Assembly: GCA_964402215.1 (NCBI GenBank)
Contig: CAYOAT010000001.1
Location: 70,703-134,702 of the forward strand
DNA length: 64,000 bases
Source of the DNA: an uncultured Candidatus Saccharibacteria bacterium
Lineage (GTDB): Bacteria; Patescibacteriota; Minisyncoccia; Phycocordibacterales; JAACPR01
Direction: 5' to 3'
The position numbers and the translations under genes were made by a program. Positions within the stretch are counted from its first letter, which is position 1; the number at the start of each line of letters is the position of its first letter. The notes beneath the pieces are model-generated. The model was given only the letters and a program-made list of their open reading frames with translations, ran no database searches and was not told the origin of the DNA. Of this stretch, positions 1-64,000 are shown piece by piece.

Positions 1-113
1 AAAAAGAAACGTTTGAGGGCATTAGTGCAATTGTTTTTATACTAATTGCAATATTTTTATTATTATCGCCGATCGGTAAGGGTGGCTTTCTTGGTGAACA
101 TATATATAAATGG

Positions 114-2135
114 TTGACCTGGGCTTTTGGTATTGGTTATTACTTGATTCCAATTATTTTAATAATTTTAGGAATTTCTTTTATAAAATCTCTAAGTCAC
201 AATTTGGCTTGGCCAAAAATAATAGGCGGAATATTAATGATGACGGCCGGTCTTGGTCTGATAGATTTGATTGTTAGTAAAGGTGGAATTGTCGGCGCCT
301 TCATAAACAAACCATTATTAAATCTGTTTGGAACATGGATGGTTGCGATTGGGCACGTTGCAGTCCTTATAATCGCCACACTAATTATTTTTGATCTATC
401 ATTAAAGTTCTCTTTCATTCAAAACTGGTTGGATAAAAAAGATGATGAAGAAGAAAATGAAGATGACGAGGAAGAAACAGAGATTACAAAAAAAGAAGAA
501 GCAAAAATGAAGAAACTTGCCGTTCAGGCAGAAGAAGATAATGAAGAAGTCGAAGAAGAAGTAAAAATTGCGGAAAAAGAAATAAAGAAACCAGAAGATC
601 AATCAAAAAAAGACGGTTTGATTTTCTTTTCACAAAGTTCATCCCACTTTCGAGAATATAACCCTCCTCCCCTATCGCTATTAGATAAAGATTCGGGCAA
701 ACCGGACGTTGGTGATATAAAAGCAAACGCCAATATTATAAAAAGAACTTTATCAAATTTCGGAATTCAAGTTGAAATGGATGAAGTTTCAATCGGACCT
801 TCTGTAACGAGATATGCATTAAAACCGGCACAAGGAGTAAAACTTTCTAGAATTGTTGCCTTGCAATATGATCTATCGTTGGCATTGGCGGCAAAATCAA
901 TTCGAATTGAAGCGCCGATTCCCGGAAAATCTTTGGTTGGTATTGAAATACCAAATTCCTCAAAAACAACTATTGGATTGGGTTCAATCCTGAAAGATGA
1001 TGAATTTCAGAAATCCTCAAAACCTTTATTATTCGCTGTTGGACGCGGAGTTACTGGTTTATCACATTTCGTTGATTTGGCTAAAATGCCACACCTTTTG
1101 GTTGCGGGCGCCACAGGTTCAGGAAAGTCAGTTACGATTCATGAAATAATTACTTCTCTTCTATATAGAAATTCACCCGAATTAATGAAGTTTATAATGA
1201 TTGATCCAAAGAGAGTTGAATTAACAATGTATAACAAGATCCCTCACCTCTTAACACCAGTCATTACTGATGCCAAGAAAACAATCATGGCTTTAAAATG
1301 GGCGGGAAAAGAAATGTCTAGACGTTATGATACCCTGGAAGCAAGTGGCGTTAGAGATATTTCTTCTTATCATAAAAATATTTTGGAACCAGCTATTAAG
1401 AAAGTTGAGAATGACAAAGACGCAGAAATTCCAGAAAAAATGCCATACATTATTATAGTGATCGATGAATTGGCTGATATTATGCAAACATATCCAAGAG
1501 AATTGGAATCATGTATCGTTCGATTGGCACAGATGAGTCGAGCCGTCGGTATTCACTTGATAATTTCAACACAACGCCCAAGCGTTAACGTTATTACCGG
1601 ATTAATCAAAGCAAATATCCCTTCTAGAATTGCTTTGCAAGTCGCATCTCAAATAGATTCAAGAACAATTATTGATATGCCTGGTGCAGAAAAATTACTT
1701 GGTGCCGGTGATATGCTATATCTTGGTGGAGATTTGGCAAAACCTATTCGAGTACAATCTCCTTATATTTCTGAAGGTGAAGTTAAAAGTGTTGTTGCTT
1801 ATTTAGCAAAAAATAATGAATATATTGAAGGAGACACAGAAGAAATAGAACTAGAAAAAATTGAAAATAAAAACGAAATTTTTGATAGTTTGGGTGACGA
1901 TGAAGAAGACGACGATTTGTACGACGACGCAAAAGCTGTTGTCGTCGCCGCAGGAAAAGCATCTACTTCTTACTTACAAAGAAAACTTGGTGTTGGATAT
2001 TCAAGAGCTGCAAAAATTATGGACATGTTGGAAAATAGAGGTGTTATTGGACCACAGAATGGTTCAAAACCAAGAGATATAATAGGCGCCGCTGAAGAGG
2101 GTTCCGATCAGAATTCCGAAGAATCGGAAGGATAA
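114..2135 (+). CDS. ftsK: FtsK/SpoIIIE DNA translocase
   Basis: N-terminal TM helices, acidic low-complexity linker, Walker A GATGSGKS and Walker B VIDELAD, C-terminal gamma winged-helix region (YLQRKLGVGYSRAAKIMDMLE). Confidence 0.9.
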   Translation: MTWAFGIGYYLIPIILIILGISFIKSLSHNLAWPKIIGGILMMTAGLGLIDLIVSKGGIVGAFINKPLLNLFGTWMVAIGHVAVLIIATLIIFDLSLKFSFIQNWLDKKDDEEENEDDEEETEITKKEEAKMKKLAVQAEEDNEEVEEEVKIAEKEIKKPEDQSKKDGLIFFSQSSSHFREYNPPPLSLLDKDSGKPDVGDIKANANIIKRTLSNFGIQVEMDEVSIGPSVTRYALKPAQGVKLSRIVALQYDLSLALAAKSIRIEAPIPGKSLVGIEIPNSSKTTIGLGSILKDDEFQKSSKPLLFAVGRGVTGLSHFVDLAKMPHLLVAGATGSGKSVTIHEIITSLLYRNSPELMKFIMIDPKRVELTMYNKIPHLLTPVITDAKKTIMALKWAGKEMSRRYDTLEASGVRDISSYHKNILEPAIKKVENDKDAEIPEKMPYIIIVIDELADIMQTYPRELESCIVRLAQMSRAVGIHLIISTQRPSVNVITGLIKANIPSRIALQVASQIDSRTIIDMPGAEKLLGAGDMLYLGGDLAKPIRVQSPYISEGEVKSVVAYLAKNNEYIEGDTEEIELEKIENKNEIFDSLGDDEEDDDLYDDAKAVVVAAGKASTSYLQRKLGVGYSRAAKIMDMLENRGVIGPQNGSKPRDIIGAAEEGSDQNSEESEG

Positions 2136-2153
2136 AATAATAACTGAAAGATT

Positions 2154-2597
2154 ATGGCCAGGAGTAACACCGCATCAATAATAAAAATAATTCTGACCGT
2201 AATAGTTGTAATAATTGTCATTGGATACGCAATTTTTAACTCTCGTCTATTTATAAAAGGTCCGCAAATCAATATAGATTCCCCTGTTGATGGCGCGGTT
2301 ATCATCGATAATCCCCTAATCAAATTGACTGGAAAAGCTCTTAATATTTCACACTTAGAACTTAACGGCAGACAAATTTATACAGAAGAAAATGATTCTT
2401 TTTCAGAATCTTTGCTACTCAATTCTGGTTATAATATAATCCAGGTCATTGCGGAGGATAAGTTTGGTAGAAGTGTTAAACAAACCTTACAATTAGTTTA
2501 CCGCGGTGAAGAAGAAAAAATTATTTACCCCGCTAGTGAAGAATTAGAGTTAATCGAATCGGAGGAAGCCACATCCTCTGATTTAGAAAATATTTAG
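2154..2597 (+). CDS. hypothetical membrane-anchored protein
   Basis: single N-terminal hydrophobic helix; no recognisable motif. Confidence 0.4.
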   Translation: MARSNTASIIKIILTVIVVIIVIGYAIFNSRLFIKGPQINIDSPVDGAVIIDNPLIKLTGKALNISHLELNGRQIYTEENDSFSESLLLNSGYNIIQVIAEDKFGRSVKQTLQLVYRGEEEKIIYPASEELELIESEEATSSDLENI

Positions 2598-2632
2598 ATT
2601 GAATTTATCAACAAATTTTAAGATAGAAATAT

Positions 2633-3652
2633 ATGATGAAAAAACATACAAAAAAGGATGACGCTAAAGTTAATAATGAATCATTAGAAGATGCGATTAG
2701 CGCGATAAAAACAAAATTTGGTGATGAATCAATTATGATGCTTGGTCAGGCAGCAAGAGTAGATGTTGATGCTATTCCAACAGGATCGCTTGGACTAGAT
2801 GACGCTCTTGGAATCGGCGGAATCCCACGTGGACGAATTATTGAAATTTTTGGACCAGAATCATCTGGCAAGACTACCCTCGCTCTCCATGTTATTGCGC
2901 AAGCTCAAAAGGCTGGTGGCATTTGTGCATTCGTTGATGCTGAACATGCACTTGATCCAGATTATGCAAAGAAAATTGGCGTAAAAACTGATGAATTACT
3001 AATTTCACAACCAGACACTGGCGAGCAAGCTTTGGAAATTACTGAATCACTTGTTAGATCCGGCAAAATCAGTGTCATTGTTATCGACTCTGTTGCTGCC
3101 CTAACCCCAAAGGACGAGATCGAAGGCGACATGGGTGCATATCACGTTGGTAAACAAGCCAGATTAATGTCACAGGCATTACGAAAACTAGCTGGTGTTT
3201 GTTCAAAATCAAAAACTGTCGTTATTTTTATAAACCAAATTAGAATGCAAATAGGCGTAATGTTCGGAAATCCAGAAACTACTCCAGGTGGACGCGCACT
3301 AAAATTCTATTCTTCTGTTCGTTTAGATATTAGACGAATTGCCCAGATCAAGAAGGGTGAAGAAATTATGGGTGGACGAATTCGTGTAAAAGTGGTAAAA
3401 AACAAAGTTGCAGCCCCATTCAAGATGACGGAGTTTGATTTGATGTATAACGAGGGTATATCACAAGAGGGCGAAATTATTGCTCTTGGTGAAAAATACA
3501 ACGTTATTTCAAAATCAGGCAATAGTTATGCTTATGGCGAAGAAAAGCTTGGACGTGGATACGATTCCACCCGAACTTTCCTACGAGAAAACCCAAAAGT
3601 ATTTAACGACATCTTGAAGGATATTAAAATTAAAATGAAAGAAGCAAAATAA
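2633..3652 (+). CDS. recA: recombinase RecA
   Basis: [14 protein letters not shown]-loop and overall RecA-like sequence. Confidence 0.95.
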
Positions 3653-3658
3653 AAAAAC

Positions 3659-4234
3659 ATGTTAGCCTACAACGAAATCAAAGAAAGAAAATACATTATT
3701 TTAGAGGGAGAACCTTACGAAGTTTTAAGCTCGCATGTTTTTCGTAAACAACAAAGAAAACCAGTTAATCAAACAAAATTACGGAATTTAATTACTGGTG
3801 GAATGAGAATGGATACATTCCATGTAAACGACTCGGTCGAGGAAGCAGAACTAGAAACAAAAAAAGTAAAGTTTATTTTTAAAAAATTCAATCCTCGCGA
3901 AAAAAGAACAGAATTCTGGTTTTCTGATGTAGAAACTCCAAATAGATTTGAAATTACCGAAACATTAATCGGCGATCAACAAAAATATCTAAAAGATGGT
4001 TTAGAAATTTCAGCTTTGGTTTTCGAGGAACAAATTATTGGAATTAAATTGCCTGTTAAAATTGAATACAAAGTAATTGAGGCTCCCCCAGCAGTAAAAG
4101 GCAATAGCGCAACTGGCGCAAATAAAATGATTGTTTTGGAAACTGGTTTAGCTATCAATGCTCCCCTTTTCGTTAATGCGGGTGACGTTGTTAGAATAAA
4201 TACTGAGACTGGAGAATACGGAGAAAGGGTTTAG
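3659..4234 (+). CDS. efp: elongation factor P
   Basis: EF-P length and N-terminal KOW-like region; ~190 aa. Confidence 0.75.
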   Translation: MLAYNEIKERKYIILEGEPYEVLSSHVFRKQQRKPVNQTKLRNLITGGMRMDTFHVNDSVEEAELETKKVKFIFKKFNPREKRTEFWFSDVETPNRFEITETLIGDQQKYLKDGLEISALVFEEQIIGIKLPVKIEYKVIEAPPAVKGNSATGANKMIVLETGLAINAPLFVNAGDVVRINTETGEYGERV

Positions 4235-4247
4235 AATTAAATACTTT

Positions 4248-4276
4248 TTGACAACACAAAACCGCCCCGTTAAGGG
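4248..4276. terminator. bidirectional hairpin terminator between efp and rpsR
   Basis: ACCGCCC-cgttaa-GGGCGGT stem-loop flanked by A-run and T-run. Confidence 0.5.
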
Positions 4277-4292
4277 CGGTTTTAGTTATTTA

Positions 4293-4493
4293 CTATCTAT
4301 TGATGTAAGCTAACAGTCCCATAAATCTAGCTCGCTTTACAGCCTCGGCCAGTTTTCTCTGCATTTTTGCAGAAACACCAGAACGTTTACTAGAAATAAT
4401 TCGACCGTGCGGATTCAAAAATTTTGAGAGCACGTGTGTATCTTTATAATCAATATGTTCAATATTATTCTCTTTAAAAAAACAAGGTTTCAT
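4293..4493 (-). CDS. rpsR: 30S ribosomal protein S18
   Basis: S18 signature region (SAKMQRKLAEAVKRARFMGLL). Confidence 0.85.
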   Translation of the reverse strand: MKPCFFKENNIEHIDYKDTHVLSKFLNPHGRIISSKRSGVSAKMQRKLAEAVKRARFMGLLAYINR

Positions 4494-4514
4494 AATGTTA
4501 ATACAAATTACGGA

Positions 4515-4961
4515 CTAAAATGGAATATCCTCTGGATTGATTTCGTCCTCTGGATATTCAATCTGATTACCATCGTCAGCTGGAGCCGCCTGTACAGGGG
4601 CTACCGGTGCTGATTTCGATGTACCGGCCATACTACCAGACTTTAATCCAAATTGCACTCTTTCAGCGACAATTTCGGTTCTGTATTTCTTTTGTCCATC
4701 CTGTTCCCAACTACGGGTTTGAATTCTACCTTCAACAAAAACGCTTTGTCCCTTTTTCAAATATTGCGCTGCGGTTTCAGCCTGTCGACCAAAAACAACA
4801 ACATTATGATAATCAGCAGATTCCTGGCGATTACCATCACGATCCTTGTAAACTCGATTCGTAGCGACACTAAAATTTGTAACTGCAATACCCGAAGGTA
4901 ATGCCTTTTGTTCTGGATCCCTTACTAGGTTTCCAATAATTATTGCTTTATTTACGTACAT
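4515..4961 (-). CDS. ssb: single-stranded DNA-binding protein
   Basis: OB-fold N-terminus (NKAIIIGNLVRDPE), acidic C-terminal tail ending DIPF. Confidence 0.9.
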   Translation of the reverse strand: MYVNKAIIIGNLVRDPEQKALPSGIAVTNFSVATNRVYKDRDGNRQESADYHNVVVFGRQAETAAQYLKKGQSVFVEGRIQTRSWEQDGQKKYRTEIVAERVQFGLKSGSMAGTSKSAPVAPVQAAPADDGNQIEYPEDEINPEDIPF

Positions 4962-5022
4962 GCATCAATCTTTGCAGAAAGAAACAAGATAGTCAATTTA
5001 AAAATTTAGATAGAATTTAGAA

Positions 5023-5547
5023 TTATTTAACAAGCTCGTCGATGGCCTCATCAACACCTTTATCAGTATCATCAGAAACTACTTCAGCATCAACGTCGAG
5101 GGCAACCTCAGCAACTTCTTCTACAACAGGAACCTCTTCTGCTTCGACTTCTGAACCAGCTTTTTTATTAACTTTTTCTCTTGGAATTTTATTAGTACTA
5201 TGTTCTGGATCATTAACAGTTTTAACAAGTAAAAATCTTAGGACATTATTGTTAGCCTTTAACTCAGAATCTATAGAAACTACATCTGCTGCTGTTGCGT
5301 TAAATGTAATTGAACCAAAGTAAGCTTTATCAAATTTGTAATTATTATCCAAAATCTTTATCGTCATTTGATAAGCAAGATTTATTAATTTTGCCTCTAT
5401 TTCATTTACTATTTCCGCTCCGTTATCTGTAAGAGTTTTTTTAATTTTTGAAACTTCGTCTACAACTTTATCTGCATTAATTGAAGAAACAATATGAAAA
5501 CCAACTTCATATAATTTCTTATCGCTTGTTTTATTTTCTTCTGACAT
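5023..5547 (-). CDS. rpsF: 30S ribosomal protein S6 with acidic C-terminal extension
   Basis: S6-like N-terminus and position in the conserved rpsF-ssb-rpsR arrangement. Confidence 0.7.
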   Translation of the reverse strand: MSEENKTSDKKLYEVGFHIVSSINADKVVDEVSKIKKTLTDNGAEIVNEIEAKLINLAYQMTIKILDNNYKFDKAYFGSITFNATAADVVSIDSELKANNNVLRFLLVKTVNDPEHSTNKIPREKVNKKAGSEVEAEEVPVVEEVAEVALDVDAEVVSDDTDKGVDEAIDELVK

Positions 5548-5571
5548 GAGTAAGAGATTATCACACGAGAC

Positions 5572-6360
5572 TTAAAATGGCAAATTAAACAGATTTTGGG
5601 CGTTTAGAAGGAGCTGTTTGGATAAAACTTCAACTGAAATTCCTTTAATTTCGGCGATTTTCTTTACAACATCAATAACATTTAGTGGCTCATTTCTTTT
5701 GCCACGATTTGGTGCAGGAGCAACATACGGGCAGTCGGTTTCAGCGTGAATCTTGTCTATTGGCACAAATTCTACTAATTCTTTGTATTGAGAGGCAAAA
5801 GTAATTACTCCAGTAAAAGACATATTAAAGCCAAGCTCTAAAAACTTTTTTGCTTCATCTTTTGTACCAGCAAAAAAATGGATGTTGCCACGCAAAGTAT
5901 CACCAGCGACTTTCTTATATTCATTTAAAATTCGCAAAACGTCTCCATAAGCATCGCGACAGTGAATCATTAGCGGTTTATCAAATTTTATAGCAAGTTC
6001 GATTTGTTTTCTAAAAATTTCTTCTTGCTTTCTCTTCGTTGAATCAATATCACCAGAAACATGGTAGAAATCCAGACCACATTCCCCTATCGCAACGACT
6101 TTCTTGTTAGATAAAAGCTCTATATAATTATTTTCATTAAATTCCTCCTTTTCAGCATAAATCGGATGTAAACCAATCGAAGCATACATATTTTCATACT
6201 TTTCAACCAATCGCGTTACCTCTATTGAAGTAATATGTCGTGTTCCAACATTAATAATAGAAATACCGTGTTTTTGCGCGCGAGTAACCACTTCATCACG
6301 ATCAGCAGAAAAATCCGTGAAATTGATGTGTGCGTGTATATCTATGTATTTTTTATCCAT
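5572..6360 (-). CDS. tatD: TatD-family metal-dependent deoxyribonuclease
   Basis: IDIHAH... N-terminus and TIM-barrel hydrolase motifs. Confidence 0.85.
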   Translation of the reverse strand: MDKKYIDIHAHINFTDFSADRDEVVTRAQKHGISIINVGTRHITSIEVTRLVEKYENMYASIGLHPIYAEKEEFNENNYIELLSNKKVVAIGECGLDFYHVSGDIDSTKRKQEEIFRKQIELAIKFDKPLMIHCRDAYGDVLRILNEYKKVAGDTLRGNIHFFAGTKDEAKKFLELGFNMSFTGVITFASQYKELVEFVPIDKIHAETDCPYVAPAPNRGKRNEPLNVIDVVKKIAEIKGISVEVLSKQLLLNAQNLFNLPF

Positions 6361-6361
6361 G

Positions 6362-7795
6362 TTATTTTCTTTCGAAAATTGGTTTCACTGGTTTTTTATT
6401 ATCAGCAATCGCAGTCAAAATTTGTCCTGCAGTTTCAGGTAAAAGTGGTCGAAGCAAAAATGCGACTTCTCGAAGCTTCTTTACTAAATCCTCAATTATT
6501 TTTATCGCAGCTTTTCTATCAGTCTTGATTAATTTAAATGGTTCAGTTTCTTGAATAGATTTATCCATTTCACTAATCTTTTTGAAAACATAATCAGTGA
6601 CTTTCTGTAAATCAAATGATTCAAAAGCTTTTTTATATTCTTTTGGAAATTTAACTTCTTTTAACGAAATTGGTTTTACTAAATTGTCCTCTGCCATTTT
6701 CATAATTCGGTTAATCAGATTCCCAAGACCATTTGCGAGATTTGCGTTGTAAGCTTCTTTGAATTTTTCCAATGTGAAATCACTATCTTCAAATGTGCTT
6801 AATTCTCTTAACAAGAAATATCTTAGCGCGTCTGTACCGTATTCAGAGACAACTTCCATTGGATCAATAACATTTCCAATGGATTTGGACATTTTTTGAC
6901 CACCGCTGGTAATAAAGCCGTCAATAATTATTTGGCTTGAAGATGGCAAATTCGCCGCCATTAACATTGCTTGCCAACGCGCCGCTTGGAAATGTAGATT
7001 GTCTTTTCCACAATACTGAATAGGCGTTCCTTTTACCCAATATTTTTTAAAGTTTTTACTTTCTGGCCAACCTAATGTTGAAATATAGTTTGCCAAAGCA
7101 TCAAACCAAACATACATCACATGTTTATCATCACCAGGAACAGCTATTCCCCATGGCATTCTTTCCTTTATTCTTGAAATACTAAAATCCTCTAATCCAC
7201 CAGACACGAAATTACTTATTTCTTTTAATCTGGAAATCGGAATAACAAAATCGGTCTTCTTTTCATATAAATCCAAAAGTTTTTTAGCAAAAGCGCTGTA
7301 TTTGAAAAAATAATTTTCTTCTTCTATTTCTACAAGTTTTTTACCCGGATGATTTGGACATTCGCCATTTACCAAATCCTTCTCTGTCATAAACATTTCA
7401 CAACCAACACAATATAGCCCGCGGTAATTCTTTTTATAAATATAACCGTTCTTGTCGCAAAGCTCCCATAATTTCTGAGCAGAAACAATATGATCTTTAT
7501 CGGTTGTTCTAATAAATTTATCGTAACTTAGATTAAGTTTTTCTTTCAAAATTTCAAAATCCTTAACTTTTTCATCTAGAAATTGTTGTGGTTCTTTTCC
7601 CTCTTCCTTTGCCTTCTGATAAATCTTTAGACCATGCTCATCAGTTCCTGTATTAAAAAAAACATCGTAACCTAAATACCTTTTATATCTTGCCACGGTG
7701 TCAGCCCGAACAATTTCCATCGCAAAACCGATATGAGGTTTTGCATTAGAATAAGGTAAAGTAGTCGTTATATAGAAAGGTTTTTTCCACCACAT
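6362..7795 (-). CDS. metG: methionyl-tRNA synthetase, catalytic core only (no C-terminal tRNA-binding domain)
   Basis: PHIGFA (HIGH-type) and KMSKS motifs; 477 aa. Confidence 0.95.
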   Translation of the reverse strand: MWWKKPFYITTTLPYSNAKPHIGFAMEIVRADTVARYKRYLGYDVFFNTGTDEHGLKIYQKAKEEGKEPQQFLDEKVKDFEILKEKLNLSYDKFIRTTDKDHIVSAQKLWELCDKNGYIYKKNYRGLYCVGCEMFMTEKDLVNGECPNHPGKKLVEIEEENYFFKYSAFAKKLLDLYEKKTDFVIPISRLKEISNFVSGGLEDFSISRIKERMPWGIAVPGDDKHVMYVWFDALANYISTLGWPESKNFKKYWVKGTPIQYCGKDNLHFQAARWQAMLMAANLPSSSQIIIDGFITSGGQKMSKSIGNVIDPMEVVSEYGTDALRYFLLRELSTFEDSDFTLEKFKEAYNANLANGLGNLINRIMKMAEDNLVKPISLKEVKFPKEYKKAFESFDLQKVTDYVFKKISEMDKSIQETEPFKLIKTDRKAAIKIIEDLVKKLREVAFLLRPLLPETAGQILTAIADNKKPVKPIFERK

Positions 7796-7832
7796 AATCT
7801 TTGATTTAAATAATTAAAAAACACTTTTAATT

Positions 7833-8906
7833 TTATTCTCTTGGTTCAGCAGCTCTCTTTTTTTCAAGATCATTTATATATTCCATAATTCCAGCAGCTA
7901 CTGGAACAGCTAGAATTATTCCCAAAAATCCGGCAATTTGTGCACCAATGATTATGGCGATAATCGCAATGATTGCAGGAATACCAACGATTTTTTTAAC
8001 AACAAGGGGGTGAATCAAATGGTTTTCAAATTGTTGAATAATTACATACAAACCTGCCACCATTAATCCCGCCGTAATACCATCCTGGCCAACCGCAAAC
8101 AAGATCGCTGGGATAGAGGACAAAATAGGACCGAATAGTGGAATAAGCTCGAATACAGCAGCAATTAAAGCCAAAAACAAAGCGTTCTCAATGCCCAAAA
8201 CACTAAGGCCAAGATATGTTAGAACCCCGATCAAGACGGCGAGCATCAATTGTCCCTGCATCCATAAACCAATTTTTCTTTGTGATCTTTTCCACAAATC
8301 AATCGCGTACTTTTCATATTTAACAGGAATAACTATTTTAAGGAAACTAGTGACACCATCTTCTTGTACGGCCAAATAGAATGACATAATCATGATCAAC
8401 ATGAAACTGAGAATACCACCAAACACCGTACTTGCTGTGTTAAAGAAACCAACAGTTGCTCCTGACAAACTGCCGCCAATTTTACTAATCAAAGCGCCTG
8501 TCGAATTATTAGTTAAATTATCCAATAGCGTGTTAAGGGCCGTATGATTACCAAAACCTGTAAAGTTTCCAGCGCTAGTTGTCAGAGATTTAATATAGTT
8601 TGGCAAACTAATTATAACGTTATTAAAATCTTGGATAAGAGTAGGAACAAAGAAATAAAAGATCGCAGCAAAAATCAAAATTACAAATATATAAATAAAC
8701 AAAACGGCAATTGGACGTGGAACTCTTTTGCTTACAAACCATTTTGTACCAGGCTCAATAGCTGATGCAATAACAATTGACGCAAGTAAAGCTAAAATTA
8801 GATCATTAATAACAAACAAAAGCCAAAAAAACAGAATCACGATAACAAACCTAAACATTGTGGCGGTTGAAATAGTTATATTTGCTGATTGATCATTTTC
8901 TTTCAT
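7833..8906 (-). CDS. AI-2E family transporter (PerM/YdiK-like)
   Basis: multi-TM protein with AI-2E-like conserved C-terminal region. Confidence 0.7.
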   Translation of the reverse strand: MKENDQSANITISTATMFRFVIVILFFWLLFVINDLILALLASIVIASAIEPGTKWFVSKRVPRPIAVLFIYIFVILIFAAIFYFFVPTLIQDFNNVIISLPNYIKSLTTSAGNFTGFGNHTALNTLLDNLTNNSTGALISKIGGSLSGATVGFFNTASTVFGGILSFMLIMIMSFYLAVQEDGVTSFLKIVIPVKYEKYAIDLWKRSQRKIGLWMQGQLMLAVLIGVLTYLGLSVLGIENALFLALIAAVFELIPLFGPILSSIPAILFAVGQDGITAGLMVAGLYVIIQQFENHLIHPLVVKKIVGIPAIIAIIAIIIGAQIAGFLGIILAVPVAAGIMEYINDLEKKRAAEPRE

Positions 8907-8960
8907 TTAGGAATAATATACAACGTTTAAGGCGTATTATCCAGTAATTTACAAGTTATT

Positions 8961-10226
8961 TTAGACTTTTAATAAGTTTAAAAAATGATCTGGGTTCTCC
9001 TGCGGACCAATAATAGCAAGATTTAGACCGCTATTTTTGATAATATCTTTCATTACTCTCTGAATTTGTGTGGAGGTGACTGACTTAATTTTCTTTGCAT
9101 ATTCATCAGGAGACTGAATCTTTTCATGAAGGACTTCCTGTTCCCCGTAATAGTCTGTCCAATCTTCAGATGTTTCTAAACCGGTCGCCAGATTACCCAA
9201 AATAATGTCTTTGGCTTTTACCAATTCTTTTTCAGAAACTTTTTCATCACGAAGTTTTTTAAATTCATCAATTATTACTTTTATTGCTTCCACGGCACGA
9301 TTATTTGTTGCTCCAATTCTGACTAGAAAATTTCCGTAATCAATTGATGTGTCATTAAATGCATTAACGTAATAACAAATTCCCAATTCGTCACGCATTT
9401 TTTTAAATAATCTAGAACTCATTCCGGAACCCAAAATTGTTGTCGCCAGGTCCATTATTGGATTTCTTTTATCATGAAGATTATAGGAACGAAAACTGAT
9501 TATCATGTGTGTCTGATCAATTTTCTTATTTAAAACCTTTATTTGTGGATTTTTTTGGTCAATAATTGTTTTCTGTTTTTTTACAATCGGCTTTTTCTTT
9601 ATAGAACCAAATTTCTTTTGAATTTCTTTAATTACACTTTGTTCATTAATTTTACCTGACACAACTACAACAGTTTTCTGAGGAACATAATGTTTATCAT
9701 GATAGTTAACAAAATCATTTCTTTTAAAGGATTTTATATTTTCTGTTGTTCCACCAATTTTTCGACCAGCAGGCTGATCACCGAAAAGTAATTCCGAATA
9801 GACTTCAAAAATCTTTCTCATCGGAATATCTTCATACATATTCATTTCTTCCAAAATTACTCCCCTCTCTGTTTCAATATCTTTTTCAGGAAAAATAGAA
9901 TTTAAATAAATATCTGAGACAATATCAATTAAATTATTTATTTTTTCGTATCTAGCCTTTGCATAATAACCTGTTCGAACGTCCCCAGTGAAAGCGTTAT
10001 CTTTCGCTCCTAAAGAAGCTAATTCATAATTGATTTGCTCTCCAGTACGATTTTTTGTCCCCTTGAAACACATATGTTCCAGAAAATGCGATAGACCGTT
10101 AATCTTTTTCTCTTCATATTCTGAACCAGCCTCGACAAGAACCATCACCATGGCTGTTTGTGATTCCTTCATTGGAACAGTAATAATTCTTAAACCGTTT
10201 GGTAAAATTTTCTTTTTATATTTCAT
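8961..10226 (-). CDS. M16 family (insulinase-like) zinc peptidase
   Basis: inverted zinc motif HFLEHMCFKGT (HxxEH). Confidence 0.8.
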   Translation of the reverse strand: MKYKKKILPNGLRIITVPMKESQTAMVMVLVEAGSEYEEKKINGLSHFLEHMCFKGTKNRTGEQINYELASLGAKDNAFTGDVRTGYYAKARYEKINNLIDIVSDIYLNSIFPEKDIETERGVILEEMNMYEDIPMRKIFEVYSELLFGDQPAGRKIGGTTENIKSFKRNDFVNYHDKHYVPQKTVVVVSGKINEQSVIKEIQKKFGSIKKKPIVKKQKTIIDQKNPQIKVLNKKIDQTHMIISFRSYNLHDKRNPIMDLATTILGSGMSSRLFKKMRDELGICYYVNAFNDTSIDYGNFLVRIGATNNRAVEAIKVIIDEFKKLRDEKVSEKELVKAKDIILGNLATGLETSEDWTDYYGEQEVLHEKIQSPDEYAKKIKSVTSTQIQRVMKDIIKNSGLNLAIIGPQENPDHFLNLLKV

Positions 10227-10236
10227 AAGTTAGAAG

Positions 10237-11637
10237 TTAGTTTAACTTTTTCTTTAAGAAACTCAAAATATCGTCTTGTTTCACTCTTTCCTGTTCACCA
10301 GTATCTCGATCACGAATTGTAACCGAATCATCTTTTTCAATCGTATCAAAATCAATTGTTATACAAAATGGAGTACCAATTTCATCTTGTTTTCGATAGC
10401 GCTTGCCGATACTACCTGCCTCATCATATATAACTTGCCCACCAATTCCCGCGATGACTGAATTAATTTGTTTTTTAATCATTAAATGAACTTCCTTTGC
10501 ACGCTCAACTAATTGTGGTTTATTCTTCATCAAAGGAAATACAGCAACAATAACAGGAGCAACTTTTGGTGAAAGTTTTAAATACTCTCTCGCTTCACCA
10601 CCAAGTTCGTCTTCCTTGTATGCATCGGTCAAAATCGCCAAAATTAATCTGCCAATTCCAACGGATGGTTCAATAACGTGTGGGAGAAATTTTTCTTTTG
10701 TTTCTTCATCAAAATATTCAAGAGAAACTTTACTTGCAGCGGCATGTGCCGAAAGATCAAAATTGGTTCTATAAGCCAAGCCGTACAATTCTTTTCTGCC
10801 AAAAGGATAATCAAATTCAAAATCGATTGTTCTCTTTGAATAATGAGCACGATCTGCCGGATCAACCTCTAATTTGTGAACTTTTTTCTGATCTAGGCCA
10901 AGATCTTTTGTAAATTCGATAACCTGCTCTGTAAAATCATCAAAAATCTTTTCCCAATTATTTGGATTAATAAAATATTCAATTTCCATTTGTTCAAATT
11001 CTCTAACACGGAAAAGAAAATCTCTTGGGGCGATTTCATTTCTAAAGGCTTTACCAATTTGTGCAAGACCAAATGGTAATTTTGGGTGAAAAGAATCCAA
11101 GACATTTTTAAAATTAACAAACATTCCACCAGCTGTTTCGGGTCGTAAATATGAAATTGCCGCTTCGTCTTCGGTAGCACCGATATGAGTTTGAAGCATC
11201 ATATTAAATTGTTTTACCTCGCCAAGGGCATTACCGTCTGGGCTTTTCAGTTTTAGTTCCTGAATTTTTGAATTCATATCAGAAAGTTTCATTCCCTTTA
11301 CCGAAATACCGGCATCTTCTAATAAATGGTCCGCTCGAAATCGTTTTTTTGTTTTTATATCTTCTACCAGTGGATCTGAAAATCCATCGACGTGGCCAGA
11401 GGCTTTCCAAACATTTTGATTCATTAAAATAGCGGCATCAACCGGATACATGTCATCGCGGTCTAAAACAAACCTCTTCCACCAAATATTTTCTATATTT
11501 TTCTTCAAAACAACACCAAATGGTCCATAATCCCAGGTACCGGCCAAGCCACCGTAAATTTCTGACCCCTGATAAACAAATCCCCTTCTTTTGCAGAGAG
11601 AGATTATCTTTTCCATTGTGTTATCTTTTTCTTTCAT
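10237..11637 (-). CDS. glyS: glycyl-tRNA synthetase, alpha2 (eukaryote/archaea-like) type
   Basis: class II GlyRS N-terminus and overall similarity. Confidence 0.9.
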   Translation of the reverse strand: MKEKDNTMEKIISLCKRRGFVYQGSEIYGGLAGTWDYGPFGVVLKKNIENIWWKRFVLDRDDMYPVDAAILMNQNVWKASGHVDGFSDPLVEDIKTKKRFRADHLLEDAGISVKGMKLSDMNSKIQELKLKSPDGNALGEVKQFNMMLQTHIGATEDEAAISYLRPETAGGMFVNFKNVLDSFHPKLPFGLAQIGKAFRNEIAPRDFLFRVREFEQMEIEYFINPNNWEKIFDDFTEQVIEFTKDLGLDQKKVHKLEVDPADRAHYSKRTIDFEFDYPFGRKELYGLAYRTNFDLSAHAAASKVSLEYFDEETKEKFLPHVIEPSVGIGRLILAILTDAYKEDELGGEAREYLKLSPKVAPVIVAVFPLMKNKPQLVERAKEVHLMIKKQINSVIAGIGGQVIYDEAGSIGKRYRKQDEIGTPFCITIDFDTIEKDDSVTIRDRDTGEQERVKQDDILSFLKKKLN

Positions 11638-11643
11638 ATTCCA

Positions 11644-13590
11644 CTATTGAACCACATCTCCGTGTTTATCGAAAGCATTTCTACCAACAAGTAATGTATT
11701 CGTTACCTCTCCAGGTAATTCAATTTTTGTCTTTGCAAAGGCATCAAAAGAAGAAACGGAAATACTATTAACCAGATCTGGAGTATAACCAATTTGACTT
11801 ATACTTGGGCGAATTTTTAATTGAAAACTGACTGAACGGCTAGGAGCACTATGGCCAGTTCCGGCACTAATTCTTCCAGGACTCCAAATTATTCTTCGCG
11901 AGGTTGAATCGTAGGTAATATCTTCACTTATTGGATAAACATTTCCTGTCCACGTTACATATGTTGGCAGCAGCCCAATTACCTTTGTAGTTTCTACGTC
12001 ATTTGTACTATTTAAAATTTCCCAAGTTGCCGTGTACAAAGTTTCTTGTTCAACCTTTGGCGGAACAGGTCCGGAATCAATGAAGCTAGCGGTTTTTGTA
12101 TACTGAGAATTATATGAAGTTTTTGAGTCAAAAACCAAATCAGAAAGTATTTTTATAGTTACAAAATCTCTCTCTTCTATTTTTTCGTCGACTCCCGATT
12201 CTGAAGTTCTAAGACCAGTTACAATTGCAGATATTCTAACTTCCGGATTAACTAAACTTTTATTATTTACAGATAAATCATATGTTTCTAACTTATCTGA
12301 AATCGGGATACTGCTTCTAGGAGGAACAGAAGATAATTTTTCTAGGGTATTCTTTGTGTATGAAATCAAGTTTGTATATGAATCATAAAATCCACTTGTT
12401 ACTAAAATCTTACCCTTATCCAAGACTTTCCCTTCTAGATATAGTTTAGCCTCAACATCACGCACGACATTATTAGTATTATTAGAAAACGTTAGGATGT
12501 AATTTATTTCATCTCCACTCTCTACGACCGCGATCGGCTCACTTGAACCATTTATAGCCAAATCAAGACCAATAAATGGTTTTTCAAGCAAAACAACGTG
12601 TCTGACATTGGTAAGGGTTATGTCAATTTCCTCTTTATTATCAGATTTTGGTGTCCCAGCCGAAAATTTAAAAGCCCTCTCCTCATTATCTTGGGCTTGA
12701 AGTTGGCCCGATATTTTTATGTTTTTGACATCGGTCGGATTAAATTCACCAAATTCCCAAACATTATTTCCATAAGTTGGCGCGATATTTGCCTTCTCAT
12801 ATTTGAAACCAAAAGGATATTCAGCGATAACTAGCAAATTATTTATTGGTCTTTCGGAATTTGATTTGATTTCCAAATTAAAATCCATGGTTTGGCCAGA
12901 AGAGATTTTATCTAGCGCAGTAACAAGTATCTGTACTGGCGAAACACTAAGTGTGATTGTAAAAGTTTTTGTTTTACTCAACAATACGACTGACCCGGGT
13001 GTTCGATACTCGACATTTACATCTACAGATTTTGTCTCTCCATTTTCACCAAAAAAAGCCATATCAAGAGTTTTCTTTATGACAGACCCAGCTGATAGAT
13101 CACCAATTTCGATGCGACCTCGTCTTAAGTCATTCTTTAAGTCACTAGATTTTGTTCCTTCAGGATATTCAATAGCCAAATTAGTTGACTCCATATTTAT
13201 TTGACTATTGTTTTGAACAACAACATCTATAGACAACTGATCCCCCCCACCGACAGAAACCGGACCAACTATATCAATATTAATATCGTCGGTTGAAATT
13301 ATTTGTTCTCCCCCTATAAACATATAAGCTGCAAATCCTAAAGAACCGAGGAAAAATAATATTGCGACAACCAAGACTGTCCAAAATATTCCAGTTTTTT
13401 GTTTGTTAATTGGAAAAGATTCAGAAGACGAGTTATCTAGTAAATCCCCATCCTTCCAATCTGGCATTTCTTCATATTTTTTCACATCGAATTCAGAACG
13501 TTCATCTGTATCAAAAGACTGATTCTTTGAAAACAATTTATTTTCAAGTTTTTCTATTCGATTGGTTTCTTTTTTATCAAAGTAATTCAT
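11644..13590 (-). CDS. hypothetical large surface/secreted protein with single N-proximal TM
   Basis: 648 aa; acidic cytoplasmic N-terminus, one TM, long beta-rich extracytoplasmic region; no catalytic motif seen. Confidence 0.5.
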   Translation of the reverse strand: MNYFDKKETNRIEKLENKLFSKNQSFDTDERSEFDVKKYEEMPDWKDGDLLDNSSSESFPINKQKTGIFWTVLVVAILFFLGSLGFAAYMFIGGEQIISTDDINIDIVGPVSVGGGDQLSIDVVVQNNSQINMESTNLAIEYPEGTKSSDLKNDLRRGRIEIGDLSAGSVIKKTLDMAFFGENGETKSVDVNVEYRTPGSVVLLSKTKTFTITLSVSPVQILVTALDKISSGQTMDFNLEIKSNSERPINNLLVIAEYPFGFKYEKANIAPTYGNNVWEFGEFNPTDVKNIKISGQLQAQDNEERAFKFSAGTPKSDNKEEIDITLTNVRHVVLLEKPFIGLDLAINGSSEPIAVVESGDEINYILTFSNNTNNVVRDVEAKLYLEGKVLDKGKILVTSGFYDSYTNLISYTKNTLEKLSSVPPRSSIPISDKLETYDLSVNNKSLVNPEVRISAIVTGLRTSESGVDEKIEERDFVTIKILSDLVFDSKTSYNSQYTKTASFIDSGPVPPKVEQETLYTATWEILNSTNDVETTKVIGLLPTYVTWTGNVYPISEDITYDSTSRRIIWSPGRISAGTGHSAPSRSVSFQLKIRPSISQIGYTPDLVNSISVSSFDAFAKTKIELPGEVTNTLLVGRNAFDKHGDVVQ

Positions 13591-13610
13591 TCAAAATAAT
13601 TATAACACTA

Positions 13611-14216
13611 TTATAAATGACTATCGCGAATTGCCCTATTTATTTCCACAATCATGCCTTTTTGAGAAAAAACAATATTTTGGCTTAACTTTAAAATTAA
13701 TTCAAAATCTAGCTGATTTTTTAAATAAAATTCTATATCTTTAGTCTGTTTCAAGTATCCTAAATGATACAAAATAGCGGCAGAAAAAATTGCTTCGAAA
13801 GATAATATATCATTTTGATTATTAAATTTATCCTGATTTTCTAAAGAAAAATCTAAAAAACGTGCCGTTTCGGTATAGATTACTTCATCCTTTACTTCGC
13901 CGGCAATTAGACGATTAATCAAACTAAATACTCTACAAACAGATTCACGAAGATCCTCATTAACCATATCGGTATAAAAGTTTTTTACAAAACCTGCGTT
14001 AACCAATCTCCAACCTGTGCGGCCAGAAACTAATGCAACATTGACTAGAGAAAAATCCTGAATAGATTGTCTCATCTTGGACTCCATTTTTCTGGCGCCC
14101 TGAGCAGTTGCCCTAATAACTCCGAATTCTTCAGTTAGCAAAATAATACTGCTGTCTGCTTCCCTTGTTTGGAAACTTTTCAAAACAAAAGCTTTTGTTC
14201 TGTGAATATGATGCAT
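13611..14216 (-). CDS. recO: DNA repair protein RecO
   Basis: N-terminal OB-fold pattern (AFVLKS...GARKMESKMRQ) typical of RecO. Confidence 0.65.
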   Translation of the reverse strand: MHHIHRTKAFVLKSFQTREADSSIILLTEEFGVIRATAQGARKMESKMRQSIQDFSLVNVALVSGRTGWRLVNAGFVKNFYTDMVNEDLRESVCRVFSLINRLIAGEVKDEVIYTETARFLDFSLENQDKFNNQNDILSFEAIFSAAILYHLGYLKQTKDIEFYLKNQLDFELILKLSQNIVFSQKGMIVEINRAIRDSHL

Positions 14217-14232
14217 TAACTAACTTTTTAAT

Positions 14233-17200
14233 TTAATTAATCGAGATTTTAAATGAAAATCCTTCCGTCTCAAGAATGGCCCCATCATTTCTCTCAATGG
14301 TTATTTTTGTCGCCCGCACAGATTCCGAAATTTGATTTGAAAATTTATTAATAAATTCAACACCACGTCCGCCAGTTTCAACTGATAAAATAATTTTATC
14401 ATTTGGAACAAGTTTCTTTTCTTTCCTCAAGCTTTGAATAAATCGAACTAACTCGCGCAGAGTCCCTTCTTGTTTTAATTCCGCATCAATTACAGTATCA
14501 AGTTGAACTTTTTGTTCTCCTAATGTTTGGTCGGAAATAATTTCCTTAACATTAACTTCGTCTTTTATAAGTTCAATTAAATCTGCACTGATTTCAGTTG
14601 AGGGAATATTTATTTTTAGAGTTCGTAGGGGTTGTCTAACTTTAATTCCAAACTTATCCCGTTCTAGTAAAGAAATACTGACGAGATTTCTAACGTTCGC
14701 CATTTCACCTAGAAGTTTTTGATCAACATCTTTTATTTCTGGCCAAGATTCTAAATGAACGCTGCGATTTTGGTCAGTAAAATTTATATTATTTATTCTT
14801 TGATAAATCATTTCAGCGGTAAAAGGCATAAATGGAGCCATTATTTTAGCGAATTCGTTCAAAACATAAAATGTCGTCTGAATTGCAAATTCGCGATCTT
14901 CGCTATTTTCGTTTTTAAATCGGTCACGTGAACGACGAACATACCAAGTCGATAAATCATCAACAAAATCAAAGAAAGTTCGACACGCAGTATTTAACTC
15001 GTAAATTTCCATTGCATCTGTTGTCTCTTTTAGAACTTGATTTAATCTTGCAATAATCCATTTATCAAGAACATTTGACGACTCAGTTTTTGTTACAGGC
15101 GCCACGGAATTTTGATCCTTGTACAAATCGTAAAACGCAACAACATTTAACAGCCGTGAAATAATTTTTTTGTAAACTTCATCAACCCCCTTTTCAGAAA
15201 AACTAAGTGGTTCGGCCTGAACAATTCCAGAAGATAGCATGTAGTATCGCATTGGATCAGCGCCATATTTGTTGAAAATCAAACTTGGCTCTGGATAATT
15301 TTTCAATCTTTTCGACATTTTTTGTCCGTCTTCAGCCAAAACTAATCCATTCACCACAACATTTTTGTATGGGGCTTTTCCAAACAACGCGGTGTTCAAA
15401 GCGAGCAGTGTGTAAAACCAACCACGAGTCTGATCAAGTCCTTCTGCAATAAAATCTGCAGGAAATTTTTGACGTGTTTTAAACAATCCTGAAAAACCAA
15501 CAGCCGGTTCCATTGTTTTTTCAAAAGGATAATGAGGAACAGCAAATGGCATTGATCCAGAATCAAACCAAGTATCAAAAACTTCCGGAATTCTCTTCAT
15601 TAGCTTTCCGTTTTTAGTAAAAGTAATTTCATCAATATATGGACGATGAAGATCCAAAATATATTCGTCATCGTGAGGAATCGGAGCAAAGTTAAATTCA
15701 GTAACACTGCCCGTTGGGACAAGATCAGAAGATTCTTCTTTTATTTTTGCAGCGGCTTTGTTATCAAGACCCTCGTTTAGTGACATTAACATCCATATTG
15801 GATATTCATGGCTTACAACAAGGATATTTTTGTCACTATGTTTTTTATTTATCTCATAAATAAAATCACCGATTCTTTTTTTAATATCAGTTAAATTTTC
15901 ACCGCCTTCAGGTTTTTCATAAAACTTATCTAGAAAACTTTTATAAGTTAGATCATACTCTTCAAAAGCTTTTCCATTCAAAATTCCAGACTGTGTTTCT
16001 TTTAATCTATCATCAATAATTAATTTATCAGCCGAAATATTTAATTCCTTCATCAAAATATCAGCAGTCTCACGTGTTCGAATGAGCGGTGAACAATAAA
16101 CAAAATCAATTTCCTTACCCACAAATTTACTTGCAGCATCTAGAGCTTGTTTTTTTCCTTTTTCGGTTAAGTGAACAGGTTTAGAATTATCAGAATTTAA
16201 AAAGCGACCGACATTATGATCTGCCTCACCGTGTCGCATCAAATAAAATGTATTTGAACTTTTTGTTCTATCTTTTATATCTTTGATTGAACCTAAAAAT
16301 TCTATTTCAGTTGAATCTTCTGATTTCCAAATTGGCATTGGCGTTCCCCAATAACGAGATCTAGAAACTCCCCAATCTTTTACATTTTCTAGCCAATTTC
16401 CAAAACGTTTTTCTCCAATATTTTGTGGAACCCAATGAACTTTCTTGTTCAGGGCAACCATTTTTTGATTATAATTTGTAACTTTTATAAACCAAGAAGA
16501 AAGTGCAAAATTCAAAAGCGGCGCATCTGTTCTCCAACAATGAGGATACGAGTGCACAATTTTTTCCTTTGCAAAAAGAGTTCCATCAGCCGCTAGCCTT
16601 TTAATAACTAAAACGTCAGTTGCAGTTGGGTCTTCTTTGGGCTTTGCCTGTAAACCGGCAAATCCTGTAATTTCTGGCTTTATAGAGCCATCAATATTTA
16701 CGTGTTGTACAAATGGTAATTTATTTTTTTGACCAAGAACAAGGTCATCTTCACCAAATCCTGGGGCAATGTGTACAATTCCCGTGCCGTCTTCAGTTGT
16801 AACGAAACTGCCTGAATATATTTTCCAACCGTTTTCACGATTTAGTAAATCAGTTTTATTTGAATAATAATCAAATAATGGACGATATTTTTTACCAACA
16901 AGATCACTTCCATTTATTGTTTCAATCTCTTCAAAACTTTTATCTTTCAAAGTCGATGCCAATCTACTTTTCGCCAAAATCAAAATATCATTTTCAACTT
17001 TTACTTTTACATATTCAATATTTTCACCGACTGCCAAGGCAACATTACCGAAAAGCGTCCAAGGTGTGGTCGTCCAAGCTAACAAATAAGTATTTTCCTC
17101 TCCTTCCAAAGCAAATTTTACATAAACCGAAATATCGGTGATATCTTTGTAACCGGAATTTACTTCAAAGTTTGAAAGGGGCGTTTCAAGTAGCGGAGAA

Positions 17201-17742
17201 ATCTGCATCACTTTAAAATCTTCATAAACCAAACCTTTTTTCTGTAATTCACTAAAAGCCCACCAAACCGATTCCATAAAATTAGAAGACATGGTGGTGT
17301 ATTGATTTTCCATGTCAATAAAACGGCCGGTTCTTGGAACAATTTCTTTCCACTCTCTATCATATCGAAACACACTATCCTTTGCGGCTTTACTAAAAGC
17401 TTTTATGCCAAAATTCTCGATATCTTTTTTTGTTCGAAGATTATTTTCTTCTTGAACCAATTTTTCAATTGGCAAACCATGACAATCCCATCCCCATCTG
17501 CGGTCAACGTGATACCCGCGCATCGTCTCATATCTTGGAATAACATCTTTCATTGTTCCAGCCAAAATATGCCCATAATGAGGAAGTCCTGTGGCAAAAG
17601 GAGGGCCGTCGTAAAAAACATAATCACCTTTTGGTGAAGATTTCGCCAAGGTCTTTTCAAAAATTTTATTTTCTTTCCAGAAATTTAAAACCTTCTCTTC
17701 TTCTAAAGCAAACGGGCTTTTATTTGTATCGTCATTATTCAT
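14233..17742 (-). CDS. ileS: isoleucyl-tRNA synthetase with an inserted histidine-phosphatase (PGAM-like) domain
   Basis: HYGH (HIGH) and KMSKR motifs, CP1 editing domain; ~190-aa insert with LMRHGEADHN and VVSHE motifs between WGTPMPIW and WFDSGS. Confidence 0.95.
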   Translation of the reverse strand: MNNDDTNKSPFALEEEKVLNFWKENKIFEKTLAKSSPKGDYVFYDGPPFATGLPHYGHILAGTMKDVIPRYETMRGYHVDRRWGWDCHGLPIEKLVQEENNLRTKKDIENFGIKAFSKAAKDSVFRYDREWKEIVPRTGRFIDMENQYTTMSSNFMESVWWAFSELQKKGLVYEDFKVMQISPLLETPLSNFEVNSGYKDITDISVYVKFALEGEENTYLLAWTTTPWTLFGNVALAVGENIEYVKVKVENDILILAKSRLASTLKDKSFEEIETINGSDLVGKKYRPLFDYYSNKTDLLNRENGWKIYSGSFVTTEDGTGIVHIAPGFGEDDLVLGQKNKLPFVQHVNIDGSIKPEITGFAGLQAKPKEDPTATDVLVIKRLAADGTLFAKEKIVHSYPHCWRTDAPLLNFALSSWFIKVTNYNQKMVALNKKVHWVPQNIGEKRFGNWLENVKDWGVSRSRYWGTPMPIWKSEDSTEIEFLGSIKDIKDRTKSSNTFYLMRHGEADHNVGRFLNSDNSKPVHLTEKGKKQALDAASKFVGKEIDFVYCSPLIRTRETADILMKELNISADKLIIDDRLKETQSGILNGKAFEEYDLTYKSFLDKFYEKPEGGENLTDIKKRIGDFIYEINKKHSDKNILVVSHEYPIWMLMSLNEGLDNKAAAKIKEESSDLVPTGSVTEFNFAPIPHDDEYILDLHRPYIDEITFTKNGKLMKRIPEVFDTWFDSGSMPFAVPHYPFEKTMEPAVGFSGLFKTRQKFPADFIAEGLDQTRGWFYTLLALNTALFGKAPYKNVVVNGLVLAEDGQKMSKRLKNYPEPSLIFNKYGADPMRYYMLSSGIVQAEPLSFSEKGVDEVYKKIISRLLNVVAFYDLYKDQNSVAPVTKTESSNVLDKWIIARLNQVLKETTDAMEIYELNTACRTFFDFVDDLSTWYVRRSRDRFKNENSEDREFAIQTTFYVLNEFAKIMAPFMPFTAEMIYQRINNINFTDQNRSVHLESWPEIKDVDQKLLGEMANVRNLVSISLLERDKFGIKVRQPLRTLKINIPSTEISADLIELIKDEVNVKEIISDQTLGEQKVQLDTVIDAELKQEGTLRELVRFIQSLRKEKKLVPNDKIILSVETGGRGVEFINKFSNQISESVRATKITIERNDGAILETEGFSFKISIN
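15673..16254 (-). other. histidine phosphatase (branch 1, PGAM/SixA-like) domain embedded in IleRS
   Basis: RHGE catalytic motif, VYCSPLIRTRETA, second-His motif SHE; residues ~497-690 of IleS. Confidence 0.8.
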
Positions 17743-17770
17743 AAATTTTTAGTAAATATAAAGATATCTT

Positions 17771-17804
17771 ATCACAAAATCAAGCTTAAAAACGCTTGAT
17801 TTTG
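17771..17804 (-). terminator. hairpin terminator downstream of argS
   Basis: ATCAAGC-ttaaaaac-GCTTGAT stem-loop with T-rich tail on minus strand. Confidence 0.4.
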
Positions 17805-17829
17805 GCTTGAAATAAACTTTTAATAAAAT

Positions 17830-19566
17830 CTACATTCGACTAGGAACCTTTATACCTAACACTTTTAGACCGTTTTGAATAACATGCATTACGGCCTTTG
17901 TTATAGCCACCTTATAAGCTTCATTTGGCCCACCATCAAGAATCATATTTTGTGCGTAGAATGAATTAAATTCACTACAAATCTTTGTCAGCAACGTTGT
18001 AATGTCTTGTGGTGAAAGTCCGCCTGAATAAGCATTTTTAACTTCCTCTGGAAAACGATAAAGTAATTTTTCAATATTTGTCGTTTGCCAGCCTTCGGGT
18101 TCAGTAGTTTCAACAAATTCTATCTCCTTTTCTTTTGCCGAATCAATAATAGATTTTGTTCGAACATATGTGTATTGCAAATATGGGCCAGAGTCCCCTT
18201 CAAAAGAAACCGCGGCGTCTTTATCAAAAATAATATCGCGTCCGATTGCTTGTTTTAATATTGAATATTTTAAAGCGCCCACAGAAATAATTGTTTTTAC
18301 ATCTGCAGCATCTTGCTCTCCAAAATTTCTGTCTTTAATTTTTTCTGCGACAGTTTCTTCTATTTCTTGTAGTAAAGAATCACCAGTTATGACATTTCCC
18401 TTTCTCGACGACATCTTGCCTTCGGCAAAACGCATCATGCCGTGTGTAATATGCAAAGTTTTTGAGGAAATTTCTGGTCGAAGTTTTTTTAGTGCAGCCA
18501 AAATTACTTTGTAATATTCTTTTTGTTCACTGGCCGTAACAATTATTGAAGCATCGAACTTTCCAAATTTTTTCTGCAAAACATCCTCTTTGTAATATGC
18601 AAGACCAATATCTTTTGCTTCATAAGCTGGCAAACCAGCAGATGTGATAAAAACTCGCGTGTGCAAACCGTCTTTTTCTCCGTGATAAACAATAGCACCG
18701 TCACTTAATTCAAAAACATTAGGAATATTTGTTCTAACAATTTCACTTCCCGACTTTGCCATTTCATGTTCAAAAATTAATTGAGCGAAAGTTGAACCCA
18801 ATTTTTCGTACATATCATTGAAATGCCACAAACTCCATTCGCGACCTTTGTCGTACAAAGCTTTTATTTCAGGATCATCGTTCTGTTTTTGTTCATCAAA
18901 AAGATAATAAACTTTTTTATTTATTTCATTTATTTCTGCTTTAGCAGTTTCGTCTTCCTCATATTTACTTGCACCAAAGGCATAGACTTTTCCCAAATAA
19001 TCAGTTTTTTCAACAATTGTTGCAGAATCTTTTGGCATTTCGGAAATATTTTGTTTTATTCCCCACAAAGCTTTTGCCACATGCAAACCAACATCACCCT
19101 GGTAACAAACGCGAGTTACAGTTGCTCCATTCCACTCCAAAATTCTTGCAATTGATTCGCCGATAGAATTAGACATTAAATGCCCGATATGAAGAGGTTT
19201 GAACGGATTTGGATCTGTAAATTCAACAATAATATTTTTTCCGGCCAAATCTTTGTTACGACCATAATGTATTTCGCCATTCAAAACTTGTTGAACTGAC
19301 TTCTTGAAAAATGATCGACTTAAGAAAAAATTAATAAACCCTGGACCAGCTATTTCGATTTTTTCTATCTCCTCATTTTTTGATTCATTTAATTTTGCCA
19401 AAATCTCTTCTGCAATTTGTCGTGGATTGCCCTTATTTTTTTGAGCCAAAATTAGTGCGACGTTTGTAGAATAATCTCCGAACTTCAAATCTGCTGGATG
19501 TTCAACGACAAAATCAACTTTTTCAGTTAAAGCTTTTTCAATTAATTGTTTTATCGTATTTTTCAT
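17830..19566 (-). CDS. argS: arginyl-tRNA synthetase
   Basis: class I HIGH region PLHIGHLMS and ArgRS domains; start taken at internal Met (MKNTIKQL) 4 nt after dut stop. Confidence 0.9.
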   Translation of the reverse strand: MKNTIKQLIEKALTEKVDFVVEHPADLKFGDYSTNVALILAQKNKGNPRQIAEEILAKLNESKNEEIEKIEIAGPGFINFFLSRSFFKKSVQQVLNGEIHYGRNKDLAGKNIIVEFTDPNPFKPLHIGHLMSNSIGESIARILEWNGATVTRVCYQGDVGLHVAKALWGIKQNISEMPKDSATIVEKTDYLGKVYAFGASKYEEDETAKAEINEINKKVYYLFDEQKQNDDPEIKALYDKGREWSLWHFNDMYEKLGSTFAQLIFEHEMAKSGSEIVRTNIPNVFELSDGAIVYHGEKDGLHTRVFITSAGLPAYEAKDIGLAYYKEDVLQKKFGKFDASIIVTASEQKEYYKVILAALKKLRPEISSKTLHITHGMMRFAEGKMSSRKGNVITGDSLLQEIEETVAEKIKDRNFGEQDAADVKTIISVGALKYSILKQAIGRDIIFDKDAAVSFEGDSGPYLQYTYVRTKSIIDSAKEKEIEFVETTEPEGWQTTNIEKLLYRFPEEVKNAYSGGLSPQDITTLLTKICSEFNSFYAQNMILDGGPNEAYKVAITKAVMHVIQNGLKVLGIKVPSRM

Positions 19567-19570
19567 AATT

Positions 19571-19996
19571 TTATTTTCGTCCTGTTGAACCAAAACACCC
19601 TTCACCACGACTTGAATCATTTAATTCAGAAACTTCTTCAAGTTCTGGAATAACTACTGGATATATCACTAATTGTGCTATTTTATCACCTTTTTCAATC
19701 TTGTATGACTCGTTACCAAGATTAATTAAATTAACATTGTATTCACCACGATAACCAGGATCGAAAACTCCACCCATCGTATGTAATCCAGCCTTTTTGG
19801 GTAAACCACTTTTATCTTTTATGATTGCTGCAAAATTATTATCAAATTCCATTGCAAAACCTACCGGGAAAATCCTTCTTTCCATTGGTTTTAACTCATA
19901 ATCTTCAAGAGAATATAAATCCATACCAACGTCCCCTGGGTGCGCATATGTTGGTAATTTTGCGTCTTTATTCAACCTCTTGATCTTTATTTTCAT
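19571..19996 (-). CDS. dut: dUTP diphosphatase
   Basis: dUTPase motifs (AHPGDVGMDLYS). Confidence 0.9.
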   Translation of the reverse strand: MKIKIKRLNKDAKLPTYAHPGDVGMDLYSLEDYELKPMERRIFPVGFAMEFDNNFAAIIKDKSGLPKKAGLHTMGGVFDPGYRGEYNVNLINLGNESYKIEKGDKIAQLVIYPVVIPELEEVSELNDSSRGEGCFGSTGRK

Positions 19997-20004
19997 ACAA
20001 ACAT

Positions 20005-20036
20005 CATATCAAATATAAAAAATAAAAGCCGAGAGA
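20005..20036 (-). terminator. hairpin terminator after tmk
   Basis: GCCGAG...CTCGGC stem followed by T-run on minus strand. Confidence 0.4.
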
Positions 20037-20067
20037 TTTCCCTCGGCCTTTAGTGTAAAAAGAAGAC

Positions 20068-20721
20068 TTATCTGAGGCCCAAAATTCGGACGACCTCTTC
20101 GTAAACTTCGTCAGGTGTACGACTGGCATCGATCGTTATGCTCGGGACAAGTTTCATGAACTCACGAAATCCTTCACGGACTCTTTCGTGAAATTCAATC
20201 GGCTTTTCGTCGAGATGGTTCAGATCTTGCTTGCCCTCTTTTTTTCTGGCAAGTGCAACTTGTACATCAACATCAAAAAAGATATAAAGATCTGGCTTAT
20301 AGTCACCAATAATGAAGTTTCTGAAAGTAAAGAAAGTTTCTCTCAGTTCTTCTGCTTCATATCCATAAATCTCGATGGCGAATGTCGCCGAATCAAAACG
20401 ATCGGTAGCAGCCATTAGTCCAGCATCAACCGCAGGTGCAATTGTTTTCTCAACATGATCACATCTTGTTGCCCAGAACATTGTCGCCAAAGTCTTGGCA
20501 CTCGCATTTTTTGCATTAGGCCAAGTCAAAATAGCTGGCCGCAGATCCTCAGCATACGGCGAACCGCCGGGCTCTCTAGTTGTGACAATTTTGTCGCCAA
20601 ACTCTGCTTTTAGTCGCTTTAAAACTGTCGATTTACCAGATCCTTCTGGCCCATCGAATACAAAGAATTTACCTTTTTGTGACATAATTTTCTCCTTGAA
20701 TTTACTTTCTTCTTTCGACAC
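20068..20721 (-). CDS. tmk: thymidylate kinase
   Basis: P-loop FVFDGPEGSGKST; true start may be internal Met (MSQKGKFF). Confidence 0.9.
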   Translation of the reverse strand: MSKEESKFKEKIMSQKGKFFVFDGPEGSGKSTVLKRLKAEFGDKIVTTREPGGSPYAEDLRPAILTWPNAKNASAKTLATMFWATRCDHVEKTIAPAVDAGLMAATDRFDSATFAIEIYGYEAEELRETFFTFRNFIIGDYKPDLYIFFDVDVQVALARKKEGKQDLNHLDEKPIEFHERVREGFREFMKLVPSITIDASRTPDEVYEEVVRILGLR

Positions 20722-20722
20722 T

Positions 20723-21952
20723 CTACCTGTTTCTTAAAATTTTATCAATCTTTTCAGCAATGATTTTGAAATCTTTTTCTTTTTTACCGCGTGTAGTTTC
20801 TGCTGCCGAACCAATTCTAATTCCCGACGGATCAAATGGAGAACGTGTATCAAATGGAATTGCATTTTTGTTTACAATAATTCCAGCCTTTTCTAATAAA
20901 GATTCAGCCTCTTTTCCGGTTAATCCACCGGCTCCCTTTTCATTTTTCGCACCACCATTCCAAACATCAATTAAAACCAAATGACTGTCTGTTCCGCCTG
21001 AAATAATTCTCCAACCAAATTTCTTTAATTCTGTGGCCAATATATTGGCATTTTTTACAACTTGTTTTGCATATTTTTTAAATGTAGGAGAAGCGGCTTC
21101 ACAAAGCGCTACTGCCACAGCGGCGATTTGGTTATTATGTGGTCCGCCTTGAAGACCCGGAAAAATTGCTTTGTTAATTTTTTTTGGAAATTCTCTTTCA
21201 TCAATTTTACTAAAAATTAATGCTGATCTTGGTCCACGTAGAGTTTTATGAGTTGTCGTTGTTACAACATCAGCATATTCAAATGGAGATGGATAAACTT
21301 TTCCCGCAACAAGCCCTGCGATATGTGACATATCGACCATTAAAATGGCGCCGCATGAATCAGCTACTTCCCTCATCTTTTTCCAATCAATTTTTCTTGG
21401 ATAAGCGGTATAACCAGAAACAATTAAATTTGGTTTTTCTTTTTGTGCCAACTCTTTTAGTAACTCATAATCTATTGTTTCAGTTTTTTGATCAACGCCA
21501 TATAGAACTGAATTCCAAAATGTGCCAGTCGCTGAAACTTTTTGCCCATGAGTTAAATGCCCGCCATGGTCTAGTGACATACCCATAATCTTTCCACGTG
21601 GTTTTATAAAACCATCAGCGGTTGTGCCACCGATCGGAACAAGAGCAAAGTAAACGGCAAAATTTGCTGGTGATCCAGAAAGAGATTGTACATTCACTGC
21701 CCATTTATCTTTACTTAGTCCAAAAAGTTTTAACGCACGAGCCTGACAAACTTCCTCAACAGAATCAATTACAGAATTTCCACCATAATATCTCTTTCGC
21801 GGATAACCTTCTGAGTATTTATTGGTTAAAACTGAACCGAGGGCTGACAAAACGTCCTTTGAAACATAATTTTCAGAAGCAATAAGATTTATTACTTTTT
21901 TCTGGCGCCGTGTTTCTTCCTTTATTAGATTTTCTATTTTTTTGTCTTTCAT
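20723..21952 (-). CDS. glyA: serine hydroxymethyltransferase
   Basis: LIASENYVS N-terminal signature, PLP-lysine region. Confidence 0.95.
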   Translation of the reverse strand: MKDKKIENLIKEETRRQKKVINLIASENYVSKDVLSALGSVLTNKYSEGYPRKRYYGGNSVIDSVEEVCQARALKLFGLSKDKWAVNVQSLSGSPANFAVYFALVPIGGTTADGFIKPRGKIMGMSLDHGGHLTHGQKVSATGTFWNSVLYGVDQKTETIDYELLKELAQKEKPNLIVSGYTAYPRKIDWKKMREVADSCGAILMVDMSHIAGLVAGKVYPSPFEYADVVTTTTHKTLRGPRSALIFSKIDEREFPKKINKAIFPGLQGGPHNNQIAAVAVALCEAASPTFKKYAKQVVKNANILATELKKFGWRIISGGTDSHLVLIDVWNGGAKNEKGAGGLTGKEAESLLEKAGIIVNKNAIPFDTRSPFDPSGIRIGSAAETTRGKKEKDFKIIAEKIDKILRNR

Positions 21953-21966
21953 TTATATAAAGCTTA

Positions 21967-22665
21967 TCACGAAATAATAATGTTGCTTTTATGGCGATTA
22001 TTCAATTTTTCATAAATAATAATAACAATCGATATTAATGCCATTCCATAAATAAAATCTTCAATTGGGATACTTATTATATTAATGTTTGTCTTCAAAA
22101 AGGTATTGTAAATCACAACTGGTCTTGCTGTAAGATAAAGATTGAATATAAAAGTTAAAATATTTACAACTCCAAATATAAAAATCAAAAAATGTTTTTG
22201 TAAAAAAAGTTTTGTTTTTAATATTGAATCGACGACGATTACTAAAAAGAAAACTGATAAAACAACGCCAGAATATATTTTACCGATAAATAATGAGAAC
22301 GCAGCGCCTACTAAAATAAGTAACAGAAAAAGTGGATTCTTAAAAAATTTTATTTCTTTTATTTCAACAAAAAGTTTTTTATAGTTAACCCACAAAAACA
22401 AGCAAGCAAATGGTACCGAAATAAAAAATAAAACTTCCTCTATAGGAATCCTGCCGATCAAAAAACCGCTTATATATTTTTGATTAAAAGACCAAAAATA
22501 ATTTATTACTAGCTCATCCCAAATTACAAAAAAAATAAAAGCGCAAAGAATTGATAAAAACATTGGTTTTCGATTTAATTCTTTTGCTCTCTCGGGCAGG
22601 AACAGTAAGGCCAATATTGGTCCTAAAAAAACTATTATATTAAAAATAAAATATTCTATTTTCAT
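21967..22665 (-). CDS. polytopic membrane protein, tentative lycopene cyclase domain (CrtYcd-type, two repeats)
   Basis: two internal repeats each with PIEE/PIED..FF motif on TM helices; sits in a carotenoid operon. Confidence 0.4.
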   Translation of the reverse strand: MKIEYFIFNIIVFLGPILALLFLPERAKELNRKPMFLSILCAFIFFVIWDELVINYFWSFNQKYISGFLIGRIPIEEVLFFISVPFACLFLWVNYKKLFVEIKEIKFFKNPLFLLLILVGAAFSLFIGKIYSGVVLSVFFLVIVVDSILKTKLFLQKHFLIFIFGVVNILTFIFNLYLTARPVVIYNTFLKTNINIISIPIEDFIYGMALISIVIIIYEKLNNRHKSNIIIS

Positions 22666-23732
22666 GATTTTCTATTTGTTACATACACCAGCAATTCCAC
22701 TAATGAATTTTTGATATCTTCCCCTGTCGCCAGATTTTTTATTCTATTATTAGCTTTTTTTATATACTTTTCTTTGATTTTATCAATTTCTGTTTTGACT
22801 CCAAACTCTCTAAAAAGAGATCTGATTTTACCCAAATCATCCACACTTAAATTATCTTTTCCAAAAATACTGTCTAGAATTTTCTTTTTTGACTTTGGAA
22901 TTTTTTTATATAAGAAATATCGAATTAAATTTTTTGTATTTCTACTGATATCAATACCGGCTGTCTTGCCTATCTCTTTTTTTTCTCCAAATATACCAAT
23001 CTCATCATCAACTATTTGAAAAACAATGCCAATATCCTCACCAATTCTATCAAAGTCTGAGGTTACTTTCGTCGAAGAATCATTAAATAAAGAAGCCATC
23101 ACCAACGGCATTGAAAATGTGTACCTTGCTGTTTTATATAAATATATTTTTAATATGTTACTTGAATTTGGCTCTATATTTGAAGCACCAAAAAAAACAT
23201 CATCGATTTGACCTAACCCAGTCTGAGAATAGTCGTTCAATAGTTTTTTAATTATATGTTCTCCATTTTTTAAACCAGAAACAGCAGAGTTAAATAATTG
23301 AAAAGCCATAAAAAATGCCATATCACCAACAGAAATGGCTATCGATTTCGCTGTTTGCACTTCATTATCTTTAACGCTTTTTTTAATATCATTAATATAC
23401 TGTGCGTGAATTGATGGTTTGCCTCGGCGAAAAAGATCGTCGTCCATAATGTCGTCATGTATGAGAAGCGCGGAATGGGCAATTTCCATGGCTACAGCAA
23501 AATTAAGTAGTCTATCTTTATCTTGGAATCCGAGTCGCTCGGCTGTATAAACAAAAAGAGTACCCCTGATACTTTTACCCCTAGTTGCAAACTCCCCCAA
23601 TCTATCTATCGCTTTTCTCTGCGTCTCACCACAATAACTGTACTCATGTTTTTTATGAGAGATAAATTTTTTAATAGCCCGATCAATTTCTTTTTTAATC
23701 CTAGAAATTTGTTTTAAATACGACTCATCCAT
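22662..23732 (-). CDS. trans-polyprenyl diphosphate synthase (GGPP/FPP synthase family)
   Basis: first Asp-rich motif LIHDDIMDDD and second motif FQIVDDEIG. Confidence 0.85.
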   Translation of the reverse strand: MDESYLKQISRIKKEIDRAIKKFISHKKHEYSYCGETQRKAIDRLGEFATRGKSIRGTLFVYTAERLGFQDKDRLLNFAVAMEIAHSALLIHDDIMDDDLFRRGKPSIHAQYINDIKKSVKDNEVQTAKSIAISVGDMAFFMAFQLFNSAVSGLKNGEHIIKKLLNDYSQTGLGQIDDVFFGASNIEPNSSNILKIYLYKTARYTFSMPLVMASLFNDSSTKVTSDFDRIGEDIGIVFQIVDDEIGIFGEKKEIGKTAGIDISRNTKNLIRYFLYKKIPKSKKKILDSIFGKDNLSVDDLGKIRSLFREFGVKTEIDKIKEKYIKKANNRIKNLATGEDIKNSLVELLVYVTNRKS

Positions 23733-24568
23733 ATGATTGTTTGTTTTAGGGAAATTAATATAATTTTAAAAATTGATGGCTTAACTTTTTTTCTAAATAT
23801 AATTGTCGGGTCCTTATAGATTTCATCTATAATACTTTCATATATATTTGCAACTATTTTAATGGATAGTTTAAGTCGTCTTGGAATATATGATATAGAT
23901 TCCTTGCTCTCATGTAAAATACTTTTTGATCGATCAAGCTGAAAACGAATGAAAGAAATAAATTCGCTATTCTGATTGTTGGACACCTCTTCTGTAATGA
24001 TTTTTGGTAAATTAAATTTATCCAATTCATCTATGGGTAGAAAAACTTTGCCGGATGTTTCGTCTTCAGAAATGTCTCGAATAATATTTACAAGTTGCAT
24101 TGCGTGGCCCATTTTCTTTGCCCCATCAAAAGCATTTTCCGGTAAACACATGACATATGACATAAAAATACCAATAACATCAGCCACGCCATAAACAAAT
24201 TTACAAAGCTCTTCATATGATTCGTATGACCTTTTGAAAAGGTCAATGTCTTGGGACTTAAAATATTCCATAACAAAAGAATGATCAATTTTTCTTCTAT
24301 TTATCAGCTCTGCAAATGAATCGATATGTGCAATGCCGGATTGTTGGCCGGACAAACTATTAATTGTGGCATTTTTCAATTTACTAAATGATTCATAATC
24401 GGGCGGACTTGAATCAACATAATCATCAGAAATTCTAAGAAATGTATACAAAGAGTAAACATCTTTTCTTATTTTTTTTGGGAAAAACAACGACGAGATG
24501 TAGAAGGTTTTGCTTGATTTTTTTATTGAATCTGAATTAGGTTGTATATTTTTTTGAATCATTGTCAA
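23714..24568 (-). CDS. phytoene/squalene synthase family (CrtB/CrtM-like)
   Basis: Asp-rich RISDDYVDS, YGVADVIG, QLVNIIRDISED motifs. Confidence 0.8.
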   Translation of the reverse strand: MTMIQKNIQPNSDSIKKSSKTFYISSLFFPKKIRKDVYSLYTFLRISDDYVDSSPPDYESFSKLKNATINSLSGQQSGIAHIDSFAELINRRKIDHSFVMEYFKSQDIDLFKRSYESYEELCKFVYGVADVIGIFMSYVMCLPENAFDGAKKMGHAMQLVNIIRDISEDETSGKVFLPIDELDKFNLPKIITEEVSNNQNSEFISFIRFQLDRSKSILHESKESISYIPRRLKLSIKIVANIYESIIDEIYKDPTIIFRKKVKPSIFKIILISLKQTIIWMSRI

Positions 24569-26033
24569 AAATCAGATTAGCAACAATCTGTGCTGAAATC
24601 AAAGTAGTAGGCATTCCAACACCAGGGTTTGTATACTGGCCAACGAAATAGAGATTATCAACTTTTTTACTGAAATTTTTTGGTCGAAACATTGCTGTTT
24701 GGAAAAGCGTATGTGCGATACCAAATGCCGATCCTTTATAGGCATTGTAATCAGAAATAAAGTCACGATGTGAGTAAACTCTCTTTATTTTAATATGATT
24801 TTTTATATCTTCTCCAATAAGATTTTCCAAATGAGAAATAATTTTATTTGTCTCCTCTTCCCGTGTTGAATCGTCATCAATTAATCCTGCCGCAACTGGT
24901 ACAAGTATCATTACTGTTTCGTGACCTACTGGCGAAACAGAAGGATCGGTCTTTGAAGGAACATGAACATAATATGATGGATTTTCTGGCCACTTTGGAT
25001 TCTTGTAAACTTTTTCAAAACTTTTTTCCCAAGAATTGTTGAAATATAAATTATGATGTTCAAATTTTTCAAGTTTCTTATCTAAACCAAGATAAATAAT
25101 AAAACCCGATGGTGATAATACCCTCTTTGACCAAAATGACTCATCGTGAGTCTGCCATTCTTTTTCTAACAACTGAGTTTCTACAAAATGATAATCCGCG
25201 TTACACACGATGATATCTGATGAATATTCATCGTTCCCGCAAAAAACAGATTTTGCTTTTCCATTTACTACATTGATTTTTGTTACAGCACAATTTGTTT
25301 TTATATTAACACCAAATTCAACACAAATTTTTTCTAGAGCTTTAACAACCTCATGGATTCCGCCCATCGGATAATATATGCCTTGATTAAAATCCGTATG
25401 TGAAATTAATTCATAAAAGGCGGGCGTATTATATGGAGAACCCCCAAGAAAAACTGTCGTGAATTCAATTATTTTTTGTAATTCAGGATTTTTGAAATAA
25501 AAAGAAACATCTTTATGAAACGATTTAATAAAATCTAATAATGGGAGTTTTAATAAAAATTTAATATTAAATAATGGTTTCAGTCTTTTGTAACTAAAAT
25601 AAACCATTTTATCCATGGAAAGGTCATAAAGTTTTTTTGCTTTTTTTAAATATTTTTCTAACTTTCCACCGGAACCACTTTCCACTTTTTCAAACTGTTC
25701 TTTTATATCTTCGATGTTATTGGTGATTAAATAACTATTTCCGTTATCATAAAAAACTTTGTAGTGAACATCTAACTTCCTCAAATCTAGATAATCTAAA
25801 ATATTTTTGTCGAGTTTTTTAAAAAGATTTTCAAAAACATCCGGCATCATGTACCACGATGGTCCCATATCAAATATATATCCATCAACAATATATTTTC
25901 TCGCCCTACCACCTAACATAATATTTTTCTCTAAAATAGTGACCTTGTTACCGTCCTTGGCCAATAAAGCCGCCGTGGCTAGTCCACCGATCCCCCCGCC
26001 CACGATAACTATGTTTTTATTTTTTAATTCCAT
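24537..26033 (-). CDS. phytoene desaturase family FAD oxidoreductase (CrtI/CrtN-like)
   Basis: N-terminal Rossmann GGGIGGLATA...GGRA...FDMGP; C-terminal NLYFVGQYTNPGVGMP. Confidence 0.85.
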   Translation of the reverse strand: MELKNKNIVIVGGGIGGLATAALLAKDGNKVTILEKNIMLGGRARKYIVDGYIFDMGPSWYMMPDVFENLFKKLDKNILDYLDLRKLDVHYKVFYDNGNSYLITNNIEDIKEQFEKVESGSGGKLEKYLKKAKKLYDLSMDKMVYFSYKRLKPLFNIKFLLKLPLLDFIKSFHKDVSFYFKNPELQKIIEFTTVFLGGSPYNTPAFYELISHTDFNQGIYYPMGGIHEVVKALEKICVEFGVNIKTNCAVTKINVVNGKAKSVFCGNDEYSSDIIVCNADYHFVETQLLEKEWQTHDESFWSKRVLSPSGFIIYLGLDKKLEKFEHHNLYFNNSWEKSFEKVYKNPKWPENPSYYVHVPSKTDPSVSPVGHETVMILVPVAAGLIDDDSTREEETNKIISHLENLIGEDIKNHIKIKRVYSHRDFISDYNAYKGSAFGIAHTLFQTAMFRPKNFSKKVDNLYFVGQYTNPGVGMPTTLISAQIVANLIFDNDSKKYTT

Positions 26034-26045
26034 ATATTAATAATA

Positions 26046-26531
26046 CTATCTCTTAAATTCCTTTTCGCTCGTATCCAAAAGATAAACATTTTTTATGTTG
26101 GCCCCAATAATTTTGTCCCAGCAGGGTTTACAACACCACCAATGTCCCCACAAATACAAATCGGCGTCGATCGGGTTTTTGCCGTTCTTTATGGCATCTT
26201 TTATAGCTCTCTGTTCACTGTGATCAGAATATTTGGCACACCCAGGACAAGCCCAATACTTCGTACCAGTCTTTATTTTAAGGAGACGTCTAATACACCA
26301 CCCACGCTTGTGCCATTCATTTAAAAGCTTTATATGGCCCAATGGAGCACGGTTAGCGGCCTTACCCAATATCTGCCCGTCTTTTGCTACTACTGAGCCT
26401 GTCGGTTGACCAAAATCTGTTGATTCTTTCATGGCGGTTTCCTTGGCCAAAGCCATAAATTTGTCAGTTATTGGGACATAAAAAATTTGACGCCCTTCTG
26501 GTAAATACGGGTAATTTGTCATATTCAACAT
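26046..26531 (-). CDS. dCMP deaminase-like zinc deaminase with extra Cys cluster
   Basis: HSEQRAI (HAE-like) and CCKPC (PCxxC-like) motifs; additional CPGC upstream. Confidence 0.6.
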   Translation of the reverse strand: MLNMTNYPYLPEGRQIFYVPITDKFMALAKETAMKESTDFGQPTGSVVAKDGQILGKAANRAPLGHIKLLNEWHKRGWCIRRLLKIKTGTKYWACPGCAKYSDHSEQRAIKDAIKNGKNPIDADLYLWGHWWCCKPCWDKIIGANIKNVYLLDTSEKEFKR

Positions 26532-26596
26532 TATATAAGATTTTAAAATTATTTTAATCTTATTTAATTATTTTTAAGTGTTATAATCTTTTTTAT

Positions 26597-27433
26597 ATGA
26601 CAAAATTTGATCAAATTTATCAGAAAATCCTGAAAGACATAATGACGAATGGGATCAAAGAATATTCCGAGAGAACTAAAATGGAATGTTCAGTTTTGCC
26701 GGGAATTCATTTCTCGATTGATCCAGAAAAAGATGGCTTCCCCCTACAAACTCTACGAAAAATTCCACTAAAATCTATTATTGCTGAACAAATTTGGTTT
26801 TTAAGTGGTGCACGAAAACCAGAAGATTTTTTACGCGATTACACAAAAATTTGGGATGCTTTTACTAACCCTGGAGACGTTGTTACTGTCGCCTATGGAT
26901 ATAGATGGAGAAAACATTTTGGCCGTGACCAAATCGCCGCATTAATAAAATTATTAGAAAAAGAACCTAGTTCAAGACAAGCCGTTGTCGTAACCTGGGA
27001 TCCAGGACAAGACGGTTTAGGCGCAGCAAAAAAAGCTAACGTCCCCTGTCCTTATACTTTTACTGTAAATATTATTGGTGGAAAATTACATTTACATAAT
27101 ATGGTGAGATCAAATGACATGGTACTTGGATTTCCATTTGATGTTGCAGGATTTTGTTTGCTTCAATATATTTTGGCACAAAAATTAGGAGTGGGTGTTG
27201 GAACTTATTCTCACTCGATTTCAAATGCTCATATTTATGAAAATCATTATGCTGGGGCGAAGGAAGTTATAAAAAGAAAACACGATCACGAACCAATAAA
27301 ATTAGTTCTTCCAAAAAATAGTTTTGCTCGTGCTGAAAAGAAAGATAAAAAACTTCTTGACGAAATTTTTGAAAATCTTAATAAACAATATCATCCTTTA
27401 GAAAATATTAGCGGTTTAATAATATCAAAATAA
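26597..27433 (+). CDS. thyA: thymidylate synthase (ThyA family)
   Basis: ThyA-like N-terminus (DGFPLQTLRKI), PCP... catalytic Cys region, RSNDMVLGFPFD. Confidence 0.8.
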   Translation: MTKFDQIYQKILKDIMTNGIKEYSERTKMECSVLPGIHFSIDPEKDGFPLQTLRKIPLKSIIAEQIWFLSGARKPEDFLRDYTKIWDAFTNPGDVVTVAYGYRWRKHFGRDQIAALIKLLEKEPSSRQAVVVTWDPGQDGLGAAKKANVPCPYTFTVNIIGGKLHLHNMVRSNDMVLGFPFDVAGFCLLQYILAQKLGVGVGTYSHSISNAHIYENHYAGAKEVIKRKHDHEPIKLVLPKNSFARAEKKDKKLLDEIFENLNKQYHPLENISGLIISK

Positions 27434-27435
27434 AT

Positions 27436-28116
27436 ATGTCAGTCTTAACAAACAAACAAATATTAGAAAGAATCAGAAATGGCGATATTACTTTTAAACC
27501 ACCTCTTGATGAATTTCAATTGCAAGCTCACGCGGTTGATTTGCGACTTGGTTACACTTTTATGATTCCAAAAAGCTGGCACCTAACCGAAAACGGCCGA
27601 GAGTCATTACGAGTTGATCATTTGAATAGTGAGAATGTTTCTAATTTATATGATGTTGTAGAGCTTGAAAAAGGCCAATATTTTGAGCTTTTACCAGAAG
27701 AGCACGTTCTAGCTGCAACTTTTGAATCAATCAAATGGCCAGATGATTTGATGTCTGTTTTGTATCCTAAATCTTCAACAAATCGTCGAGGTCTTTCCGT
27801 TGATTTAACTGGAATTGTTGATGCGGGATATGAAGGACAATTAATTATCCCAATCAGAAACAATACAAGTGCTCATTCAATCAGACTTTATCCTGGAGAA
27901 AGATTTTGCCAAATCACTTTTCATGAATTATGTGAACCAGCTAGAAAACCAAAAGGAACATATCACCAAAAAGATGTTGTCGAGGGTTTTATCTTAAATA
28001 AGAAATACAAAGATTACGATATGATCAAAAAAGGTCAGATCTTGGAGATGAAAGAAAAATACAAAATCGATTTAGATAAGGAAAAAAATGGAAACAAAAA
28101 ACAATCCAAAAATTAG
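27436..28116 (+). CDS. dcd: dCTP deaminase with Lys-rich C-terminal tail
   Basis: dUTPase-superfamily dCTP deaminase N-terminus MSVLTNKQILERI and DLRLGY motif. Confidence 0.75.
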   Translation: MSVLTNKQILERIRNGDITFKPPLDEFQLQAHAVDLRLGYTFMIPKSWHLTENGRESLRVDHLNSENVSNLYDVVELEKGQYFELLPEEHVLAATFESIKWPDDLMSVLYPKSSTNRRGLSVDLTGIVDAGYEGQLIIPIRNNTSAHSIRLYPGERFCQITFHELCEPARKPKGTYHQKDVVEGFILNKKYKDYDMIKKGQILEMKEKYKIDLDKEKNGNKKQSKN

Positions 28117-28603
28117 TTTGATTGTTGCGATAGCAAAAGGTTCTCGAACCATTGGAAAAGAAGGCGGTGGAATTCCTTGGCATATCAGTGAGGATTTTAA
28201 ATATTTTAAAAATATTACGACTGGTCATCCGATGATTATGGGTCGAGTTACTTGGGAATTATTTGGCGGTAAGCCACTTCCCAACCGAACCTCTATTGTC
28301 GTGACAAATAATCCTAATTACAAAGTTCCGGATGGACACTTTGTATGCGGATCAATCGAAGCGGCAATCGAAAAAGCCCGTGAACTTGATTCAAATGAAA
28401 TTTTTGTAATCGGCGGAGCAAGTATTTACGAGGCGGCAATGAAATACGCTAACAGAATTTATGTGACGATCGTTGATGTAGATATTGATGGTCCCGCAAA
28501 ATTCCCCGATTATGTTGCTGCCGGTTTTGCAAAAATAGTTTCCAGTCGAGATTCCAGTGAAGGAGATTATAGATATACCTTTCAAGTTGTTGAAAAAAAC
28601 TAA
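28088..28603 (+). CDS. folA: dihydrofolate reductase
   Basis: ISLIVAIA...GGIPWH...MGRVTWE motifs; overlaps dcd 3' end. Confidence 0.85.
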   Translation: METKNNPKISLIVAIAKGSRTIGKEGGGIPWHISEDFKYFKNITTGHPMIMGRVTWELFGGKPLPNRTSIVVTNNPNYKVPDGHFVCGSIEAAIEKARELDSNEIFVIGGASIYEAAMKYANRIYVTIVDVDIDGPAKFPDYVAAGFAKIVSSRDSSEGDYRYTFQVVEKN

Positions 28604-28695
28604 AGCAACCAAAAAACCATAATATTTTTTGAGTTCCTCCGCAGGGTAAATCCCGAGGACTAGAACGAACAAAAGTATTATGGTTTTTTAATTAT

Positions 28696-29118
28696 TTATT
28701 TAACTTCTACACCCATTGAGCGGCAACTTCCCTCTATAGTTCTAGCCGCGGCTTCAACAGAACTAACATTCAAATCAGCCATTTTCTTTTTTGCAATTTC
28801 AAGAATTTGAGCTTTTGTAATTGTGCCTGCTTTTGTAGTTTTATTAGCACCGGAACCTTTATCTTTTCCAATAGCTTTTAAAATAAGAGCTGCTGCTGGT
28901 GCAGTTTTGTATTCCAATTTAAAACTTCGATCTTCAAAAACAGTAATAATTGTTGGAACAACTTCACCCATTCTGTCTTTGGTTTCAGTGTTGAATTTGT
29001 TAATAAATTCACCAATGTTAATACCTGCCTGACCCAAGGTTGGACCTAAAGGTGGAGCTGGTTTTGCTTGACCGCCGATTGCTTGAACTTTTATAACTTT
29101 TTGTATTTTCTTAGCCAT
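28696..29118 (-). CDS. rplK: 50S ribosomal protein L11
   Basis: near-canonical L11 sequence (PPLGPTLGQAGINI). Confidence 0.95.
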   Translation of the reverse strand: MAKKIQKVIKVQAIGGQAKPAPPLGPTLGQAGINIGEFINKFNTETKDRMGEVVPTIITVFEDRSFKLEYKTAPAAALILKAIGKDKGSGANKTTKAGTITKAQILEIAKKKMADLNVSSVEAAARTIEGSCRSMGVEVK

Positions 29119-29141
29119 AATTTGTGTTTCGTGATATTAGC

Positions 29142-29687
29142 TTAAATTTTCTTAACTTGCAAGAAATCAAGTTCAACAGGAGTTTCTCGACCAAACATCG
29201 AAACGTTTACCTTGATTTTTCCTCGAGATTCATCAATTTCTTCAACTCGACCTTCTAATTCCTTGAATGGGCCATCAACAATCATCACAACGTCACCAGC
29301 AATCAAATCAATTTTATGTTTTGCTGTATCAGTTTTCATTCTACCGAACAAATCATCAACTTCTTTTTTTGATAATGGAACTGGAAATACTCCTGATCCA
29401 ACGAAACCAGTAACACGTGGCGTGTTTCGTACGACATACCAAGAGTCGTCGGTCACAATCATGTCGACCAAAACGTACCCAGGATAAATCTTTTCATCAA
29501 CTTCTACTCTTTTGTTTCCTTTTATTTTAATTTTCTTTTCTGTTGGAACAAGAACATTAAAAATTTTCTCTTCCATAGCAAGAGATTCAATTCTTTGTGC
29601 CAAGTTTTTTGCTACAGCATTTTCGTATCCAGCATATGTGTGGATCGCATACCAATTTCGTTCTCGTGTTGGTTGTTGTTTTGACAT
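29142..29687 (-). CDS. nusG: transcription antiterminator NusG
   Basis: NGN domain WYAIHTYAGYEN and KOW domain. Confidence 0.95.
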   Translation of the reverse strand: MSKQQPTRERNWYAIHTYAGYENAVAKNLAQRIESLAMEEKIFNVLVPTEKKIKIKGNKRVEVDEKIYPGYVLVDMIVTDDSWYVVRNTPRVTGFVGSGVFPVPLSKKEVDDLFGRMKTDTAKHKIDLIAGDVVMIVDGPFKELEGRVEEIDESRGKIKVNVSMFGRETPVELDFLQVKKI

Positions 29688-29691
29688 GTTT

Positions 29692-29874
29692 TTATTTTAC
29701 GAAGAAATTTTTGATAATATCCACGAAAATAAAATCGAAAAATCCAAGATATAGAGATACAGCAAAAGAAATTATTACAACAAGCAATGTATAAACCATT
29801 GTTTGTTTTTTTGATGGCCAGCTAACGTGTTTTAATTCACCTGTTGTGTCTTTGAAGAAATTTATTAATCCCAT
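29692..29874 (-). CDS. secE: preprotein translocase subunit SecE
   Basis: 60-aa single-TM protein immediately upstream of nusG. Confidence 0.85.
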   Translation of the reverse strand: MGLINFFKDTTGELKHVSWPSKKQTMVYTLLVVIISFAVSLYLGFFDFIFVDIIKNFFVK

Positions 29875-29891
29875 AATTTTGTTTGGTTATT

Positions 29892-29912
29892 TAAAAAAGC
29901 CCTTTCGGGGCT
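29892..29912 (-). terminator. rho-independent terminator
   Basis: AGCCCCGAAAGGGCT hairpin followed by T6 on minus strand. Confidence 0.6.
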
Positions 29913-29965
29913 ATGTGAATAGCGTACCACCAAGGGCTTTTTTAGTCAAATTAAGGAGATTCTAA

Positions 29966-30769
29966 TTATTTTATTTCGTAACCAATGTAAATTGTGTATG
30001 TCACAACTTGTTCACCCGATGGAACATCTGGTGTTACAGAAGATTCGGCAGACATCATCATTCCTTTTCCATAAGCATTACCCATACCATCGTCATACAT
30101 TGGGTAATATCCTTGATCTTCACTGAAACTAATAATTTTACCAAGTTTTATATCAAGACTTTTTGCTAATTCCTCAGCTTTTGCTTTAGCATTTTCGATT
30201 GCCTTCATTTTAGCTTCTTCCTTAAGTGAATCAGGATCGTCAGTTGTAAAATTTAAACCACCAACATTTGAAATACTAATTGCACCTATTCCAGATAACA
30301 ATTCACCAGCTTTTGATGTATCTCTAATTTTAACAGTAACTGTCTGGCTGATTTCATATCCAATAATTTCCTGATGACCTTGTGGGCAATATCCGTTTTT
30401 ACAAGAGTCCTGAATCCATTGAGTTTTTGGATAAACGCTGTATCCAGCAGTTTTTAAATCTTTTTCTTCTACACCGTTATCCTTCAAATATTTCAAAGCC
30501 TTATTAATTTTTTCTGATGCCATTGTCTGAGCTGACTTAACGTCTTCAGATGTTTCAGTCACAGTAAAATCAAATGTAGCAATATTTGGTATAACAGTTA
30601 CCTCTCCTTTTCCTGTTACAGAAATACTGTTCATGTAAATATCGTTACCGGCAGCATTAATTGATATAACAACTAAATATACTGATAACAATACGGCCAC
30701 AACCATAATCGCAGATGCTATCGCGCCTAGCGCAAACTGCCAATTTTCAAATATTTTTTTATAATTCAT
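29966..30769 (-). CDS. SIMPL/DUF541 periplasmic protein (YggE-like)
   Basis: N-terminal TM, SIMPL-like repeated beta-alpha region. Confidence 0.65.
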   Translation of the reverse strand: MNYKKIFENWQFALGAIASAIMVVAVLLSVYLVVISINAAGNDIYMNSISVTGKGEVTVIPNIATFDFTVTETSEDVKSAQTMASEKINKALKYLKDNGVEEKDLKTAGYSVYPKTQWIQDSCKNGYCPQGHQEIIGYEISQTVTVKIRDTSKAGELLSGIGAISISNVGGLNFTTDDPDSLKEEAKMKAIENAKAKAEELAKSLDIKLGKIISFSEDQGYYPMYDDGMGNAYGKGMMMSAESSVTPDVPSGEQVVTYTIYIGYEIK

Positions 30770-30826
30770 ACTATTAAATTAACTAGTAATAATGTCTGAT
30801 TATACATCCCCCTAACTTTTTTGCAT

Positions 30827-31654
30827 CTATATATTTTTACAAGAATCAAAGAGATTTTTGAACAAGCAAGCAACTGTCATGGGTCCAATTCCGCCGGGCA
30901 CTGGCGTAATTGCCGCAGCATTTAATCCGGACGTTTTTATGTCCCCAACCAATTTGCCGTTTTTATTATGTGAAATTCCCACACCTATAATAATTTGCTT
31001 TGAACTAAAAAGATTACTATTTAGAAACTCCGGTTTCCCTACTGCAGATACAACTATATCAGCACTAGCAATAACTTTTTTAATATTTTTAGTTTTGCTG
31101 TGACAAATAGTTACTGTCGAGTCGTTATTTAAAAATTGAATTGCTGTCGGGCGCCCAACAAGATTAGAACGACCTAATATAACAACATTTTTGCCAGCAA
31201 TTTTTATTTTGTAATAATCTAACAATTCAAAAATACCGCGAGTGGTGGCCGGAACGATACCTCCCTCTTCATTTCTCAACAACTTTGTAATGTTTGCGCT
31301 TGTTAAACCATCAACATCCTTGGCCGGGTCAATTGCATCAATTATTTCATTTTTATTATATTTTTGAGGAATCGGTAACTGTACAATAATACCCTGAACA
31401 CTTTTATCAGAATTTATTTTTTTAATTTCTTCAATAATTTTTTTCTGCGAAATCTTTTCGTTAAATTTTATGACTGATGCTTTTGCACCAACGGCTTCTG
31501 CAAATTTAATTTTTTGAGAAATATAAATATTTGAAACACTATCGTTTCCAATTTGAACAATTACAATGCTTGGCGTAACCTTTAAATTCCTTGCCAAACG
31601 AAAAAGTTTGGATTTTATTTTCTCATTTATTATTTTGCCACTAAGAATTTTCAT
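30827..31654 (-). CDS. folD: bifunctional methylene-THF dehydrogenase/methenyl-THF cyclohydrolase
   Basis: FolD motifs including GRSNLVGRP and CHSKT. Confidence 0.9.
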   Translation of the reverse strand: MKILSGKIINEKIKSKLFRLARNLKVTPSIVIVQIGNDSVSNIYISQKIKFAEAVGAKASVIKFNEKISQKKIIEEIKKINSDKSVQGIIVQLPIPQKYNKNEIIDAIDPAKDVDGLTSANITKLLRNEEGGIVPATTRGIFELLDYYKIKIAGKNVVILGRSNLVGRPTAIQFLNNDSTVTICHSKTKNIKKVIASADIVVSAVGKPEFLNSNLFSSKQIIIGVGISHNKNGKLVGDIKTSGLNAAAITPVPGGIGPMTVACLFKNLFDSCKNI

Positions 31655-31897
31655 TTGCTTTTGTAAACAACAGATTAGCTTAGAATGAATAATTAGGCAA
31701 AGTTAGTAAATAGTATAGAGAACTACAACCAGCATTAATCCGAGAACGAAATAATCAATTAATTTCTTAACTTTTTCATATTCAACAATCGCCGTATCAA
31801 GTTCGGTTTTTATTTTGTCGCTATTTTCTGCGGCCCCGTCGACATCTCGCGTTTTAACGATTTTTCGCTCGGTTTTCATTTGTTAAATTATAACAAA

Positions 31898-32656
31898 TTA
31901 TTTTGCCAAAAGTTCATCAATCAATGTAATCCAATTTGCTTCTGGTTGTGCTCCGCTAACAACAGTTCTTGAACCATCAGGTCCAATTACAATTGAAAAT
32001 GGTGTACCAATTCTGCCGGCATTTACATCTAGGGCTTCCTGGTAATTCTTTATTAGTGTAGCTACCTGTCTTTCTTCAGAAATACATTCATTAAAGTCAT
32101 CAACATCTAATCCTATTGATTCAGCGATTATAGGTAATTGAACCAAATCAAATCTATCATTTGAAGGAGTTGTGGAATAAATTTCATTCAAATATTCCCA
32201 GAATTTCTCATTTCCACCTAGTTCCCCTGCGCATTCAGCTGCGTGTGATTCCAAAGCTGCTTTTGCATGCAAAGTTGGTAGTGGTAATGCTCTGTAAACC
32301 CAAGCTATTTTATCACCATATTTAGCAGAAACATTTTTTAATGTTTTATGTAGAACGGCGCAGAAAGGACATTCTGGATCTGAATATTCAATAATAACGA
32401 CTTTGGCATTCAAATTACCAACTATGTGATCTGCGGCTTCAGGTGCTCTAGCTTTTGATATATCTTCTACTTCCACGGCGGTAGTTAAATTATCAAGTTG
32501 TGAATTTACACTGTTCATAAACTTTGAGTAAGTAATCTGTGGATCCACTTTTTGACTAGGTGAATTTGTAAAAATTATAGCTGCTGCGATTATGGCGCCA
32601 GCAATAACAATTGAAACAGCCATCCAAATATTCTCTTTTTTATTTTCCTCTGACAT
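31898..32656 (-). CDS. DsbA-like thioredoxin-fold protein, membrane anchored
   Basis: N-terminal TM; CxxC active site PECPFC. Confidence 0.75.
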   Translation of the reverse strand: MSEENKKENIWMAVSIVIAGAIIAAAIIFTNSPSQKVDPQITYSKFMNSVNSQLDNLTTAVEVEDISKARAPEAADHIVGNLNAKVVIIEYSDPECPFCAVLHKTLKNVSAKYGDKIAWVYRALPLPTLHAKAALESHAAECAGELGGNEKFWEYLNEIYSTTPSNDRFDLVQLPIIAESIGLDVDDFNECISEERQVATLIKNYQEALDVNAGRIGTPFSIVIGPDGSRTVVSGAQPEANWITLIDELLAK

Positions 32657-32720
32657 ACTTTTAAATTAAATTAATAATTACTAAACCCAAGTGAATATAA
32701 TAGTACTATAAATTTATTAT

Positions 32721-32796
32721 TGGGGCGACTATCGGGAATCGAACCCGAATTGAGAGTTCCACAAACTCTTGTGTTAACCGTTACACCATAGCCGCC
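32721..32796 (-). tRNA. tRNA-His (anticodon GTG) with encoded G-1
   Basis: hand-folded cloverleaf: acceptor GCGGCTA/TAGTCGC, anticodon loop TTGTGGA, T-loop TTCGATT, G-1:C73. Confidence 0.85.
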
Positions 32797-32814
32797 ATAA
32801 ACTCTAATTATACA

Positions 32815-33375
32815 TTATTTGTAACTTGGGGATTCCTCTTTTATACCAGACAAATGGTTAGAAAGTCTAGCTAAAGCATAAAGTAAACTTGATAAACGAT
32901 TTAAATAAATCAAGGTATTTTTACTGATTTCAACTTTTTTTTCATCAAAAACTGCCACCACTCGCCTTTCTGCTCGCCTGGCAATAGTTCTAGCAAAATC
33001 AAACAAACTTGATAACTCGGTTCCACCCGAAACAAAGAAAGATTTTATTGGTGGTAATTGTTTTTCAATTTCATTAACTATTTTTTCAATTTGTAATATT
33101 TTTTCTTCGACAATTTCTTTTTTGGCTCCTGCAACTTCGGCCTGGATAATAAATAAATTTTGTTGAATATCCGAAACAATATCAAAAAATGACTCGCCAG
33201 TTATTACTTCTAGATTTTGTTTTTTTGATGCAAGTTTTATAAAACCTAAATAGGAATTTATTTCATCAAGAGACCCAAGCGCCTCAGCAATTGTAGAACT
33301 CTTTGAAAATTTTTGGTCACAGCCAAAACAAGAGGTTGTTCCGTCGTCGCCTTTTTTTGTAAACAAAGGTGTCAT
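32815..33375 (-). CDS. PduO-type ATP:cob(I)alamin adenosyltransferase
   Basis: N-terminal KGDDGTTS motif typical of the PduO/MMAB family. Confidence 0.8.
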   Translation of the reverse strand: MTPLFTKKGDDGTTSCFGCDQKFSKSSTIAEALGSLDEINSYLGFIKLASKKQNLEVITGESFFDIVSDIQQNLFIIQAEVAGAKKEIVEEKILQIEKIVNEIEKQLPPIKSFFVSGGTELSSLFDFARTIARRAERRVVAVFDEKKVEISKNTLIYLNRLSSLLYALARLSNHLSGIKEESPSYK

Positions 33376-33415
33376 AATTTTTAATTATACTACATTAAAA
33401 AAAAACAAATCAAAC

Positions 33416-34366
33416 TTAGAATAAATTAAATAACTTAGCCATAAAAACTACATACAACAGTATGTATAACGCTCCCTCTTGTATATGAATTCTGCGTGAA
33501 ATTCCTGAAATTACAAATAGCAATGTTGTAATAATCATTACCGGTAAACCTAATAATAAAGTCTTTTCATCAAGTATTAATGTACTAAGTAGGCCCGGAA
33601 TTCCCACAACAACAAGTACGTTAAAAATGTTTGATCCAAAAATGTTTCCAATCGATAATTCTGATTTGTGTGCCAAAGCGGCCTTAACTGAAACCACAAG
33701 TTCAGGCAAGGAAGTTCCAATTGCAACTGCTGTAATCGCAATAATTCCTGGTGCGATTTTTAATAGTTCTGATAATTTTATAACCGCAACTATTAAATAT
33801 TGTGAACCAATAATTAAACCAGCAAAACCCAGAAACAATAATACGAAATCTCTTAACGATAATTTTGGTCTTTCGGATTTTAATTTTTCAATTTCATGTG
33901 GTTCATCGGCGTCGCTTGGTTTATAAATTAAAGAAAAACCAAGATAAACAATAAAGGTAATTAATAAGAATATTGATTCATATAATGACACCGATCCATC
34001 CATCGCGACAATCAAAAATATTGAAGTAGTTATAGCCAGTGTTGGTAGTTCAAGATCAATTAATTCTTTTTTTACAACAAGTCTACGAGCAACAATTGCT
34101 GAAAGACCGATAATTACCAAAATATTAAAAATATTAGAGCCGATAACGTTCGCAGCGACGATTTCAGGCGCATCATGTAAAACCGCAGTAATTGATGAAA
34201 TTAATTCTGGTAGTGAAGTTCCAAAACCGATTATTGTTACACCTATAATGAACGGTGATAAACCAACTGCCAGCCCAATTCTTTCAGCACTTTCCAAAAC
34301 CCAATCAGCACCTTTTACCAAAGCGAATAATGAAATAACAAATATAAAGATCCAAAAAAATATCAT
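33416..34366 (-). CDS. Ca2+/Na+ antiporter (CaCA family)
   Basis: two alpha-repeats with GTSLPEL. Confidence 0.85.
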   Translation of the reverse strand: MIFFWIFIFVISLFALVKGADWVLESAERIGLAVGLSPFIIGVTIIGFGTSLPELISSITAVLHDAPEIVAANVIGSNIFNILVIIGLSAIVARRLVVKKELIDLELPTLAITTSIFLIVAMDGSVSLYESIFLLITFIVYLGFSLIYKPSDADEPHEIEKLKSERPKLSLRDFVLLFLGFAGLIIGSQYLIVAVIKLSELLKIAPGIIAITAVAIGTSLPELVVSVKAALAHKSELSIGNIFGSNIFNVLVVVGIPGLLSTLILDEKTLLLGLPVMIITTLLFVISGISRRIHIQEGALYILLYVVFMAKLFNLF

Positions 34367-34447
34367 GTGTTTTTTAATTTTAGCATTGAAACTATGTAGC
34401 GCAAAATTGCAAATCTAATAAATGTCAGGCAAAATGGATAACATAAT

Positions 34448-34529
34448 GCCCAGGTGGTGGAATTGGTATACACGTACGCTTGAGGTGCGTATGCCGCAAG
34501 GCTTGGAGGTTCAAGTCCTCTCTTGGGCA
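34448..34529 (+). tRNA. tRNA-Leu (anticodon GAG), long variable arm
   Basis: acceptor GCCCAGG/CTTGGGC, perfect anticodon stem TACGC/GCGTA with loop TTGAGGT, 13-nt variable arm, T-loop TTCAAGT. Confidence 0.8.
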
Positions 34530-34551
34530 CAAAATATTAAAAACTGTGAAA

Positions 34552-34579
34552 CAAAAAACCGGCTAGTTGCCGGTTTTTT
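34552..34579. terminator. bidirectional terminator between tRNA-Leu and rplS
   Basis: A-run, CCGGC-tagtt-GCCGG hairpin, T-run. Confidence 0.6.
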
Positions 34580-35025
34580 TATTTCTTTTCTTCTGCAACA
34601 ACTTCTGGCTTTGATTCTTCTTTAGATTCTTCTTTGACTTCGACTGGAGCTTTTTCCTCGGTAGTGATGTCAATCATCATCATCTTCATCCTCTTACTCA
34701 TCTGCTTAATTGCTTGTCTGCGAATATTATAAAGTTTACTTCGACGAGTTTTTGATCTTTTAACAATTTCAATTTTATCAATCATTGGAGAATATAATGG
34801 AAAGATTTTTTCAGTTCCGTATCCATCTGTTGTTCTGCGAACAGTAAAAGTTGCTCCGGCTTCTGTTCCGTGTTTTCGAGCTAAAACCAAACCTTCAAAT
34901 TGTTGAACTCTGGTTTTGCCTTTTTCTTCAACTTTTTGATAAACACGAACAGTATCACCTGTTTGTAGGTCTAAGTTTTTTCTTGAATCTGTGTTTACTT
35001 GCGAGAATTGCATAGTGGTCAACAA
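34579..35025 (-). CDS. rplS: 50S ribosomal protein L19 with Lys/Glu-rich C-terminal extension
   Basis: L19 core (VRVYQKVEEKGKTRVQQFEGLV). Confidence 0.9.
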   Translation of the reverse strand: MLTTMQFSQVNTDSRKNLDLQTGDTVRVYQKVEEKGKTRVQQFEGLVLARKHGTEAGATFTVRRTTDGYGTEKIFPLYSPMIDKIEIVKRSKTRRSKLYNIRRQAIKQMSKRMKMMMIDITTEEKAPVEVKEESKEESKPEVVAEEKK

Positions 35026-35040
35026 TTTAGCATATGCCGA

Positions 35041-35766
35041 TTATTTAATCAAGGAAATTGCTGTCTTAAAGTCGTCAGGATAAGGAGCCTCAAAAGTTAT
35101 AATTTCGCCGGATAAACTAGTAAAACTTAAACTTTTTGCATGCAAAGCCGTTCGTTGAAAGCCCAAGAGAGACTCTCGATCTGGAGCATAAATTTCATCG
35201 CAGACAATAGGGTGATAAATGTGTTTTAAATGAACTCTGATTTGATGAGTTCTGCCGGTCTTTGGCGAGGCCTCGATATAAGTTACATTCTTGTCCATCG
35301 ATCTTTTTAAAACTTTTATTTCTGTAATTGCTTCACGCATCTCTCCTCTTGCCCGTAATCCAGCCAGCCACTGACGAAAATTCTTTTTACTTCGACCAAT
35401 TGGTTCATTAATTAAAACAGAATCTTCTTTTATATTTCCATAAACAAACGCTTCGTATTTTTTTTGAATTTTTCTATCTTGAAATTGTTTTTTTAAATCT
35501 TCAAAAGATTTTTGATTTCTTGCCACAACAATTACACCAGAAGTATCGCGATCAAGTCGATGAACAATTCCCGGTCTGGCGATTTTTGTTTCTTCTCCAG
35601 TTTTTTCATTTTTTATAACAAGTGGTTCACCAACATCTTTTGTTTCTGGAAACTTTTCTAAAATTAAATCACACAATGTTAGTTCATCTGTTCTACCATC
35701 TGAATGAACAATTAAACCAGCTGGTTTATTAATAACCAAAAAATCTTTATCTTCTTTGAGAATTTC
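35041..35766 (-). CDS. RluA-family pseudouridine synthase
   Basis: catalytic HRLDRDTSG motif; the ORF-track N-terminus overlaps tRNA-Val, so start placed at a TTG codon (35764-35766) just past the tRNA; start is uncertain. Confidence 0.7.
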   Translation of the reverse strand, partial: EILKEDKDFLVINKPAGLIVHSDGRTDELTLCDLILEKFPETKDVGEPLVIKNEKTGEETKIARPGIVHRLDRDTSGVIVVARNQKSFEDLKKQFQDRKIQKKYEAFVYGNIKEDSVLINEPIGRSKKNFRQWLAGLRARGEMREAITEIKVLKRSMDKNVTYIEASPKTGRTHQIRVHLKHIYHPIVCDEIYAPDRESLLGFQRTALHAKSLSFTSLSGEIITFEAPYPDDFKTAISLIK

Positions 35767-35772
35767 TAATAT

Positions 35773-35846
35773 CAATTTGTGGGCGTTAAGGGACTTGAAC
35801 CCCTGACCTACCCGGTGTAAACGGGTTGCTCTAGCCAACTGAGCTA
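35773..35846 (-). tRNA. tRNA-Val (anticodon TAC)
   Basis: acceptor GGGCGTT/AACGCCC, anticodon stem ACCCG/CGGGT with loop TTTACAC, T-loop TTCAAGT. Confidence 0.8.
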
Positions 35847-35908
35847 AACGCCCAACGTGGGACAGGTTGAGAATATCAAAAAAAACTTATTGTGGCTAGC
35901 TTTAATTG

Positions 35909-35980
35909 TCCTCTCGGCAGGAATCGAACCTACATCAATGCCTTAGAAGAGCACTGCTCTATCCATTGAGCTACGAGAGG
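35909..35980 (-). tRNA. tRNA-Arg (anticodon TCT)
   Basis: acceptor CCTCTCG/CGAGAGG, anticodon loop CTTCTAA, T-loop TTCGATT. Confidence 0.75.
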
Positions 35981-36020
35981 AATTACTAAAAAATAACAAT
36001 GAAATGGCAATCGGTCAATA

Positions 36021-36299
36021 TTATTCGGCGATCAATCGATCAAAATTATTTTTTCTGACTTCAAAATCATTCACAAGCTTATCAACTTTTTCCACATTAA
36101 CTGTTGTTGTATTTATGTCAGATTCAACAACATCCTTGCGGATTTTAGTTGTTATATTTTGATAAATAAATAAACCAAAAATAATTGTCAAAATTAAAAT
36201 TATAATCGCACCTTTCCAGAGAATGTGCCAATCAGAAACCTGATTCTTTCCAAAAACAGATAAAGTATTTTTATTATTTTGCAATTTTATAAATTTCAT
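36021..36299 (-). CDS. small membrane protein, last gene of the pilM/N/O operon
   Basis: 92 aa, single TM; translationally coupled to upstream gene. Confidence 0.4.
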   Translation of the reverse strand: MKFIKLQNNKNTLSVFGKNQVSDWHILWKGAIIILILTIIFGLFIYQNITTKIRKDVVESDINTTTVNVEKVDKLVNDFEVRKNNFDRLIAE

Positions 36300-36847
36300 A
36301 TGGCTTTTATAGAAACATCAATTGAAATATTCGCGCTCCATAAAATTTTATTATCAACATTGGAACTACTCAATTTTACAGAAGCAATTTCAGAGTAATA
36401 CGATAAATTTTCTACGAGTTTAATGAATTTATAAACCTTATCCCACTCACCTGTTGCGATTAGGATAATATTTAAATTTCCATATGGATTATTTTTATTT
36501 GTTTCTTCGTCTACGAGGCCAGAAACATCAACAGTTTGAGTTTTAATTACAACACTGCTTTTTTCTCCAAGATCTTCAACTTGTCCAATAAATTCAACAA
36601 TTTTGTCTTTTGATAAAAATAATCGATTGATCGATTCCTCTTTTGACACAACCTCAGACAAATTTCTTTCTAAATTAGAAACTCTATAATTTTGTGAATA
36701 CTCTTCAAAGAAAGTCTTATGCAAATCATAGATTTTTGAAGCATCTTCATTAATAAATTTAAAATATAAAACATCAAATATTAAAACAACGACCAAAACA
36801 ATAATGGTACAAATCAATATTGTTTTTGTTTTGTTGAAATTATTCAT
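36296..36847 (-). CDS. PilO-like type IV pilus assembly protein
   Basis: N-terminal TM plus periplasmic domain, position after PilN-like gene. Confidence 0.5.
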   Translation of the reverse strand: MNNFNKTKTILICTIIVLVVVLIFDVLYFKFINEDASKIYDLHKTFFEEYSQNYRVSNLERNLSEVVSKEESINRLFLSKDKIVEFIGQVEDLGEKSSVVIKTQTVDVSGLVDEETNKNNPYGNLNIILIATGEWDKVYKFIKLVENLSYYSEIASVKLSSSNVDNKILWSANISIDVSIKAI

Positions 36848-37421
36848 TGTTTGTTTTTTTTACACCGCGCGCCGGGATCAAACTAGCTGTGAACTGAATG
36901 TTGGTTATTTTTGCAAAATTTGAATACGGGATGTCAACAACACTAAACAAACTAGTTTTGTTTAGATTTTCCTGAAAAGCCAATAGATCTGCGCGTTTAT
37001 CTGCCATACCTCGCACATCTATTTTAATGAATTTTCTTCCGCTTTTATCTGCCGGGTCAATATACCCCATATCAACAACTATTCCGCTCAATATTATCCC
37101 AACATTTTTGCTTGATGTAAGTGCATCAATAAAAATGGAAGGGTTAACAATTTCTTTATTTAAAAACGCGATCTGTTCGTTAAGCAACCTTGATTTTTCG
37201 ACTAATTCTTTCCTTTGTTTTGAAATTTCATCAGCCCGAACATTTGAAACTTGATTTTCGGCAATATTTTTTGCAATTGAAACCTGAATATGTGTCGCCG
37301 CCAAAATTGCACCAAAAATAACTGCAGCCGTTATTATAAATATACTTGCCACAATCAAAAATCTAGAAAGATATTCTTTTCTTAGTATTTCAATATTTTC
37401 TTTTAATAAAAGTTTAATCAT
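36840..37421 (-). CDS. PilN-like type IV pilus assembly protein
   Basis: N-terminal TM followed by coiled coil; overlaps pilM stop. Confidence 0.55.
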   Translation of the reverse strand: MIKLLLKENIEILRKEYLSRFLIVASIFIITAAVIFGAILAATHIQVSIAKNIAENQVSNVRADEISKQRKELVEKSRLLNEQIAFLNKEIVNPSIFIDALTSSKNVGIILSGIVVDMGYIDPADKSGRKFIKIDVRGMADKRADLLAFQENLNKTSLFSVVDIPYSNFAKITNIQFTASLIPARGVKKTNNE

Positions 37422-38445
37422 TTTTTTTTAAGGAAAGAGCAAGTCCAATCGCCACTGCATAATTTAATGAATCATTCTTGTTTATTTTTGGAACAAACTC
37501 ATTTATATCAAAACAGTTTGACCAAACATTTCCGGTTTCAACATTAATTTTTAAATGTCTTTCAAGAAATTCATCAATCTCTTGAGAACTACTATTCTCT
37601 CCAATAATATACGCTGTTTTTATTTTTTTGTGTTCCTCACCAAAATTACGATTTGTAAACCAAAAGACTAATAGTTTATTTAGAGCATTTTTCAATTCAG
37701 TGGCCTTATCACCATTTTGATTAGAAATAATTTCATTCATACCGACTGAAACAGATGAAGAATACTGAACGGTATTTCTTTCAACTATTGCGACATTTGT
37801 TCTATCGTCAAGTAAACGAATTAATAAATATGGATCCTTATCACCAGACTTGATTACCGCAGCAGCAGACGCGATAGATTCGGATTGAAAACAAACCGGA
37901 AACAAACCTGCCTGATTCAATATCGTAGTGTAAACAGAAATAACATTTTTTGGAAAAACCATGACAACTATATCTATCTTCCCTTTCTTTAATAGTTCTT
38001 CATCATCAAGAATTGAATAATCAAAGACGGCGTCTACCATTGATAATGGAACATTCTCCTCAATTGAAAATTGAACTGCTGAATAAATATTTTTCAAAGC
38101 CTCTTTTGGTAATTGAATTTTATAAATATAAGTTTCAATTTCTGGCAAAGCAACGGCGACAAATTTTAATTTTAATTCTTTTTTTAACTTAGAAAGCGTT
38201 TCAACGAGGATTTTTGCTTCTTCAGAATTAATATCTTTCGTTTTAGAAATATTAATAATGTCACATTTTTTATCAATTTCGATTTCTTTATATATTTCTG
38301 GCAAAGAATTGCCGTGACTATTCTTTAACTTCATTACCCGAATTTTTTTAGAAGAGATATCAATTGAAACAGGATCAAAACTTAAATAGTTTGGTATTGG
38401 GAAACCATCATCAATATTTAAAGATAAACGAACGGACTGAAACAT
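37414..38445 (-). CDS. pilM: type IV pilus assembly protein PilM (actin-like ATPase fold)
   Basis: size, actin-like fold pattern and operon context with PilN/PilO-like genes. Confidence 0.65.
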   Translation of the reverse strand: MFQSVRLSLNIDDGFPIPNYLSFDPVSIDISSKKIRVMKLKNSHGNSLPEIYKEIEIDKKCDIINISKTKDINSEEAKILVETLSKLKKELKLKFVAVALPEIETYIYKIQLPKEALKNIYSAVQFSIEENVPLSMVDAVFDYSILDDEELLKKGKIDIVVMVFPKNVISVYTTILNQAGLFPVCFQSESIASAAAVIKSGDKDPYLLIRLLDDRTNVAIVERNTVQYSSSVSVGMNEIISNQNGDKATELKNALNKLLVFWFTNRNFGEEHKKIKTAYIIGENSSSQEIDEFLERHLKINVETGNVWSNCFDINEFVPKINKNDSLNYAVAIGLALSLKKND

Positions 38446-38492
38446 AAAGAAATTATACTACATTTATAATTTCTTTATAAGATTTTTGTAAA

Positions 38493-38834
38493 CTAAGAGA
38501 TTTTTGTGCCTGCGGGGATAAAATCTTCGACGATCAATAATGACAATTTATTATTTTCTCTATCCGCTGCCGCCATAATCATGCCGTTGCTTTCAAGACC
38601 TTTAATTACCCTTGGTAGAAGATTCGTAATAAATGGACACTTTTTACCAATTAAATCAGATGGATTTTGATAATACTCCGCAATTCCAGAAATAATTTGT
38701 CGTGTATGATCACCAAAATCAACTTCAAGACGCAATAATTTATCAGCATCAGCTACTTTTTCTGCTGATTTGATTTGCCCAATTTTAATTTCGACTTTTT
38801 TAAATTCATCAATTGAAATTTTTTGTTCTTCCAT
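38493..38834 (-). CDS. stand-alone tRNA-binding domain protein (MetRS C-terminal/Trbp111/CsaA-like)
   Basis: EMAP/Myf OB-fold: FKKVEIKIGQI...LLRLEVDFGD...PRVIKGLESNGMIMAA. Confidence 0.8.
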   Translation of the reverse strand: MEEQKISIDEFKKVEIKIGQIKSAEKVADADKLLRLEVDFGDHTRQIISGIAEYYQNPSDLIGKKCPFITNLLPRVIKGLESNGMIMAAADRENNKLSLLIVEDFIPAGTKIS

Positions 38835-38847
38835 ATGTTTATAATTA

Positions 38848-39243
38848 TTAACGGTTTTGTTTGTCTAAATAATCCTGCAAAATAATCGCTGCGGCAGAAG
38901 CATCAATTTTTTCTGTCTTTCCGCTAACATTTCTGGCTTCCATACTAGTAAGATATTCGGGATTTAAATATACATCGATTTCCAGTTCTGTTTCTAAAAC
39001 TTTTTTTAAATCAATTATTTCTGTCATTATTTCATTGTCCTCCATCTTGTAATTTTTTGACTCTCCGATAATGATTTTATTTATCGAGTTTTCGACGATA
39101 ATCTTTTTTAGATTTTCCAGCATTTTATGATCGTTTTCTAAAATACTTTTTGGAAAAGCAATTTTTCCATTATCATCAGATATTGCGATACCAATTCTTT
39201 TTGTCCCGTAATCTATACCAATATATTTCATAGAATGTATCAT
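38848..39243 (-). CDS. ruvX: Holliday-junction resolvase-like RuvX/YqgF
   Basis: MKYIGIDYGTKRIGIAISD RNase-H-like N-terminus (likely true start at this internal Met). Confidence 0.85.
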   Translation of the reverse strand: MIHSMKYIGIDYGTKRIGIAISDDNGKIAFPKSILENDHKMLENLKKIIVENSINKIIIGESKNYKMEDNEIMTEIIDLKKVLETELEIDVYLNPEYLTSMEARNVSGKTEKIDASAAAIILQDYLDKQNR

Positions 39244-39282
39244 TGCAAAACAAACGTTTTTTGGCTAGTATTCATTGTTATT

Positions 39283-39373
39283 GGAGAGATGGCAGAGTGG
39301 TTGAATGCACCGGTCTTGAAAACCGGAATACTCGAAAGGGTATCGTGAGTTCGAATCTCACTCTCTCCGCCAA
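39283..39373 (+). tRNA. tRNA-Ser (anticodon TGA), encoded CCA
   Basis: acceptor GGAGAGA/TCTCTCC, anticodon stem CCGGT/ACCGG with loop CTTGAAA, long variable arm, T-loop TTCGAAT. Confidence 0.9.
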
Positions 39374-39514
39374 GTCGTGACGGGTTATTTCTGCACGAGA
39401 CACGTCGATACTGTTTATACACAGTGGTTGAAATTTTTATCAAAAGCCTATTCAAAAATTAGTATCACTGAATTTATTTTATTTTGTTTTTTATACCCCC
39501 CCGTCATCATAATT

Positions 39515-40234
39515 TTATTTCTTATCCTCTAGGTATGATTCCATCATAAATCTTATTGTATTATTTATTTTTCCTACGATTTTTACTATATCATTTAAAT
39601 AGTTTTCAGATTTTATTTTCAATAATTTATCGGTGTAGGAACTAACTGCACCATCGCAATAATAAAATCTTGTTGTAGAAACATTATCACCTAAGGAATA
39701 GTAGGCTTTTTGGTTGTAATTGTTCTTAGGCGAATCAAAAAAAGTATTTATAAAACCAGATCTTATTTCCTTTAGAGATTGATCGTAGTGGAAGGTCACA
39801 TTACTTCTAATCCTTGATATATGAGACAAAAAATCATTTTTATTTTCATCATACAAAACATCTAAAACATCATGCCAATCATTTCTTATATCTGATGGTA
39901 ATTTTTTTTCAAAAAGAATAAACGATATTGAGCTAGTAACCTTTTTATTCTTTTCAAGAAAAATAAATAATTCACTAGTCAAACTGATAATTAATCTATT
40001 TAAATGATTATTAAGACCGGCCCAAGAGCCAAGATGGTCATTTGGTGGTTCACTATTATCAGAATTCGGTTTTCTATATTCCTTTACTATATATTCAACA
40101 AAAAACAACAAATCTTTCAAATCATTAAAAATCAAACCCAATACCAAAAAGAAATTATCAAAATCACTATCCTTATCCTTCTGTATAATTTTAGATGGAT
40201 TGATACTTTTTAAATTTCCCTCAAATTCTTTCAT
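39515..40234 (-). CDS. hypothetical protein (possible HEPN-like Rx5H motif, unverified)
   Basis: 239 aa, no TM; RIRSNVTFH resembles an Rx4-6H motif; directly downstream of the UvrD-like helicase. Confidence 0.45.
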   Translation of the reverse strand: MKEFEGNLKSINPSKIIQKDKDSDFDNFFLVLGLIFNDLKDLLFFVEYIVKEYRKPNSDNSEPPNDHLGSWAGLNNHLNRLIISLTSELFIFLEKNKKVTSSISFILFEKKLPSDIRNDWHDVLDVLYDENKNDFLSHISRIRSNVTFHYDQSLKEIRSGFINTFFDSPKNNYNQKAYYSLGDNVSTTRFYYCDGAVSSYTDKLLKIKSENYLNDIVKIVGKINNTIRFMMESYLEDKK

Positions 40235-40304
40235 TATTTTTCATTAATATTTTATTAACACATTTTGAATTTGCTCCTCAAGATTTTTTTGCATGACGAT
40301 GAAA

Positions 40305-42218
40305 CTAATTTTGGTCAACCTGTTTTATCGGAATTTTGGAATCTCTAAGAAATCTGGTCAATGTTCTTTTTTCTGTTCCACTATTACTTCCCGAATGTCT
40401 TTGTTGTCCAATTCGTTTATTGCAATAGCTGATAAACAATTTATGTCTTGCTCTTGTCATGGAAACATACAACAACCGTCTTTCATCGCCCTCTTTATCT
40501 CCAGTATTTCGTCCTGGAATATACTCATCTTCTGCACCAACTATGAAGCACACATCAAAAGACAAACCTTTTGCTTGGTGCATAGTGAGTATATTAACAG
40601 CATTTTCTTTTGTTTCTTGTTCGATATATTCTGACGAAGTGCTTACTATTTTAATTAAACCTTCGAGATCAGCTTTTTCTTGACTCTCCAAAATGCCAAC
40701 AAAATATTTTTTTACTTGTTCCCTGATCTCTCCTTCACTCATAAATTTATCGACTGTCGCAGTTATCGCTTCAATAGGATTTTGGATTGCTTTGAGTTCC
40801 ACTATTGCCACATTTATTTCGGAAACAAATTTTGCTATTTTTTGTCCAAACTTTTGTAATTCATTCGGAGATTCAACTATTTTTTGTAGAGCCACGCTAA
40901 ATCTTATTCCCCTGCTTTGAGCGTAATTCCATATATTTTTTATAGACTCATCACCCAAGCCGTTTGTTTTATCGACTTGTAATAATGTTCGCCAAGCTAA
41001 ACAATCGTTTTGATCAACTAGCAAACGAATAATTGATAAAACAATTCTATACTCATTATTGCTTTCTAGCTCGGAATCAGTCGTCAAAGACACATCAACG
41101 CTTTGCTTTTTCAGGGCTTCAATAATTGGCTTAGACAATGAGCCATTACGGTCGCTTCTTAATAAAATTGTGATTTGATCTGGCTTAATATCTTTGGCAA
41201 TCAAGCTTTTTATTTTTTTAGCTATGATTTCAGCTTCATGGTTTTGATCTTTAAATCCAATTATCAAAACCTCACCGTCTTCCGATTGGTCTTTCGGGCG
41301 TGTTGGCTTCGGTAATCGTTTAGGATCGAGACTGGCAACAAATTCAGCTGAATGTAAAATGTTTTTATCACAACGAAAACATATTTCTAACGCCAATTTT
41401 TTGGAATCTTGATATATCTGTTCAAAATTTCTTATACCTTCGGGGGTTGCGAAACGGAAGCCGTAGATACTTTGGTCATCATCTCCCGCAACAAATAATT
41501 CCGCACCTCGTTTTGCTAACTCGTTGACTATCGCAAGGTCGCAAGCGTTTAGGTCTTGATATTCATCAATCAAGATATGCTTATATTCTTTGTCCAATTG
41601 GAAATCTCTGCTTTGGTTTAACTGCTTTTTCAGTTGATAAACAAGTTCTGCTCTCAATGTTTCGCCATATTGATCTTTGTGGCTTCGCCACGCACCAAGA
41701 AAGGAGGGGTTTGGAAATTGTTGCTCCCAGCCAATTTCATCAATTCTCAAAGTTTCCCAGTCAGTTGAAAGCTGGTTGATCAAGTTTTGGACATCGCCAA
41801 TTTCTTTGAGGCTTAGAACTTTTTTTAAATCCTCTTGGATAATATATCTTTCTTCCCAGTCATCGGCTATTCTGATTGGTCTTGGCAATGTATCAATTCT
41901 GCTTGAATTATGAAGAATTTGTCTCAACGCAAAGGAGTGAAGCGTTGATACTTGAGGAATTGTTTTTCCTAAAGGTTCTAAAACTTTCTTGATTTCATCT
42001 TTCAGTTGAGCGGCGGCTAAACGGGTAAATGTAAGCAAAAGAATTGATTCTGGGTCAACATTATGTTGGAGAATTAAAGAAAGTACACGCCGAGTAAGCG
42101 TTTTTGTTTTACCCGTTCCTGGTCCAGCAAGTAATCTTGCATGACTGCCAATGTGGTCAATCGCTTCGATTTGATCGCTTGTAGCGTCGCCGTGAATTGT
42201 TGTTTTTATATCGTCCAT
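40305..42218 (-). CDS. UvrD/Rep/PcrA-family SF1 DNA helicase
   Basis: Walker A AGPGTGKTKT, motif II ILIDEYQDLN, GDDDQSIYGFR, C-terminal QAKGLSFDVCFIVG and VSMTRAR. Confidence 0.9.
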   Translation of the reverse strand: MDDIKTTIHGDATSDQIEAIDHIGSHARLLAGPGTGKTKTLTRRVLSLILQHNVDPESILLLTFTRLAAAQLKDEIKKVLEPLGKTIPQVSTLHSFALRQILHNSSRIDTLPRPIRIADDWEERYIIQEDLKKVLSLKEIGDVQNLINQLSTDWETLRIDEIGWEQQFPNPSFLGAWRSHKDQYGETLRAELVYQLKKQLNQSRDFQLDKEYKHILIDEYQDLNACDLAIVNELAKRGAELFVAGDDDQSIYGFRFATPEGIRNFEQIYQDSKKLALEICFRCDKNILHSAEFVASLDPKRLPKPTRPKDQSEDGEVLIIGFKDQNHEAEIIAKKIKSLIAKDIKPDQITILLRSDRNGSLSKPIIEALKKQSVDVSLTTDSELESNNEYRIVLSIIRLLVDQNDCLAWRTLLQVDKTNGLGDESIKNIWNYAQSRGIRFSVALQKIVESPNELQKFGQKIAKFVSEINVAIVELKAIQNPIEAITATVDKFMSEGEIREQVKKYFVGILESQEKADLEGLIKIVSTSSEYIEQETKENAVNILTMHQAKGLSFDVCFIVGAEDEYIPGRNTGDKEGDERRLLYVSMTRARHKLFISYCNKRIGQQRHSGSNSGTEKRTLTRFLRDSKIPIKQVDQN

Positions 42219-42334
42219 ATATTTATATTATACCATATTTAAGCACAAAAAGCCATAAGCAATGAGCTAAAATGTGCTTATTATTAGCCACGTAATTGGC
42301 TTTATTTGTTATACTTGACAAAAGTTGTTTTTAT

Positions 42335-43708
42335 TTAAGATTTCAACGAAATCTTCTTATCACTCAACATAATCTCACTCTTAAAACACCCTAGTAATTC
42401 CCTCTTTTCCAAGGCGGAGCCGTCTCTCAAAATGTATTTAGCATAATTTCTGATATCGATATCGCTAACAATAATTTTTTCTTTCGTTCCTAAAATTATC
42501 TGTTGAAACTTTTTAAATTTCTCAACGTCAGTTTTGATTTTTTCTTTGATCTTAATTTCACTAATATCAATTTGATCTAGTAATTCTTCAAATTGAACAA
42601 TTAGATCTTTTTCTTCAATATAGCCACACGGACAGTTTTTATCTTTATTCTTGGTACATCCATAATAAACGTAGCGATGAACATTTCCATTTTTCTGTCT
42701 TTTAAATTTTTCATCTGCTGATATACCAGATCCACACAATCCGCAATACATTAGTTTAGTGAAAGCGAATTCTTTATTTTCAATTCTTATAAAACTACTC
42801 TTGATCTGACTCTGTACCAAATCAAATAATTCTTTAGTGATAATTGGTTCGTGTTTTCCTTTGTACCAGTTTCCGCTTTTCTTTGGATATTCAAATTCAC
42901 CATAATAAAAATGGTTGTTGAGGATTGTAAAAATATTACCGAGACTAATATGTTTCTTGCCACAAACGGTTCTAAAGTTTAATTCAAATTTCAACCAGTT
43001 GTATATTTTCTTTCCGCTCCAATGTTCGTGTGCAACTTTCTCAAACATTTTTTTAATAGTTGGTGCTCTTTCTGAATCAATATAACACTGACATTTTCTA
43101 TCTGTCCTTTTTTCTTTCAAATAACCAGTCGGTGCAGGACCTGGCCACAAACCCATCTCAACTCTGGTGCGAAGTCCCCTTTTAACGTTGATACTTTTGT
43201 TGTCATTTTCTAATTTAGCTTGGGAACACAAAATCATTAATAGAAATTTTTCATTCGGTGAATTCTTAAAAGTCTGACCATAAGTTCTGATCTCTTGAAG
43301 CTTTGACTCATCCATCAAATCAACTAGCGACCCCAAGTCTCCTGCATTTCTAGATAATCTATCTGGTGCCCAGGTTAATATGCCATTAAAACGTCCAGAA
43401 TCGATATCAGACAGTATTTCCTTGAAGACTGGTCTCTGACCGGAATCTTTAGCTGAATGTGCCTCACGTCTTATTTCAACGATTTCCAGACTCTCTCTTT
43501 CAGCTATTTGCAACATCTCTTTAACTTGTGAATCAATTGATAATATTTGCCGTTCTTCAGCTTCAGTTGATTTACGAGCGTATAGAACATACTTAACTGG
43601 AACAGCTTGAACGACCTTCATATCACCAATTAATCCAACATTTGTCTTTGTCTCCATACAACCATTAATGACAGAACCGTTGGTTTTGCTAAGCGAAGTT
43701 GTCGACAA
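42335..43708 (-). CDS. large serine recombinase (resolvase domain + recombinase domain + zinc ribbon)
   Basis: catalytic YARKSTEAEE (Ser) N-terminal domain, recombinase domain, Cys4 ribbon CGLCG...CPCG; start probably at an internal Met. Confidence 0.9.
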   Translation of the reverse strand: MSTTSLSKTNGSVINGCMETKTNVGLIGDMKVVQAVPVKYVLYARKSTEAEERQILSIDSQVKEMLQIAERESLEIVEIRREAHSAKDSGQRPVFKEILSDIDSGRFNGILTWAPDRLSRNAGDLGSLVDLMDESKLQEIRTYGQTFKNSPNEKFLLMILCSQAKLENDNKSINVKRGLRTRVEMGLWPGPAPTGYLKEKRTDRKCQCYIDSERAPTIKKMFEKVAHEHWSGKKIYNWLKFELNFRTVCGKKHISLGNIFTILNNHFYYGEFEYPKKSGNWYKGKHEPIITKELFDLVQSQIKSSFIRIENKEFAFTKLMYCGLCGSGISADEKFKRQKNGNVHRYVYYGCTKNKDKNCPCGYIEEKDLIVQFEELLDQIDISEIKIKEKIKTDVEKFKKFQQIILGTKEKIIVSDIDIRNYAKYILRDGSALEKRELLGCFKSEIMLSDKKISLKS

Positions 43709-43763
43709 CGTGTTGGCAAGAATTCTTAGCGAAACAATAAAATCGCGATATTATACTAAACAC

Positions 43764-44972
43764 ATGGAAATATTAATTTTTGGCGGAATAGCTGTCTTTA
43801 TGATAATAGGATTTATCTCTTGGATAATGGAGATAAATGAAAATTCAAAAAAATATTTGGATTTAAAACCAAAACTAGATTCTCTAGAAAAAGATCGCCA
43901 AGATCATCTAACGAAAGTTAAAAAATTAGAGGAAACAACTGAAATAGTTAAAAGAGATTTACATAAAATTGCTGAACAAAAATCAATGGGTTTTCCTTGG
44001 TTGGCAGAAGCTTACGCAGAATATTTTTCTTTACGTGATTTAATGGTAGAAAAATATTTGGAAAACAAAAGACATCCGGCATATACAGCCGCAGAAGCAG
44101 TAAGAGAAATTAAAAAAGAGAAAAAGAAACTCCTAAAAGAAAATAAAATTATTTCTTATAAGATAAATTATTTTGAGAAGTTATTCCCATGGCTGAGTGA
44201 ACTTATAGCGGAAAATGAGCAGGAAGATATACCAGTAATGATAGACGACGATCAAATCGAAGATAATGATGACAGAGTTAAAAATTATTTAACACAAGAT
44301 GAATATAGAAAGTTGCCATCAGTAGAAAGAAATCAAAAAGCGCTGGACAGATATTTACAAAATAGAAATAAATCCAAATGGGCTATTGGTAGAGATTATG
44401 AAATGTACGTGGGACATCTTTATGCACAGGATGGTTACATTATTGAATATAAAGGAATAATTGATGGTTTTGATGATTTGGGCAGGGATATAATTGCAAA
44501 GAAAAATGGTGAGATCTGCATAATTCAATGTAAATATTGGGCGCAATATAAAGATATTCATGAAAAACACGTATTTCAATTATTCGGAACCACAATGGAA
44601 TATTGGCTGAAAAATTTTGTTAGTAAGGGCACTAAAAATAATTTTTCTGAGTTTTCAAGATTTTTGGATGAAGAAAAAATTAGACCAATATTTTTTACTT
44701 CCACAACATTATCAGAAAGAGCTAAGGAAATGGCGAAAGCCTTAAGCGTTGAGGTTATCGAAAGTAAACCAATTTCTGATTTTCCAAGAATTAAGTGTAA
44801 TATCAATGTCGATGAATTTGGAAAAGAAACAAAAATTTATCACCTACCGATGGATCAACAATATGACCGTACAATTATAGGAAATAAAAAGGGTGAATTC
44901 TATGCTTATACAGTTAAAGAAGCTGAGGGCGCTGGATTTAGAAGGGCTTTTAAACACAAGTTTAGTAAATAA
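43764..44972 (+). CDS. membrane-anchored coiled-coil protein with C-terminal Mrr-like (PD-(D/E)xK) restriction endonuclease domain
   Basis: N-terminal TM, long charged coiled coil, Mrr_cat-like core GFDDLGRDIIAKKNGEICIIQCKYW and C-terminal YHLPMDQQYDRT...AGFRRA; start set at the internal Met that avoids overlap with the recombinase. Confidence 0.7.
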   Translation: MEILIFGGIAVFMIIGFISWIMEINENSKKYLDLKPKLDSLEKDRQDHLTKVKKLEETTEIVKRDLHKIAEQKSMGFPWLAEAYAEYFSLRDLMVEKYLENKRHPAYTAAEAVREIKKEKKKLLKENKIISYKINYFEKLFPWLSELIAENEQEDIPVMIDDDQIEDNDDRVKNYLTQDEYRKLPSVERNQKALDRYLQNRNKSKWAIGRDYEMYVGHLYAQDGYIIEYKGIIDGFDDLGRDIIAKKNGEICIIQCKYWAQYKDIHEKHVFQLFGTTMEYWLKNFVSKGTKNNFSEFSRFLDEEKIRPIFFTSTTLSERAKEMAKALSVEVIESKPISDFPRIKCNINVDEFGKETKIYHLPMDQQYDRTIIGNKKGEFYAYTVKEAEGAGFRRAFKHKFSK

Positions 44973-45142
44973 TTTAGTAATATTCCGTCGACGAAATTTC
45001 GACAGTTTCGTTTAATAAAAATTATTCCAAATATAACGATCTCTTGAGACAAGTTAAAGATTTACTATCAGAAAAAGGAATCAAAGATATTAGTCTACTA
45101 GACGTTCACTCCTTCGTCTGGATGATCTATAATTTTAGGTAA

Positions 45143-45592
45143 TTAACGGTTGTCTGATTCAGAAGGTTTTTCTTCAACCCATCCCTCAAGGGAATTGCCA
45201 CCATTTTTTTCAATCTCTTCATCTCTCTCAACATCCTCTTTTCGGCTGTATATTTTAACTTCTATAGCATCAATTTTTTCCTTCCCCATATCTTCCCAGA
45301 AATTCTTTGGTCTCGGTCTCATATATTCTTTTTTATGATTATCAAGCCAATATCTATATGCTCTGGGTTTTCCGATTTTTATATCCGTGATTAACTTACT
45401 TTCTGCCAGATCATTTATGGATTCCACTCCGAGTTTTTTGGCCTCATCTACATTTTTAGAAAATCTTTTCTCATTTTCCATCCATCTATAAACAGTCTGT
45501 CTTGATAAACCAACACGTTCACAGGCCACAGAAATGTTCGCTGTTTTTGCCAATTCTTCTATGAATGTTTTTTCTAATGACTTCTTCTTCAT
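45143..45592 (-). CDS. HTH protein resembling phage terminase small subunit / transposase-type HTH
   Basis: N-terminal HTH ISVACERVGLSRQTVYRWM; translationally coupled to upstream ParB-MTase gene. Confidence 0.5.
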   Translation of the reverse strand: MKKKSLEKTFIEELAKTANISVACERVGLSRQTVYRWMENEKRFSKNVDEAKKLGVESINDLAESKLITDIKIGKPRAYRYWLDNHKKEYMRPRPKNFWEDMGKEKIDAIEVKIYSRKEDVERDEEIEKNGGNSLEGWVEEKPSESDNR

Positions 45593-46863
45593 ATACTTTC
45601 AACCTTGGCTTTCTGACCCGTTAATTTTTCATATCTTGCAATAATGAGATCACAATATATTGGTTCTAGCTCGACCAAATAAGCTTTTCTTTTTAGTTTT
45701 TCACAAGCAATCAATAGACTTCCAGATCCACCAAAAGAATCTAGAATAATATCACCAGGTTTAGTACATCGCCTTATCGCTTTTTCGTATAGATCAACAG
45801 GTTTCTGGGTGGCATGTTCCATTTCCTTTCCAGAAACTCTTTTCGAAGTCCAAATATTTATATCATCGATAGCTTTGTTTCCACTTCCAACATTTACATT
45901 CATGATTTCATTCTGGCCAAATTCTTTTTTCGATAAATAAGGCTTTCCGAGAGTTCCATAAATACATGGTTCATAACATTTTGAGAAAGCCACTTGAGGT
46001 GTTTCATTTTGTGCGTTTTTTATCCATAAACAGACTCGGCGATTTGTAATACCAAGTTCTCGGTAAAGAGACTGTATGATCCAAATCTGTTGTTCTGTAT
46101 TCCAATAAAATATATGGCTATCTGGCTTAGTGAACAATAGAGCAGTTGAGATATTTTTTCTCAAAAATTCTATGTATTCTTTTTCGGTTCTATCGTCATT
46201 AACATTTCCTCCGTAATCTTTCTTCCCGCCGACTCCTTTATTGTATTTAATCTTTAAATTGTAGATTGGGTCAGAAAATATAGTATCCGCTTTTTCATAA
46301 CCAAATAATCTACTCAGTGTTTTTTCTTCATTTGAGCTTCCACAGATCAGGCGGTGGTCACCCAAAGTTACCAGATCTCCAATTTTAGTTTTAGGAACTT
46401 TGATTTTAGCTAATTCTTTTTTCTCGTCCCAATCATCCGTTGAGACACTAATGTCGCCATCCCAGATATTAGCAATATCGTCGAAACTAAAGCCTGAGTC
46501 AGTTAACAAACCAATCTCGAAGTCTTTCAAGGATTCATAATTCCAATCTCCAGTGACAGCATTTGATGTTAGAAGATATCTCTCATATTCTTCTTTAGTT
46601 AGTCTTCGGTTTGGTATTCTGACATCTATCTCTTCATCACCACGACCAAGAATTTGCATCACTTTTAATCTTTGGTGGCCAGCAATTATTTTATTGTCAG
46701 TATCTATTGCAGGGATTTCAACTAAATTAAATCTTTCTAAACTTTTCTTTAAATTTGATTCCTGGTCTGCAGACATCACCCGAGGGTTTTTATTGTATGG
46801 GACCAAATCATTTACTTTGCGCCTGGTCGTGCGCCACATGAGAGGTTCGTTATTGTTTATCAT
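45589..46863 (-). CDS. ParB-like nuclease domain fused to N4/N6 DNA methyltransferase
   Basis: ParB/Srx N-terminus (IIAGHQRLKV), MTase motif IV SDPIYN and motif I LDSFGGSGS. Confidence 0.85.
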   Translation of the reverse strand: MINNNEPLMWRTTRRKVNDLVPYNKNPRVMSADQESNLKKSLERFNLVEIPAIDTDNKIIAGHQRLKVMQILGRGDEEIDVRIPNRRLTKEEYERYLLTSNAVTGDWNYESLKDFEIGLLTDSGFSFDDIANIWDGDISVSTDDWDEKKELAKIKVPKTKIGDLVTLGDHRLICGSSNEEKTLSRLFGYEKADTIFSDPIYNLKIKYNKGVGGKKDYGGNVNDDRTEKEYIEFLRKNISTALLFTKPDSHIFYWNTEQQIWIIQSLYRELGITNRRVCLWIKNAQNETPQVAFSKCYEPCIYGTLGKPYLSKKEFGQNEIMNVNVGSGNKAIDDINIWTSKRVSGKEMEHATQKPVDLYEKAIRRCTKPGDIILDSFGGSGSLLIACEKLKRKAYLVELEPIYCDLIIARYEKLTGQKAKVESI

Positions 46864-46963
46864 AATTATTAAATCCTTTTTATTTCAGTGGATTTGATAA
46901 TTATGATAACTTTTCGGTTGATTCTATGTAACCGATTTTTGACCCCTTTTAAGCGTCCCACAC

Positions 46964-47689
46964 TTATCTGGCCCGTCTCTTGTTTCTATATATAGTTTTT
47001 GATATTTTTCTTGGTGTATAGATATCTGTATCATGTGCATCATTTAGTTTTTTAGAAATTTCAGACGGGCGATAGGTCTTACTTAAATGATAAATTTGTT
47101 TATTTAAATTACTTTGCTCTCTCAATCTAACCTGTTGTAAGTGTGGCGATATCTTTTTATATCTATTTTGAATTATCTTAATCTTACTAAAATTTTTACC
47201 AACATATTCTTCTATATCTCTCCTTGATGCATCTACGCTAACTAATATCGCCACAGGAAAACCAAAATTCTCAACAAAATCATTATTTTTGATTTTCTTT
47301 TTCGCCTGAACCATGTCGATAGAAATAACAGTGTTGATATCGCTTGTAATTATGTATGTGTTGTAAAACAAAATCCAATTAAAAACATTTGGATATGTAT
47401 TCAAAAGACTAATATTATATTTATCTAATAACTCGGAGATTTGATTTTGTAAATCAATTAAATACTTTTGTCTAATACCTTTTAACCACACCTTCGGATA
47501 TTTAAATGAGTTATAACCCAACGTCTCATATCCCATTGGTTTATCGGCAAAACCATTTAGCGGAATTTTAAATTTGCTTCTAAGTAGTCCTAGATCTTTT
47601 TGAAAACCCGATCTTTTTCTTAACCGCTCTAACACTTCAAACAAATGATCTTGCGATTTTGTAAAAATAGAGTGAAATTTCTTGGGCAT
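46964..47689 (-). CDS. hypothetical protein
   Basis: 241 aa, basic C-terminus, no recognisable motif. Confidence 0.4.
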   Translation of the reverse strand: MPKKFHSIFTKSQDHLFEVLERLRKRSGFQKDLGLLRSKFKIPLNGFADKPMGYETLGYNSFKYPKVWLKGIRQKYLIDLQNQISELLDKYNISLLNTYPNVFNWILFYNTYIITSDINTVISIDMVQAKKKIKNNDFVENFGFPVAILVSVDASRRDIEEYVGKNFSKIKIIQNRYKKISPHLQQVRLREQSNLNKQIYHLSKTYRPSEISKKLNDAHDTDIYTPRKISKTIYRNKRRAR

Positions 47690-47891
47690 ATTAGAGTAAT
47701 TATTATACTTTTTCGGATATAATCAAATAAGAATAAATAGACAGAATGCTAATAGTTAAATTTGACAATAAAATTATTTCATAGTCTAAAACGGTCATTT
47801 AATCAGCGCTTACATTTACGGGTCTATAATAAACATAGTGTGTAGCAGGGATAGTCGACCCATTAAAAGACTACACATTCAATAGATAATA

Positions 47892-48176
47892 ATGAGTAAA
47901 TTTATTTCCAGAGTAGAGCTAAATAATGCTACTTTAAATGAGTTTTCTTTGTTTCATGATACGATGTCTGATCTTGGTTTTTCACAAGAACTTCCAATTG
48001 AAAATGGCGATATATACAGATTACCTAGGGCAACCTATCGTATTGTGAAAGATGTTGTTATACGAGATATTTTAAATCTTATTAAACAAGCATTGAAAAC
48101 AATTAATAAAACCGCCGAAATCTTTGTTGTAAAGTACACGGATTCAGATTGGGACGGGCTAGATTTAAAGGAATAG
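47892..48176 (+). CDS. hypothetical small protein
   Basis: 94 aa ORF with plausible spacing from a divergent promoter region. Confidence 0.35.
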   Translation: MSKFISRVELNNATLNEFSLFHDTMSDLGFSQELPIENGDIYRLPRATYRIVKDVVIRDILNLIKQALKTINKTAEIFVVKYTDSDWDGLDLKE

Positions 48177-48296
48177 GTTAAATTGAGCAAAAACGGACTA
48201 ATATAACGCGCTAGATTGGTGGAGAAATTCAGTATACTGTCAAAAATCAGAGTTGTAACCTATGACCAGCGGTAGAACGGCCGTACCTAGCTTATA

Positions 48297-48327
48297 AAAA
48301 CCAGATTCAATTCGAATCTGGTTTTTA
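48297..48327. terminator. bidirectional hairpin terminator
   Basis: AAAAACCAGATTC-aa-TTCGAATCTGGTTTTT. Confidence 0.55.
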
Positions 48328-48365
48328 ATTACTTTTTTGCAATAGAAAAAGTGACAAAAGTGTCA

Positions 48366-48480
48366 CTTTTGTCACTTTTTGCCCTGCTCGAGACTCGTCG
48401 ATTTGGTATACTTAAAAAATCTTAAATAAGCATTACGGGGCTTAACCGATAAAAGTTCTAACACGAGACGGCCCGCCAAG
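48366..48480 (+). repeat. copy A of ~115-bp repeat ending in a tRNA-Ser 3'-end-like sequence (att-like)
   Basis: aligns along its length with 50787..50900 (shared cttttgNcactttttgccNtgctcgagactcgtcgattt ... cattacNgg ... gttctaac.cgag ... ccgccaag); last 10 nt cgccaagtcg equal tRNA-Ser 3' end plus flank. Confidence 0.7.
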
Positions 48481-48534
48481 TCGAGCTAGCACGAGGAACG
48501 TTAAGTATTTAAAATTTTACAATTAAAAGATAAA

Positions 48535-49866
48535 TTAAAACATCAACCATCCTGGCTTAAAGATGATTAAAATTCCAATTATTAACATAATTAATCCACC
48601 AATTAATCTTGAGGCACGAGCATATTTTGTTGTAATCCCTGTCATTTCCAACGTGACCATCGCCACAAAAAAGATAAACAAGTCATCGAGCATAAAAATT
48701 AAAATATAAAGTGAGATATACAAATAATATTGCCAAGTTGGTATCTGATTTAGGGCGAGTAGTTGAGTATAGACTGCGGGTAAACCGGCGGAACAAAGGA
48801 TTTCAACTAAATTGACTGCTGCCGCTAATAAAATAATTCCACCTAAAGCTAGCCACAAACTATTTTGATCAACAACAAGTCTCATCTTCTCAAAAACCTT
48901 TTTTCTTTTCTCGTCACCCGCTACTTTACATCCGCCATCTCTATTAAAAATAAATTCTTTGAGACTATAGCCACCGCCCAAAATCGCGATAATACCTATT
49001 AACATTCTAACCCAAATGACAAATCCTAAAAATAAAATTAGATTCAACCACGCAGACATAAACAAAAAATAAACTAGGGCTGATGACACAATAAAAACAG
49101 AACCCAATAACCACATCCTTTTTCTGTTTTTAATCCCAAGCAATAAACTAATAAGGAACAAGAGGGTCCACATTGCACACGGATTAAAGCCGTCCAAGGC
49201 CCCCATAATTATGGTCACCAAAGGTAGCGAAAAATCCGCCAAACTGATTTCTCCTAATAATGGAATATTGATTTTATTGTCTTGATTCGTTTTTGATTCT
49301 GGAACAGAATTATCAACAACATTATTTTCTTCATGCTCAATGACAGAAGTGGCGGTTTCTAAATTTTCAATAGAAGTATCTAAATCTGGATCAGAATTCG
49401 GCATCACTACATCATCAGAGATTACCAAATTAACAAGGCTGGGTTTCAAACCAACAATATTCGCAACTTGATCTGTACATTTACCCTTCAGACATTCTTC
49501 AAGTTTTTCTTCTATCTCCAAAGAAGTGATTCCACCGGCATAACCAACAAAAGCACTATCACCGATAACCAAAAACGGCACGCCACTAATATCAATATTT
49601 AATGTGCTGGCAACTTCCTTTAAAAGAGATAAATTGTTGTAATTATAATAAATTTCATATTCATAAATATTTAGATTTGGATATTTTTTATTTAAGGACT
49701 CATAAATATATTGCCTTTCTTGCGCACAATGAGGACACCCATCGCCATAAAAAAAATAAAGGTTTATAAAATTTTGAGATTGTGCATAAACATTTGATAA
49801 AAGGAAAAAAAATAAAATCACCGAGAAAACAATGCCAAGAACAAATTTTTTATAAAGAGTCAACAT
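48535..49866 (-). CDS. thioredoxin-fold domain fused to CcdA/DsbD-type transmembrane thiol-disulfide transporter
   Basis: signal/TM, CPHC active site in the N-terminal domain, TM domain with DGFNPCA and LCSAGLP cysteines. Confidence 0.7.
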   Translation of the reverse strand: MLTLYKKFVLGIVFSVILFFFLLSNVYAQSQNFINLYFFYGDGCPHCAQERQYIYESLNKKYPNLNIYEYEIYYNYNNLSLLKEVASTLNIDISGVPFLVIGDSAFVGYAGGITSLEIEEKLEECLKGKCTDQVANIVGLKPSLVNLVISDDVVMPNSDPDLDTSIENLETATSVIEHEENNVVDNSVPESKTNQDNKINIPLLGEISLADFSLPLVTIIMGALDGFNPCAMWTLLFLISLLLGIKNRKRMWLLGSVFIVSSALVYFLFMSAWLNLILFLGFVIWVRMLIGIIAILGGGYSLKEFIFNRDGGCKVAGDEKRKKVFEKMRLVVDQNSLWLALGGIILLAAAVNLVEILCSAGLPAVYTQLLALNQIPTWQYYLYISLYILIFMLDDLFIFFVAMVTLEMTGITTKYARASRLIGGLIMLIIGILIIFKPGWLMF

Positions 49867-49868
49867 AA

Positions 49869-50138
49869 TTATCTATCAAAATTTTTATGAATTATTTCAA
49901 TTAATTTTGTTTTATCAATTTCACCATTTAGTCGTAGAAATTCTACACCTTGTTTGTCTAAAAAAACAAAAGTCGGCAGGATGTTTGTAATATTATATTT
50001 TTCTACCATCTCTTTATCCTGATCAAAATCATAATATTCCGTTATTAATGCAGAATTCTCTGCCTCAATTTCTTTCCACCTTGGTTTCATCACGAGACAT
50101 CCTGGACACCAAACTGCACCAAATTTTAGCACTTTCAT
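49869..50138 (-). CDS. thioredoxin-like protein
   Basis: WCPGC active site, 89 aa. Confidence 0.8.
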   Translation of the reverse strand: MKVLKFGAVWCPGCLVMKPRWKEIEAENSALITEYYDFDQDKEMVEKYNITNILPTFVFLDKQGVEFLRLNGEIDKTKLIEIIHKNFDR

Positions 50139-50150
50139 ATATTAAATATT

Positions 50151-50429
50151 TTAATTTTTAACTATTTTTATCGCCTTCCCATTAATCAATGAATCGGCAA
50201 TCTTTTTATATGCTGAATTAATAATTCTCTGATAGGTGCTTGCCGAGGTCTTCATCTCCTGTGCTGCTGATTCTTGATCTAGATCACTGACATATCTCAA
50301 TCGATATGCCTCAAGTTCTTCATGGGTAAGTTCAATAACAGCAAGGTTTCTCATTGGAATACCCTGTGGTTTAAAATATGTAACGTCAGGTCTAAATTGA
50401 ATTTTTCGACACAATCTTGGTCTTGGCAT
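50151..50429 (-). CDS. DUF134/UPF0251 family putative DNA-binding protein
   Basis: MPRPRLCRKI...FKPQGIP...LTHEELEAYRL...QESAAQEM..S.STYQR...KKIADSLINGKAIKI matches the UPF0251 pattern. Confidence 0.7.
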   Translation of the reverse strand: MPRPRLCRKIQFRPDVTYFKPQGIPMRNLAVIELTHEELEAYRLRYVSDLDQESAAQEMKTSASTYQRIINSAYKKIADSLINGKAIKIVKN

Positions 50430-50495
50430 AACTAAATTATTATAGCAAATAATTAAAATCGCCCCATTTTATAGTAAAGCGATTTCAATTATAAT

Positions 50496-50702
50496 TTACG
50501 AGACTTTGTTTTGCGGAGAAGTTTGTCTTATTCCGTTTCCTCTCCTAATTCCACGTCCTCTTCCACCACCTCTTCCTGGTCCACCTACAGAAACTTGTCT
50601 ATTAGCTACATTTCCCTGTGGTGATTCATCTCCACATGATCCCATTCCACGACCAGTTTTTGGACCTTTTCCATTTGGGCCAGTCCTATCAAAATTTGGC
50701 AT
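50496..50702 (-). CDS. small Gly/Arg-rich protein (DUF5320-like partner of DUF134)
   Basis: MPNFDRTGPNGKGPKTGRGMGSCG N-terminus typical of small proteins found beside DUF134 genes; low complexity so existence is moderate. Confidence 0.5.
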   Translation of the reverse strand: MPNFDRTGPNGKGPKTGRGMGSCGDESPQGNVANRQVSVGGPGRGGGRGRGIRRGNGIRQTSPQNKVS

Positions 50703-50753
50703 ATATATTTATATTATTGCTGTTAATAGATAGTTTATTCACTATCTATTATG

Positions 50754-50782
50754 AGTATATACCCATAACTATCTTGTGTCAA
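50754..50782 (-). promoter_or_regulatory. sigma70-like promoter for the DUF5320/DUF134/thioredoxin operon
   Basis: minus-strand TTGACA (50777-50782), 17-nt spacer, TATACT (50754-50759), ~45 nt upstream of the first ATG. Confidence 0.5.
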
Positions 50783-50786
50783 ACAT

Positions 50787-50900
50787 CTTTTGCCACTTTT
50801 TGCCATGCTCGAGACTCGTCGATTTTGAAAACCAAAATATGCTAAAATAACATTACAGGACCTGGCCGAGAAAGGTTCTAACTCGAGGCTCTCCGCCAAG
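50787..50900 (+). repeat. copy B of ~115-bp repeat; contains degenerate tRNA-Ser-like anticodon-arm and 3'-end sequences
   Basis: aligns with 48366..48480; ends ctctccgccaag, identical to the last 12 nt of tRNA-Ser incl. first C of CCA context; also contains ttgaaaacc like the tRNA-Ser anticodon arm. Confidence 0.7.
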
Positions 50901-50961
50901 AAACATATTTCTAAAATCGAGACTGGAAAAGTCGGGGCGAGGCGCTATAATTTATAATTAT

Positions 50962-51120
50962 GATTAAAACTATATTAATTATTTTCTTAATTTTTATCTC
51001 TGCTGTAATAATTTATTTCATCCTTGGAAACCTTGGTATTGTGCCATTAAGACACTGTGATAGTGCTATGGGCCCATCAGGACAGATATATTTTTGTGAA
51101 TGGTATAGCGGACCACCAAG
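50962..51120 (+). CDS. possible small membrane protein (52 aa), not in ORF track
   Basis: ATG ORF MIKTILIIFLIFISAVIIYFILGNLG... one TM helix; below the ORF-track length cutoff. Confidence 0.25.
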
Positions 51121-51132
51121 TATATATTGACT

Positions 51133-51405
51133 TTACTTTGCCAAACTCAACATAAATTCTTCTAAATCAGTTAATCTTTCAAGAGAAATATCAGTTGTTT
51201 TTTTAAGAAGTTTAATCCCCTGTCTAATTTCCTCCTTATCAATTCCAGCCTGGGATCCAGACTCGTACAGATGCCCCTCAAAAACCATTTTGGCTTTTTC
51301 ACGATCATTATTACTCCAGTCATGTGAAGACAAAAAAACCAAAACTCTTTCTTTAAATTCCGTTTCAGATACTATTGGTTTTGAACTACTCCAAAATAAT
51401 CCCAT
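51133..51405 (-). CDS. hypothetical protein
   Basis: 90 aa, no motif recognised. Confidence 0.4.
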   Translation of the reverse strand: MGLFWSSSKPIVSETEFKERVLVFLSSHDWSNNDREKAKMVFEGHLYESGSQAGIDKEEIRQGIKLLKKTTDISLERLTDLEEFMLSLAK

Positions 51406-51514
51406 GTTAGTTACAATTATTTGTTAATGAAGATATTATACCGGAAAGAACGACTATATAACAACAGCCTAAACCCCGTTTCAAACAAAACCTTGATAAT
51501 TTCGCTTCTCCTAT

Positions 51515-52561
51515 TTGATAAAGATGCTAAAATTAGGACAAATGATATTTTTTATACTTAATTCAATATTGGCGCTTGTTGGAGTTTATATTTCGCGAAT
51601 GATTTTTCTAAAGAAAAAATCATCTGAAAGTGTAGTTTGCTATATCGGCGGCAGCTGTGATGATGTCTTATCAAGTAAATTTTCAAAATTCTTTGGTGTT
51701 GGAATTGATATTTTTGGGATAATTTATTACTCCGTTTTATTTTTAGGATATCTTTATCTATCTATATTTAAACCTATGCCTGAAATTATCTTTGGTTTGT
51801 TTGTTATGGCCTTTATTGGTTTCTCTTTCTCTCTTTACTTGGTTTTTGTCCAAGCTTTGTATTTGAAAAAATGGTGTCTCAATTGTTTTTCTTCAGCCAT
51901 AAATTCAGTAATAATTTTTATTCTCGCATCAATTTCTTTTTCTGATTATTTTGGTGTCGTGGGAGTTTATCTTGCAGAAATGGTTAATACACTAAGCCTT
52001 GTTCATTTAATTGGAGTGGCAATAGGTGTCAGTGCTGCAACAATCGGTGGGTTTATGATTATTAATTTTTTGAAAGATTTTAAAATTGACAGTCATGAAG
52101 ATAGAAAATTAACAATTTTAGATCAAATCGTTTGGTTGGCGGTGGCTACCCTTCTCGTAGTTAATTTATGCTATTACATAATAGATCCTGAACTTTATTT
52201 TGGTTCATCACAATTTCTGTCGCAATTAGTCATTTTCATTGTTTTAATTATTAACAATGCTTTTCTAAGTCTCTATATTAATCCAAAACTTATTGGTATT
52301 AGAATTGATATGAAATCAATTAATGTCTTTAGAACATTTTGGCTTCGCCAGTGCGCACTAGCGATGGGTGTAATTTCTATTATTTCTTGGTATACAATCC
52401 TTTTTGTTTCCTTCTTTGCAAAAATAACCGACGACAGTATCATAAATGTCATCAGTTATTATGTTGCCATTACAATAATGGCAGTAATTGTAAGTCAGCT
52501 AGCTATCCTTCTTGTTGATAAAATAAAAATTACAAGCGATAATACATATAAGTTTAAATAA
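51515..52561 (+). CDS. vitamin K epoxide reductase (VKOR) domain membrane protein with C-terminal multi-TM extension
   Basis: loop cysteines CYIGGSCDDV...SKFSKFFGV and TM active site WCLNC. Confidence 0.7.
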   Translation: MIKMLKLGQMIFFILNSILALVGVYISRMIFLKKKSSESVVCYIGGSCDDVLSSKFSKFFGVGIDIFGIIYYSVLFLGYLYLSIFKPMPEIIFGLFVMAFIGFSFSLYLVFVQALYLKKWCLNCFSSAINSVIIFILASISFSDYFGVVGVYLAEMVNTLSLVHLIGVAIGVSAATIGGFMIINFLKDFKIDSHEDRKLTILDQIVWLAVATLLVVNLCYYIIDPELYFGSSQFLSQLVIFIVLIINNAFLSLYINPKLIGIRIDMKSINVFRTFWLRQCALAMGVISIISWYTILFVSFFAKITDDSIINVISYYVAITIMAVIVSQLAILLVDKIKITSDNTYKFK

Positions 52562-52562
52562 C

Positions 52563-53033
52563 ATGCCACAAAAAAGTATATCTTGGAGAGCATACGATCA
52601 CATTAAAGAAAAAAAATCAGAGGACTGGTTCTGGATTGTTGGGATTGTTGCAATTGCCATCGCCATACTTGCAATTTTCTTTAATAATATTTTATTTGCA
52701 CTTTTAATTGTATTGGCAGCTTTTTCTTCTTTTCTATTAGCACATAGCGCCCCAAGAGTAATTGATTATGAAATCAGCCGAAAAGGAATCCGTTCCGGTG
52801 ACGTAATTTATCCTTTTTCAAGTGTTGAATCTTTTTGGACAGTTGATGAAGATGGCTACGAAAGAGACAGAATACTGGTTAAATCAAAAAAATTCTTTAT
52901 GCCGATGATCACAATTCCTGTTGGAGATGGCGCAAATCTAGAGGAAGTTCGTGAATGTTTACTACAGTATTTAAAAGAAGAAGAACTGCACGAACCATTT
53001 TATGAATATTTAATGCACATTTTGGGTTTCTAA
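52563..53033 (+). CDS. hypothetical membrane protein
   Basis: 156 aa, two N-proximal TM helices; coupled to VKOR gene (1-nt gap). Confidence 0.4.
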   Translation: MPQKSISWRAYDHIKEKKSEDWFWIVGIVAIAIAILAIFFNNILFALLIVLAAFSSFLLAHSAPRVIDYEISRKGIRSGDVIYPFSSVESFWTVDEDGYERDRILVKSKKFFMPMITIPVGDGANLEEVRECLLQYLKEEELHEPFYEYLMHILGF

Positions 53034-53106
53034 TTTTTTATTTTCGCTTGATTTATATTGAAAAAGAAAATAGTATTCAATTTGCGATGTTTTTTTCGTA
53101 AATATC

Positions 53107-53178
53107 GTCCCCGTAGTTCAATGGATAGAATGCAAGATTGCGGATCTTGCGACCCAGGTTCGACTCCTGGCGGGGGCA
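53107..53178 (+). tRNA. tRNA-Arg (anticodon read as GCG)
   Basis: acceptor GTCCCCG/CGGGGGC, anticodon stem CAAGA/TCTTG with loop TTGCGGA, T-stem CCAGG/CCTGG with loop TTCGACT. Confidence 0.65.
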
Positions 53179-53210
53179 CAAAAAATATTTAAACAAGCTA
53201 TAATATTTGC

Positions 53211-54182
53211 ATGACAATTATATTTATAATAATTTTTCTTGTTTCTTGTCTGCTCTTGATGTTTGCTGGCGATTGGTTGATCAGGGCCCTTTCTAATGTT
53301 TCCGAATTTCTGGGCTGGAAAGAATTTACTGTGGCCTTTATTGTTATGTCCATTGCAACGGCTTCTCCTGAATTGTTTATTGGTATAGGATCGGCATTTC
53401 GTGGTATTCCAGAACTCTCACTTGGAAATATCATCGGCCAAAACATTATCCATTTTACTGTAGCTATTTTTATTTTAGTTTTAATTCGTGGAAGTTTCTC
53501 GGTAAGATCACCAGCCACAAAAACAGCAGCCTTTTTTTCTGCTTTTATGGCCGTATTCCCTCTTGTTTTAGTTCTTGATGGATCATTATCCAGAATTGAT
53601 GGGTTGATTTTAATTCTTTTGTTTATCGGCTACACATTTCGTTTAATAAGAAATTCTAAAAGACGTGTAATTATTTTCGACGAGCCAGACAATGCAATTT
53701 CCGAATCAAAATCTTTACTAAAAAACTTTGGTTTATTTATGAAAAATATTTGGTTTCTACTAATCGGTATTTTTATTTTGCTAGTAGCTTCGCAAGGAAT
53801 TATCAGTGCATCAACATATTTTGTTGGTTTTTTTAATATTCCATTTGTCGTTATGGGTGCAGTTATTGTAGGACTTGGAACGTCTTTACCTGAACTTTAT
53901 TTTTCTGCATTATCAGCAAGAAAAGGTGAAACGGAATTAATGGCTGGAAATTTACTTGGTTCAACAGTTGTTTCTACAAGTCTTGTGCTTGGAATCGTTT
54001 CGTTAATATCACCAATTACAAATATCACCTGGCATTCATATGCTGCGAGTAGAATATTTTTATTTATTTCTGTTTGTCTGTTTATCGCCTTTCTCTTATC
54101 TGATAAAAAGGTCAATAAAAAAGAAGCGGCGATATTACTTTCAGTTTATTTATTATTTATTATTTCTGAAACTCTTTTTTAG
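53211..54182 (+). CDS. Ca2+/Na+ antiporter (CaCA family), second copy
   Basis: alpha-repeats ATASPELF and GTSLPELY. Confidence 0.85.
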   Translation: MTIIFIIIFLVSCLLLMFAGDWLIRALSNVSEFLGWKEFTVAFIVMSIATASPELFIGIGSAFRGIPELSLGNIIGQNIIHFTVAIFILVLIRGSFSVRSPATKTAAFFSAFMAVFPLVLVLDGSLSRIDGLILILLFIGYTFRLIRNSKRRVIIFDEPDNAISESKSLLKNFGLFMKNIWFLLIGIFILLVASQGIISASTYFVGFFNIPFVVMGAVIVGLGTSLPELYFSALSARKGETELMAGNLLGSTVVSTSLVLGIVSLISPITNITWHSYAASRIFLFISVCLFIAFLLSDKKVNKKEAAILLSVYLLFIISETLF

Positions 54183-54314
54183 ACCGAGCGACAATTATTG
54201 ACAAAGCCAGAATATTTTGCATAATGTTCCATGAATACGTTCCAGTTCATTGATTCGAATTTGATTTAAAAAAACAAAAAACGCTGAGAAATTAGCAAGA
54301 AAAGGAGCATCAGA

Positions 54315-54728
54315 ATGGATATTTCGAAATTGGCACAACGAGTGTTTATGGTCCTCGGAATCATTGGGGCGATTGCCATGATTGGGGTGACCGTTTCAAA
54401 CGCCAATAAAGAAAAAAAACAGCCGCCTACGCAGACCAAATCAGCCGACGAAGAACCGATGGGCTTTATCGCTGATCTGGGCTGGTATCCGATTGTTGGT
54501 ACTGTCCTTACAGAAACCAACAGTGGTTTGAACTTTATTGTGGTGTCCTTTAATGGAAATCTCGACGACGAGAAATCATACAGAAGGGCCTACATTTCAA
54601 AGGAAAATGTCGATGCCGATAACTGGGCTAAATCAAACCCAGAAACCGGACGCTATGAGGCCCACATTTACTATGAAGTTTTGCCCGGCAAAACAACCGG
54701 CGCCTTCATGGTCGAGTGGCCGAAATAG
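54315..54728 (+). CDS. hypothetical secreted/membrane-anchored protein in a GC-rich patch
   Basis: N-terminal hydrophobic helix; strong RBS AAGGAG 8 nt upstream; local G+C clearly above flanks. Confidence 0.5.
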   Translation: MDISKLAQRVFMVLGIIGAIAMIGVTVSNANKEKKQPPTQTKSADEEPMGFIADLGWYPIVGTVLTETNSGLNFIVVSFNGNLDDEKSYRRAYISKENVDADNWAKSNPETGRYEAHIYYEVLPGKTTGAFMVEWPK

Positions 54729-54793
54729 AACAAGATAAATCCACTCAATACCACAACTTCGGTTGTGGTTTTTTAATTTCATATTAATACAAA

Positions 54794-54821
54794 CAAAAAA
54801 CCGGCATTTGGCCGGCTTTTT
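54794..54821 (-). terminator. rho-independent terminator of rpsT
   Basis: CCGGC-attt-GCCGG hairpin flanked by A/T runs. Confidence 0.6.
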
Positions 54822-54822
54822 A

Positions 54823-55101
54823 TTATTTCTTATCTGCGAATTTTACCTTTTTAATCTTTGCAACCAATCTCGATTTAGTTCTAGCCGCAGCATTTTTGTG
54901 AATAGTGTGCATTTTTGCAGCCTTATCAATTGCTGCATATGCTTCCCCAACCTTTTTCTCTGCTTCAGCAACTTTTTTCTCGCTTAATAATTTTTCAATA
55001 TCTTTTATGACAGCTTTATAAGCTCTTTTTCGGCGTAAGTTAAAAATCGCCTTTTTTTCTCCGGCGCGAATTGCTTTTTTTGCTGAACTTGTTATAGCCA
55101 T
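54823..55101 (-). CDS. rpsT: 30S ribosomal protein S20
   Basis: S20-like basic helical protein (MAITSSAKKAIR...). Confidence 0.9.
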   Translation of the reverse strand: MAITSSAKKAIRAGEKKAIFNLRRKRAYKAVIKDIEKLLSEKKVAEAEKKVGEAYAAIDKAAKMHTIHKNAAARTKSRLVAKIKKVKFADKK

Positions 55102-55176
55102 AGTGACAAAGACTTTACCAGACCTTTACATAAAAAGCAAATGATATTTTTGTAAGCCACGTGATATTATATACAT

Positions 55177-55743
55177 ATGATTGCTTATCTTTCAGGTAAA
55201 ATTATTGATTCAAATTTGGATTCAATTATCTTGGATGTTTCATCTGTTGGTTATCAAATTTTCGTTCTTGGAAAATTTATTCAAGAAATTAAAGCCAAAA
55301 AAGACATTTCACTTTGGATTCATCACGCAGTCCGCGAAGATTCCGAGAAATTATACGGTTTTAAAGATAAATCTGAACTTCTCATGTTTGAAATGCTCAT
55401 GACGATTTCTGGTATTGGACCAAAATCAGCACTTTCTATATTAAATACCGCGTCACTTGAAACTTTAACCGAAGGAATTCATTCTGGTGATGCCGCATAT
55501 CTGTCAAAAATTTCAGGAATAAGCCGAAAAAATTCAGAAAAAATTATAATAAACCTAAAAGATAAAATTGGTGTTGATTTATCTGGAAATGAAGGAGTTC
55601 AAAATCAAAATACAGTAGCAATTGACGCGCTTGTCTCTCTTGGATATTCTGAACGTGAATCCAGAGAAGTTGTTAGAAAAATTGGTAAAGCAGAGAATCC
55701 TGAGGAAATTATAAAGAAAGCTTTAAAGAAATTGAGTAATTAA
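55177..55743 (+). CDS. ruvA: Holliday junction branch-migration protein RuvA
   Basis: MIAYLSGKI N-terminus, HhH motifs. Confidence 0.9.
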   Translation: MIAYLSGKIIDSNLDSIILDVSSVGYQIFVLGKFIQEIKAKKDISLWIHHAVREDSEKLYGFKDKSELLMFEMLMTISGIGPKSALSILNTASLETLTEGIHSGDAAYLSKISGISRKNSEKIIINLKDKIGVDLSGNEGVQNQNTVAIDALVSLGYSERESREVVRKIGKAENPEEIIKKALKKLSN

Positions 55744-55752
55744 AAGAATAAA

Positions 55753-57009
55753 ATGGAAAAGTTATTACGCACAGTAGAAAAATTTATACCAAAAAAACTT
55801 TTTAGAGCTGCTCAGCCTATTTATCATTATTTTTTGGCAATAGTTGGTGCCATAATTTATGGCTTCCCTGCTAGAAAACTTTTCGTCATTGGAATTACTG
55901 GTACAAAAGGTAAATCGACAACTGCCGAAGTAATTAATGCGATTTTAGAAGAAGCTGGATACAAAACCGCTCTTTGCAATACAATCCGCCATAAAATAGA
56001 TAAAGAATCTGTCTCAAACAGATTTAATATGTCGATGCCAGGAAGATTTTTTATTCAGAATTTTTTACATCGCGCGGTAAAAGCCGGATGTACACATGCG
56101 GTTGTTGAAATTACTTCTGAAGGATCAAAACAGTTCAGACATAAATTTGTTTGGCTTGATGTTTTTGTTTTTACTAACATCGTTCCTGAACACATAGAAT
56201 CTCATGGTTCATATAAAAAATACAAGGAAGCAAAATTGAGAATTGCCGATTTGGTTAAAAAGAAAAATGGAATAATTGTGGCAAATTCAGATAATGACGA
56301 GGCTGAAGATTTTCTAAAGAAAGCTAATATTGAAAAACAAATAAAATATTCACTTTCCGATGCAAAACCAATTGTTTATGGCCATGAAACTGAAATGCGA
56401 TTCAAGAGAAATATTTTATACACAAAACTTCCTGGAGAATTTAACGTTTACAATATTTTGGCCGCTGTCACAGTTGCCGACGCGATGGGAATTGATATTG
56501 AAATAATAAAACGTGCTGTAGAAAATCTGGTAGAAATTCCGGGGCGTGTACAAAAAATAAAACTTGGACAAAATTTTGATTTAATTGTTGATTATGCTCA
56601 CACAGCCGCTTCCCTCGAAGAACTTTACAAAGCTTTTCCTGGGAAAAACAAAATCTGTGTCCTCGGAAGTTCTGGTGGTGGACGAGATAGATGGAAGAGG
56701 CCGATCATGGGCAAAACTGCAGAAAATTATTGTTCAGAAATAATACTAACAAACGAAGATCCATATGATGAGGATCCAGAACAAATTGTTAATGAAATAA
56801 AAAATGGTCTAACTGAAAAAACAGCGAAAGTAATCATGGATCGCCGTGAAGCTATAAAAACGGCTATAAAACACGCTAAAAATGGCGATGTCATACTTAT
56901 AACTGGAAAAGGCACAGAACCATATCTTATGGAAGCAAACAACGTAAAAACCCCTTGGTCTGATTATAAAGTCGCTAAAGAAGAATTAGAAAAGATTCTC
57001 AATAAATAA
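55753..57009 (+). CDS. Mur ligase family protein (MurE/MurF-like)
   Basis: P-loop GITGTKGKST, TNIVPEHIESHGS motif, Mur ligase C-terminal domain. Confidence 0.7.
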   Translation: MEKLLRTVEKFIPKKLFRAAQPIYHYFLAIVGAIIYGFPARKLFVIGITGTKGKSTTAEVINAILEEAGYKTALCNTIRHKIDKESVSNRFNMSMPGRFFIQNFLHRAVKAGCTHAVVEITSEGSKQFRHKFVWLDVFVFTNIVPEHIESHGSYKKYKEAKLRIADLVKKKNGIIVANSDNDEAEDFLKKANIEKQIKYSLSDAKPIVYGHETEMRFKRNILYTKLPGEFNVYNILAAVTVADAMGIDIEIIKRAVENLVEIPGRVQKIKLGQNFDLIVDYAHTAASLEELYKAFPGKNKICVLGSSGGGRDRWKRPIMGKTAENYCSEIILTNEDPYDEDPEQIVNEIKNGLTEKTAKVIMDRREAIKTAIKHAKNGDVILITGKGTEPYLMEANNVKTPWSDYKVAKEELEKILNK

Positions 57010-57071
57010 TTAGTTGTAATAGTTTTTGTTTTCACTTTTGCAGATTTATTTAAATCTGATAAACAATTGAT

Positions 57072-57980
57072 ATGCCCGAACTACCAGAAGTCACAACAAC
57101 GGCGCGAATACTTAACCAACTTATTGTCGGTCAGAAGATTTTATCTGTTTGGACAAATTACGGTAGTTCGTATTTTAATGGAAAAAATAATATAAAAGAT
57201 AAAAAATATTTTGAATTTTTTAAAAAAGAAGTAATTGGAAGAAAAATCACCAATGTTTCAAGAATCGGTAAAAACGTTTTAATAAATATAGAAGGTCCAA
57301 AGACTATTTTGGTTCACATGAAAATGACCGGTCATTTACTGTATGGAAATTATGAAAAAAGAAAAAACGAATGGGTCGCAATGACACCAGGTCCCCTTCA
57401 GGACAAGTTCAATGCCTATATCAGACTAATATTTGAACTTTCTAATGGAAAATGTTTGGCACTTTCGGATGTTCGACGTTTTGCCAAAGTAACTTTGATT
57501 GAAGATGGCGATGCAGAAAATTTTTCTGACACAAAGGATCTGGGTCCTGATCCAACTCACAAAAGTTTTGTGCTAAAAGAATTTAAGAAAGCACTTTCGA
57601 AAAAACCAAACGGTCCAGTCAAAACTGTTCTCTTGGATCAAAATATTATTGCGGGTATTGGAAATATATATTCTGATGAAGCTTTGTGGTTATCAGGAAT
57701 TCATCCTGAAACAAAAGTAAAAAAAATAAATGATACTGACCTAAAGAATCTTTTAAAAAATATAAAGAAAGTATTAAAACTCGGACTAAATATGGGGGGC
57801 GATTCAACATCGGACTACAGACGACCTGACGGAAGCCCTGGGAAATTCCAACACACTCATAATGTTTATCAGAGAAAAGGTGAAAATTGTCGTAGAAAGG
57901 GCTGCTCCGGAACAATCATCAGAAAAGTCATCGGCGGCCGAGGCACCCATTTTTGTGATACACACCAAAAGCTAAAATAA
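57072..57980 (+). CDS. mutM: formamidopyrimidine-DNA glycosylase (Fpg/Nei family)
   Basis: MPELPEV N-terminal catalytic Pro, H2TH region, C-terminal Cys4 zinc finger. Confidence 0.9.
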   Translation: MPELPEVTTTARILNQLIVGQKILSVWTNYGSSYFNGKNNIKDKKYFEFFKKEVIGRKITNVSRIGKNVLINIEGPKTILVHMKMTGHLLYGNYEKRKNEWVAMTPGPLQDKFNAYIRLIFELSNGKCLALSDVRRFAKVTLIEDGDAENFSDTKDLGPDPTHKSFVLKEFKKALSKKPNGPVKTVLLDQNIIAGIGNIYSDEALWLSGIHPETKVKKINDTDLKNLLKNIKKVLKLGLNMGGDSTSDYRRPDGSPGKFQHTHNVYQRKGENCRRKGCSGTIIRKVIGGRGTHFCDTHQKLK

Positions 57981-58229
57981 GCTTGTTTCAGACCGTACAC
58001 TTGGTTTATGGATAAGTATATATAGAAATGCTTGACAAAATTTACCTATATGCTATAGTATATTGGTAAATGTTCTTTCGGTACAACCGAAAACTAAGCG
58101 CCAAAAAGGAGTTTGCCAAATGAGGTGAGCGTCGAAAACGGGTTAGGCCTTATCACTTGAAGCCTAATTGCGTTGGTTACGCACAATGAGTGTTAATCCC
58201 CCGAGCGAAAGCAAGGGGGATTCATATTT

Positions 58230-58709
58230 TTACTTATCAAATAATCTAAATAATAAAACGGCTGTAGCTACCGAAACATTTAAAGATTCTTTTTTACCAA
58301 GCATTGGAATTTCAGCCACAATATCACTTTGCGCCAAAATTTCTTCTGAAACACCCTCCACTTCATTACCAACGACAATCGCGACCTTTTCTGGAACCTC
58401 TATAGTTTTATAATCAATAGACTTCTCTGATTGTTCAAGAGAAATTATTTTGAAACCATCTTTTTTTAATTTTTCAATTAATTTTAGTGAATCGCCGGCG
58501 GCTTCCCATTCAATATTTTTTTCTGCTCCCAAAGCAGATTTCTTCATATCATTCCTTTCTCTACCAAAACGATCAAGGGGGGTTGGAGTATACCCGACGA
58601 GAAATATTTTCGAAACGCCAATAGCGTCGGACGTTCTGAAAATAGAACCAACGTTTAAAACACTTCGAACGTTATCTATCATTAGAACTATTTGTTTAGT
58701 CTTATTCAT
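58230..58709 (-). CDS. SpoU/TrmH-family RNA 2'-O-methyltransferase
   Basis: SPOUT motifs (VLNVGSIFRTSDAIG, IVVGNEVEGV, IPMLGKKESLNVSVA). Confidence 0.8.
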   Translation of the reverse strand: MNKTKQIVLMIDNVRSVLNVGSIFRTSDAIGVSKIFLVGYTPTPLDRFGRERNDMKKSALGAEKNIEWEAAGDSLKLIEKLKKDGFKIISLEQSEKSIDYKTIEVPEKVAIVVGNEVEGVSEEILAQSDIVAEIPMLGKKESLNVSVATAVLLFRLFDK

Positions 58710-58727
58710 CTTTGATATACTACAACC

Positions 58728-59132
58728 ATGTTTAGCTTTTTTCCAAGTCTTTTAACATATAGTCTTTTATCAACAACAATTATTAGAGTAGTGATTGGTT
58801 TGGTTTTAGTCGCATTTGGAATCATGGCTTTATCCAATAAAAGAAACCTTATCAGACAAAAATTGATAACTCGTGGTTACCCTTTCCCTAGCTTTGTTCC
58901 AATTATTTTAGGCACATTGTCAGTCATTTGCGGCGGATTATTAACTGTCGGATTTTTAACTCAAATAATAGCAATTGTTGCGTCATATACATTTCTAAAT
59001 TTGTGGGTCATAGACAAGGGTGAAATAAAAATATTTGGTCAGTCGTGGTTGTTTTATGTAGCAATGATGATCTTTTCACTGGCTCTTGTTTTATCTGGCG
59101 CAGGGTTATTCGCTTTTGATTTACCACTTTAA
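58728..59132 (+). CDS. DoxX family membrane protein
   Basis: 4-TM small protein with DoxX-like N-terminal helix. Confidence 0.65.
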   Translation: MFSFFPSLLTYSLLSTTIIRVVIGLVLVAFGIMALSNKRNLIRQKLITRGYPFPSFVPIILGTLSVICGGLLTVGFLTQIIAIVASYTFLNLWVIDKGEIKIFGQSWLFYVAMMIFSLALVLSGAGLFAFDLPL

Positions 59133-59182
59133 TTAGACTTTTTATATTTTTTTGGTATAGTTTTTCTTACCATTTGTTTTTT

Positions 59183-59255
59183 CCGCTCATAGCTCAGTTG
59201 GTAGAGCACCTGCCTTTTAAGCAGAGGGTCGTAGGTTCGATTCCTACTGAGCGGA
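59183..59255 (+). tRNA. tRNA-Lys (anticodon TTT)
   Basis: acceptor CCGCTCA/TGAGCGG, D-arm GCTCAGTTGGTAGAGC, anticodon loop CTTTTAA, T-loop TTCGATT. Confidence 0.85.
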
Positions 59256-59269
59256 CATTAAGAAAAATT

Positions 59270-59292
59270 CAGCGCGTTTGCGCTGTTTTTTT
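59270..59292 (+). terminator. terminator after tRNA-Lys
   Basis: CAGCGC-gttt-GCGCTG hairpin plus T7. Confidence 0.6.
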
Positions 59293-59324
59293 ATAAATAT
59301 TTTTACAAATTATTTTAGAAATAA

Positions 59325-59338
59325 AAAAACTACAAGCC
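59325..59338. repeat. 14-bp direct repeat AAAAACTACAAGCC (left copy) bounding a ~1.5-kb insertion
   Basis: identical 14-mer recurs at 60837..60850, overlapping the holA stop codon; left copy is part of hairpin CTACAAGCC-tgatt-GCTTGTAG. Confidence 0.6.
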
Positions 59339-59407
59339 TGATTGCTTGTAGTTAATCCGACGATTCTCCATTTCTGGAAAGGTAGTCGGCTTACCTTGTT
59401 GGAACCT

Positions 59408-59845
59408 TTACCAGGTTCCGCGAGTGTCATCAGTCACCGCGGCGGGCGGGAACTGCTCTTCACTCTTGCGTAGACTTGAAGACAAGTGCTGCACGAACCA
59501 TGTAACGAAGCGGCACGCAATCATGTACCCAACAACCAGAGCAAGGAGAGATCTCCACGTCCAATCGTTGAAACCCCAGCCGATGACCCATGTTGTCACC
59601 ATATAACCAAAGATCAGCTTGGGAAAAGTCTGATACAGATTGGCCCACGCCGGAGACTGAACCTTGATTTCAGGGATCATTTCGACGCCCAACTTCATGA
59701 GCATCGCAGCCATGCTAACACCGAAGAACGTAGGGACAATTCCCCACACACCTACTGTGCCAAACACAACTATCGGCGCACTCCAGATAACAAATGCCAT
59801 GATTTTAATGACCAGGCATATATCTCGAATCTCATTTTTCTTCAT
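59408..59845 (-). CDS. hypothetical polytopic membrane protein encoded by GC-rich DNA
   Basis: 145 aa, 3-4 TM helices; G+C far above background; plus-strand overlapping ORFs are non-protein-like. Confidence 0.5.
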   Translation of the reverse strand: MKKNEIRDICLVIKIMAFVIWSAPIVVFGTVGVWGIVPTFFGVSMAAMLMKLGVEMIPEIKVQSPAWANLYQTFPKLIFGYMVTTWVIGWGFNDWTWRSLLALVVGYMIACRFVTWFVQHLSSSLRKSEEQFPPAAVTDDTRGTW

Positions 59846-60007
59846 GATTTCTCCTTATCCTTTTTAGGGGATTGTTTTTTAAATCGTTTTTAATGATCAA
59901 ATATACTAATATTATAGCATGGATTATACCATATTGTCAAGAATAACGTTTTGTATTAAAAAACGGGCACCTTTCTTAGTGTCCGTTTGCCAGTTCAAAC
60001 TGGTTCT

Positions 60008-60688
60008 TTACTTTTTACTCCACCTTTTAACATGAATATCAGCCAATTTGTAGAGTTCCTGTTTCTTGAACTCCATGCCGAATTTACCTGCCCTTGTAAG
60101 GGCCTCCTGAAGACTTTGTCGAGTATCAATAATCCAATTTATACGGCGCTTCAACTCATCCAGATCAATATTAGAATTTGATGCATTATTTTTGAGTTCC
60201 GTGAACCCTTCTTCTGCTTGCAAAACAAATGCTGCCAATATTGACAACCGATATCGTGTTGAATCGTAATCAAAGGCGTGACCGATATCAAGGCCCTTCA
60301 TCGATTCAAACAAGTCATCAAATATTCCATCAATTTGCGATGTGCGGATATTCCAAGATATATATATCCGTCTTGGAAAGACATACACGCACGTTATGAC
60401 AATCCCGACAATTATCCACAGCGCCGTTATGGTCTGCGTCGTTGCATGCAACACTGCCATGATTATTTGAATGGCAACAGAAGAAAGGATGATCGTCAAA
60501 AATAAATACAACATCAATCTGATGTTAAATTCAATCCTGCGATATTCATCAATTAACCCATTGATTGTCTCCCCTGATTTAAGATTAATTTTTTCGTAAC
60601 CGTTGATCAGGGCCGAATTAGTAATTCGGATGAAACTATTCACCGCCGATATAGACGTTTTCATTTTCAATGACCTACTGTCTTTCAA
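60008..60688 (-). CDS. hypothetical membrane protein (two central TM helices)
   Basis: 226 aa; lies within the same insertion. Confidence 0.45.
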   Translation of the reverse strand: MKDSRSLKMKTSISAVNSFIRITNSALINGYEKINLKSGETINGLIDEYRRIEFNIRLMLYLFLTIILSSVAIQIIMAVLHATTQTITALWIIVGIVITCVYVFPRRIYISWNIRTSQIDGIFDDLFESMKGLDIGHAFDYDSTRYRLSILAAFVLQAEEGFTELKNNASNSNIDLDELKRRINWIIDTRQSLQEALTRAGKFGMEFKKQELYKLADIHVKRWSKK

Positions 60689-60836
60689 TGCCTATTTTTT
60701 GAACCATAGTCTTTCTGACATTTATACTGACTTTCGATCAAAATAAATACGATTTCTCGTTATGCAATTCGAAATAGTTAGGCAACTATTCTTTGTAGGA
60801 GAATACAATAAAAAGACAATCTGTCAATGTTTAAAG

Positions 60837-60850
60837 AAAAACTACAAGCC
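60837..60850. repeat. 14-bp direct repeat AAAAACTACAAGCC (right copy)
   Basis: identical to 59325..59338; minus-strand reading GGCTTGTAG-TTTTT is the last Gly-Leu-stop of holA. Confidence 0.6.
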
Positions 60851-61558
60851 AAGGATTAATTTTTCTAATCTCGTTTCTAAATCTGGCCCACTCCTTCTCG
60901 ATTCATGATAAACCTCGATCATTTTGTTAGACAAATTTTCTAATTCATCTTTTGAAAAATTCCCTGAATATTTCTTTGCTTTTGAATAGACAAACGGTTT
61001 AAGTCCGGCCTCTTCAGCAAAATCAGTTTGGCTAGCCATCAACATTGTCTTAACTTGCCACCACAAAACTCCATGTATTTCCTCAACAGGAATTCCTTCT
61101 TTTACCGCTGATAAATACAGAATCCATAATTTTTTTGAATCTCTTTCACCAAGAGCATCAGTCAAAGAAAAAATATTAAAAGAATCATTTTTATTTTTCG
61201 CCGCGGCGTTTGAAAATTCTTGAACCTTTTCTGCAAATTTTTCTACTTTTTTTAAAATCTCTTTTGATACATCAGGATCTACCCAAACAAAAACATTATC
61301 TGATTTTTTAACTTCCTCTAATTTATCGACGAGGCATTCAATTCCCTCTTTTGATTCTGAAATACGAGACATTTGCACAATATATTTTTTTGAAAAGAGA
61401 GATTGACTTCCGACAAGCTCATCCAATTTTGATTCGCTGAAATTTTCTGCACTGATTTTAAATACTTCAGATTCTGGTCGCTTCAAAAGCATTGAATCAA
61501 CTAATTTCGCGGATTTTTCAAAACATTTATTTGGTTCGCCGTAAATAAAATAAAGCAT
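60842..61558 (-). CDS. holA: DNA polymerase III delta subunit (short form)
   Basis: MLYFIYGE N-terminus typical of HolA; position immediately downstream of polA. Confidence 0.6.
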   Translation of the reverse strand: MLYFIYGEPNKCFEKSAKLVDSMLLKRPESEVFKISAENFSESKLDELVGSQSLFSKKYIVQMSRISESKEGIECLVDKLEEVKKSDNVFVWVDPDVSKEILKKVEKFAEKVQEFSNAAAKNKNDSFNIFSLTDALGERDSKKLWILYLSAVKEGIPVEEIHGVLWWQVKTMLMASQTDFAEEAGLKPFVYSKAKKYSGNFSKDELENLSNKMIEVYHESRRSGPDLETRLEKLILGL

Positions 61559-61560
61559 AA

Positions 61561-63972
61561 TTATATTCTTTTCATTTCACCCCAATTTTTACCAACAGAA
61601 CATTCAGAAATTATCGGGACCCCGCCGACTTCTTCTCTTGTAACAACAGATTCCATAATTTTTTTAATCTTATCTGCATATTTTGAAACCATTTCTTCTT
61701 TCATTTCATAAATCACTTCATCGTGAATTTGTAAGATTATTTTAACTTGATCTAGAACTTTTTCTTTCTCTAAAAATTCATTAATTGCGGTCATAGAAAG
61801 TTTAATAAGATCCGCCTGAGTACCTTGAATTGGGGCATTTATGGCCATTCTTTCGGCTTGTGCGCGTATATATGGCAAAGGCGACTTGAACCCATCAAAA
61901 TAGCGTCTACGACCAAATAATGTCGTTGTATAGCCGTTCTTCTGTGCATCTTTCTTTGTCTTATCCAAATACTCGCCAAGACCCGTGTAAATAGCAAAAT
62001 ATTGATTATAAAATTCCTGAGCCTCTTCACGAGTTGATCCAAGACCTTCTTTCAAGGCATTAACTCCCATTCCATACAAAATTCCAAAATTAATAATTTT
62101 GGCTCGGCGTCGCATTTCTTTTGTAACCTTGCCATTCGGAACATTAAAAATTCTTGAAGCCACATTCGTATGAATATCTTCACCATTTTTGAAAACCTCA
62201 ATTAATTTTTGATCACCAGACAAAAACGCTGCAATTCGTAATTCAATTTGTGAATAATCGAAAGCCACCAAAACATTTCCTTTTTCAGCAACAAAAGCTT
62301 CACGAATCTTTCGTCCACGATCTGTTCCGGTTGGAATATTTTGCAAATTCGGATTATTCGAGGACATTCTGCCTGTTGTCGTCCCAGTTTGAAGGAAGCT
62401 GGCGTGAAGTCGACCATCAGTTGCGACAAGAGCAGGAATATTATCAATATAAGTAGAAAGAAGTTTCTGAAATTCGCGATATTCCAAAATTTTATCAATA
62501 ATTTTGTGCTCCCCTTTTAATTTTTGCAGAACATCTTCGCGTGTCGATAATTTTCCAGTTGAAGTTTTTCTCATTCCTTTATATTTCAACTGCATTTTTT
62601 CGAATAAAACTTGTGACAATTGTTGTGAAGAATTTATATTAAATTCTATTCCGGACATTTCCCAAATTTCTTTTTCAAATCTTGATAATTCAATATGATA
62701 TTCAGTTGAAAGATTTTTCAAAAAATCTTTATCAATCTTTACGCCGTTTTTCTCCATTTGATCAATAATTGGAATAAGGGGTTTTTCAATATCATTAAAA
62801 ACTTTTTCTAATTTATTTTTCTCAATTTCTTTTAAAAGTTTTTCGTGCGCCTTTTCAATATTATTCTCTCCAGTGTAATTCAAAATATCTTCAATTTGTG
62901 GATTGTTTATAGAAGAATTTATGAGCCACAAGGCAATTTTTGCTTCTGACAAAAGCCGTTTAGAGCTTTCCGAATTATTATTTTTGATGACACCTTTTTC
63001 TGGTGTATTTTCGTCAGCAAAAAGTCCTTCCATAGTAGTCTGACCAGAAACTGGCTTTGGCAAAATTTCCTTAACTCTAATAGCCAAAGTCCTGAAATTT
63101 AGCTCTCTAAATAGGTTTTGAACCGATTCTGCAGAAACTGTTTCGCTCCAGGTTTTTTCCGGAATTTTGAATTCAATCGGAACGTCACGGCGGATTGTGG
63201 CAAGCATTTTACTGAATTCAGCTTCCTCTTGATTATCTTCCAGGAGTTTTATAATTCTGTCAGTAATTCCAATTTCTTTAAATTTTTCTTTTGATTTTTT
63301 AAGATTCTTATATAAATTTTCAATCGAACCAAACTCTGTAATTAATGTTGTCGCGGTTTTTTCACCGATTCCACTAATTCCAATGATATTATCTGATGGA
63401 TCGCCGCGAAGACCCTTGTAATCCGGCAAAGATTCAGGACCAAATCCAAATCTTTCACGAACAGCATCTTCATTATAAATAATCGTATCTTTTATTCCTT
63501 TTTTCAGAGTGTAAACGCGTACCTTATCAGCATCCACTAATTGCAAAGTATCCATATCGCCAGATGCAACAATTACATCAGCACTTTTCTTTAATTGATC
63601 CGCCAATGTTCCTAAAACATCATCGGCTTCATAACCTTCCTTTTCATAAATTGGAATATTAAACGCTCGAAAAAAATCATAGGCCCGTTTTATTTGAGAA
63701 ATTAATTCTTTGTCAGTTTCTTTTCTGCCTGCTTTATAGTCAGTGTAGGCTTCGTGACGATAAGTCGGTTTTGGTAAATCAAAAGCTGCAATAATATGAT
63801 CTGGCTTTAATTCTTTAACAATAGAAATTAACATTGAGGCCAAACCATAAAGTGCACCCGTCGGTTCGCCATTGCTTGAAGCAAAATCTGGTAAAGCGTG
63901 ATATGCGCGGTGTAAAATTGCGTGAGAATCCAGTAGAACTATTTTTTTCTTATTTTTTGAAGCCATTTGCAA
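61561..63972 (-). CDS. polA: DNA polymerase I
   Basis: 5'-3' exonuclease N-terminus (LLDSHAILHRAYHAL), polymerase motifs RRAKIINFGILYGMG and HDEVIYE. Confidence 0.95.
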   Translation of the reverse strand: MQMASKNKKKIVLLDSHAILHRAYHALPDFASSNGEPTGALYGLASMLISIVKELKPDHIIAAFDLPKPTYRHEAYTDYKAGRKETDKELISQIKRAYDFFRAFNIPIYEKEGYEADDVLGTLADQLKKSADVIVASGDMDTLQLVDADKVRVYTLKKGIKDTIIYNEDAVRERFGFGPESLPDYKGLRGDPSDNIIGISGIGEKTATTLITEFGSIENLYKNLKKSKEKFKEIGITDRIIKLLEDNQEEAEFSKMLATIRRDVPIEFKIPEKTWSETVSAESVQNLFRELNFRTLAIRVKEILPKPVSGQTTMEGLFADENTPEKGVIKNNNSESSKRLLSEAKIALWLINSSINNPQIEDILNYTGENNIEKAHEKLLKEIEKNKLEKVFNDIEKPLIPIIDQMEKNGVKIDKDFLKNLSTEYHIELSRFEKEIWEMSGIEFNINSSQQLSQVLFEKMQLKYKGMRKTSTGKLSTREDVLQKLKGEHKIIDKILEYREFQKLLSTYIDNIPALVATDGRLHASFLQTGTTTGRMSSNNPNLQNIPTGTDRGRKIREAFVAEKGNVLVAFDYSQIELRIAAFLSGDQKLIEVFKNGEDIHTNVASRIFNVPNGKVTKEMRRRAKIINFGILYGMGVNALKEGLGSTREEAQEFYNQYFAIYTGLGEYLDKTKKDAQKNGYTTTLFGRRRYFDGFKSPLPYIRAQAERMAINAPIQGTQADLIKLSMTAINEFLEKEKVLDQVKIILQIHDEVIYEMKEEMVSKYADKIKKIMESVVTREEVGGVPIISECSVGKNWGEMKRI

Positions 63973-64000
63973 TTCGCTTTAATAGCGCCATCATACCACC

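Follow-up and report, generated by a model that had tools for sequence, protein, structure and literature searches.

A histidine phosphatase domain nested in the CP3 subdomain of isoleucyl-tRNA synthetase across Patescibacteria

Results

The ileS gene and its parts

The window, i.e., the whole 64-kb stretch of DNA analysed here, contains on its minus strand an uninterrupted open reading frame (14233-17742) whose predicted product is an isoleucyl-tRNA synthetase (IleRS) of type 2 (eukaryote-like), complete in its sequence. The TIGR00392 ileS profile scores 879.6 bits over the whole protein, which passes the curated equivalog cut-off of 621.4, and the best PDB relatives are the human (9w01), yeast (8wnd and 7d5c) and Thermus thermophilus (1ile) enzymes. 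The initial annotation had described a protein of 1169 residues with the class I hallmarks, and these were found, namely HYGH at residue 55, the editing motifs WTTTPWT at 223 and GTGIVH at 319, WFDSG at 725 and KMSKR at 808. The isolated editing-domain structure 1wk8 was also matched, as was an anticodon-binding domain (Pfam Anticodon_1, E=1e-32). The zinc-knuckle cysteines of CP3 are absent. The parts of the synthetase, all on the minus strand, are as follows.

14233-17742, minus strand: ileS, predicted 1169-residue type 2 (eukaryote-like) isoleucyl-tRNA synthetase with insert (open reading frame, TIGR00392, PDB relatives)
17569-17580, minus strand: HIGH signature (HYGH, residues 55-58) of the class I catalytic domain (motif and translation)
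16540-17154, minus strand: CP1 editing domain (residues ~197-401) with WTTTPWT and GTGIVH (1wk8 match over residues 197-401, motifs)
16270-16365, minus strand: N-terminal half of CP3 (residues 460-491), including the end of the CP2-3 linker, SRSRYWG, and WGTPMPIW (yeast IleRS alignment and yeast limits, PMC7955072)
15661-16269, minus strand: inserted segment (residues 492-694), the histidine phosphatase domain and short linkers (human and yeast alignment, insert-deleted alignment, AF2)
15577-15660, minus strand: C-terminal half of CP3 (residues 695-722, ILDLHRPYID...), zinc-knuckle cysteines lost (alignment, motifs, translation)
15556-15570, minus strand: WFDSG block (residues 725-729), where the Rossmann fold resumes (motif and translation)
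15307-15321, minus strand: KMSKS signature (KMSKR, residues 808-812) (motif and translation)
14623-15066, minus strand: anticodon-binding domain (Pfam Anticodon_1, residues 893-1040), followed by a DUF5915 C-terminal domain (Pfam)

Alignment with human and yeast IleRS places residues 491 and 695 of the query at human residues 490 and 496, i.e., about 200 residues stand in place of about five, and the canonical connector is as short as had been claimed. The insert defined in this way (residues 492-694) lies within five residues, at each end, of the limits first proposed (497-690). With the insert deleted, the query aligns end to end with ordinary IleRS (coverage 99-100%) at a junction identity of about 50%, and in the intact protein the Pfam tRNA-synt_1 match is split in two by a His_Phos_1 match. 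In yeast IleRS, CP3 spans residues 459-526 (PMC7955072) and its base adjoins the CP2-3 linker, which lines the pocket for tRNA A76; the paper on the yeast complex describes no tRNA contact for CP3 itself. The site of insertion is thus a solvent-exposed CP3 loop, and the IleRS around it is canonical in all else but the cysteines noted above.

The insert is a branch-1 histidine phosphatase domain

The inserted segment amounts to a whole histidine phosphatase domain of branch 1, and its predicted active site is intact. The motifs LMRHGEADHN, VYCSPLIRTRETA and VVSHE are all present in the translation, so the full signature reported by the initial annotation is there, and the Pfam search that it had proposed returned a strong match to His_Phos_1 (PF00300; E=3.5e-34, 118.6 bits against a gathering threshold of 21.7). 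When the stretch 15673-16254 was excised and searched alone, the same family was matched at E=8.4e-36. The match and the catalytic residues lie at the following positions.

15739-16248, minus strand: Pfam His_Phos_1 (PF00300) match, residues 499-668
16228-16236, minus strand: RHG motif (R503-H504-G505), in which H504 is predicted to be the phospho-accepting nucleophile (conserved in 75/75, translation)
16213-16215, minus strand: N510, phosphate-pocket asparagine (75/75)
16078-16080, minus strand: R555 (SPLIRTRET), second phosphate-pocket arginine (75/75)
15997-15999, minus strand: E582, predicted general acid or proton donor (75/75)
15808-15810, minus strand: H645 (VVSHE), second catalytic histidine (75/75)

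All seven of these residues (R503, H504, G505, N510, R555, E582 and H645) are invariant among the 75 orthologues, at a mean identity of about 48%, and the degeneration of the RHG and His residues that had been raised as a possible refutation was therefore not found. This conservation bears on whether the domain does chemistry at all. Domains inserted into aminoacyl-tRNA synthetases are often regulatory or binding modules, and this one might be a ligand-sensing or structural module that modulates IleRS, e.g., by binding a phosphorylated metabolite. However, where this fold has evolved into a mere binding module, either the nucleophile or the proton donor has usually gone, and here H504, E582 and the whole phosphate pocket are kept in every orthologue at that overall identity. 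We consider a non-catalytic role very unlikely, and infer that the domain is enzymatically active.

The AF2 model of the insert is confident and compact (pLDDT 90-98), and in this model the domain folds independently of the synthetase. It has the alpha/beta fold of branch 1, with a Foldseek probability of 1.00 to PspA, PhoE and others. Its nearest solved structures are small-molecule phosphatases, namely PspA, PhoE, Rv2419c, a riboflavin-pathway HFP and CobC, with E values down to 6e-16, target TM-scores of 0.70-0.76 and identities of 21-29%. The fold, the size and the complete catalytic set are those of PhoE from Bacillus stearothermophilus (1EBB/1H2E), the phosphoserine phosphatase PspA from Hydrogenobacter thermophilus (4IJ5), CobC and Rv2419c, but these are free-standing proteins, whereas the present domain is nested in another enzyme.

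Against the curated mutase and phosphatase family models, the insert falls below every cut-off. Among phosphatases it misses the PspA model (NF045917; 80.8 against 350), the CobC alpha-ribazole phosphatase model (TIGR03162; 84.6 against 162.9) and the SixA phosphohistidine phosphatase model (TIGR00249; 42.7 against 74.5), with the last of which the N-terminal third alone aligns. Given that the top-scoring NCBIfam match is the archaeal cofactor-dependent phosphoglycerate mutase (dPGM) model NF038349 (97.9 bits), that the fold is common to dPGMs and that no other His_Phos gene lies within the window, the insert could be taken for the glycolytic dPGM of the organism, fused to IleRS. This is highly improbable: the NF038349 score compares with a cut-off of 225, TIGR01258 gives 29.4 against 81.7 and other gpmA models at most 41 against more than 300. 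Solved mutases also match worse than phosphatases (1fzt, E=5e-4, against 6e-16 for PspA), mostly by TM-score too, and at about 170-200 residues the domain has the size of a small phosphatase, without the longer mutase-type C-terminal region. With every dPGM and gpmA model far under its cut-off, a mutase function was rejected. The earlier label "PGAM-like" is therefore true of the superfamily and fails at the family level, where the insert clearly misses the mutase models.

The insert has a pI of 5.6 here and a median of 6.4 among inserts, i.e., it is acidic to neutral, which is unlike an RNA binder, and a generic RNA-binding module was ruled out on this basis. Conservation within the insert is lowest in the substrate-cap region, which some members have in shortened form.

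The architecture is widespread and old in Patescibacteria

A relative of the insert is encoded in at least 494 GTDB species-representative genomes of Patescibacteria, as counted in a genome scan that used a six-sequence subset of the insert alignment as query. In a search of clusters at 50% identity, the sole source of full-length relatives, there were 241 clusters at E<=1e-30; all of the top 150 carry the insert, and full-length representatives measure 1110-1275 residues. A single uninterrupted IleRS reading frame holding the insert was present in 74 of 80 independent genomes, most of about 1150-1250 residues, and at all 74 loci checked the insert lay inside an IleRS frame. Lineages using code 25 carry it too. 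In conservation the insert comes close to the essential IleRS body (mean identity 0.48 against 0.57), with which it co-varies (r=0.61), and the synteny argS-ileS-recO is conserved. A search with the insert-deleted query, intended to recover close patescibacterial relatives lacking the insert, yielded fragments of ordinary IleRS from eukaryotes and a wide range of phyla, few of them named. The insertion is ancient and spread widely across Patescibacteria.

That the arrangement is an artefact, whether a chimeric assembly, a frameshifted pair of genes or a mobile or intein-like insertion of recent date, is vanishingly unlikely. The possibility of a chimera had been raised with the initial annotation and is refuted, since hundreds of independent genomes share the architecture; the reading frame is uninterrupted in the 74 genomes mentioned above, and the synteny is kept. 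An intein or mobile element was likewise rejected: the protein has no Pfam match to an intein/Hint or endonuclease domain, the repeats flanking the insert are short and at chance level, and the GC content of the insert (0.32) is close to that of the rest of the gene (0.35).

Variant architectures and free-standing relatives

Related IleRSs depart from the one-insert plan in several ways. Some have two to four phosphatase copies (range 1-4), including tandem copies, some have a copy at another, distant site of IleRS, and in some a kinase-like or a serine-hydrolase domain is inserted. The extra P-loop kinase-like domain of one relative (P0204) gave only non-significant matches to APS kinase, shikimate kinase and Pnkp1 (E 0.02-0.06; Pnkp1 0.06), and its NCBIfam matches were all far under cut-off. 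As copy number and position vary and unrelated domains are inserted as well, the geometry of the phosphatase relative to the aminoacylation site seems non-critical.

Free-standing relatives of 175-193 residues also exist, so the enzyme can work without IleRS. Two of three adjoin translation or RNA genes, one directly following argS (L085) and one flanked by RNase III and a SpoU methyltransferase (L086), each context being seen once. For the free-standing relative that follows argS (P0373), the accompanying ArgRS is 31% identical to that of the window, and a metagenome scan for longer contigs gave generic relatives only (23-35% identity). Neighbour-joining trees of free-standing and extra copies against CP3 inserts are saturated, with a median distance of 1.5 substitutions per site, and put even PspA "inside" the group of CP3 inserts.

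Discussion

Our preferred reading, in which we have about even confidence, is that this is a working type 2 IleRS with an anciently inserted, catalytically active phosphatase in CP3 that hydrolyses small phosphorylated metabolites, and that IleRS is mainly its carrier. The substrate class is our guess. A complete branch-1 histidine phosphatase entered the solvent-exposed CP3 loop long ago and would sit outside the catalytic body with its own fold, while IleRS would offer a stable, essential and abundantly expressed carrier in minimal genomes. Going by the chemistry of the family, R503, N510, R555 and H645 would hold the phosphate, H504 would attack it to form a phospho-histidine intermediate, and E582 would protonate the leaving group before water frees the phosphate. 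The domain would thereby play a PhoE-, PspA- or CobC-like phosphatase role on one or more small phosphorylated metabolites, with no mutase step.

The initial annotation had suggested a moonlighting or regulatory activity, naming nucleotides, tRNA ends and alarmone-like products as examples of a target. This finds no support, and an autonomous small-molecule phosphatase fits at least as well the acidic to neutral pI, the variable copies and positions, the free-standing relatives and the lack of a described contact between CP3 and tRNA. Several observations nevertheless count against the carrier reading, among them that the domain has been retained in the same loop, specifically in IleRS, across a very deep radiation, which is more than a random carrier model would lead one to expect. 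The failure to reach any curated functional family cut-off also weighs against it.

Translation-coupled repair is a rival reading, which we regard as rather unlikely. Here the phosphatase would act on a macromolecule handled by IleRS and restore a chargeable tRNA or an active enzyme, either by clearing a 3'-phosphate, 2',3'-cyclic phosphate or pyrophosphate from the CCA end of the tRNA after nuclease or toxSAS-type damage, or by removing a phosphate set on the synthetase by a HipA-like kinase. HipA phosphorylates GltX and HipT phosphorylates TrpS, which makes the second variant conceivable. That the domain has stayed with IleRS, at a single site, in at least 494 species speaks for repair, as do the continuity of CP3 with the A76-pocket linker and the free-standing relatives lying between RNase III and the SpoU RNA methyltransferase and right behind argS; these two points of position and context also count against the carrier reading, and so does the variable, sometimes shortened cap, which would give a bulky or macromolecular substrate access to the active site and so favours repair too. 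Moreover, toxins are established to pyrophosphorylate the tRNA 3' end and thereby block aminoacylation (PMC11559606). Among NCBIfam models the insert scores second best with the bifunctional RNase H/acid phosphatase family, and the combination of kinase-like and phosphatase domains in one relative formally recalls RNA end-healing enzymes.

Yet the similarity of that kinase-like domain to any kinase is non-significant, the phosphatase domain is not basic, and extra copies at distant sites and in tandem are unlike a precisely aimed active site. There is no evident reason why the need should be limited to tRNA-Ile or IleRS, the context evidence comes from single cases in genomes that are tightly packed anyway, and we know of no branch-1 histidine phosphatase that acts on RNA ends. 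A bolder version makes patescibacterial IleRS a repair platform: after attack by nucleases, or by toxins that phosphorylate or pyrophosphorylate tRNA or phosphorylate synthetases, its phosphatase would clear the blocking groups (phosphate or pyrophosphate) off the 3' end of the tRNA or off the synthetase, and in some lineages it would be assisted by further phosphatase copies, by a serine hydrolase or by a kinase-like module. This strikes us as distinctly improbable.

Known systems offer partial precedents. Type 2 IleRSs (yeast and human cytoplasmic, T. thermophilus and bacterial IleRS2/MupA) share the Rossmann fold with HIGH and KMSKS, the CP core, CP1 editing, CP2, CP3 and the anticodon-binding and C-terminal domains, but have about five residues where this enzyme carries an enzyme domain of about 200 residues in the middle of CP3, and the loss of the zinc-knuckle cysteines sets it further apart. 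An IleRS with an additional catalytic domain has a curated precedent in NCBIfam NF040702 ("ileS_w_GNAT"); there the addition is a GNAT N-acetyltransferase, whereas our protein misses this model (297.6 against 1999) and has no acetyltransferase Pfam match. Branch-1 histidine phosphatases are naturally fused to other enzymes in the bifunctional RNase H/acid phosphatase (NF005567, Rv2228c type), whose partner is a nucleic-acid enzyme, and in PFK-2/FBPase-2. These are end-to-end fusions, unlike the loop-nested domain described here, and NF005567, with a different partner enzyme, is missed at 88.4 bits against 326. The CP1 editing domain of class Ia synthetases is likewise a hydrolytic domain nested in the Rossmann-fold catalytic domain, but every IleRS, ValRS and LeuRS has CP1, which is known to hydrolyse mischarged tRNA, whereas the phosphatase insert is lineage-specific, differs in fold and is not known to be linked with aminoacylation. 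A literature search for a fusion of IleRS with a histidine phosphatase found nothing relevant, and the curated family libraries hold no equivalent of NF040702 for a phosphatase-bearing IleRS; within the searchable literature and these libraries, the novelty claimed in the initial annotation holds.

Few enzymes have been studied as thoroughly as the aminoacyl-tRNA synthetases, and an extra domain in one of them usually points to an added function, e.g., in editing, in signalling or in the assembly of complexes. Here the catalytic body of an essential synthetase houses a second enzyme, apparently active by prediction, an arrangement long kept in hundreds of species of a major and poorly understood bacterial radiation with minimal genomes. 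Whole domains can be inserted into CP3 and two further IleRS loops, a tolerance of use to protein engineers, and either reading yields a directly testable protein. If small metabolites are the substrate, the case would show reduced genomes loading their housekeeping enzymes on carriers that are essential, and would hint at a metabolic step still missing from our picture of Patescibacteria. If the substrate is instead tRNA ends or the synthetase, the domain would represent a new kind of translation quality control or toxin resistance, and were the repair platform real, no aminoacyl-tRNA synthetase before this one would have had a counter-defence or end-healing activity built in.

An isoleucyl-tRNA synthetase with an inserted phosphatase

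The gene and its insert are both read from the minus strand of the window:

14233-17742, minus strand: ileS, an uninterrupted open reading frame (ORF) of 1169 aa (ORF search)
15661-16269, minus strand: the insert, aa 492-694, about 200 residues in place of a loop of about 5 residues (alignment to human and yeast IleRS)

Judged from its sequence, the product is an isoleucyl-tRNA synthetase (IleRS). It scores 879.6 bits against TIGR00392 (cut-off 621.4), matches the Pfam domains tRNA-synt_1, Anticodon_1 and DUF5915, and keeps the class I and editing motifs intact (HYGH at 55, WTTTPWT at 223, GTGIVH at 319, WFDSG at 725 and KMSKR at 808). The nearest solved structures are eukaryote-like type 2 IleRSs (human 9w01, yeast 8wnd and 7d5c, C. 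albicans 6ldk, P. megaterium IleRS2 8c8u and T. thermophilus 1ile). The tRNA-synt_1 match is divided by a match to His_Phos_1 (PF00300; aa 499-668, E = 3.5e-34), and the stretch 15673-16254 by itself gives E = 8.4e-36. The initial annotation, which had read an IleRS with all class I hallmarks and, within it, a complete histidine phosphatase domain at 15673-16254, is confirmed as written.

In phmmer alignments the protein pairs up to residues 491-494 with human 490 or yeast 493, and restarts at 695 with human 496 or yeast 497. The connective subdomain CP3 of yeast IleRS spans residues 459-526 (PMC7955072), so the insertion point falls in a mid-CP3 loop. The same yeast structure paper shows the CP2-3 linker ahead of CP3 (453-ARDWNVSRNRYWG-465) lining the pocket that takes up the tRNA 3' end and reveromycin (PMC7955072). 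When the insert was deleted in silico, the fused flanks reached 99-100% coverage and ~50% identity in alignments with ordinary IleRSs of animals, fungi, Chlamydiae, Firmicutes and Bacteroidota, which at the level of sequence identifies a clean domain insertion. The Pfam search found no intein or endonuclease domains in the protein, and no meaningful flanking repeats were found around the insert. A perfect 12-nt inverted repeat (ATCAGAAGATTC / GAATCTTCTGAT; window 15724-15735 and 16313-16324) lies roughly near the insert ends and is probably due to chance in AT-rich coding sequence. GC content is 0.32 in the insert and 0.35 in the remainder of ileS. Where the CP3 zinc knuckle (CxxC ... CxC) would have its two cysteine pairs, the window protein instead reads KSED and TKNG (16300-16340 and 15600-15640; aa ~470-480 and ~705-715). 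Of 75 family members, 32 have lost both pairs and 31 have kept both.

Fold and family of the insert

An AlphaFold2 model of a 334-aa region, built with a 20-sequence alignment, gave pLDDT values of 90-98 over the insert and thus predicts an independently folding domain, a point that the initial annotation had left to structure prediction. The best Foldseek matches in the PDB were PspA (4ij5/4ij6), PhoE (1h2e/1ebb), Rv2419c, the riboflavin-pathway histidine phosphatase 9mmh and CobC (target TM-scores 0.70-0.76). Scores were lower for most true mutases than for the small phosphatases, and a sequence search yielded the same ranking. The cut-off was reached for none of the curated NCBIfam functional models.

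Table. Scores of the insert domain against NCBIfam models
dPGM_arch: 97.9 bits, cut-off 225
RNase H/acid phosphatase: 88.4 bits, cut-off 326
CobC: 84.6 bits, cut-off 162.9
PspA: 80.8 bits, cut-off 350
SixA: 42.7 bits, cut-off 74.5
pgm_1: 29.4 bits, cut-off 81.7

These matches and scores place the insert in the branch-1 histidine phosphatase superfamily, among the small phosphatases rather than the mutases, as part of an uncharacterised subfamily. A mutase role is highly improbable, as the mutase models dPGM_arch and pgm_1 both stay below cut-off. The domain is not basic (median pI 6.4 over the family, 5.6 in the window protein), and the 64-kb window holds no second His_Phos gene.

Distribution and gene context

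Searching a large protein database with the insert and its flanks returned dozens of fragments combining PF00133 and PF00300 at 32-50% identity; those with a named source came almost entirely from Patescibacteria, Paceibacterota or Nomurabacteria. No listed match was longer than 585 aa for a 334-aa query or 385 aa for a 220-aa query; only the representative search supplied full-length IleRSs. There, exhaustive searching with HMMER found 241 matches at E ≤ 1e-30 among 1.84 billion cluster representatives; the best 150 all cover the insert, nearly all in one stretch, and many are full-length, at 1110-1275 aa, and carry the insert at ~430-790.

The initial annotation's suggested survey of orthologues yielded a relative of the insert in at least 494 species-representative genomes. 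The best 80 are all metagenome-assembled genomes of Patescibacteria, many with generic taxon labels, the more precisely labelled being mostly of Parcubacteria/Paceibacteria type (Nomura-, Campbell-, Wolfe-, Lloyd-, Taylor- and Zambryskibacteria, Minisyncoccia). The closest among them, RA.bin143, shares 77% identity with the window protein over the insert and 80% over the body. An ORF holding the match was recovered in 74 of these 80 loci, most of ~1150-1250 aa, with HxGH and KMSK in 63 and WxDSG in 72. Such recurrence indicates a family of phosphatase-bearing IleRSs and not an accident; a chimeric assembly artefact is excluded by the same survey.

In two loci, L001 (4948-8622) and L004 (4717-8982), ileS is seemingly in three pieces. 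Every in-frame stop is TGA and aligns to a column where 9-11 of 11 references have Gly. Both genomes therefore follow genetic code 25 (Gracilibacteria/Absconditabacteria type), and they too bear the insert. Gene callers had fragmented IleRS, Dus, DnaG and BipA on both contigs.

The order argS-ileS-recO, followed by a 648-aa DUF11-like protein that is probably a surface protein, is kept in essentially every locus whose flanks are long enough (window 11644-19620; L005-L084), with counts of 48, 47 and 42 of 80 loci. The adjacent ArgRS and class II synthetase in the window have ordinary architectures. The listed ArgRS ORF (start 19620) shares 50 nt (19571-19620) with the end of the dUTPase ORF upstream of it; the real ArgRS start is probably an internal Met (MKNTIKQ...) 18 codons downstream. 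At 21967-23732, downstream of SHMT and thymidylate kinase, a lycopene-cyclase-domain protein (PF18916) adjoins a polyprenyl synthetase; isoprenoid/carotenoid-type genes are unusual for a minimal Patescibacteria genome.

Conservation of the active site

In the window protein and 74 orthologues, taken from different species, the residues R503, H504, G505, N510, R555, E582 and H645 are each present in 75 of 75 sequences, as are T526, G529, S551, G586, E615 and R623. The phosphatase active site, described from the window alone as seemingly intact, is intact in all 75, with RHG, the second His and the other catalytic residues invariant. By superfamily chemistry, H504 would form the phospho-enzyme intermediate, E582 would act as general acid/base, and R503, N510, R555 and H645 would make up the phosphate pocket. 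A non-catalytic role is disfavoured and seems very unlikely.

Mean pairwise identity is 0.48 for the insert vs 0.57 for the IleRS body (860 residues), and their distances correlate (r = 0.61 over 1653 pairs), which fits long co-inheritance under purifying selection. Conservation within the insert is lowest in the cap (aa 585-604) and in the final helix/loop (665-684); ~35 cap residues are absent in two homologues.

Copy number and free-standing relatives

Of the 151 family proteins that were scanned (145 taken from the cluster-representative search and six others), 7 have more than one His_Phos_1 copy. Tandem copies occupy the CP3 site in P0258, P0206 and P0231 (two each) and P0262 (four), and second copies are no close duplicates of the first. 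In P0157 and the code-25 L004 protein the second copy directly precedes the anticodon-binding domain (IleRS aa 876-1049 in the latter, L004:4717-8982; P0027 is listed alike). The first copy of P0157 has RHA in place of RHG. In P0204 yet another site (aa ~725-915, between WFESGSMPYA and FPADFIAEG) is occupied by a P-loop kinase-like domain, slightly below the Pfam cut-offs for AAA_18/AAA_33 and without significant similarity to any kinase, and P0071 has an added serine-hydrolase domain (PF06821; aa 356-456) C-terminal to the phosphatase. Phosphatase-bearing IleRSs seem to have gathered domains in several of their loops.

Relatives of the insert also occur as free-standing proteins of 175-193 aa (40-44% identity), each with a start and a stop codon of its own and free of IleRS remnants:

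L085:3430-4011: after argS, the slot of ileS in the window's clade; the contig ends 165 nt later
L086:2127-2654: between RNase III and a SpoU-type methyltransferase
L087:1435-1971 (L087/L088): between an M23 peptidase and a YgjP-like gene

The phylogeny of inserted and free-standing His_Phos domains is saturated.

Discussion

Full-text literature searches gave nothing relevant on an IleRS or other aminoacyl-tRNA synthetase with a histidine phosphatase or phosphoglycerate mutase, including in Parcubacteria, Patescibacteria or the Candidate Phyla Radiation, and a curated synthetase domain catalogue paper holds no phosphatase module. NCBIfam provides an exception model for the GNAT-bearing IleRS and no counterpart for the phosphatase-bearing one, and in public annotation the latter goes simply by 'class I tRNA ligase family protein' or 'isoleucyl-tRNA synthetase'. 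The arrangement thus appears undescribed and unstudied, in line with the novelty first claimed. It is not hidden, the co-occurrence of PF00133 and PF00300 being visible in precomputed Pfam tables, and added domains are already familiar in synthetases.

A translation-coupled role, in which the phosphatase would take a blocking phosphate or pyrophosphate off the tRNA 3' end or dephosphorylate the synthetase itself, is ranked second and considered rather unlikely. It is favoured by the strict, ancient association with IleRS, by the CP3 base lying near the A76 pocket and by two RNA/translation gene contexts of free-standing relatives (n = 1 each). The toxSAS toxins are known to put such modifications on the tRNA 3' end (PMC11559606).

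Taken together, the analyses establish a complete, independently folding histidine phosphatase on the outer CP3 loop of an intact IleRS, with strong selection on every catalytic residue. Given its nearest relatives, its charge, the existence of free-standing forms and the loose constraints on how many copies there are and where they sit, we rank first the reading that the insert may well be an autonomous small-molecule phosphomonoesterase for which IleRS would serve as carrier.

Follow-up and report, generated by a model that had tools for sequence, protein, structure and literature searches.

Two adjacent elements very probably form a composite island at the 3′ end of tRNA-Ser(TGA) in a Patescibacteria-type genome

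Introduction

The ssrA-specific genomic islands of Dehalococcoides encode DsiB, a CcrB-family large serine recombinase (LSR); they insert one beside another in the T-loop at the tmRNA 3′ end and contain a ParB-domain gene (PMC3146451). In the tycheposons of Prochlorococcus, 910 of 937 elements use tyrosine recombinases and a minority encode an LSR (bioRxiv 10.1101/2020.12.28.424599). VEIMEs (PMC9618062) are considered here alongside phage satellites that have defence hotspots. For the element E1 described below, the Dehalococcoides ssrA islands are the closest precedent.

PICI, P4-like and PLE satellites are 10–15 kb long and encode an integrase (an LSR in PLE), a repressor and a TerS homologue that redirects packaging, and their variable bays hold anti-phage systems. 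Serine integrases of the phiC31, Bxb1 and A118 type act on att sites that are short and imperfectly dyad-symmetric and contain a 2-nt crossover; integration leaves hybrid attL and attR sites. Usually, each phage uses a single site, which lies in a protein-coding gene.

Here, we analysed a window of 64,000 nucleotides from a Patescibacteria-type genome. The region to the right of its tRNA-Ser(TGA) gene is very probably a composite island of two adjacent elements, E1 and E2, that arose by site-specific integration at the 3′ end of the tRNA.

Results

The integration target, tRNA-Ser(TGA), lies on the + strand at 39283–39372 (ARAGORN; Rfam, 64.8 bits). A preliminary description of the window had placed a foreign element at its 3′ end, with a far edge near 48480, and the genes that it listed to the right of the tRNA were confirmed with Pfam, PHROGs and PADLOC. 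GC content is 0.28–0.37 within the island and outside alike, and composition gives no border. The insertion is instead defined by relatives without the island, the comparison that the preliminary description had recommended. In one relative with an empty site (L209), the gene order is RuvX, tRNA-Ser, orf90, orf90, VKOR (the last 68% identical to the VKOR of the window), the insert and all four E2 cargo genes are absent, and the same tRNA ends in CTCTCTCCGC followed by ATTGAC, with no encoded CCA. Neither an excised circle nor an exact empty site was found for the population of the window genome; the nearest empty site lies in a genome with proteins only ∼68–85% identical, so that the right-hand junction is not comparable base by base. 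In a second relative (L207), E1 is absent at tRNA-Ser, and the tRNA gene directly abuts the sequence found to the right of 48474 in the window (CTCTCTCCGCCA joined to AGACAAGCTAGCACGAG, the right side matching 48463–48500). With the alignment of the joined arms below, these relatives bear out the insertion and its far edge, and fix the borders of E1 to within an 11-nt identity. Measured against a truly empty site, the insertion is longer than the preliminary description had it, reaching ∼50900 and including E2.

The 11-mer CCGCCAAGTCG occurs exactly twice in the window, at 39367–39377 and 48473–48483 (0.00 copies expected by chance in 100 dinucleotide-preserving shuffles). The preliminary description had seen this far-edge repeat, 3 nt off at 48471–48480 (actual position, 48474–48483), and had read it as the tRNA end plus its flank. 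The identity is real, but more than the tRNA end copied once: since the mover is very probably an LSR and not a tyrosine integrase, the 11-nt repeat would correspond to a 2-nt crossover plus 9 nt common to two related element arms. Closer alignment brought out further att-like duplication, which the preliminary description had missed: a third, shorter repeat copy (CCGCCAAG) at 50893–50900, a 19-nt motif (CTGCNCGAGACNCGTCGAT) at 39391, 48384 and 50805 (0.05 expected by chance), and ∼120 nt of homology between 48366–48483 and 50780–50900.

The attL core is the 11-nt identity at 39367–39377 (+ strand), assigned from its two copies, the dyad centre and co-variation with the tRNA. The P′ arm of E1 (GCCAAGTCGTGAC..., 39369–39409, + strand) holds the 19-nt motif CTGCACGAGACACGTCGAT at 39391–39409; of 28 related loci, 21 have a P′ arm motif of this type just beyond their tRNA. 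This arm aligns with the right half of an uninterrupted site in L017, and the left arm (48340–48483) and right arm (39378 onward) of E1 are colinear with the uninterrupted sites of L017 and L055/L077. Beside those sites are recombinases 74% (L017) and 59% (L055/L077) identical to the E1 LSR, 2.6–4.2 kb to the right and on the opposite strand, the same layout as in the window. Dyad symmetry in the uninterrupted sites is best centred on a CC or CA dinucleotide, scoring 12/18 in L077 and in the window block at 48351–48474 and 11/18 in L017; a score of 12/18 is reached by ∼1% of shuffles. This dinucleotide agrees with the target tRNA in all five blocks tested (5/5), the candidate being CC in the window and CA in tRNA-Gln targets. 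Moreover, CCA is present at the attL junctions and absent from the attR junctions of L156, L033 and L024. The crossover dinucleotide is therefore likely to be the CC at 39367–39368, tRNA positions 71–72. The reconstructed attP of E1 has weak dyad symmetry (≤9/18), because its P′ arm has ∼10 extra nt, so this measure does not pin the dinucleotide inside CCGCCAAGTCG. If the crossover falls at positions 71–72, the element overwrites the discriminator base with its own and brings in an encoded CCA, and the terminal nucleotides of tRNA-Ser(TGA), the discriminator G and CCA, probably come from E1.

The far end of E1 is a conserved att block (48351–48474, + strand; nhmmer, 123 bits) that comprises the P arm and an accessory region. 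It contains GTCACTTTTGTCAC repeats (∼48359–48375), the 19-nt motif (48384–48402) and a mimic of the tRNA 3′ half, AGTTCTAACACGAGACGGCCCGCCA, which ends at the crossover CC at 48473–48474. The final ∼25 nt of the P arm follow the pattern GGTTCTAAC-N9-C[C/A]GCCA and reproduce in their geometry the T-loop, acceptor strand and terminal CCA of a tRNA; the spacing from GGTTC to CCA is 17 nt, the same as in tRNA. The block also occurs in ∼25 Patescibacteria MAG loci. Of 23 block hits, 22 are upstream of the LSR and on the strand opposite to it, and in six MAG loci the block goes with the ParB-methyltransferase/TerS side. Neither a conserved RNA structure (RNAalifold, 32 copies, both strands) nor a match in Rfam was found for it. 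A bidirectional, terminator-like hairpin of 14 bp (48295–48327; terminator scan) closes the adjoining cargo bay of E1. About 90 nt of the att block, made up of the GTCAC repeats together with the 19-nt motif, go far beyond what serine recombinases are known to require of a site.

E1 (∼39369–48474; 9,106 bp) encodes its own recombinase and looks like an autonomous integrative element. The CcrB-like LSR (42335–43708, − strand) is intact, with Resolvase, Recombinase and Zn_ribbon_recom domains all present in Pfam searches, and matches phage integrases (phrog_95, 5e-61) and NCBIfam CcrB (7.7e-32; 110 bits, far below the family cutoff of 900). It is 74% identical over its full length to the L017 protein, and the catalytic-serine motif Y-A-R-K-S47-T is invariant in an alignment of three sequences. 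We infer that this LSR is the integrase that catalysed E1 integration. Two backbone genes lie on the − strand: a TerS-like HTH protein (45143–45592; PF20901, 2.7e-6) and a fusion of a ParB-like N-terminus with an N6_N4 DNA methyltransferase (45589–46863; PF01555, 1.3e-27). Their coupling, proposed earlier, is seen in the coordinates as an ATGA start/stop overlap, and the phage-database search suggested for them returned five TerS PHROGs for the former and phrog_498 (1e-81) and ParB-like phrog_620 (4e-19) for the latter. PADLOC identified no cognate restriction enzyme for the methyltransferase.

The remaining E1 genes appear to be cargo. A UvrD/PcrA-like SF1 helicase (UvrD/REP; 40305–42218, − strand; PF00580, 3.7e-49; PF13361, 6.7e-42) occupies the bay between the recombinase and attL; its top PADLOC match is GajB (1.1e-59), without GajA. 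Next to it, orf239 (39515–40234, − strand) has no match in Pfam, PHROG or NCBIfam. It is all-helical, with invariant R143 and H149 (R-x5-H, a HEPN-like spacing), and its AlphaFold2 model (pLDDT 89.9) matched no PDB fold at E<0.3. Its ∼40 homologues, of which the four with a named source come from Patescibacteria MAGs, are the last gene after type I/II restriction-modification operons or lie near a reverse transcriptase. A membrane-anchored Mrr-like PD-(D/E)xK nuclease (43668–44972, + strand) has a hydrophobic N-terminal segment, a weak Mrr_cat_2 match (4.2e-5; 23.9 bits, cutoff 22), a C-terminal sunset-like domain below cutoff (26.1 bits, cutoff 27) and a match to a restriction endonuclease (phrog_17577, 5e-5). 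Preceding the methyltransferase gene, and likewise on the − strand, is an orphan, orf241 (46964–47689), with no match in Pfam, PHROGs, PADLOC or NCBIfam and a singleton when clustered with 80 relative loci. Finally, the attR-side bay holds another orphan, orf94 (47892–48176, + strand), a small phage-type protein (phrog_8894, 3e-16) with weak resemblance to YmfI and GhoS (NCBIfam YmfI_phage, 4.4e-8, and PF11080 GhoS, 5.4e-4, both below cutoff). PADLOC detected no complete known defence system in E1; the helicase, orf239 and the Mrr-like nuclease may nonetheless serve in defence.

Adjoining E1 is a 2.4-kb cassette, E2 (∼48475–50894), with att-like ends and no recombinase gene. Its P′ arm, GCCAAGTCGAGCTAGCACGAGGAACG (48475–48505, + strand), is of a short type that also occurs in L077, L149 and L185; the sequence right after tRNA-Ser in L207 is identical to it at 19 of 21 nt. 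The outermost attR is the E2 att block (50769–50900, + strand; nhmmer, 106 bits), which contains the motif at 50805–50823 and the tRNA mimic GGTTCTAACTCGAGGCTCTCCGCCAAG; it aligns with the E1 block at 77% column identity, and the homology stops at 50900. Between these ends are four cargo genes on the − strand (48535–50702; precomputed Pfam calls on an identical JGI contig), encoding a 443-aa membrane protein with a CPHC motif, a thioredoxin (49869–50138), a DUF134 protein (50151–50429) and a DUF5320 protein (50496–50702). The insert of L207 carries an orthologue of the DUF134 gene (84% identical). Since the thioredoxin and the CPHC protein are functionally related to the adjacent chromosomal VKOR, part of E2 could be old resident DNA.

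More than 600 relatives of the LSR were found in metagenomes and IMG/VR. At least 557 metagenome relatives were confirmed, and neighbourhoods were drawn from the best 80 of these; 62 LSR loci in IMG/VR formed a second sample, giving ∼140 related loci in both. Among the best 80, the first downstream tRNA was on the opposite strand in 28 of the 28 loci with one. Targets in the family are tRNA-Ser-gct, Gln-ctg/ttg, Trp, Glu, Lys, Arg and Phe. The shared backbone consists of an S24 repressor (S24/LexA-like; PF00717, 7.6e-28), the ParB-methyltransferase, TerS, TerL (phrog_38, 2e-81) and the LSR, with two variable bays that mostly contain defence genes. TerS orthologues were present in 42 of the best 80 metagenome loci and 49/62 IMG/VR loci, with TerL next in line in 35 of the former and 45 of the latter; for the ParB-methyltransferase, the counts were 40/80 and 54/62. 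Neither TerL nor the S24 repressor is found in E1, where the Mrr-like gene fills the slot that holds TerL and a small variable gene in relatives; E1 is thus a reduced member of the family that has lost both. Cargo differs among the relatives, whose bays hold CBASS, Shedu, ThsB-TIR, SIR2, type I restriction-modification and reverse transcriptases (matches: ThsB_TIR with 8xMP, SMODS with Cap15, SIR2_2, SduA_C, AlbA_2, type I restriction-modification, RVT_1 and SNF2-PLD). The preliminary description had called the locus a typical site for anti-phage systems, which holds for the bays of relatives; in E1 itself, PADLOC matched only parts of known systems.

Discussion

Like the Dehalococcoides islands (PMC3146451), E1 and its relatives encode a CcrB-like LSR and are integrated in the 3′-terminal T-loop/acceptor region of a tRNA-like gene. 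Both have a short direct repeat at the far border and, just 5′ of it, a conserved motif unmatched by the target; both show tandem accretion, including integrase-less 'cis-mobilisable' islands; and both combine variable adaptive cargo with a conserved module of ParB-domain and DNA-modification genes. In contrast to the single tmRNA gene of Dehalococcoides, the family targets at least eight kinds of ordinary tRNA gene, lacks the second small serine recombinase (DsiA/CcrA), sets its LSR off from attL by a cargo bay, has a TerS/TerL and S24 repressor backbone and lives in another phylum. Tycheposons similarly are small cargo-carrying or satellite-like elements at tRNA genes, tRNA-Ser(tga) included, that leave partial tRNA-like repeats and build islands by tandem stacking; they differ in that many have replication genes (primase, helicase), which the family lacks, that their cargo is mostly for nutrient acquisition rather than defence, and that no conserved 120-nt att block has been described for them (bioRxiv 10.1101/2020.12.28.424599). 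The E1 LSR has the same three-domain architecture as phiC31, Bxb1 and A118-type integrases, but here the sites targeted are the 3′ ends of tRNAs, one arm of attP imitates a tRNA, and the core has additional conserved motifs on either side.

We propose that the CcrB-like LSR recombined the E1 attP, composed of the conserved block (P arm), the crossover dinucleotide and the P′ arm (GCCAAGTCGTG...CACGAGACNCGTCGAT), with the end of tRNA-Ser. E2 would be an older relative, decayed or trans-mobilisable, that resided at the tRNA before E1, and E1 would have inserted beside it by tandem accretion. Recombination between attP and attL is, to our knowledge, not a reaction of canonical serine integrases, and entry of E1 into a hybrid tRNA/P′(E2) site would thus imply relaxed, Ccr-like site choice, or else arrival of E1 and E2 as a single unit. 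E1 may still be mobile today.

As a tentative refinement that does not conflict with this explanation, E1 may be, or may recently have been, a helper-dependent phage satellite. Helper infection would trigger excision, the TerS-like protein (with TerL in complete relatives) would redirect packaging into helper capsids, and defence cargo would protect host and satellite. The family shares size, integrase, repressor, TerS homologue and anti-phage bays with PICI, P4-like and PLE satellites. Its backbone encodes TerS, TerL and a repressor of the SOS-cleavable S24 type, recurrent clusters for capsid, portal and tail are absent from the 80 metagenome loci (best 80 of at least 557) and 62 IMG/VR loci searched, elements delimited at both ends span about 8–15 kb, and defence hotspots lie beside the backbone as in known satellites. 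All 62 IMG/VR loci are classed as viral, but this may merely reflect terminase hallmark genes. Unlike those satellites, the family keeps TerL. Against a satellite lifestyle, and in a further difference from those satellites, it has no conserved replication module (primase, Rep) or capsid-remodelling gene, and E1 itself is missing TerL and the repressor. Furthermore, TerS presence and conservation of the 19-nt motif do not track, and the family is known here from its genes, not from a helper, a packaging (pac/cos) site or particles.

The preliminary description had left open a prophage remnant or a satellite-like island. A satellite-like integrative element fits better, because the family keeps TerS, TerL, the ParB-methyltransferase and the S24 repressor, without head, portal or tail genes in the recurrent clusters or sampled cargo of ∼140 loci. 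A complete temperate phage that decayed and shed its structural genes would account for the phage-type genes of E1 (TerS-like, ParB-methyltransferase, YmfI-like orf94 and an LSR in a phage-integrase PHROG) and for the TerL and CI/LexA-like repressor of relatives. This origin is unlikely, given that head, capsid, portal and tail genes were found in none of the recurrent clusters or sampled cargo of ∼140 related loci, that the compact shared backbone of about 8–15 kb suggests small elements of a stable design and not separate cases of decay, and that both att ends of E1 are intact.

Very unlikely is a reading in which the ∼120-nt blocks are insertion targets, each a copy of a small RNA gene or of a tRNA-like decoy that has a promoter of its own, with elements standing to the right of each block. 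The blocks do have promoter-like features (GTCAC repeats, TATACT/TAAAAT) and a tRNA-like GCCA end, and in L055 the LSR follows on the right-hand side of a block that is not flanked on that side by a recognisable P′ arm. However, the null results from RNAalifold and Rfam, the position of the block relative to the LSR and to the ParB-methyltransferase/TerS side, and a consensus scan that predicted no + strand promoter in the E1 block speak against it, as does the comparison with L207, which puts the E1 block within the inserted DNA. Practically no credence is due to ancestral genes lost from relatives beside a coincidental repeat: GC content does equal that of the flanks, but the repeats far exceed chance, the same ends recur beside homologous recombinases at eight other tRNA species, and relatives differ precisely at the tRNA end.

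Integration of E1 and E2 at tRNA-Ser(TGA) therefore remains our preferred reading. Because the end of the P arm copies tRNA geometry, one recombinase family would be able to reach many different tRNA genes. These small terminase-encoding elements that carry anti-phage genes appear to constitute a widespread, Patescibacteria-wide and hitherto undescribed family.

A composite island occupies the 3′ end of tRNA-Ser

The integration target of the island is an intact tRNA-Ser(tga) gene (39283–39372, + strand), which has housekeeping genes (RuvX, a tRNA-binding protein, a PilM-like cluster and ribosomal protein L19) on its left. The tRNA gene ends at 39372 and the foreign DNA begins inside CCGCCAAGTCG, an 11-nt repeat present at 39367–39377 and 48473–48483 (2 copies in 64 kb; 0.00 expected). 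The far-edge repeat of the preliminary description proved real, its true position being 3 nt further right. At the distal borders, the repeat of the tRNA 3′ end measures 11 nt at 48473–48483 and 8–11 nt at 50890–50900. A 19-nt motif, CTGCNCGAGACNCGTCGAT, occurs three times (39391, 48384 and 50805; 0.05 expected), and the sequence at 48366–48483 (block B) is homologous to that at 50780–50900 (block C) across ∼120 nt, with both blocks terminating in CCGCCAAG. The copies of repeat, motif and block therefore define a three-site layout: site A has the tRNA-Ser, then the core, then a right arm with the motif; site B has a left block with the motif, then the core and a short right arm; and site C has a left block and core followed by unrelated DNA. 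GC content inside the island is similar to that of the flanks and gave no distinguishing signal.

Two syntenic relatives, L209 and L207, were reached through homologues of the chromosomal VKOR gene (51515–52561). The order in L209 is RuvX, tRNA-Ser(tga), orf90, orf90, VKOR, with 110 nt separating the tRNA from orf90; its tRNA gene ends in ...CTCTCTCCGC|ATTGAC and does not encode CCA. Relative to this empty site, window positions 39369–50894 are therefore an insertion. In L207, the junction reads tRNA-Ser...CTCTCTCCGCCA|AGACAAGCTAGCACGAG and is identical at 19/21 nt to the DNA on the right-hand side of the site B core. A 4.8-kb insert comes next, which has DUF134 in common with the 48.5–50.9 kb segment of the window (84% identical), and L207 contains no large serine recombinase (LSR) and none of the genes of the first element, E1. 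E1 (∼39369–48474; 9,106 bp between the 11-mers) is therefore an insertion into a tRNA-Ser/E2-type junction like that of L207, E2 being the second segment (∼48475–50894). These comparisons with relatives lacking the island or E1 bear out the earlier proposal of a foreign element at the 3′ end of tRNA-Ser, and the island is a composite of E1 and E2 that ends near 50900 relative to the empty site.

E2 (∼2,420 bp) has a P′ arm (the element arm that directly follows the target tRNA) at its left and a full block at its right, and lacks a recombinase. Its cargo, within 48475–50900, comprises a 443-aa CPHC membrane protein, a thioredoxin, DUF134 and DUF5320. By analogy, the E1 and E2 arrangement can be read as tandem accretion, as described for other tRNA and tmRNA islands. 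With its CPHC membrane protein and thioredoxin, E2 directly adjoins the chromosomal VKOR gene, and thiol-oxidoreductase (DsbA-like) cargo recurs in six related LSR loci. The core of the 19-nt motif, AATCGAGAC, is also present immediately to the right of block C (50901–50935), possibly as a remnant of an even older element arm. In the interval from block C to orf90 lies a small hydrophobic 56-aa ORF (MIKTILIIFLIF...; 50962–51132, + strand); L209, with a spacer of just 110 nt from tRNA to orf90, has no equivalent of it.

Exact-protein look-ups yielded no strain without the island. Neither the LSR nor VKOR, in the translations of the listed ORFs, returned a record, and exact matches to RuvX, the 443-aa protein and UvrD came from JGI sample 3300020048 only (the 443-aa protein was also in one Logan run). 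That sample holds the same population as three contigs broken inside E1 near 39490/39952 and 46876/47089, which are not att sites; the breaks possibly reflect micro-heterogeneity or coverage changes within the island. Present-day mobility of E1 is possible, given an apparently intact LSR and an 11-nt core that is identical at the two att ends.

The recombinase belongs to a large family found beside tRNA genes

The three-domain LSR (42335–43708) has an N-terminal resolvase domain (PF00239, 6.2e-19, residues 41–186), a C-terminal recombinase domain (PF07508, 7.9e-14) and a zinc ribbon (PF13408, 2.1e-8). The motif Y43-A-R-K-S47-T48 is invariant in our three-sequence alignment (A2), and S47 is the presumed catalytic serine. 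These features predict that E1 integrates by serine recombination.

A metagenome scan, with an alignment of three LSRs as query, confirmed at least 557 relatives among at least 600 pattern matches listed, and the best 80 of these (61–77% identical) were retrieved together with 10 kb of flanking sequence. Of these 80 loci, 28 have a tRNA gene downstream of the LSR, and in all 28 the nearest such tRNA is on the − strand when the LSR is placed on the + strand. The targets were Ser-gct (7), Gln-ctg (7), Gln-ttg (4), Trp (4), Glu (3), Lys (1), Arg (1) and Phe (1). The P′-arm motif (N2-4-CG(T/A)G(C/A)TAG...C(A/T)CGAG) was present in the tRNA 3′ flank at 21/28 loci and was not found at second, more distant tRNAs. 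Matches to the block profile lay upstream of the LSR on the − strand in 22/23 cases, often as two or three tandem copies. The tRNA and block positions therefore delimit a unit of tRNA, P′ arm, cargo, LSR, backbone, cargo and block. No circular or excised copies, recognisable by a terminal direct repeat, were present among the 80 metagenome loci.

In IMG/VR, a single-sequence LSR query gave no match, and the alignment query returned 62 close LSR relatives plus four distant ones (24–25% identical). Six IMG/VR 'viral' contigs each had two LSR-family copies, 10–40 kb apart: 3300014205_009253 (L218/L229), 3300000970_000154 (L224/L232), 3300042286_000458 (L243/L245), 3300032737_000190 (L255/L256), 3300014208_000734 (L228/L249) and 3300009873_002614 (L275/L276). 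These are probably host fragments with two elements rather than phage genomes.

The att block is conserved across Patescibacteria

When one genome per species was scanned for the motif, ∼25 low-GC MAGs, labelled Paceibacteria, Parcubacteria, Saccharibacteria, Minisyncoccia and Nomurabacteria, proved to have the ∼120-nt architecture too. The block runs from GTCACTTTTGTCAC repeats through the motif and an A-rich stretch to ...CTTGACC-N5-ACGGTTCTA(A/G)CTCGAG-N3-GCC(C/A)GC(C)A, and in some loci continues into GTCGTGCTAG-CACGAGACNCGTCGAT, the sequence that follows tRNA-Ser at site A. Such loci (L017, L077 and L087) are uninterrupted 'full sites'. When the left side of window site B was joined to the right side of site A, the product aligned colinearly with the full sites across the junction, and this join is what excised E1 would be expected to look like. 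Two contigs of one MAG (L055 and L077) have the block in common at their starts and diverge exactly after GCCAA. LSR homologues lie right of the site in L017 and L055 (74% and 59% identical, respectively), and ParB-methyltransferase homologues left of the block in five loci, three of which have an adjoining TerS-like homologue. The order and strand of these three genes around the sites were always as in the window.

The ∼90 nt upstream of the tRNA-like end of the block (window 48351–48440 and 50769–50860), containing the GTCACTTTTGTCAC direct repeat (GTCAC repeats), the motif TGCTCGAGACNCGTCGAT and the A-rich stretch, are kept across Patescibacteria classes (L004, L017, L019, L033, L046, L055, L076–L078, L087, L096, L100–L102, L109 and L113). 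To our knowledge, such an array goes far beyond the need of a serine recombinase site, and canonical serine integrases need none. The motif recurs in the P′ arm, and by eye the two copies of one element seem to vary in concert (L184 and L161), suggesting a common, putative element-encoded protein that binds both. We suggest that the array provides accessory sites for directionality or regulation.

Other roles considered for the block were rejected. As a TerS (pac) site, the 19-nt motif was conserved without a clear link to the presence of TerS or TerL (terminase large subunit) in 18 loci. As a structured RNA, the block gave no RNAalifold consensus on either strand from 32 non-identical copies, the apparent 'compensatory' pairs were register shifts, and Rfam models gave no hit at gathering score anywhere in the window; in 47690–51140, a limit of E<5 brought up terminator-like noise only. 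For a sigma-70 promoter, the consensus scan gave no site on the + strand of block B, a weak 9-of-12 match in block C and a total number of sites equal to the shuffle expectation.

In several loci, two or three att blocks stand in tandem, 0.5–1.3 kb apart, with little or no coding sequence enclosed (L087 1409–3516; L131 5445–7417; L109 2074–3539; L182 2172–4315). These are probably stacks of decayed elements. Between two such blocks of L087, ARAGORN called a doubtful tRNA-Leu (1580–1666).

The element end mimics a tRNA, and the crossover probably lies in the acceptor stem

The last 25 nt of the P arm, the final part of the block, copy the geometry of a tRNA: read directly, GGTTC, 17 nt and CCA are spaced as in a tRNA from G53 to C74, and the TTAGAAC of the P arm is in register with the T-loop TTCGAAC. 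A tRNA-like P arm would explain how one recombinase family can use at least eight tRNA species.

We then considered where strand exchange occurs. The best dyad centre of the uninterrupted sites is a CC (or CA), five nucleotides before the CCA end, with scores of 12/18 in L077 and window B and 11/18 in L017 (∼1% of shuffles reach 12). The attP reconstructed for E1 itself scored 9/18 or fewer; ∼10 extra nt in the E1 P′ arm break the symmetry, and in E1 the crossover can therefore be placed only somewhere within the 11-nt identity. The hybrid attL and attR arms are clear by sequence comparison. The CC/CA dinucleotide corresponds to tRNA positions 71–72 and agrees with the target tRNA in all five blocks with both ends known, being CA in three tRNA-Gln elements and CC in two blocks at tRNA-Ser. 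CCA is encoded at attL junctions, and many attR junctions read ...C(A/C)GCAAAAA, without CCA. A crossover at the AA after CCA scored 9–10/18, within the null range, and conflicts with these CCA-less attR junctions and with the empty site. The simplest reading is a crossover at tRNA positions 71–72, in which case the discriminator base and an encoded CCA would come from the element. The occupied tRNA-Ser encodes CCA (…CCGCCA, window 39367–39372) and the L209 gene does not (…CCGCATTG, 9110–9125); on this comparison, a tRNA gene that lacks CCA appears to gain an encoded CCA from the element.

A terminase-encoding backbone is flanked by bays of defence genes

Clustering of all ORFs from the best 80 of the at least 557 LSR loci revealed a backbone of an S24/LexA-type repressor (12/80; PF00717, 7.6e-28), the ParB-methyltransferase (40/80), a TerS-like protein (42/80) and a 490-aa TerL (35/80; phrog_38, 2e-81), and the gene order ends in TerL, a small variable gene and the LSR. 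The 62 close IMG/VR loci have the same backbone (ParB-methyltransferase in 54, TerS in 49 and TerL in 45). Elements with both ends seen measure ∼8–15 kb.

No recurrent cluster of capsid, portal or tail genes was present in the best-80 metagenome set or the 62 IMG/VR loci, and no virion structural or lysis genes were found in E1/E2, in the recurrent clusters of the ∼140 related loci or among sampled cargo genes. A replication module was likewise not found in E1 or the family loci. Of the satellite traits, E1 has the integrase and a TerS-like gene; the repressor and TerL occur in relatives only. Of the two readings first suggested, a satellite-like element describes the locus better than a prophage remnant, as structural genes are lacking and the family keeps TerS and TerL. 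The family resembles satellites, with helper dependence putative in these uncultured hosts.

The bays of relatives carry a ThsB-type TIR with an 8xMP membrane protein and DUF5677 (L140), SIR2 and the CBASS pair SMODS and Cap15 (L134), a Shedu SduA_C (L148) and a Schlafen/AlbA_2 (L183). Elsewhere they hold type I restriction-modification, Dcm, reverse transcriptase, SNF2-PLD helicase and DUF2779 genes, as well as metal-resistance and thiol-oxidoreductase genes. A defence role of the family bays is well supported. The expectation that anti-phage systems reside here holds for the bays of relatives (CBASS, Shedu, TIR, SIR2); for E1 itself, in which no complete known system was detected, a defence role is putative. 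Backbone and bays together therefore define the family as a compact, terminase-encoding, defence-carrying integrative element.

E1 is a reduced member with its own cargo

Domain and profile searches confirmed the genes first described 3′ of tRNA-Ser. E1 encodes a UvrD/PcrA-like SF1 helicase (40305–42218), the LSR, a nuclease-like protein (43668–44972), a TerS-like HTH protein (45143–45592), a ParB-like/N6-N4 methyltransferase fusion (45589–46863) and also three orphan genes. It lacks both TerL and the S24 repressor, and the TerL slot is filled, on the opposite strand, by the nuclease-like gene, whose product has an N-terminal hydrophobic segment, a marginal Mrr_cat_2 match (23.9 bits vs cutoff 22) and a near-threshold 'sunset' domain. 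The same TerL loss was seen in L183. E1 is a reduced member of a large family.

PADLOC, run over E1, matched the helicase to GajB models (1.1e-59) and the methyltransferase to type II models, with no complete system. Gabija was rejected: no GajA model matches any E1 protein, and the neighbouring orf239 is an unrelated all-helical protein. Considered as part of a type II or type IV restriction-modification system, the ParB-methyltransferase proved to be a mobile backbone member that occurs in relatives without the Mrr-like gene.

The cargo gene orf239 (39515–40234) has ∼40 homologues, and the four whose source is named are from Patescibacteria MAGs. In L210–L214, the homologue either follows type I or MutH/Dcm restriction-modification operons as their final gene or lies near a reverse transcriptase; no UvrD helicase adjoins it in the contexts examined, which argues against UvrD and orf239 as a fixed pair. 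An AlphaFold2 model of orf239 is all-helical (pLDDT 89.9) and had no PDB match. The invariant R143 and H149 have an R-x5-H spacing like that of HEPN RNases, and one family member has a weak HEPN_Apea match. As a lead only, orf239 may be a new HEPN-like defence accessory. The E1 cargo, including orf239 and the membrane Mrr-like nuclease, contains candidate defence genes.

Relation to known elements and implications

The nearest precedent of E1 is the ssrA islands of Dehalococcoides, in which a CcrB-family LSR integrates at the T-loop/3′ end of tmRNA with a 20-bp repeat; a conserved non-target motif lies beside the repeat, tandem and integrase-less islands occur, and a ParB-domain gene is present (PMC3146451). 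CcrB is the best NCBIfam match of our LSR, yet it scores 110 bits against a cutoff of 900. In contrast to SCC and the ssrA islands, neither E1 nor the family backbone has a second small serine recombinase (CcrA/DsiA). Tycheposons are similar in tRNA targeting, tandem stacking and cargo/satellite duality, but mostly use tyrosine recombinases. PLE and PICI-type satellites are similar in size, TerS gene and defence hotspots. In the literature searched, coverage of which was incomplete, we found no description of a tRNA-targeting serine recombinase family in Patescibacteria.

Taken alone, the locus has clear borders but is of an ordinary kind, a genomic island at a tRNA gene. A wider reading, which we offer tentatively and hold to be rather doubtful as a whole, is that it belongs to undescribed, Patescibacteria-wide LSR elements that join tRNA-mimic retargeting, a capsid-less satellite lifestyle and an accessory ∼90-nt array. 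Under this reading, the T-loop/acceptor/CCA mimic in attP would let elements retarget among many tRNA genes, and crossover inside the acceptor stem (71–72) would rewrite the discriminator and CCA end of the tRNA. TerS and TerL without capsid genes would mark a new kind of helper-dependent satellite of ultra-small bacteria, and the GTCAC repeats, with the co-evolving 17–19-nt motif that flanks the core, might steer the direction of recombination or packaging.

A recombinase that recognises the shared T-loop/CCA geometry of tRNAs would interest developers of genome-engineering integrases, as its target motif is universal and its specificity apparently set by few nucleotides. In Patescibacteria (CPR), genomes are tiny, CRISPR systems are few and mobile elements are little known. 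The family is recognisable by its recombinase, conserved att block and neighbouring tRNA, and its variable bays, which in E1 hold orf239 and the membrane Mrr-like nuclease, make it a practical guide to new defence genes. Much of the gain and exchange of anti-phage genes in Patescibacteria could run through this one element family.

Follow-up and report, generated by a model that had tools for sequence, protein, structure and literature searches.

Side by side in a mobile island of a Patescibacteria (CPR) genome lie a gene for a UvrD-family helicase and a gene for a small protein with no recognised family, and the question is whether the two form one system. The original prediction saw in them a candidate two-gene module, a helicase with a small effector, and as an alternative assigned the helicase to rolling-circle replication of the element. 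We considered both genes within the 64-kb stretch of DNA in which they were found (the window) and in related loci of other genomes.

The layout that had first been read was confirmed. The helicase gene (40305-42218, minus strand) encodes a 637-aa SF1A protein with intact motifs and no additional domains, and it lies directly downstream of a serine recombinase gene on the same strand, at a distance of 116 nt. After a spacer of 70 nt it is followed on that strand by the 239-aa partner ORF (39515-40234, minus), a predicted all-alpha protein and candidate HEPN-like RNase whose family has no match in the profile libraries. No terminator-like site was found on the minus strand of the interval between the two genes, and co-transcription is therefore plausible in the source genome. 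The helicase gene has a GC content of 37% and the partner gene one of 26.5%, a difference of about 10 points that is consistent with separate histories.

The integrated element

Both genes are held in a mobile island, as had been proposed: an integrated element of about 9.1 kb (approximately 39378-48483, both boundaries being candidates) that carries the recombinase. It starts at the 3' end of a tRNA-Ser(UGA) gene (39283-39372, plus strand), which was found with ARAGORN and matches the Rfam tRNA model with 64.8 bits; an ORF that overlaps this tRNA on the minus strand (39240-39455) was rejected as spurious. The candidate left boundary is one copy of an 11-nt direct repeat, CCGCCAAGTCG, made up of the last 6 nt of the tRNA and the next 5 nt (39367-39377, plus), and the candidate right boundary is the other (48473-48483, plus). 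The window contains exactly these two copies, against 0.00 expected by chance. The window has three copies of a 19-nt motif, CTGCWCGAGACWCGTCGAT, where chance would give 0.01: they lie at 39391-39409 and 48384-48402 on the plus strand and at 50805-50823.

The large serine recombinase (42335-43708, minus) has the Pfam domains Resolvase, Recombinase and Zn_ribbon_recom and matches the phrog_95 integrases with E=5e-61; in another assembly it is called as a protein of 440 aa with a later start. Further into the island lies a 434-aa protein (43668-44972, plus) with an Mrr_cat_2-like restriction endonuclease domain (Pfam E=4.2e-5) and a C-terminal 'sunset' domain, whose match to NCBIfam NF051437 (E=6.3e-6) falls slightly under the cut-off. 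It is followed by a 149-aa small-terminase-like (terS-like) HTH protein (45143-45592, minus; Sf6_terminase E=2.7e-6 and PHROG terS families), a 424-aa fusion of a ParB-like N-terminal domain with an N6/N4 DNA methyltransferase (45589-46863, minus), a 241-aa ORF with no family or PDB match (46964-47689, minus) and, as the last ORF of the island, a 94-aa protein (47892-48176, plus) with a weak GhoS-like match (Pfam GhoS, E=5.4e-4; its 20.3 bits fall just short of the cut-off of 21).

This composition recalls the islands and prophage remnants of large serine recombinases (CcrB/XisF-like, phrog_95 phage integrases), which likewise have the Resolvase, Recombinase and Zn-ribbon domains, and as in such islands there is an adjoining tRNA and defence cargo. 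Genes for terS-like proteins and ParB-methylases are typical of phage-derived elements, and the source element has both in common with them. It departs from large-serine-recombinase islands in that the recombinase sits in the middle and not at an end, and in that its candidate boundaries bear an 11-nt direct repeat, a trait more characteristic of islands inserted by tyrosine integrases; unlike prophage remnants, it has no structural phage genes. Related elements in other genomes show the partner to be recurrent cargo of the element family. Homologs of the island recombinase adjoin partner homologs in L009, L028, L040 and L073 (E=1e-180 to 1e-198), a terS-like gene and a partner homolog are found together in L009, L047, L053, L062 and L073, and close homologs of the ParB-methylase (E=1e-114 to 1e-169) adjoin partner homologs in L047, L053, L062 and L073.

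Neighbourhoods of the two genes in other genomes

The helicase matches Pfam UvrD-helicase (PF00580, E=3.7e-49) and UvrD_C (PF13361, E=6.7e-42), and a motif scan located Walker A GPGTGKT at residue 32, TFT at 63, DEYQD at 218, GDDDQSIYGFR at 245, HQAKGLSF at 547 and VSMTRA at 585; SF1A motifs I, Ia, II, III, V and VI and the N- and C-terminal UvrD domains are all present. Proteins 90-98% identical to it are found in genomes labelled as several phyla, among them a Desulfurella isolate, which is the only firm cross-phylum case, as a MAG contig may owe its phylum label to faulty binning. At the DNA level, homology to other loci (76-97% identity) stops no more than about 10 nt from either end of the ORF. 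The helicase is shown to be a separate, highly mobile gene that travels alone and is a newcomer to the element. Among phage and plasmid collections, a tblastn search with the helicase recovered only Rhodococcus plasmid genes of 30% identity.

Its usual place is that of the last gene in Type I, II, IIG or III restriction-modification (RM) operons. It is terminal behind HsdS (L012), behind HsdR and an HsdM-S fusion (L078), behind an AlwI RM system (L024), behind a PLD-SNF2 protein and a Type IIG methylase (L074) and behind Type III Mod/Res (L076), and in the isolate Desulfurella amilsii (L023) it stands beside a DpnII RM system, adjoining a tRNA. One copy lies amid housekeeping genes, between nitroreductase and trigger factor and near NusA and H+-pyrophosphatase, with no element; the copies at RM-operon ends and in this setting are 81-98% identical. 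What comes after the helicase varies. A PDDEXK_1 nuclease gene overlaps its downstream end in L074/L075, a 961-aa AAA_23 ATPase is tightly coupled to it in L076/L077 and a 360-aa protein with no assigned function is so in L014, while L015, L023, L024 and L078 have no gene partner downstream. A search of the GC-rich element found 3' of the helicase at other loci, and of the island, with Rfam gave only tRNAs above threshold.

The partner belongs to a family of 985 clusters at 50% identity, and the minority of members that bear a source name are all from Patescibacteria/CPR. Searches of Pfam, NCBIfam and PHROGs gave no match and PADLOC only one of 14 bits, and a tblastn search of phage and plasmid collections gave none. 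Partner homologs, too, usually stand behind RM or nuclease-helicase genes; of 46 non-redundant loci, about 20 have such neighbours (assigned from Pfam scans, with a BLAST single-linkage cluster that had merged a C5 methylase and SLFN-g3 helicases left out of the count). A homolog comes immediately after HsdR, with a gap of 8 nt, in L007; elsewhere it follows a Type I RM system and an AAA_15/21 ATPase (L005), a MutH-like nuclease and a C5 methylase (L002), a D12 methylase and AlwI (L040), an MmeI-type enzyme (L055) or GIY-YIG/SLFN-g3 helicases (L037, L059). The preceding gene is often of helicase or translocase type (HsdR, a ResIII protein, SLFN-g3 helicase) and in other cases not (C5 methylase, AlwI, SHMT, integrase). 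The partner neighbourhoods yielded no antitoxin or regulator that is conserved. The partner was also considered as an anti-restriction factor and rejected as such, since only 8-15 nt separate it from the host RM genes with which it forms operons. The defence-type surroundings that had been predicted are real for both families, in the form of RM contexts. The dN/dS values (0.09 for the partner; 0.04-0.13, at dS of 0.1-0.9, for the helicase against related loci) indicate from the sequences that purifying selection acts on both alike.

One system or two genes

If the two genes worked together, they would be expected to keep company, and it was on co-occurrence across genomes that the idea of a module had been made to depend. 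Among the 80 loci fetched, many of them short metagenomic contigs, a partner homolog is present in 60 and a UvrD-like gene in 21. Only L080 has both, and this is a second assembly from the lineage of the source genome; outside that lineage no locus combines them. Of the non-redundant partner loci, 46 in number, 33 extend at least 2 kb upstream of the partner and still contain no UvrD-like ORF. The helicase and the partner are not a dedicated conserved pair, and the proposal of a two-gene module has to be given up. A genuine defence system confined to this lineage, with the helicase as sensor or motor and the partner as an interchangeable effector, would agree with two co-directional genes separated by 70 nt of terminator-free spacer, with the tight coupling of the helicase clade to other downstream genes in L074/L075, L076/L077 and L014, and with the frequent position of the partner behind helicase- or translocase-type genes. 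We nevertheless hold it to be unlikely: the combination is absent from the other 59 partner loci and the other 20 UvrD-like loci, four helicase loci (L015, L023, L024, L078) do without any downstream partner, the partner is also found behind non-helicases, and the two genes lie 10 points apart in GC. Nor did the likeness to Gabija hold. The helicase does match the PADLOC models of GajB (E=1.1e-59 to 1e-22), which are generic for UvrD-like helicases, and in Gabija as here a UvrD-family protein stands in a defence-type context. GajA, however, combines an OLD-family ABC ATPase with a TOPRIM nuclease, and the neighbours of the helicase are the serine recombinase and the partner, neither of them a PADLOC GajA; the related helicase loci examined have RM genes in place of a GajA-type neighbour. 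The missing GajA rules out Gabija identity.

Two other readings would take the helicase out of defence altogether. Rolling-circle replication makes use of UvrD/PcrA helicases, and a PcrA-like protein encoded directly downstream of the recombinase within a mobile island could serve replication or transfer of the element, with the partner as unrelated cargo. Among the island ORFs, however, searches of Pfam, NCBIfam and PHROGs found no Rep, relaxase or origin-like feature (the ORFs at 46964-47689 and 48535-49866 have no annotation), the relatives of the element in L009, L028, L040, L053 and L073 have no helicase, and the 81-98% identical copies at RM-operon ends, where the gene mostly resides, and between nitroreductase and trigger factor are outside any element. 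This alternative of the original prediction is very improbable, and we ruled it out on the lack of Rep or relaxase and the RM-operon contexts. The chance that the helicase is simply the housekeeping UvrD/PcrA of the genome is smaller still. Its closest PDB relatives are indeed UvrD1, UvrD, PcrA and Rep (E=1e-35 to 1e-47), and it shares the domain architecture of the housekeeping UvrD/PcrA/Rep enzymes and all of their motifs. Against the NCBIfam equivalog cut-offs, however, it falls far short (255.9 bits against 911.2 for PcrA, 215.7 against 1144.45 for UvrD and 217.7 against 951.45 for Rep), and on these scores the housekeeping identity was rejected. It is about 90 aa shorter than PcrA/UvrD, is 93% identical to the Desulfurella gene with DNA homology limited to the ORF, and occurs in variable contexts, mainly RM operons; unlike the housekeeping enzymes, it is a horizontally mobile single gene that attaches itself to such operons.

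Is the partner a HEPN RNase?

For the partner, the starting point was a possible HEPN-like Rx5H motif in a protein otherwise devoid of homology signals, a description that the family bears out. The motif RSNVTFH corresponds to R143-x5-H149, and both residues are invariant in all 36 close and all 66 diverse homologs. Spacing between them is 5 residues in 65 of the 66 diverse sequences, in which the residue after the arginine is N (35), S (13), H (7), G (5) or D (5). N37, W120, R189 and D194 are also invariant, and E88 is kept in 64 of the 66. The AF2 model (pLDDT 91.7) is all-alpha, with R143 in a helix spanning 132-147, H149 in the loop and a following helix at 154-167; E88 falls within the second long helix (66-95), and a helical insert lies between helices 2 and 3. 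HEPN domains are characterised by a conserved Rx4-6H motif whose arginine is directly followed by N, D or H, a polar residue, and which is located at the end of a helix and the start of a loop, and by a conserved acidic residue in helix 2, typically in the form Ex3[K/R]; RM linkage is among their commonest contexts (PMC3710099). Their hallmarks also include an up-down core of four helices and metal-independent RNase activity. The partner family has the motif with its polar residue, and in the AF2 prediction R143 is at the helix end and H149 in the loop. The residue at +4 from E88 is F, so the Ex3[K/R] form is absent.

Comparison with the RM-linked HEPN proteins (PrrC/EcoprrI, Abi2/Swt1, DUF4145, RiboL-PSP clades and AbiV; Anantharaman et al. 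2013, PMC3710099) brings out further common ground. Like these, the partner is small and alpha-helical, has the invariant motif and polar residue in the same helix-end placement and, though not in the Ex3[K/R] form, a conserved acidic residue in the preceding long helix, and plays a satellite role at diverse RM operons and mobile elements. It also resembles Vpc_cass2 (PDB 3jrt), a HEPN protein from an integron cassette, in being cargo of a mobile element, although the two differ by an rmsd of 6.4-14.7 A at 18-19% sequence identity, with non-significant E-values. Other features set the partner apart. In PrrC and RloC an N-terminal ABC-ATPase domain is fused to the HEPN nuclease, whereas the partner, with 239 aa and an all-alpha structure, has no P-loop; it has neither MNT nor another antitoxin as a neighbour; and about 70 C-terminal residues beyond the minimal HEPN core, a hairpin and two helices with the invariant R189 and D194, are its own. 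To described HEPN families it shows no detectable profile similarity and no significant similarity of fold.

The searches behind this last statement were several. A Pfam scan of each member of the two partner alignments (36 and 66 sequences) with E up to 10 gave no recurrent family, HEPN_Apea matching one of the 36 close homologs weakly (E=0.006) and none of the 66 diverse ones. Searched as a profile against PDB sequences, the partner alignment gave matches to CapZ alone, which are spurious, and hhalign of the family profile against a single RiboL-PSP HEPN sequence (from L002) gave a probability of 0.2%. In Foldseek, where the full-length AF2 model was compared with PDB and BFVD and a truncated core model with PDB, all matches had E-values of at least 0.5. 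3jrt had the top query- and target-normalised TM in the full-length run (TMq/TMt 0.33/0.44, E=1.8) and the top query-normalised TM in the core run (0.48/0.45, E=6.3), and AbiV and the HEPN-MNT complex also recur among the upper matches, none of them significant. Of the HEPN-type fold that profile searches had been proposed to reveal, what stands is the invariant R-x5-H; a profile or fold match does not, and with neither reaching significance the partner is a candidate HEPN protein.

This leaves some room, though clearly less than half, for a partner that is no HEPN RNase and has a new all-alpha fold, for example a nuclease acting on DNA, an enzyme directed at NTP or NAD, or an RM-riding regulatory or sensor subunit. 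Such a protein would explain why a model of high confidence finds no significant PDB or BFVD match and why the profile searches are empty, and the invariant N37, W120, R189 and D194 and the C-terminal extension would be its traits outside the minimal HEPN core. It would have to account for an R-x5-H that is invariant, polar residue included, for a motif position, a helix 2 acidic residue and an RM-linked context that all fit the published description, and for the recurrence of HEPN structures (3jrt, AbiV and the HEPN-MNT complex) among the top, non-significant, fold matches. A latent RNase of HEPN-like type is the more probable reading of the partner.

Probable satellites of restriction-modification operons

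The likely explanation of the locus is that two independent accessory defence genes, both RM satellites, have been stacked side by side in an integrated element of about 9.1 kb. Both gene families are shown to occur alone elsewhere, mostly as the last, tightly spaced gene of an RM operon or after a nuclease-helicase gene. The partner would be a latent, metal-independent RNase of HEPN type, with R143 and H149 as its putative active site and N37, D38, K40 and E88 assisting. By analogy with PrrC/EcoprrI and the RM-linked HEPN clades, it may be a second-line effector of abortive infection that acts once first-line DNA restriction fails. The helicase, which would function independently of the 239-aa partner, is presumably a 3'-5' SF1A motor on DNA ends or nicks made by restriction, and may process invader DNA or sense DNA ends as GajB does.

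A bolder view, which we regard as rather doubtful, is that the partner founds a large defence-effector family that is wholly new, some 1000 clusters strong at 50% identity, that this family and the helicase are interchangeable add-ons attached 3' of RM operons whatever their type, forming a second layer of immunity, and that the near-identical cross-phylum copies record a recent community-wide sweep.

In practical terms, the failure of the pair as a new two-gene system saves the effort of cloning it. As a single-gene cassette at the ends of four types of RM operon, the helicase is relevant to the spread of defence genes through groundwater and sediment communities. The partner represents a sizeable RM-associated family of genome-reduced CPR bacteria, with a candidate active site, R143/H149, that is directly testable. 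CPR bacteria are thought to depend mainly on RM systems for defence, and satellite genes that ride on these systems may form a large share of the immunity that remains to them.

Gene Organization and the Surrounding Island

Three co-directional genes occupy the minus strand beside a tRNA-Ser(UGA) gene (39283-39372, plus strand). In the ORF list the large serine recombinase (42335-43708) is followed after 116 nt by the 637-aa UvrD-family helicase (40305-42218) and, 70 nt beyond it, by a 239-aa protein, the partner (39515-40234), which ends just before the tRNA. This arrangement, with both ORFs, their direction and their spacing, is as the original prediction described it. No terminator-like site was detected between the helicase and partner genes. 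GC content is 26.5% in the partner and 37% in the helicase (window, 34%), which fits separate acquisitions of the two genes. The recombinase probably starts at a later ATG, giving 440 aa, as called in L080, which is another assembly of the lineage that the window comes from. A 71-aa minus-strand ORF that spans the tRNA (39240-39455) is an artefact.

The 11-nt repeat CCGCCAAGTCG spans the 3' end of tRNA-Ser (39367-39377) and recurs at 48473-48483, with none expected by chance. A 19-nt motif, CTGCWCGAGACWCGTCGAT, is found at 39391-39409, 48384-48402 and 50805-50823 (0.01 copies expected by chance), the latter two copies within a 64-nt repeat. Together they bracket a block of ~9.1 kb running from the partner to a GhoS-like ORF. 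Besides the partner, helicase and recombinase, it encodes an Mrr-like protein, an HTH protein that is terS-like and a ParB-methylase, together with two unknown small ORFs. Outside it the genes are ordinary (thioredoxin, DUF134, VKOR, tRNA-Arg and RuvA). The most plausible reading of the block is a small integrated element, or the remnant of a prophage, with defence cargo. The repeats also bracket a second block of ~2.4 kb (a 443-aa ORF, thioredoxin and DUF134), and direct repeats this long would not be expected of a serine recombinase.

Two further island genes deserve mention. The 434-aa Mrr-like protein (43668-44972, plus strand), whose gene is divergent from that of the recombinase with a 40-nt overlap, carries a weakly matching Mrr_cat_2 endonuclease domain and, at its C terminus, a "sunset" domain. 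A 94-aa ORF (47892-48176, plus strand) is a borderline match to GhoS, a type V antitoxin endoribonuclease (20.3 bits vs a cut-off of 21), and no GhoT-like partner was noticed for it.

The Helicase and Partner Families Occur Independently

A word-indexed search placed the partner homologues in 41 clusters, and an exhaustive profile search returned 985 representatives at 50% identity, 839 of them at E<=1e-10; the few members with a named source belong to Patescibacteria/Parcubacteria. We fetched the contexts of six partner homologues and 48 metagenomic loci, together with 11 genome loci and five further look-ups for the helicase, and scanned all 80 loci in six frames, with an HMM of the partner family and with the sequence of the helicase. 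A partner homologue was present in 60 loci and a UvrD-like gene in 21, and only one, L080, held both. Of the 46 non-redundant partner loci, 33 extend at least 2 kb upstream and yet contain no UvrD-like ORF, and no partner homologue was found in any of the eight distinct helicase contexts with at least 0.8 kb downstream. The adjacency is therefore not conserved, an outcome that the original prediction had itself named as counting against its two-gene module, and the module is not supported. The two families are independent of each other; that the genes nevertheless form a functional pair specific to the lineage in which they co-occur is improbable.

Genomic Neighborhoods of the Partner

In 29 of the 46 non-redundant loci a co-directional gene lies no more than 150 nt upstream of the partner. 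Pfam scans of the upstream genes and pre-computed annotations identified these neighbors as HsdR (L007, with an 8-nt gap), a Type I restriction-modification (RM) system with an AAA_15/21 ATPase (L005/L006), a MutH-like nuclease and C5 methylase (L002), a D12 methylase and AlwI (L040), an MmeI-type enzyme (L055), ResIII-type proteins (eight in total) and GIY-YIG/SLFN-g3 helicases (L037, L059 and, by clustering, L038). Others are Vsr, MTES_1575 and DUF559 nucleases and, occasionally, unrelated genes (SHMT, tyrosine integrase). Close homologues of the window's recombinase (E=1e-180 to 1e-198) adjoin the partner or lie within 4 kb of it in L009, L028, L040 and L073, and homologues of the terS-like protein and the 424-aa ParB-N6 methylase adjoin it in L047, L053, L062 and L073, with varying gene order and orientation. 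From these neighbors the partner emerges as habitual cargo of the window's element family, which the helicase is not; in broader terms it recurs as a satellite at the 3' end of RM or nuclease genes.

The fusions of a GIY-YIG nuclease with an SLFN-g3 (DUF2075) helicase stand immediately upstream of partner homologues (L037 3919-5958, L038 1237-3291, L059 982-2583), that of L037 also bearing a C-terminal S24 peptidase domain. This nuclease-helicase and partner arrangement thus recurs in three loci, and its helicase is of another family than that of the window.

A Mobile UvrD-Like Helicase

Pfam identifies the 637-aa protein as a plain SF1A helicase of the UvrD family (PF00580, E=3.7e-49; PF13361, E=6.7e-42), and a motif scan found motifs I, Ia, II, III, V and VI intact, as originally proposed. 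It is not a housekeeping UvrD/PcrA orthologue, the other outcome held to count against the module: in NCBIfam it scored 216-256 bits where the cut-offs are 911-1144, which leaves that identity next to no probability. Nor does the helicase belong to Gabija, since GajA was found neither in the window, by PADLOC, nor in the related helicase loci examined.

Its distribution is striking: assemblies labelled Bacteroidota/Draconibacterium, Saccharibacteria, Daviesbacteria, Nomurabacteria, Falkowbacteria and Bdellovibrionales encode proteins 90-98% identical to it, and the isolate Desulfurella amilsii has one 93% identical. DNA identity to related loci is 76-97% and begins and ends within ~10 nt of the ORF ends; the gene therefore behaves as a single-gene cassette and is itself the unit of transfer. 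Its dS is only 0.1-0.9 and dN/dS 0.04-0.13. Independently, a study of aquifer Patescibacteria lists a "UvrD subfamily helicase" among genes that these bacteria are predicted to donate to others (PMC12455944).

Like the partner, the helicase recurs as a satellite at the 3' end of RM or nuclease genes. It is the last gene after HsdS (L012/L017) and follows HsdR and an HsdM-S fusion, with a T5orf172 gene (L078), two D12 methylases and AlwI (L013/L019/L024), a PLD-SNF2 protein and Type IIG methylase (L074/L075) or Type III Mod/Res (L076/L077). In Desulfurella (L023) the order is tRNA, T5orf172, helicase and an HTH-methylase-DpnII RM system, and once (L015) the gene sits directly between those for nitroreductase and trigger factor, with NusA and H+-pyrophosphatase upstream. 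A replication helicase, as the island-replication alternative had it, is very improbable.

Downstream of the helicase other loci have nothing or differing genes, which encode a PDDEXK_1 nuclease, an AAA_23 ATPase of 961 aa or an unknown 360-aa protein. In L074/L075 (7001-11043) the PDDEXK_1 gene overlaps and is followed by a trypsin-like protease and a DUF1232 protein; in L076/L077 (7001-11809), behind the Type III RM, the 961-aa ATPase is SMC-like. Both may be larger composite defence operons. Many other loci carry a conserved GC-rich element of ~60-130 nt (GGATAGAAATTTTAAATAGTCCCGCCGAAAAGTTTTGGGGGCGAAGCCC...) 3' of the helicase stop codon (L012 3031-3060, L018 1108-1180, L019 8909-9010, L023 11909-12040, L016 1740-1860), which has no Rfam match. 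The window lacks it, and the last three helicase codons also differ there.

The Partner as a Possible HEPN Protein

The partner has no Pfam, NCBIfam or PHROGs match and only a 14-bit PADLOC hit. Across 66 diverse members N37, W120, R143 and H149 are invariant and D38, K40, E88, Y150, R189 and D194 nearly so; no Pfam family recurs among members. The only domain fusions seen are N-terminal extensions of 110-150 residues in a few members (P0282, 381 aa; P0285, 342 aa), that of P0282 matching DUF5681.

HEPN proteins are recognized by Rx4-6H with a polar residue after the arginine, placed where a helix passes into a loop, by a helix 2 that bears an acidic residue and is separated from helix 3 by a variable insert, and by very frequent RM linkage (PMC3710099). 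The RSNVTFH motif, from which a HEPN likeness was first suggested, is present in the window sequence and generalizes to R143-[N/S/H/G/D]-x4-H149. The AlphaFold2 model (36-sequence alignment) is confident and all-alpha (pLDDT 91.7, pTM 0.86); in it helix 132-147 is predicted to end C-terminally with R143, H149 falls in the next loop, E88 lies within helix 66-95, and three short helices are inserted at 97-128. With its RM-linked contexts, the partner qualitatively agrees with HEPN on every point. The profile gave no meaningful match to PDB sequences, hhalign of the family against one RiboL-PSP HEPN sequence was negative, and every Foldseek E-value for the partner models was at least 0.5. By query-normalised TM-score, 3jrt, an integron-cassette HEPN protein, ranked first in both PDB searches (TMq/TMt 0.33/0.44 with the full-length model and 0.48/0.45 with the core), which is only a hint from predicted structure towards HEPN. 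Given this qualitative fit but no statistical similarity, we call the partner HEPN-like as a working hypothesis, a candidate member. A non-HEPN protein of novel fold or function, with which the null searches would also agree, is unlikely but carries appreciable weight.

Proposed Roles

As a HEPN-like protein, the partner might be a latent HEPN-type RNase forming a back-up abortive-infection layer once restriction is evaded, by analogy with PrrC held by EcoprrI; we give this role about an even chance. More speculatively, the helicase would act on DNA ends made by restriction, either to process them or, like GajB, to sense them. The locus is of an ordinary kind, defence-island cargo beside an integrase. 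Two of its components are of moderate interest: the large HEPN-like family, which matches nothing in the profile libraries and is named so far only from CPR bacteria, and the UvrD-like helicase, which is mobile across phyla as a single gene and is attached to RM operons.
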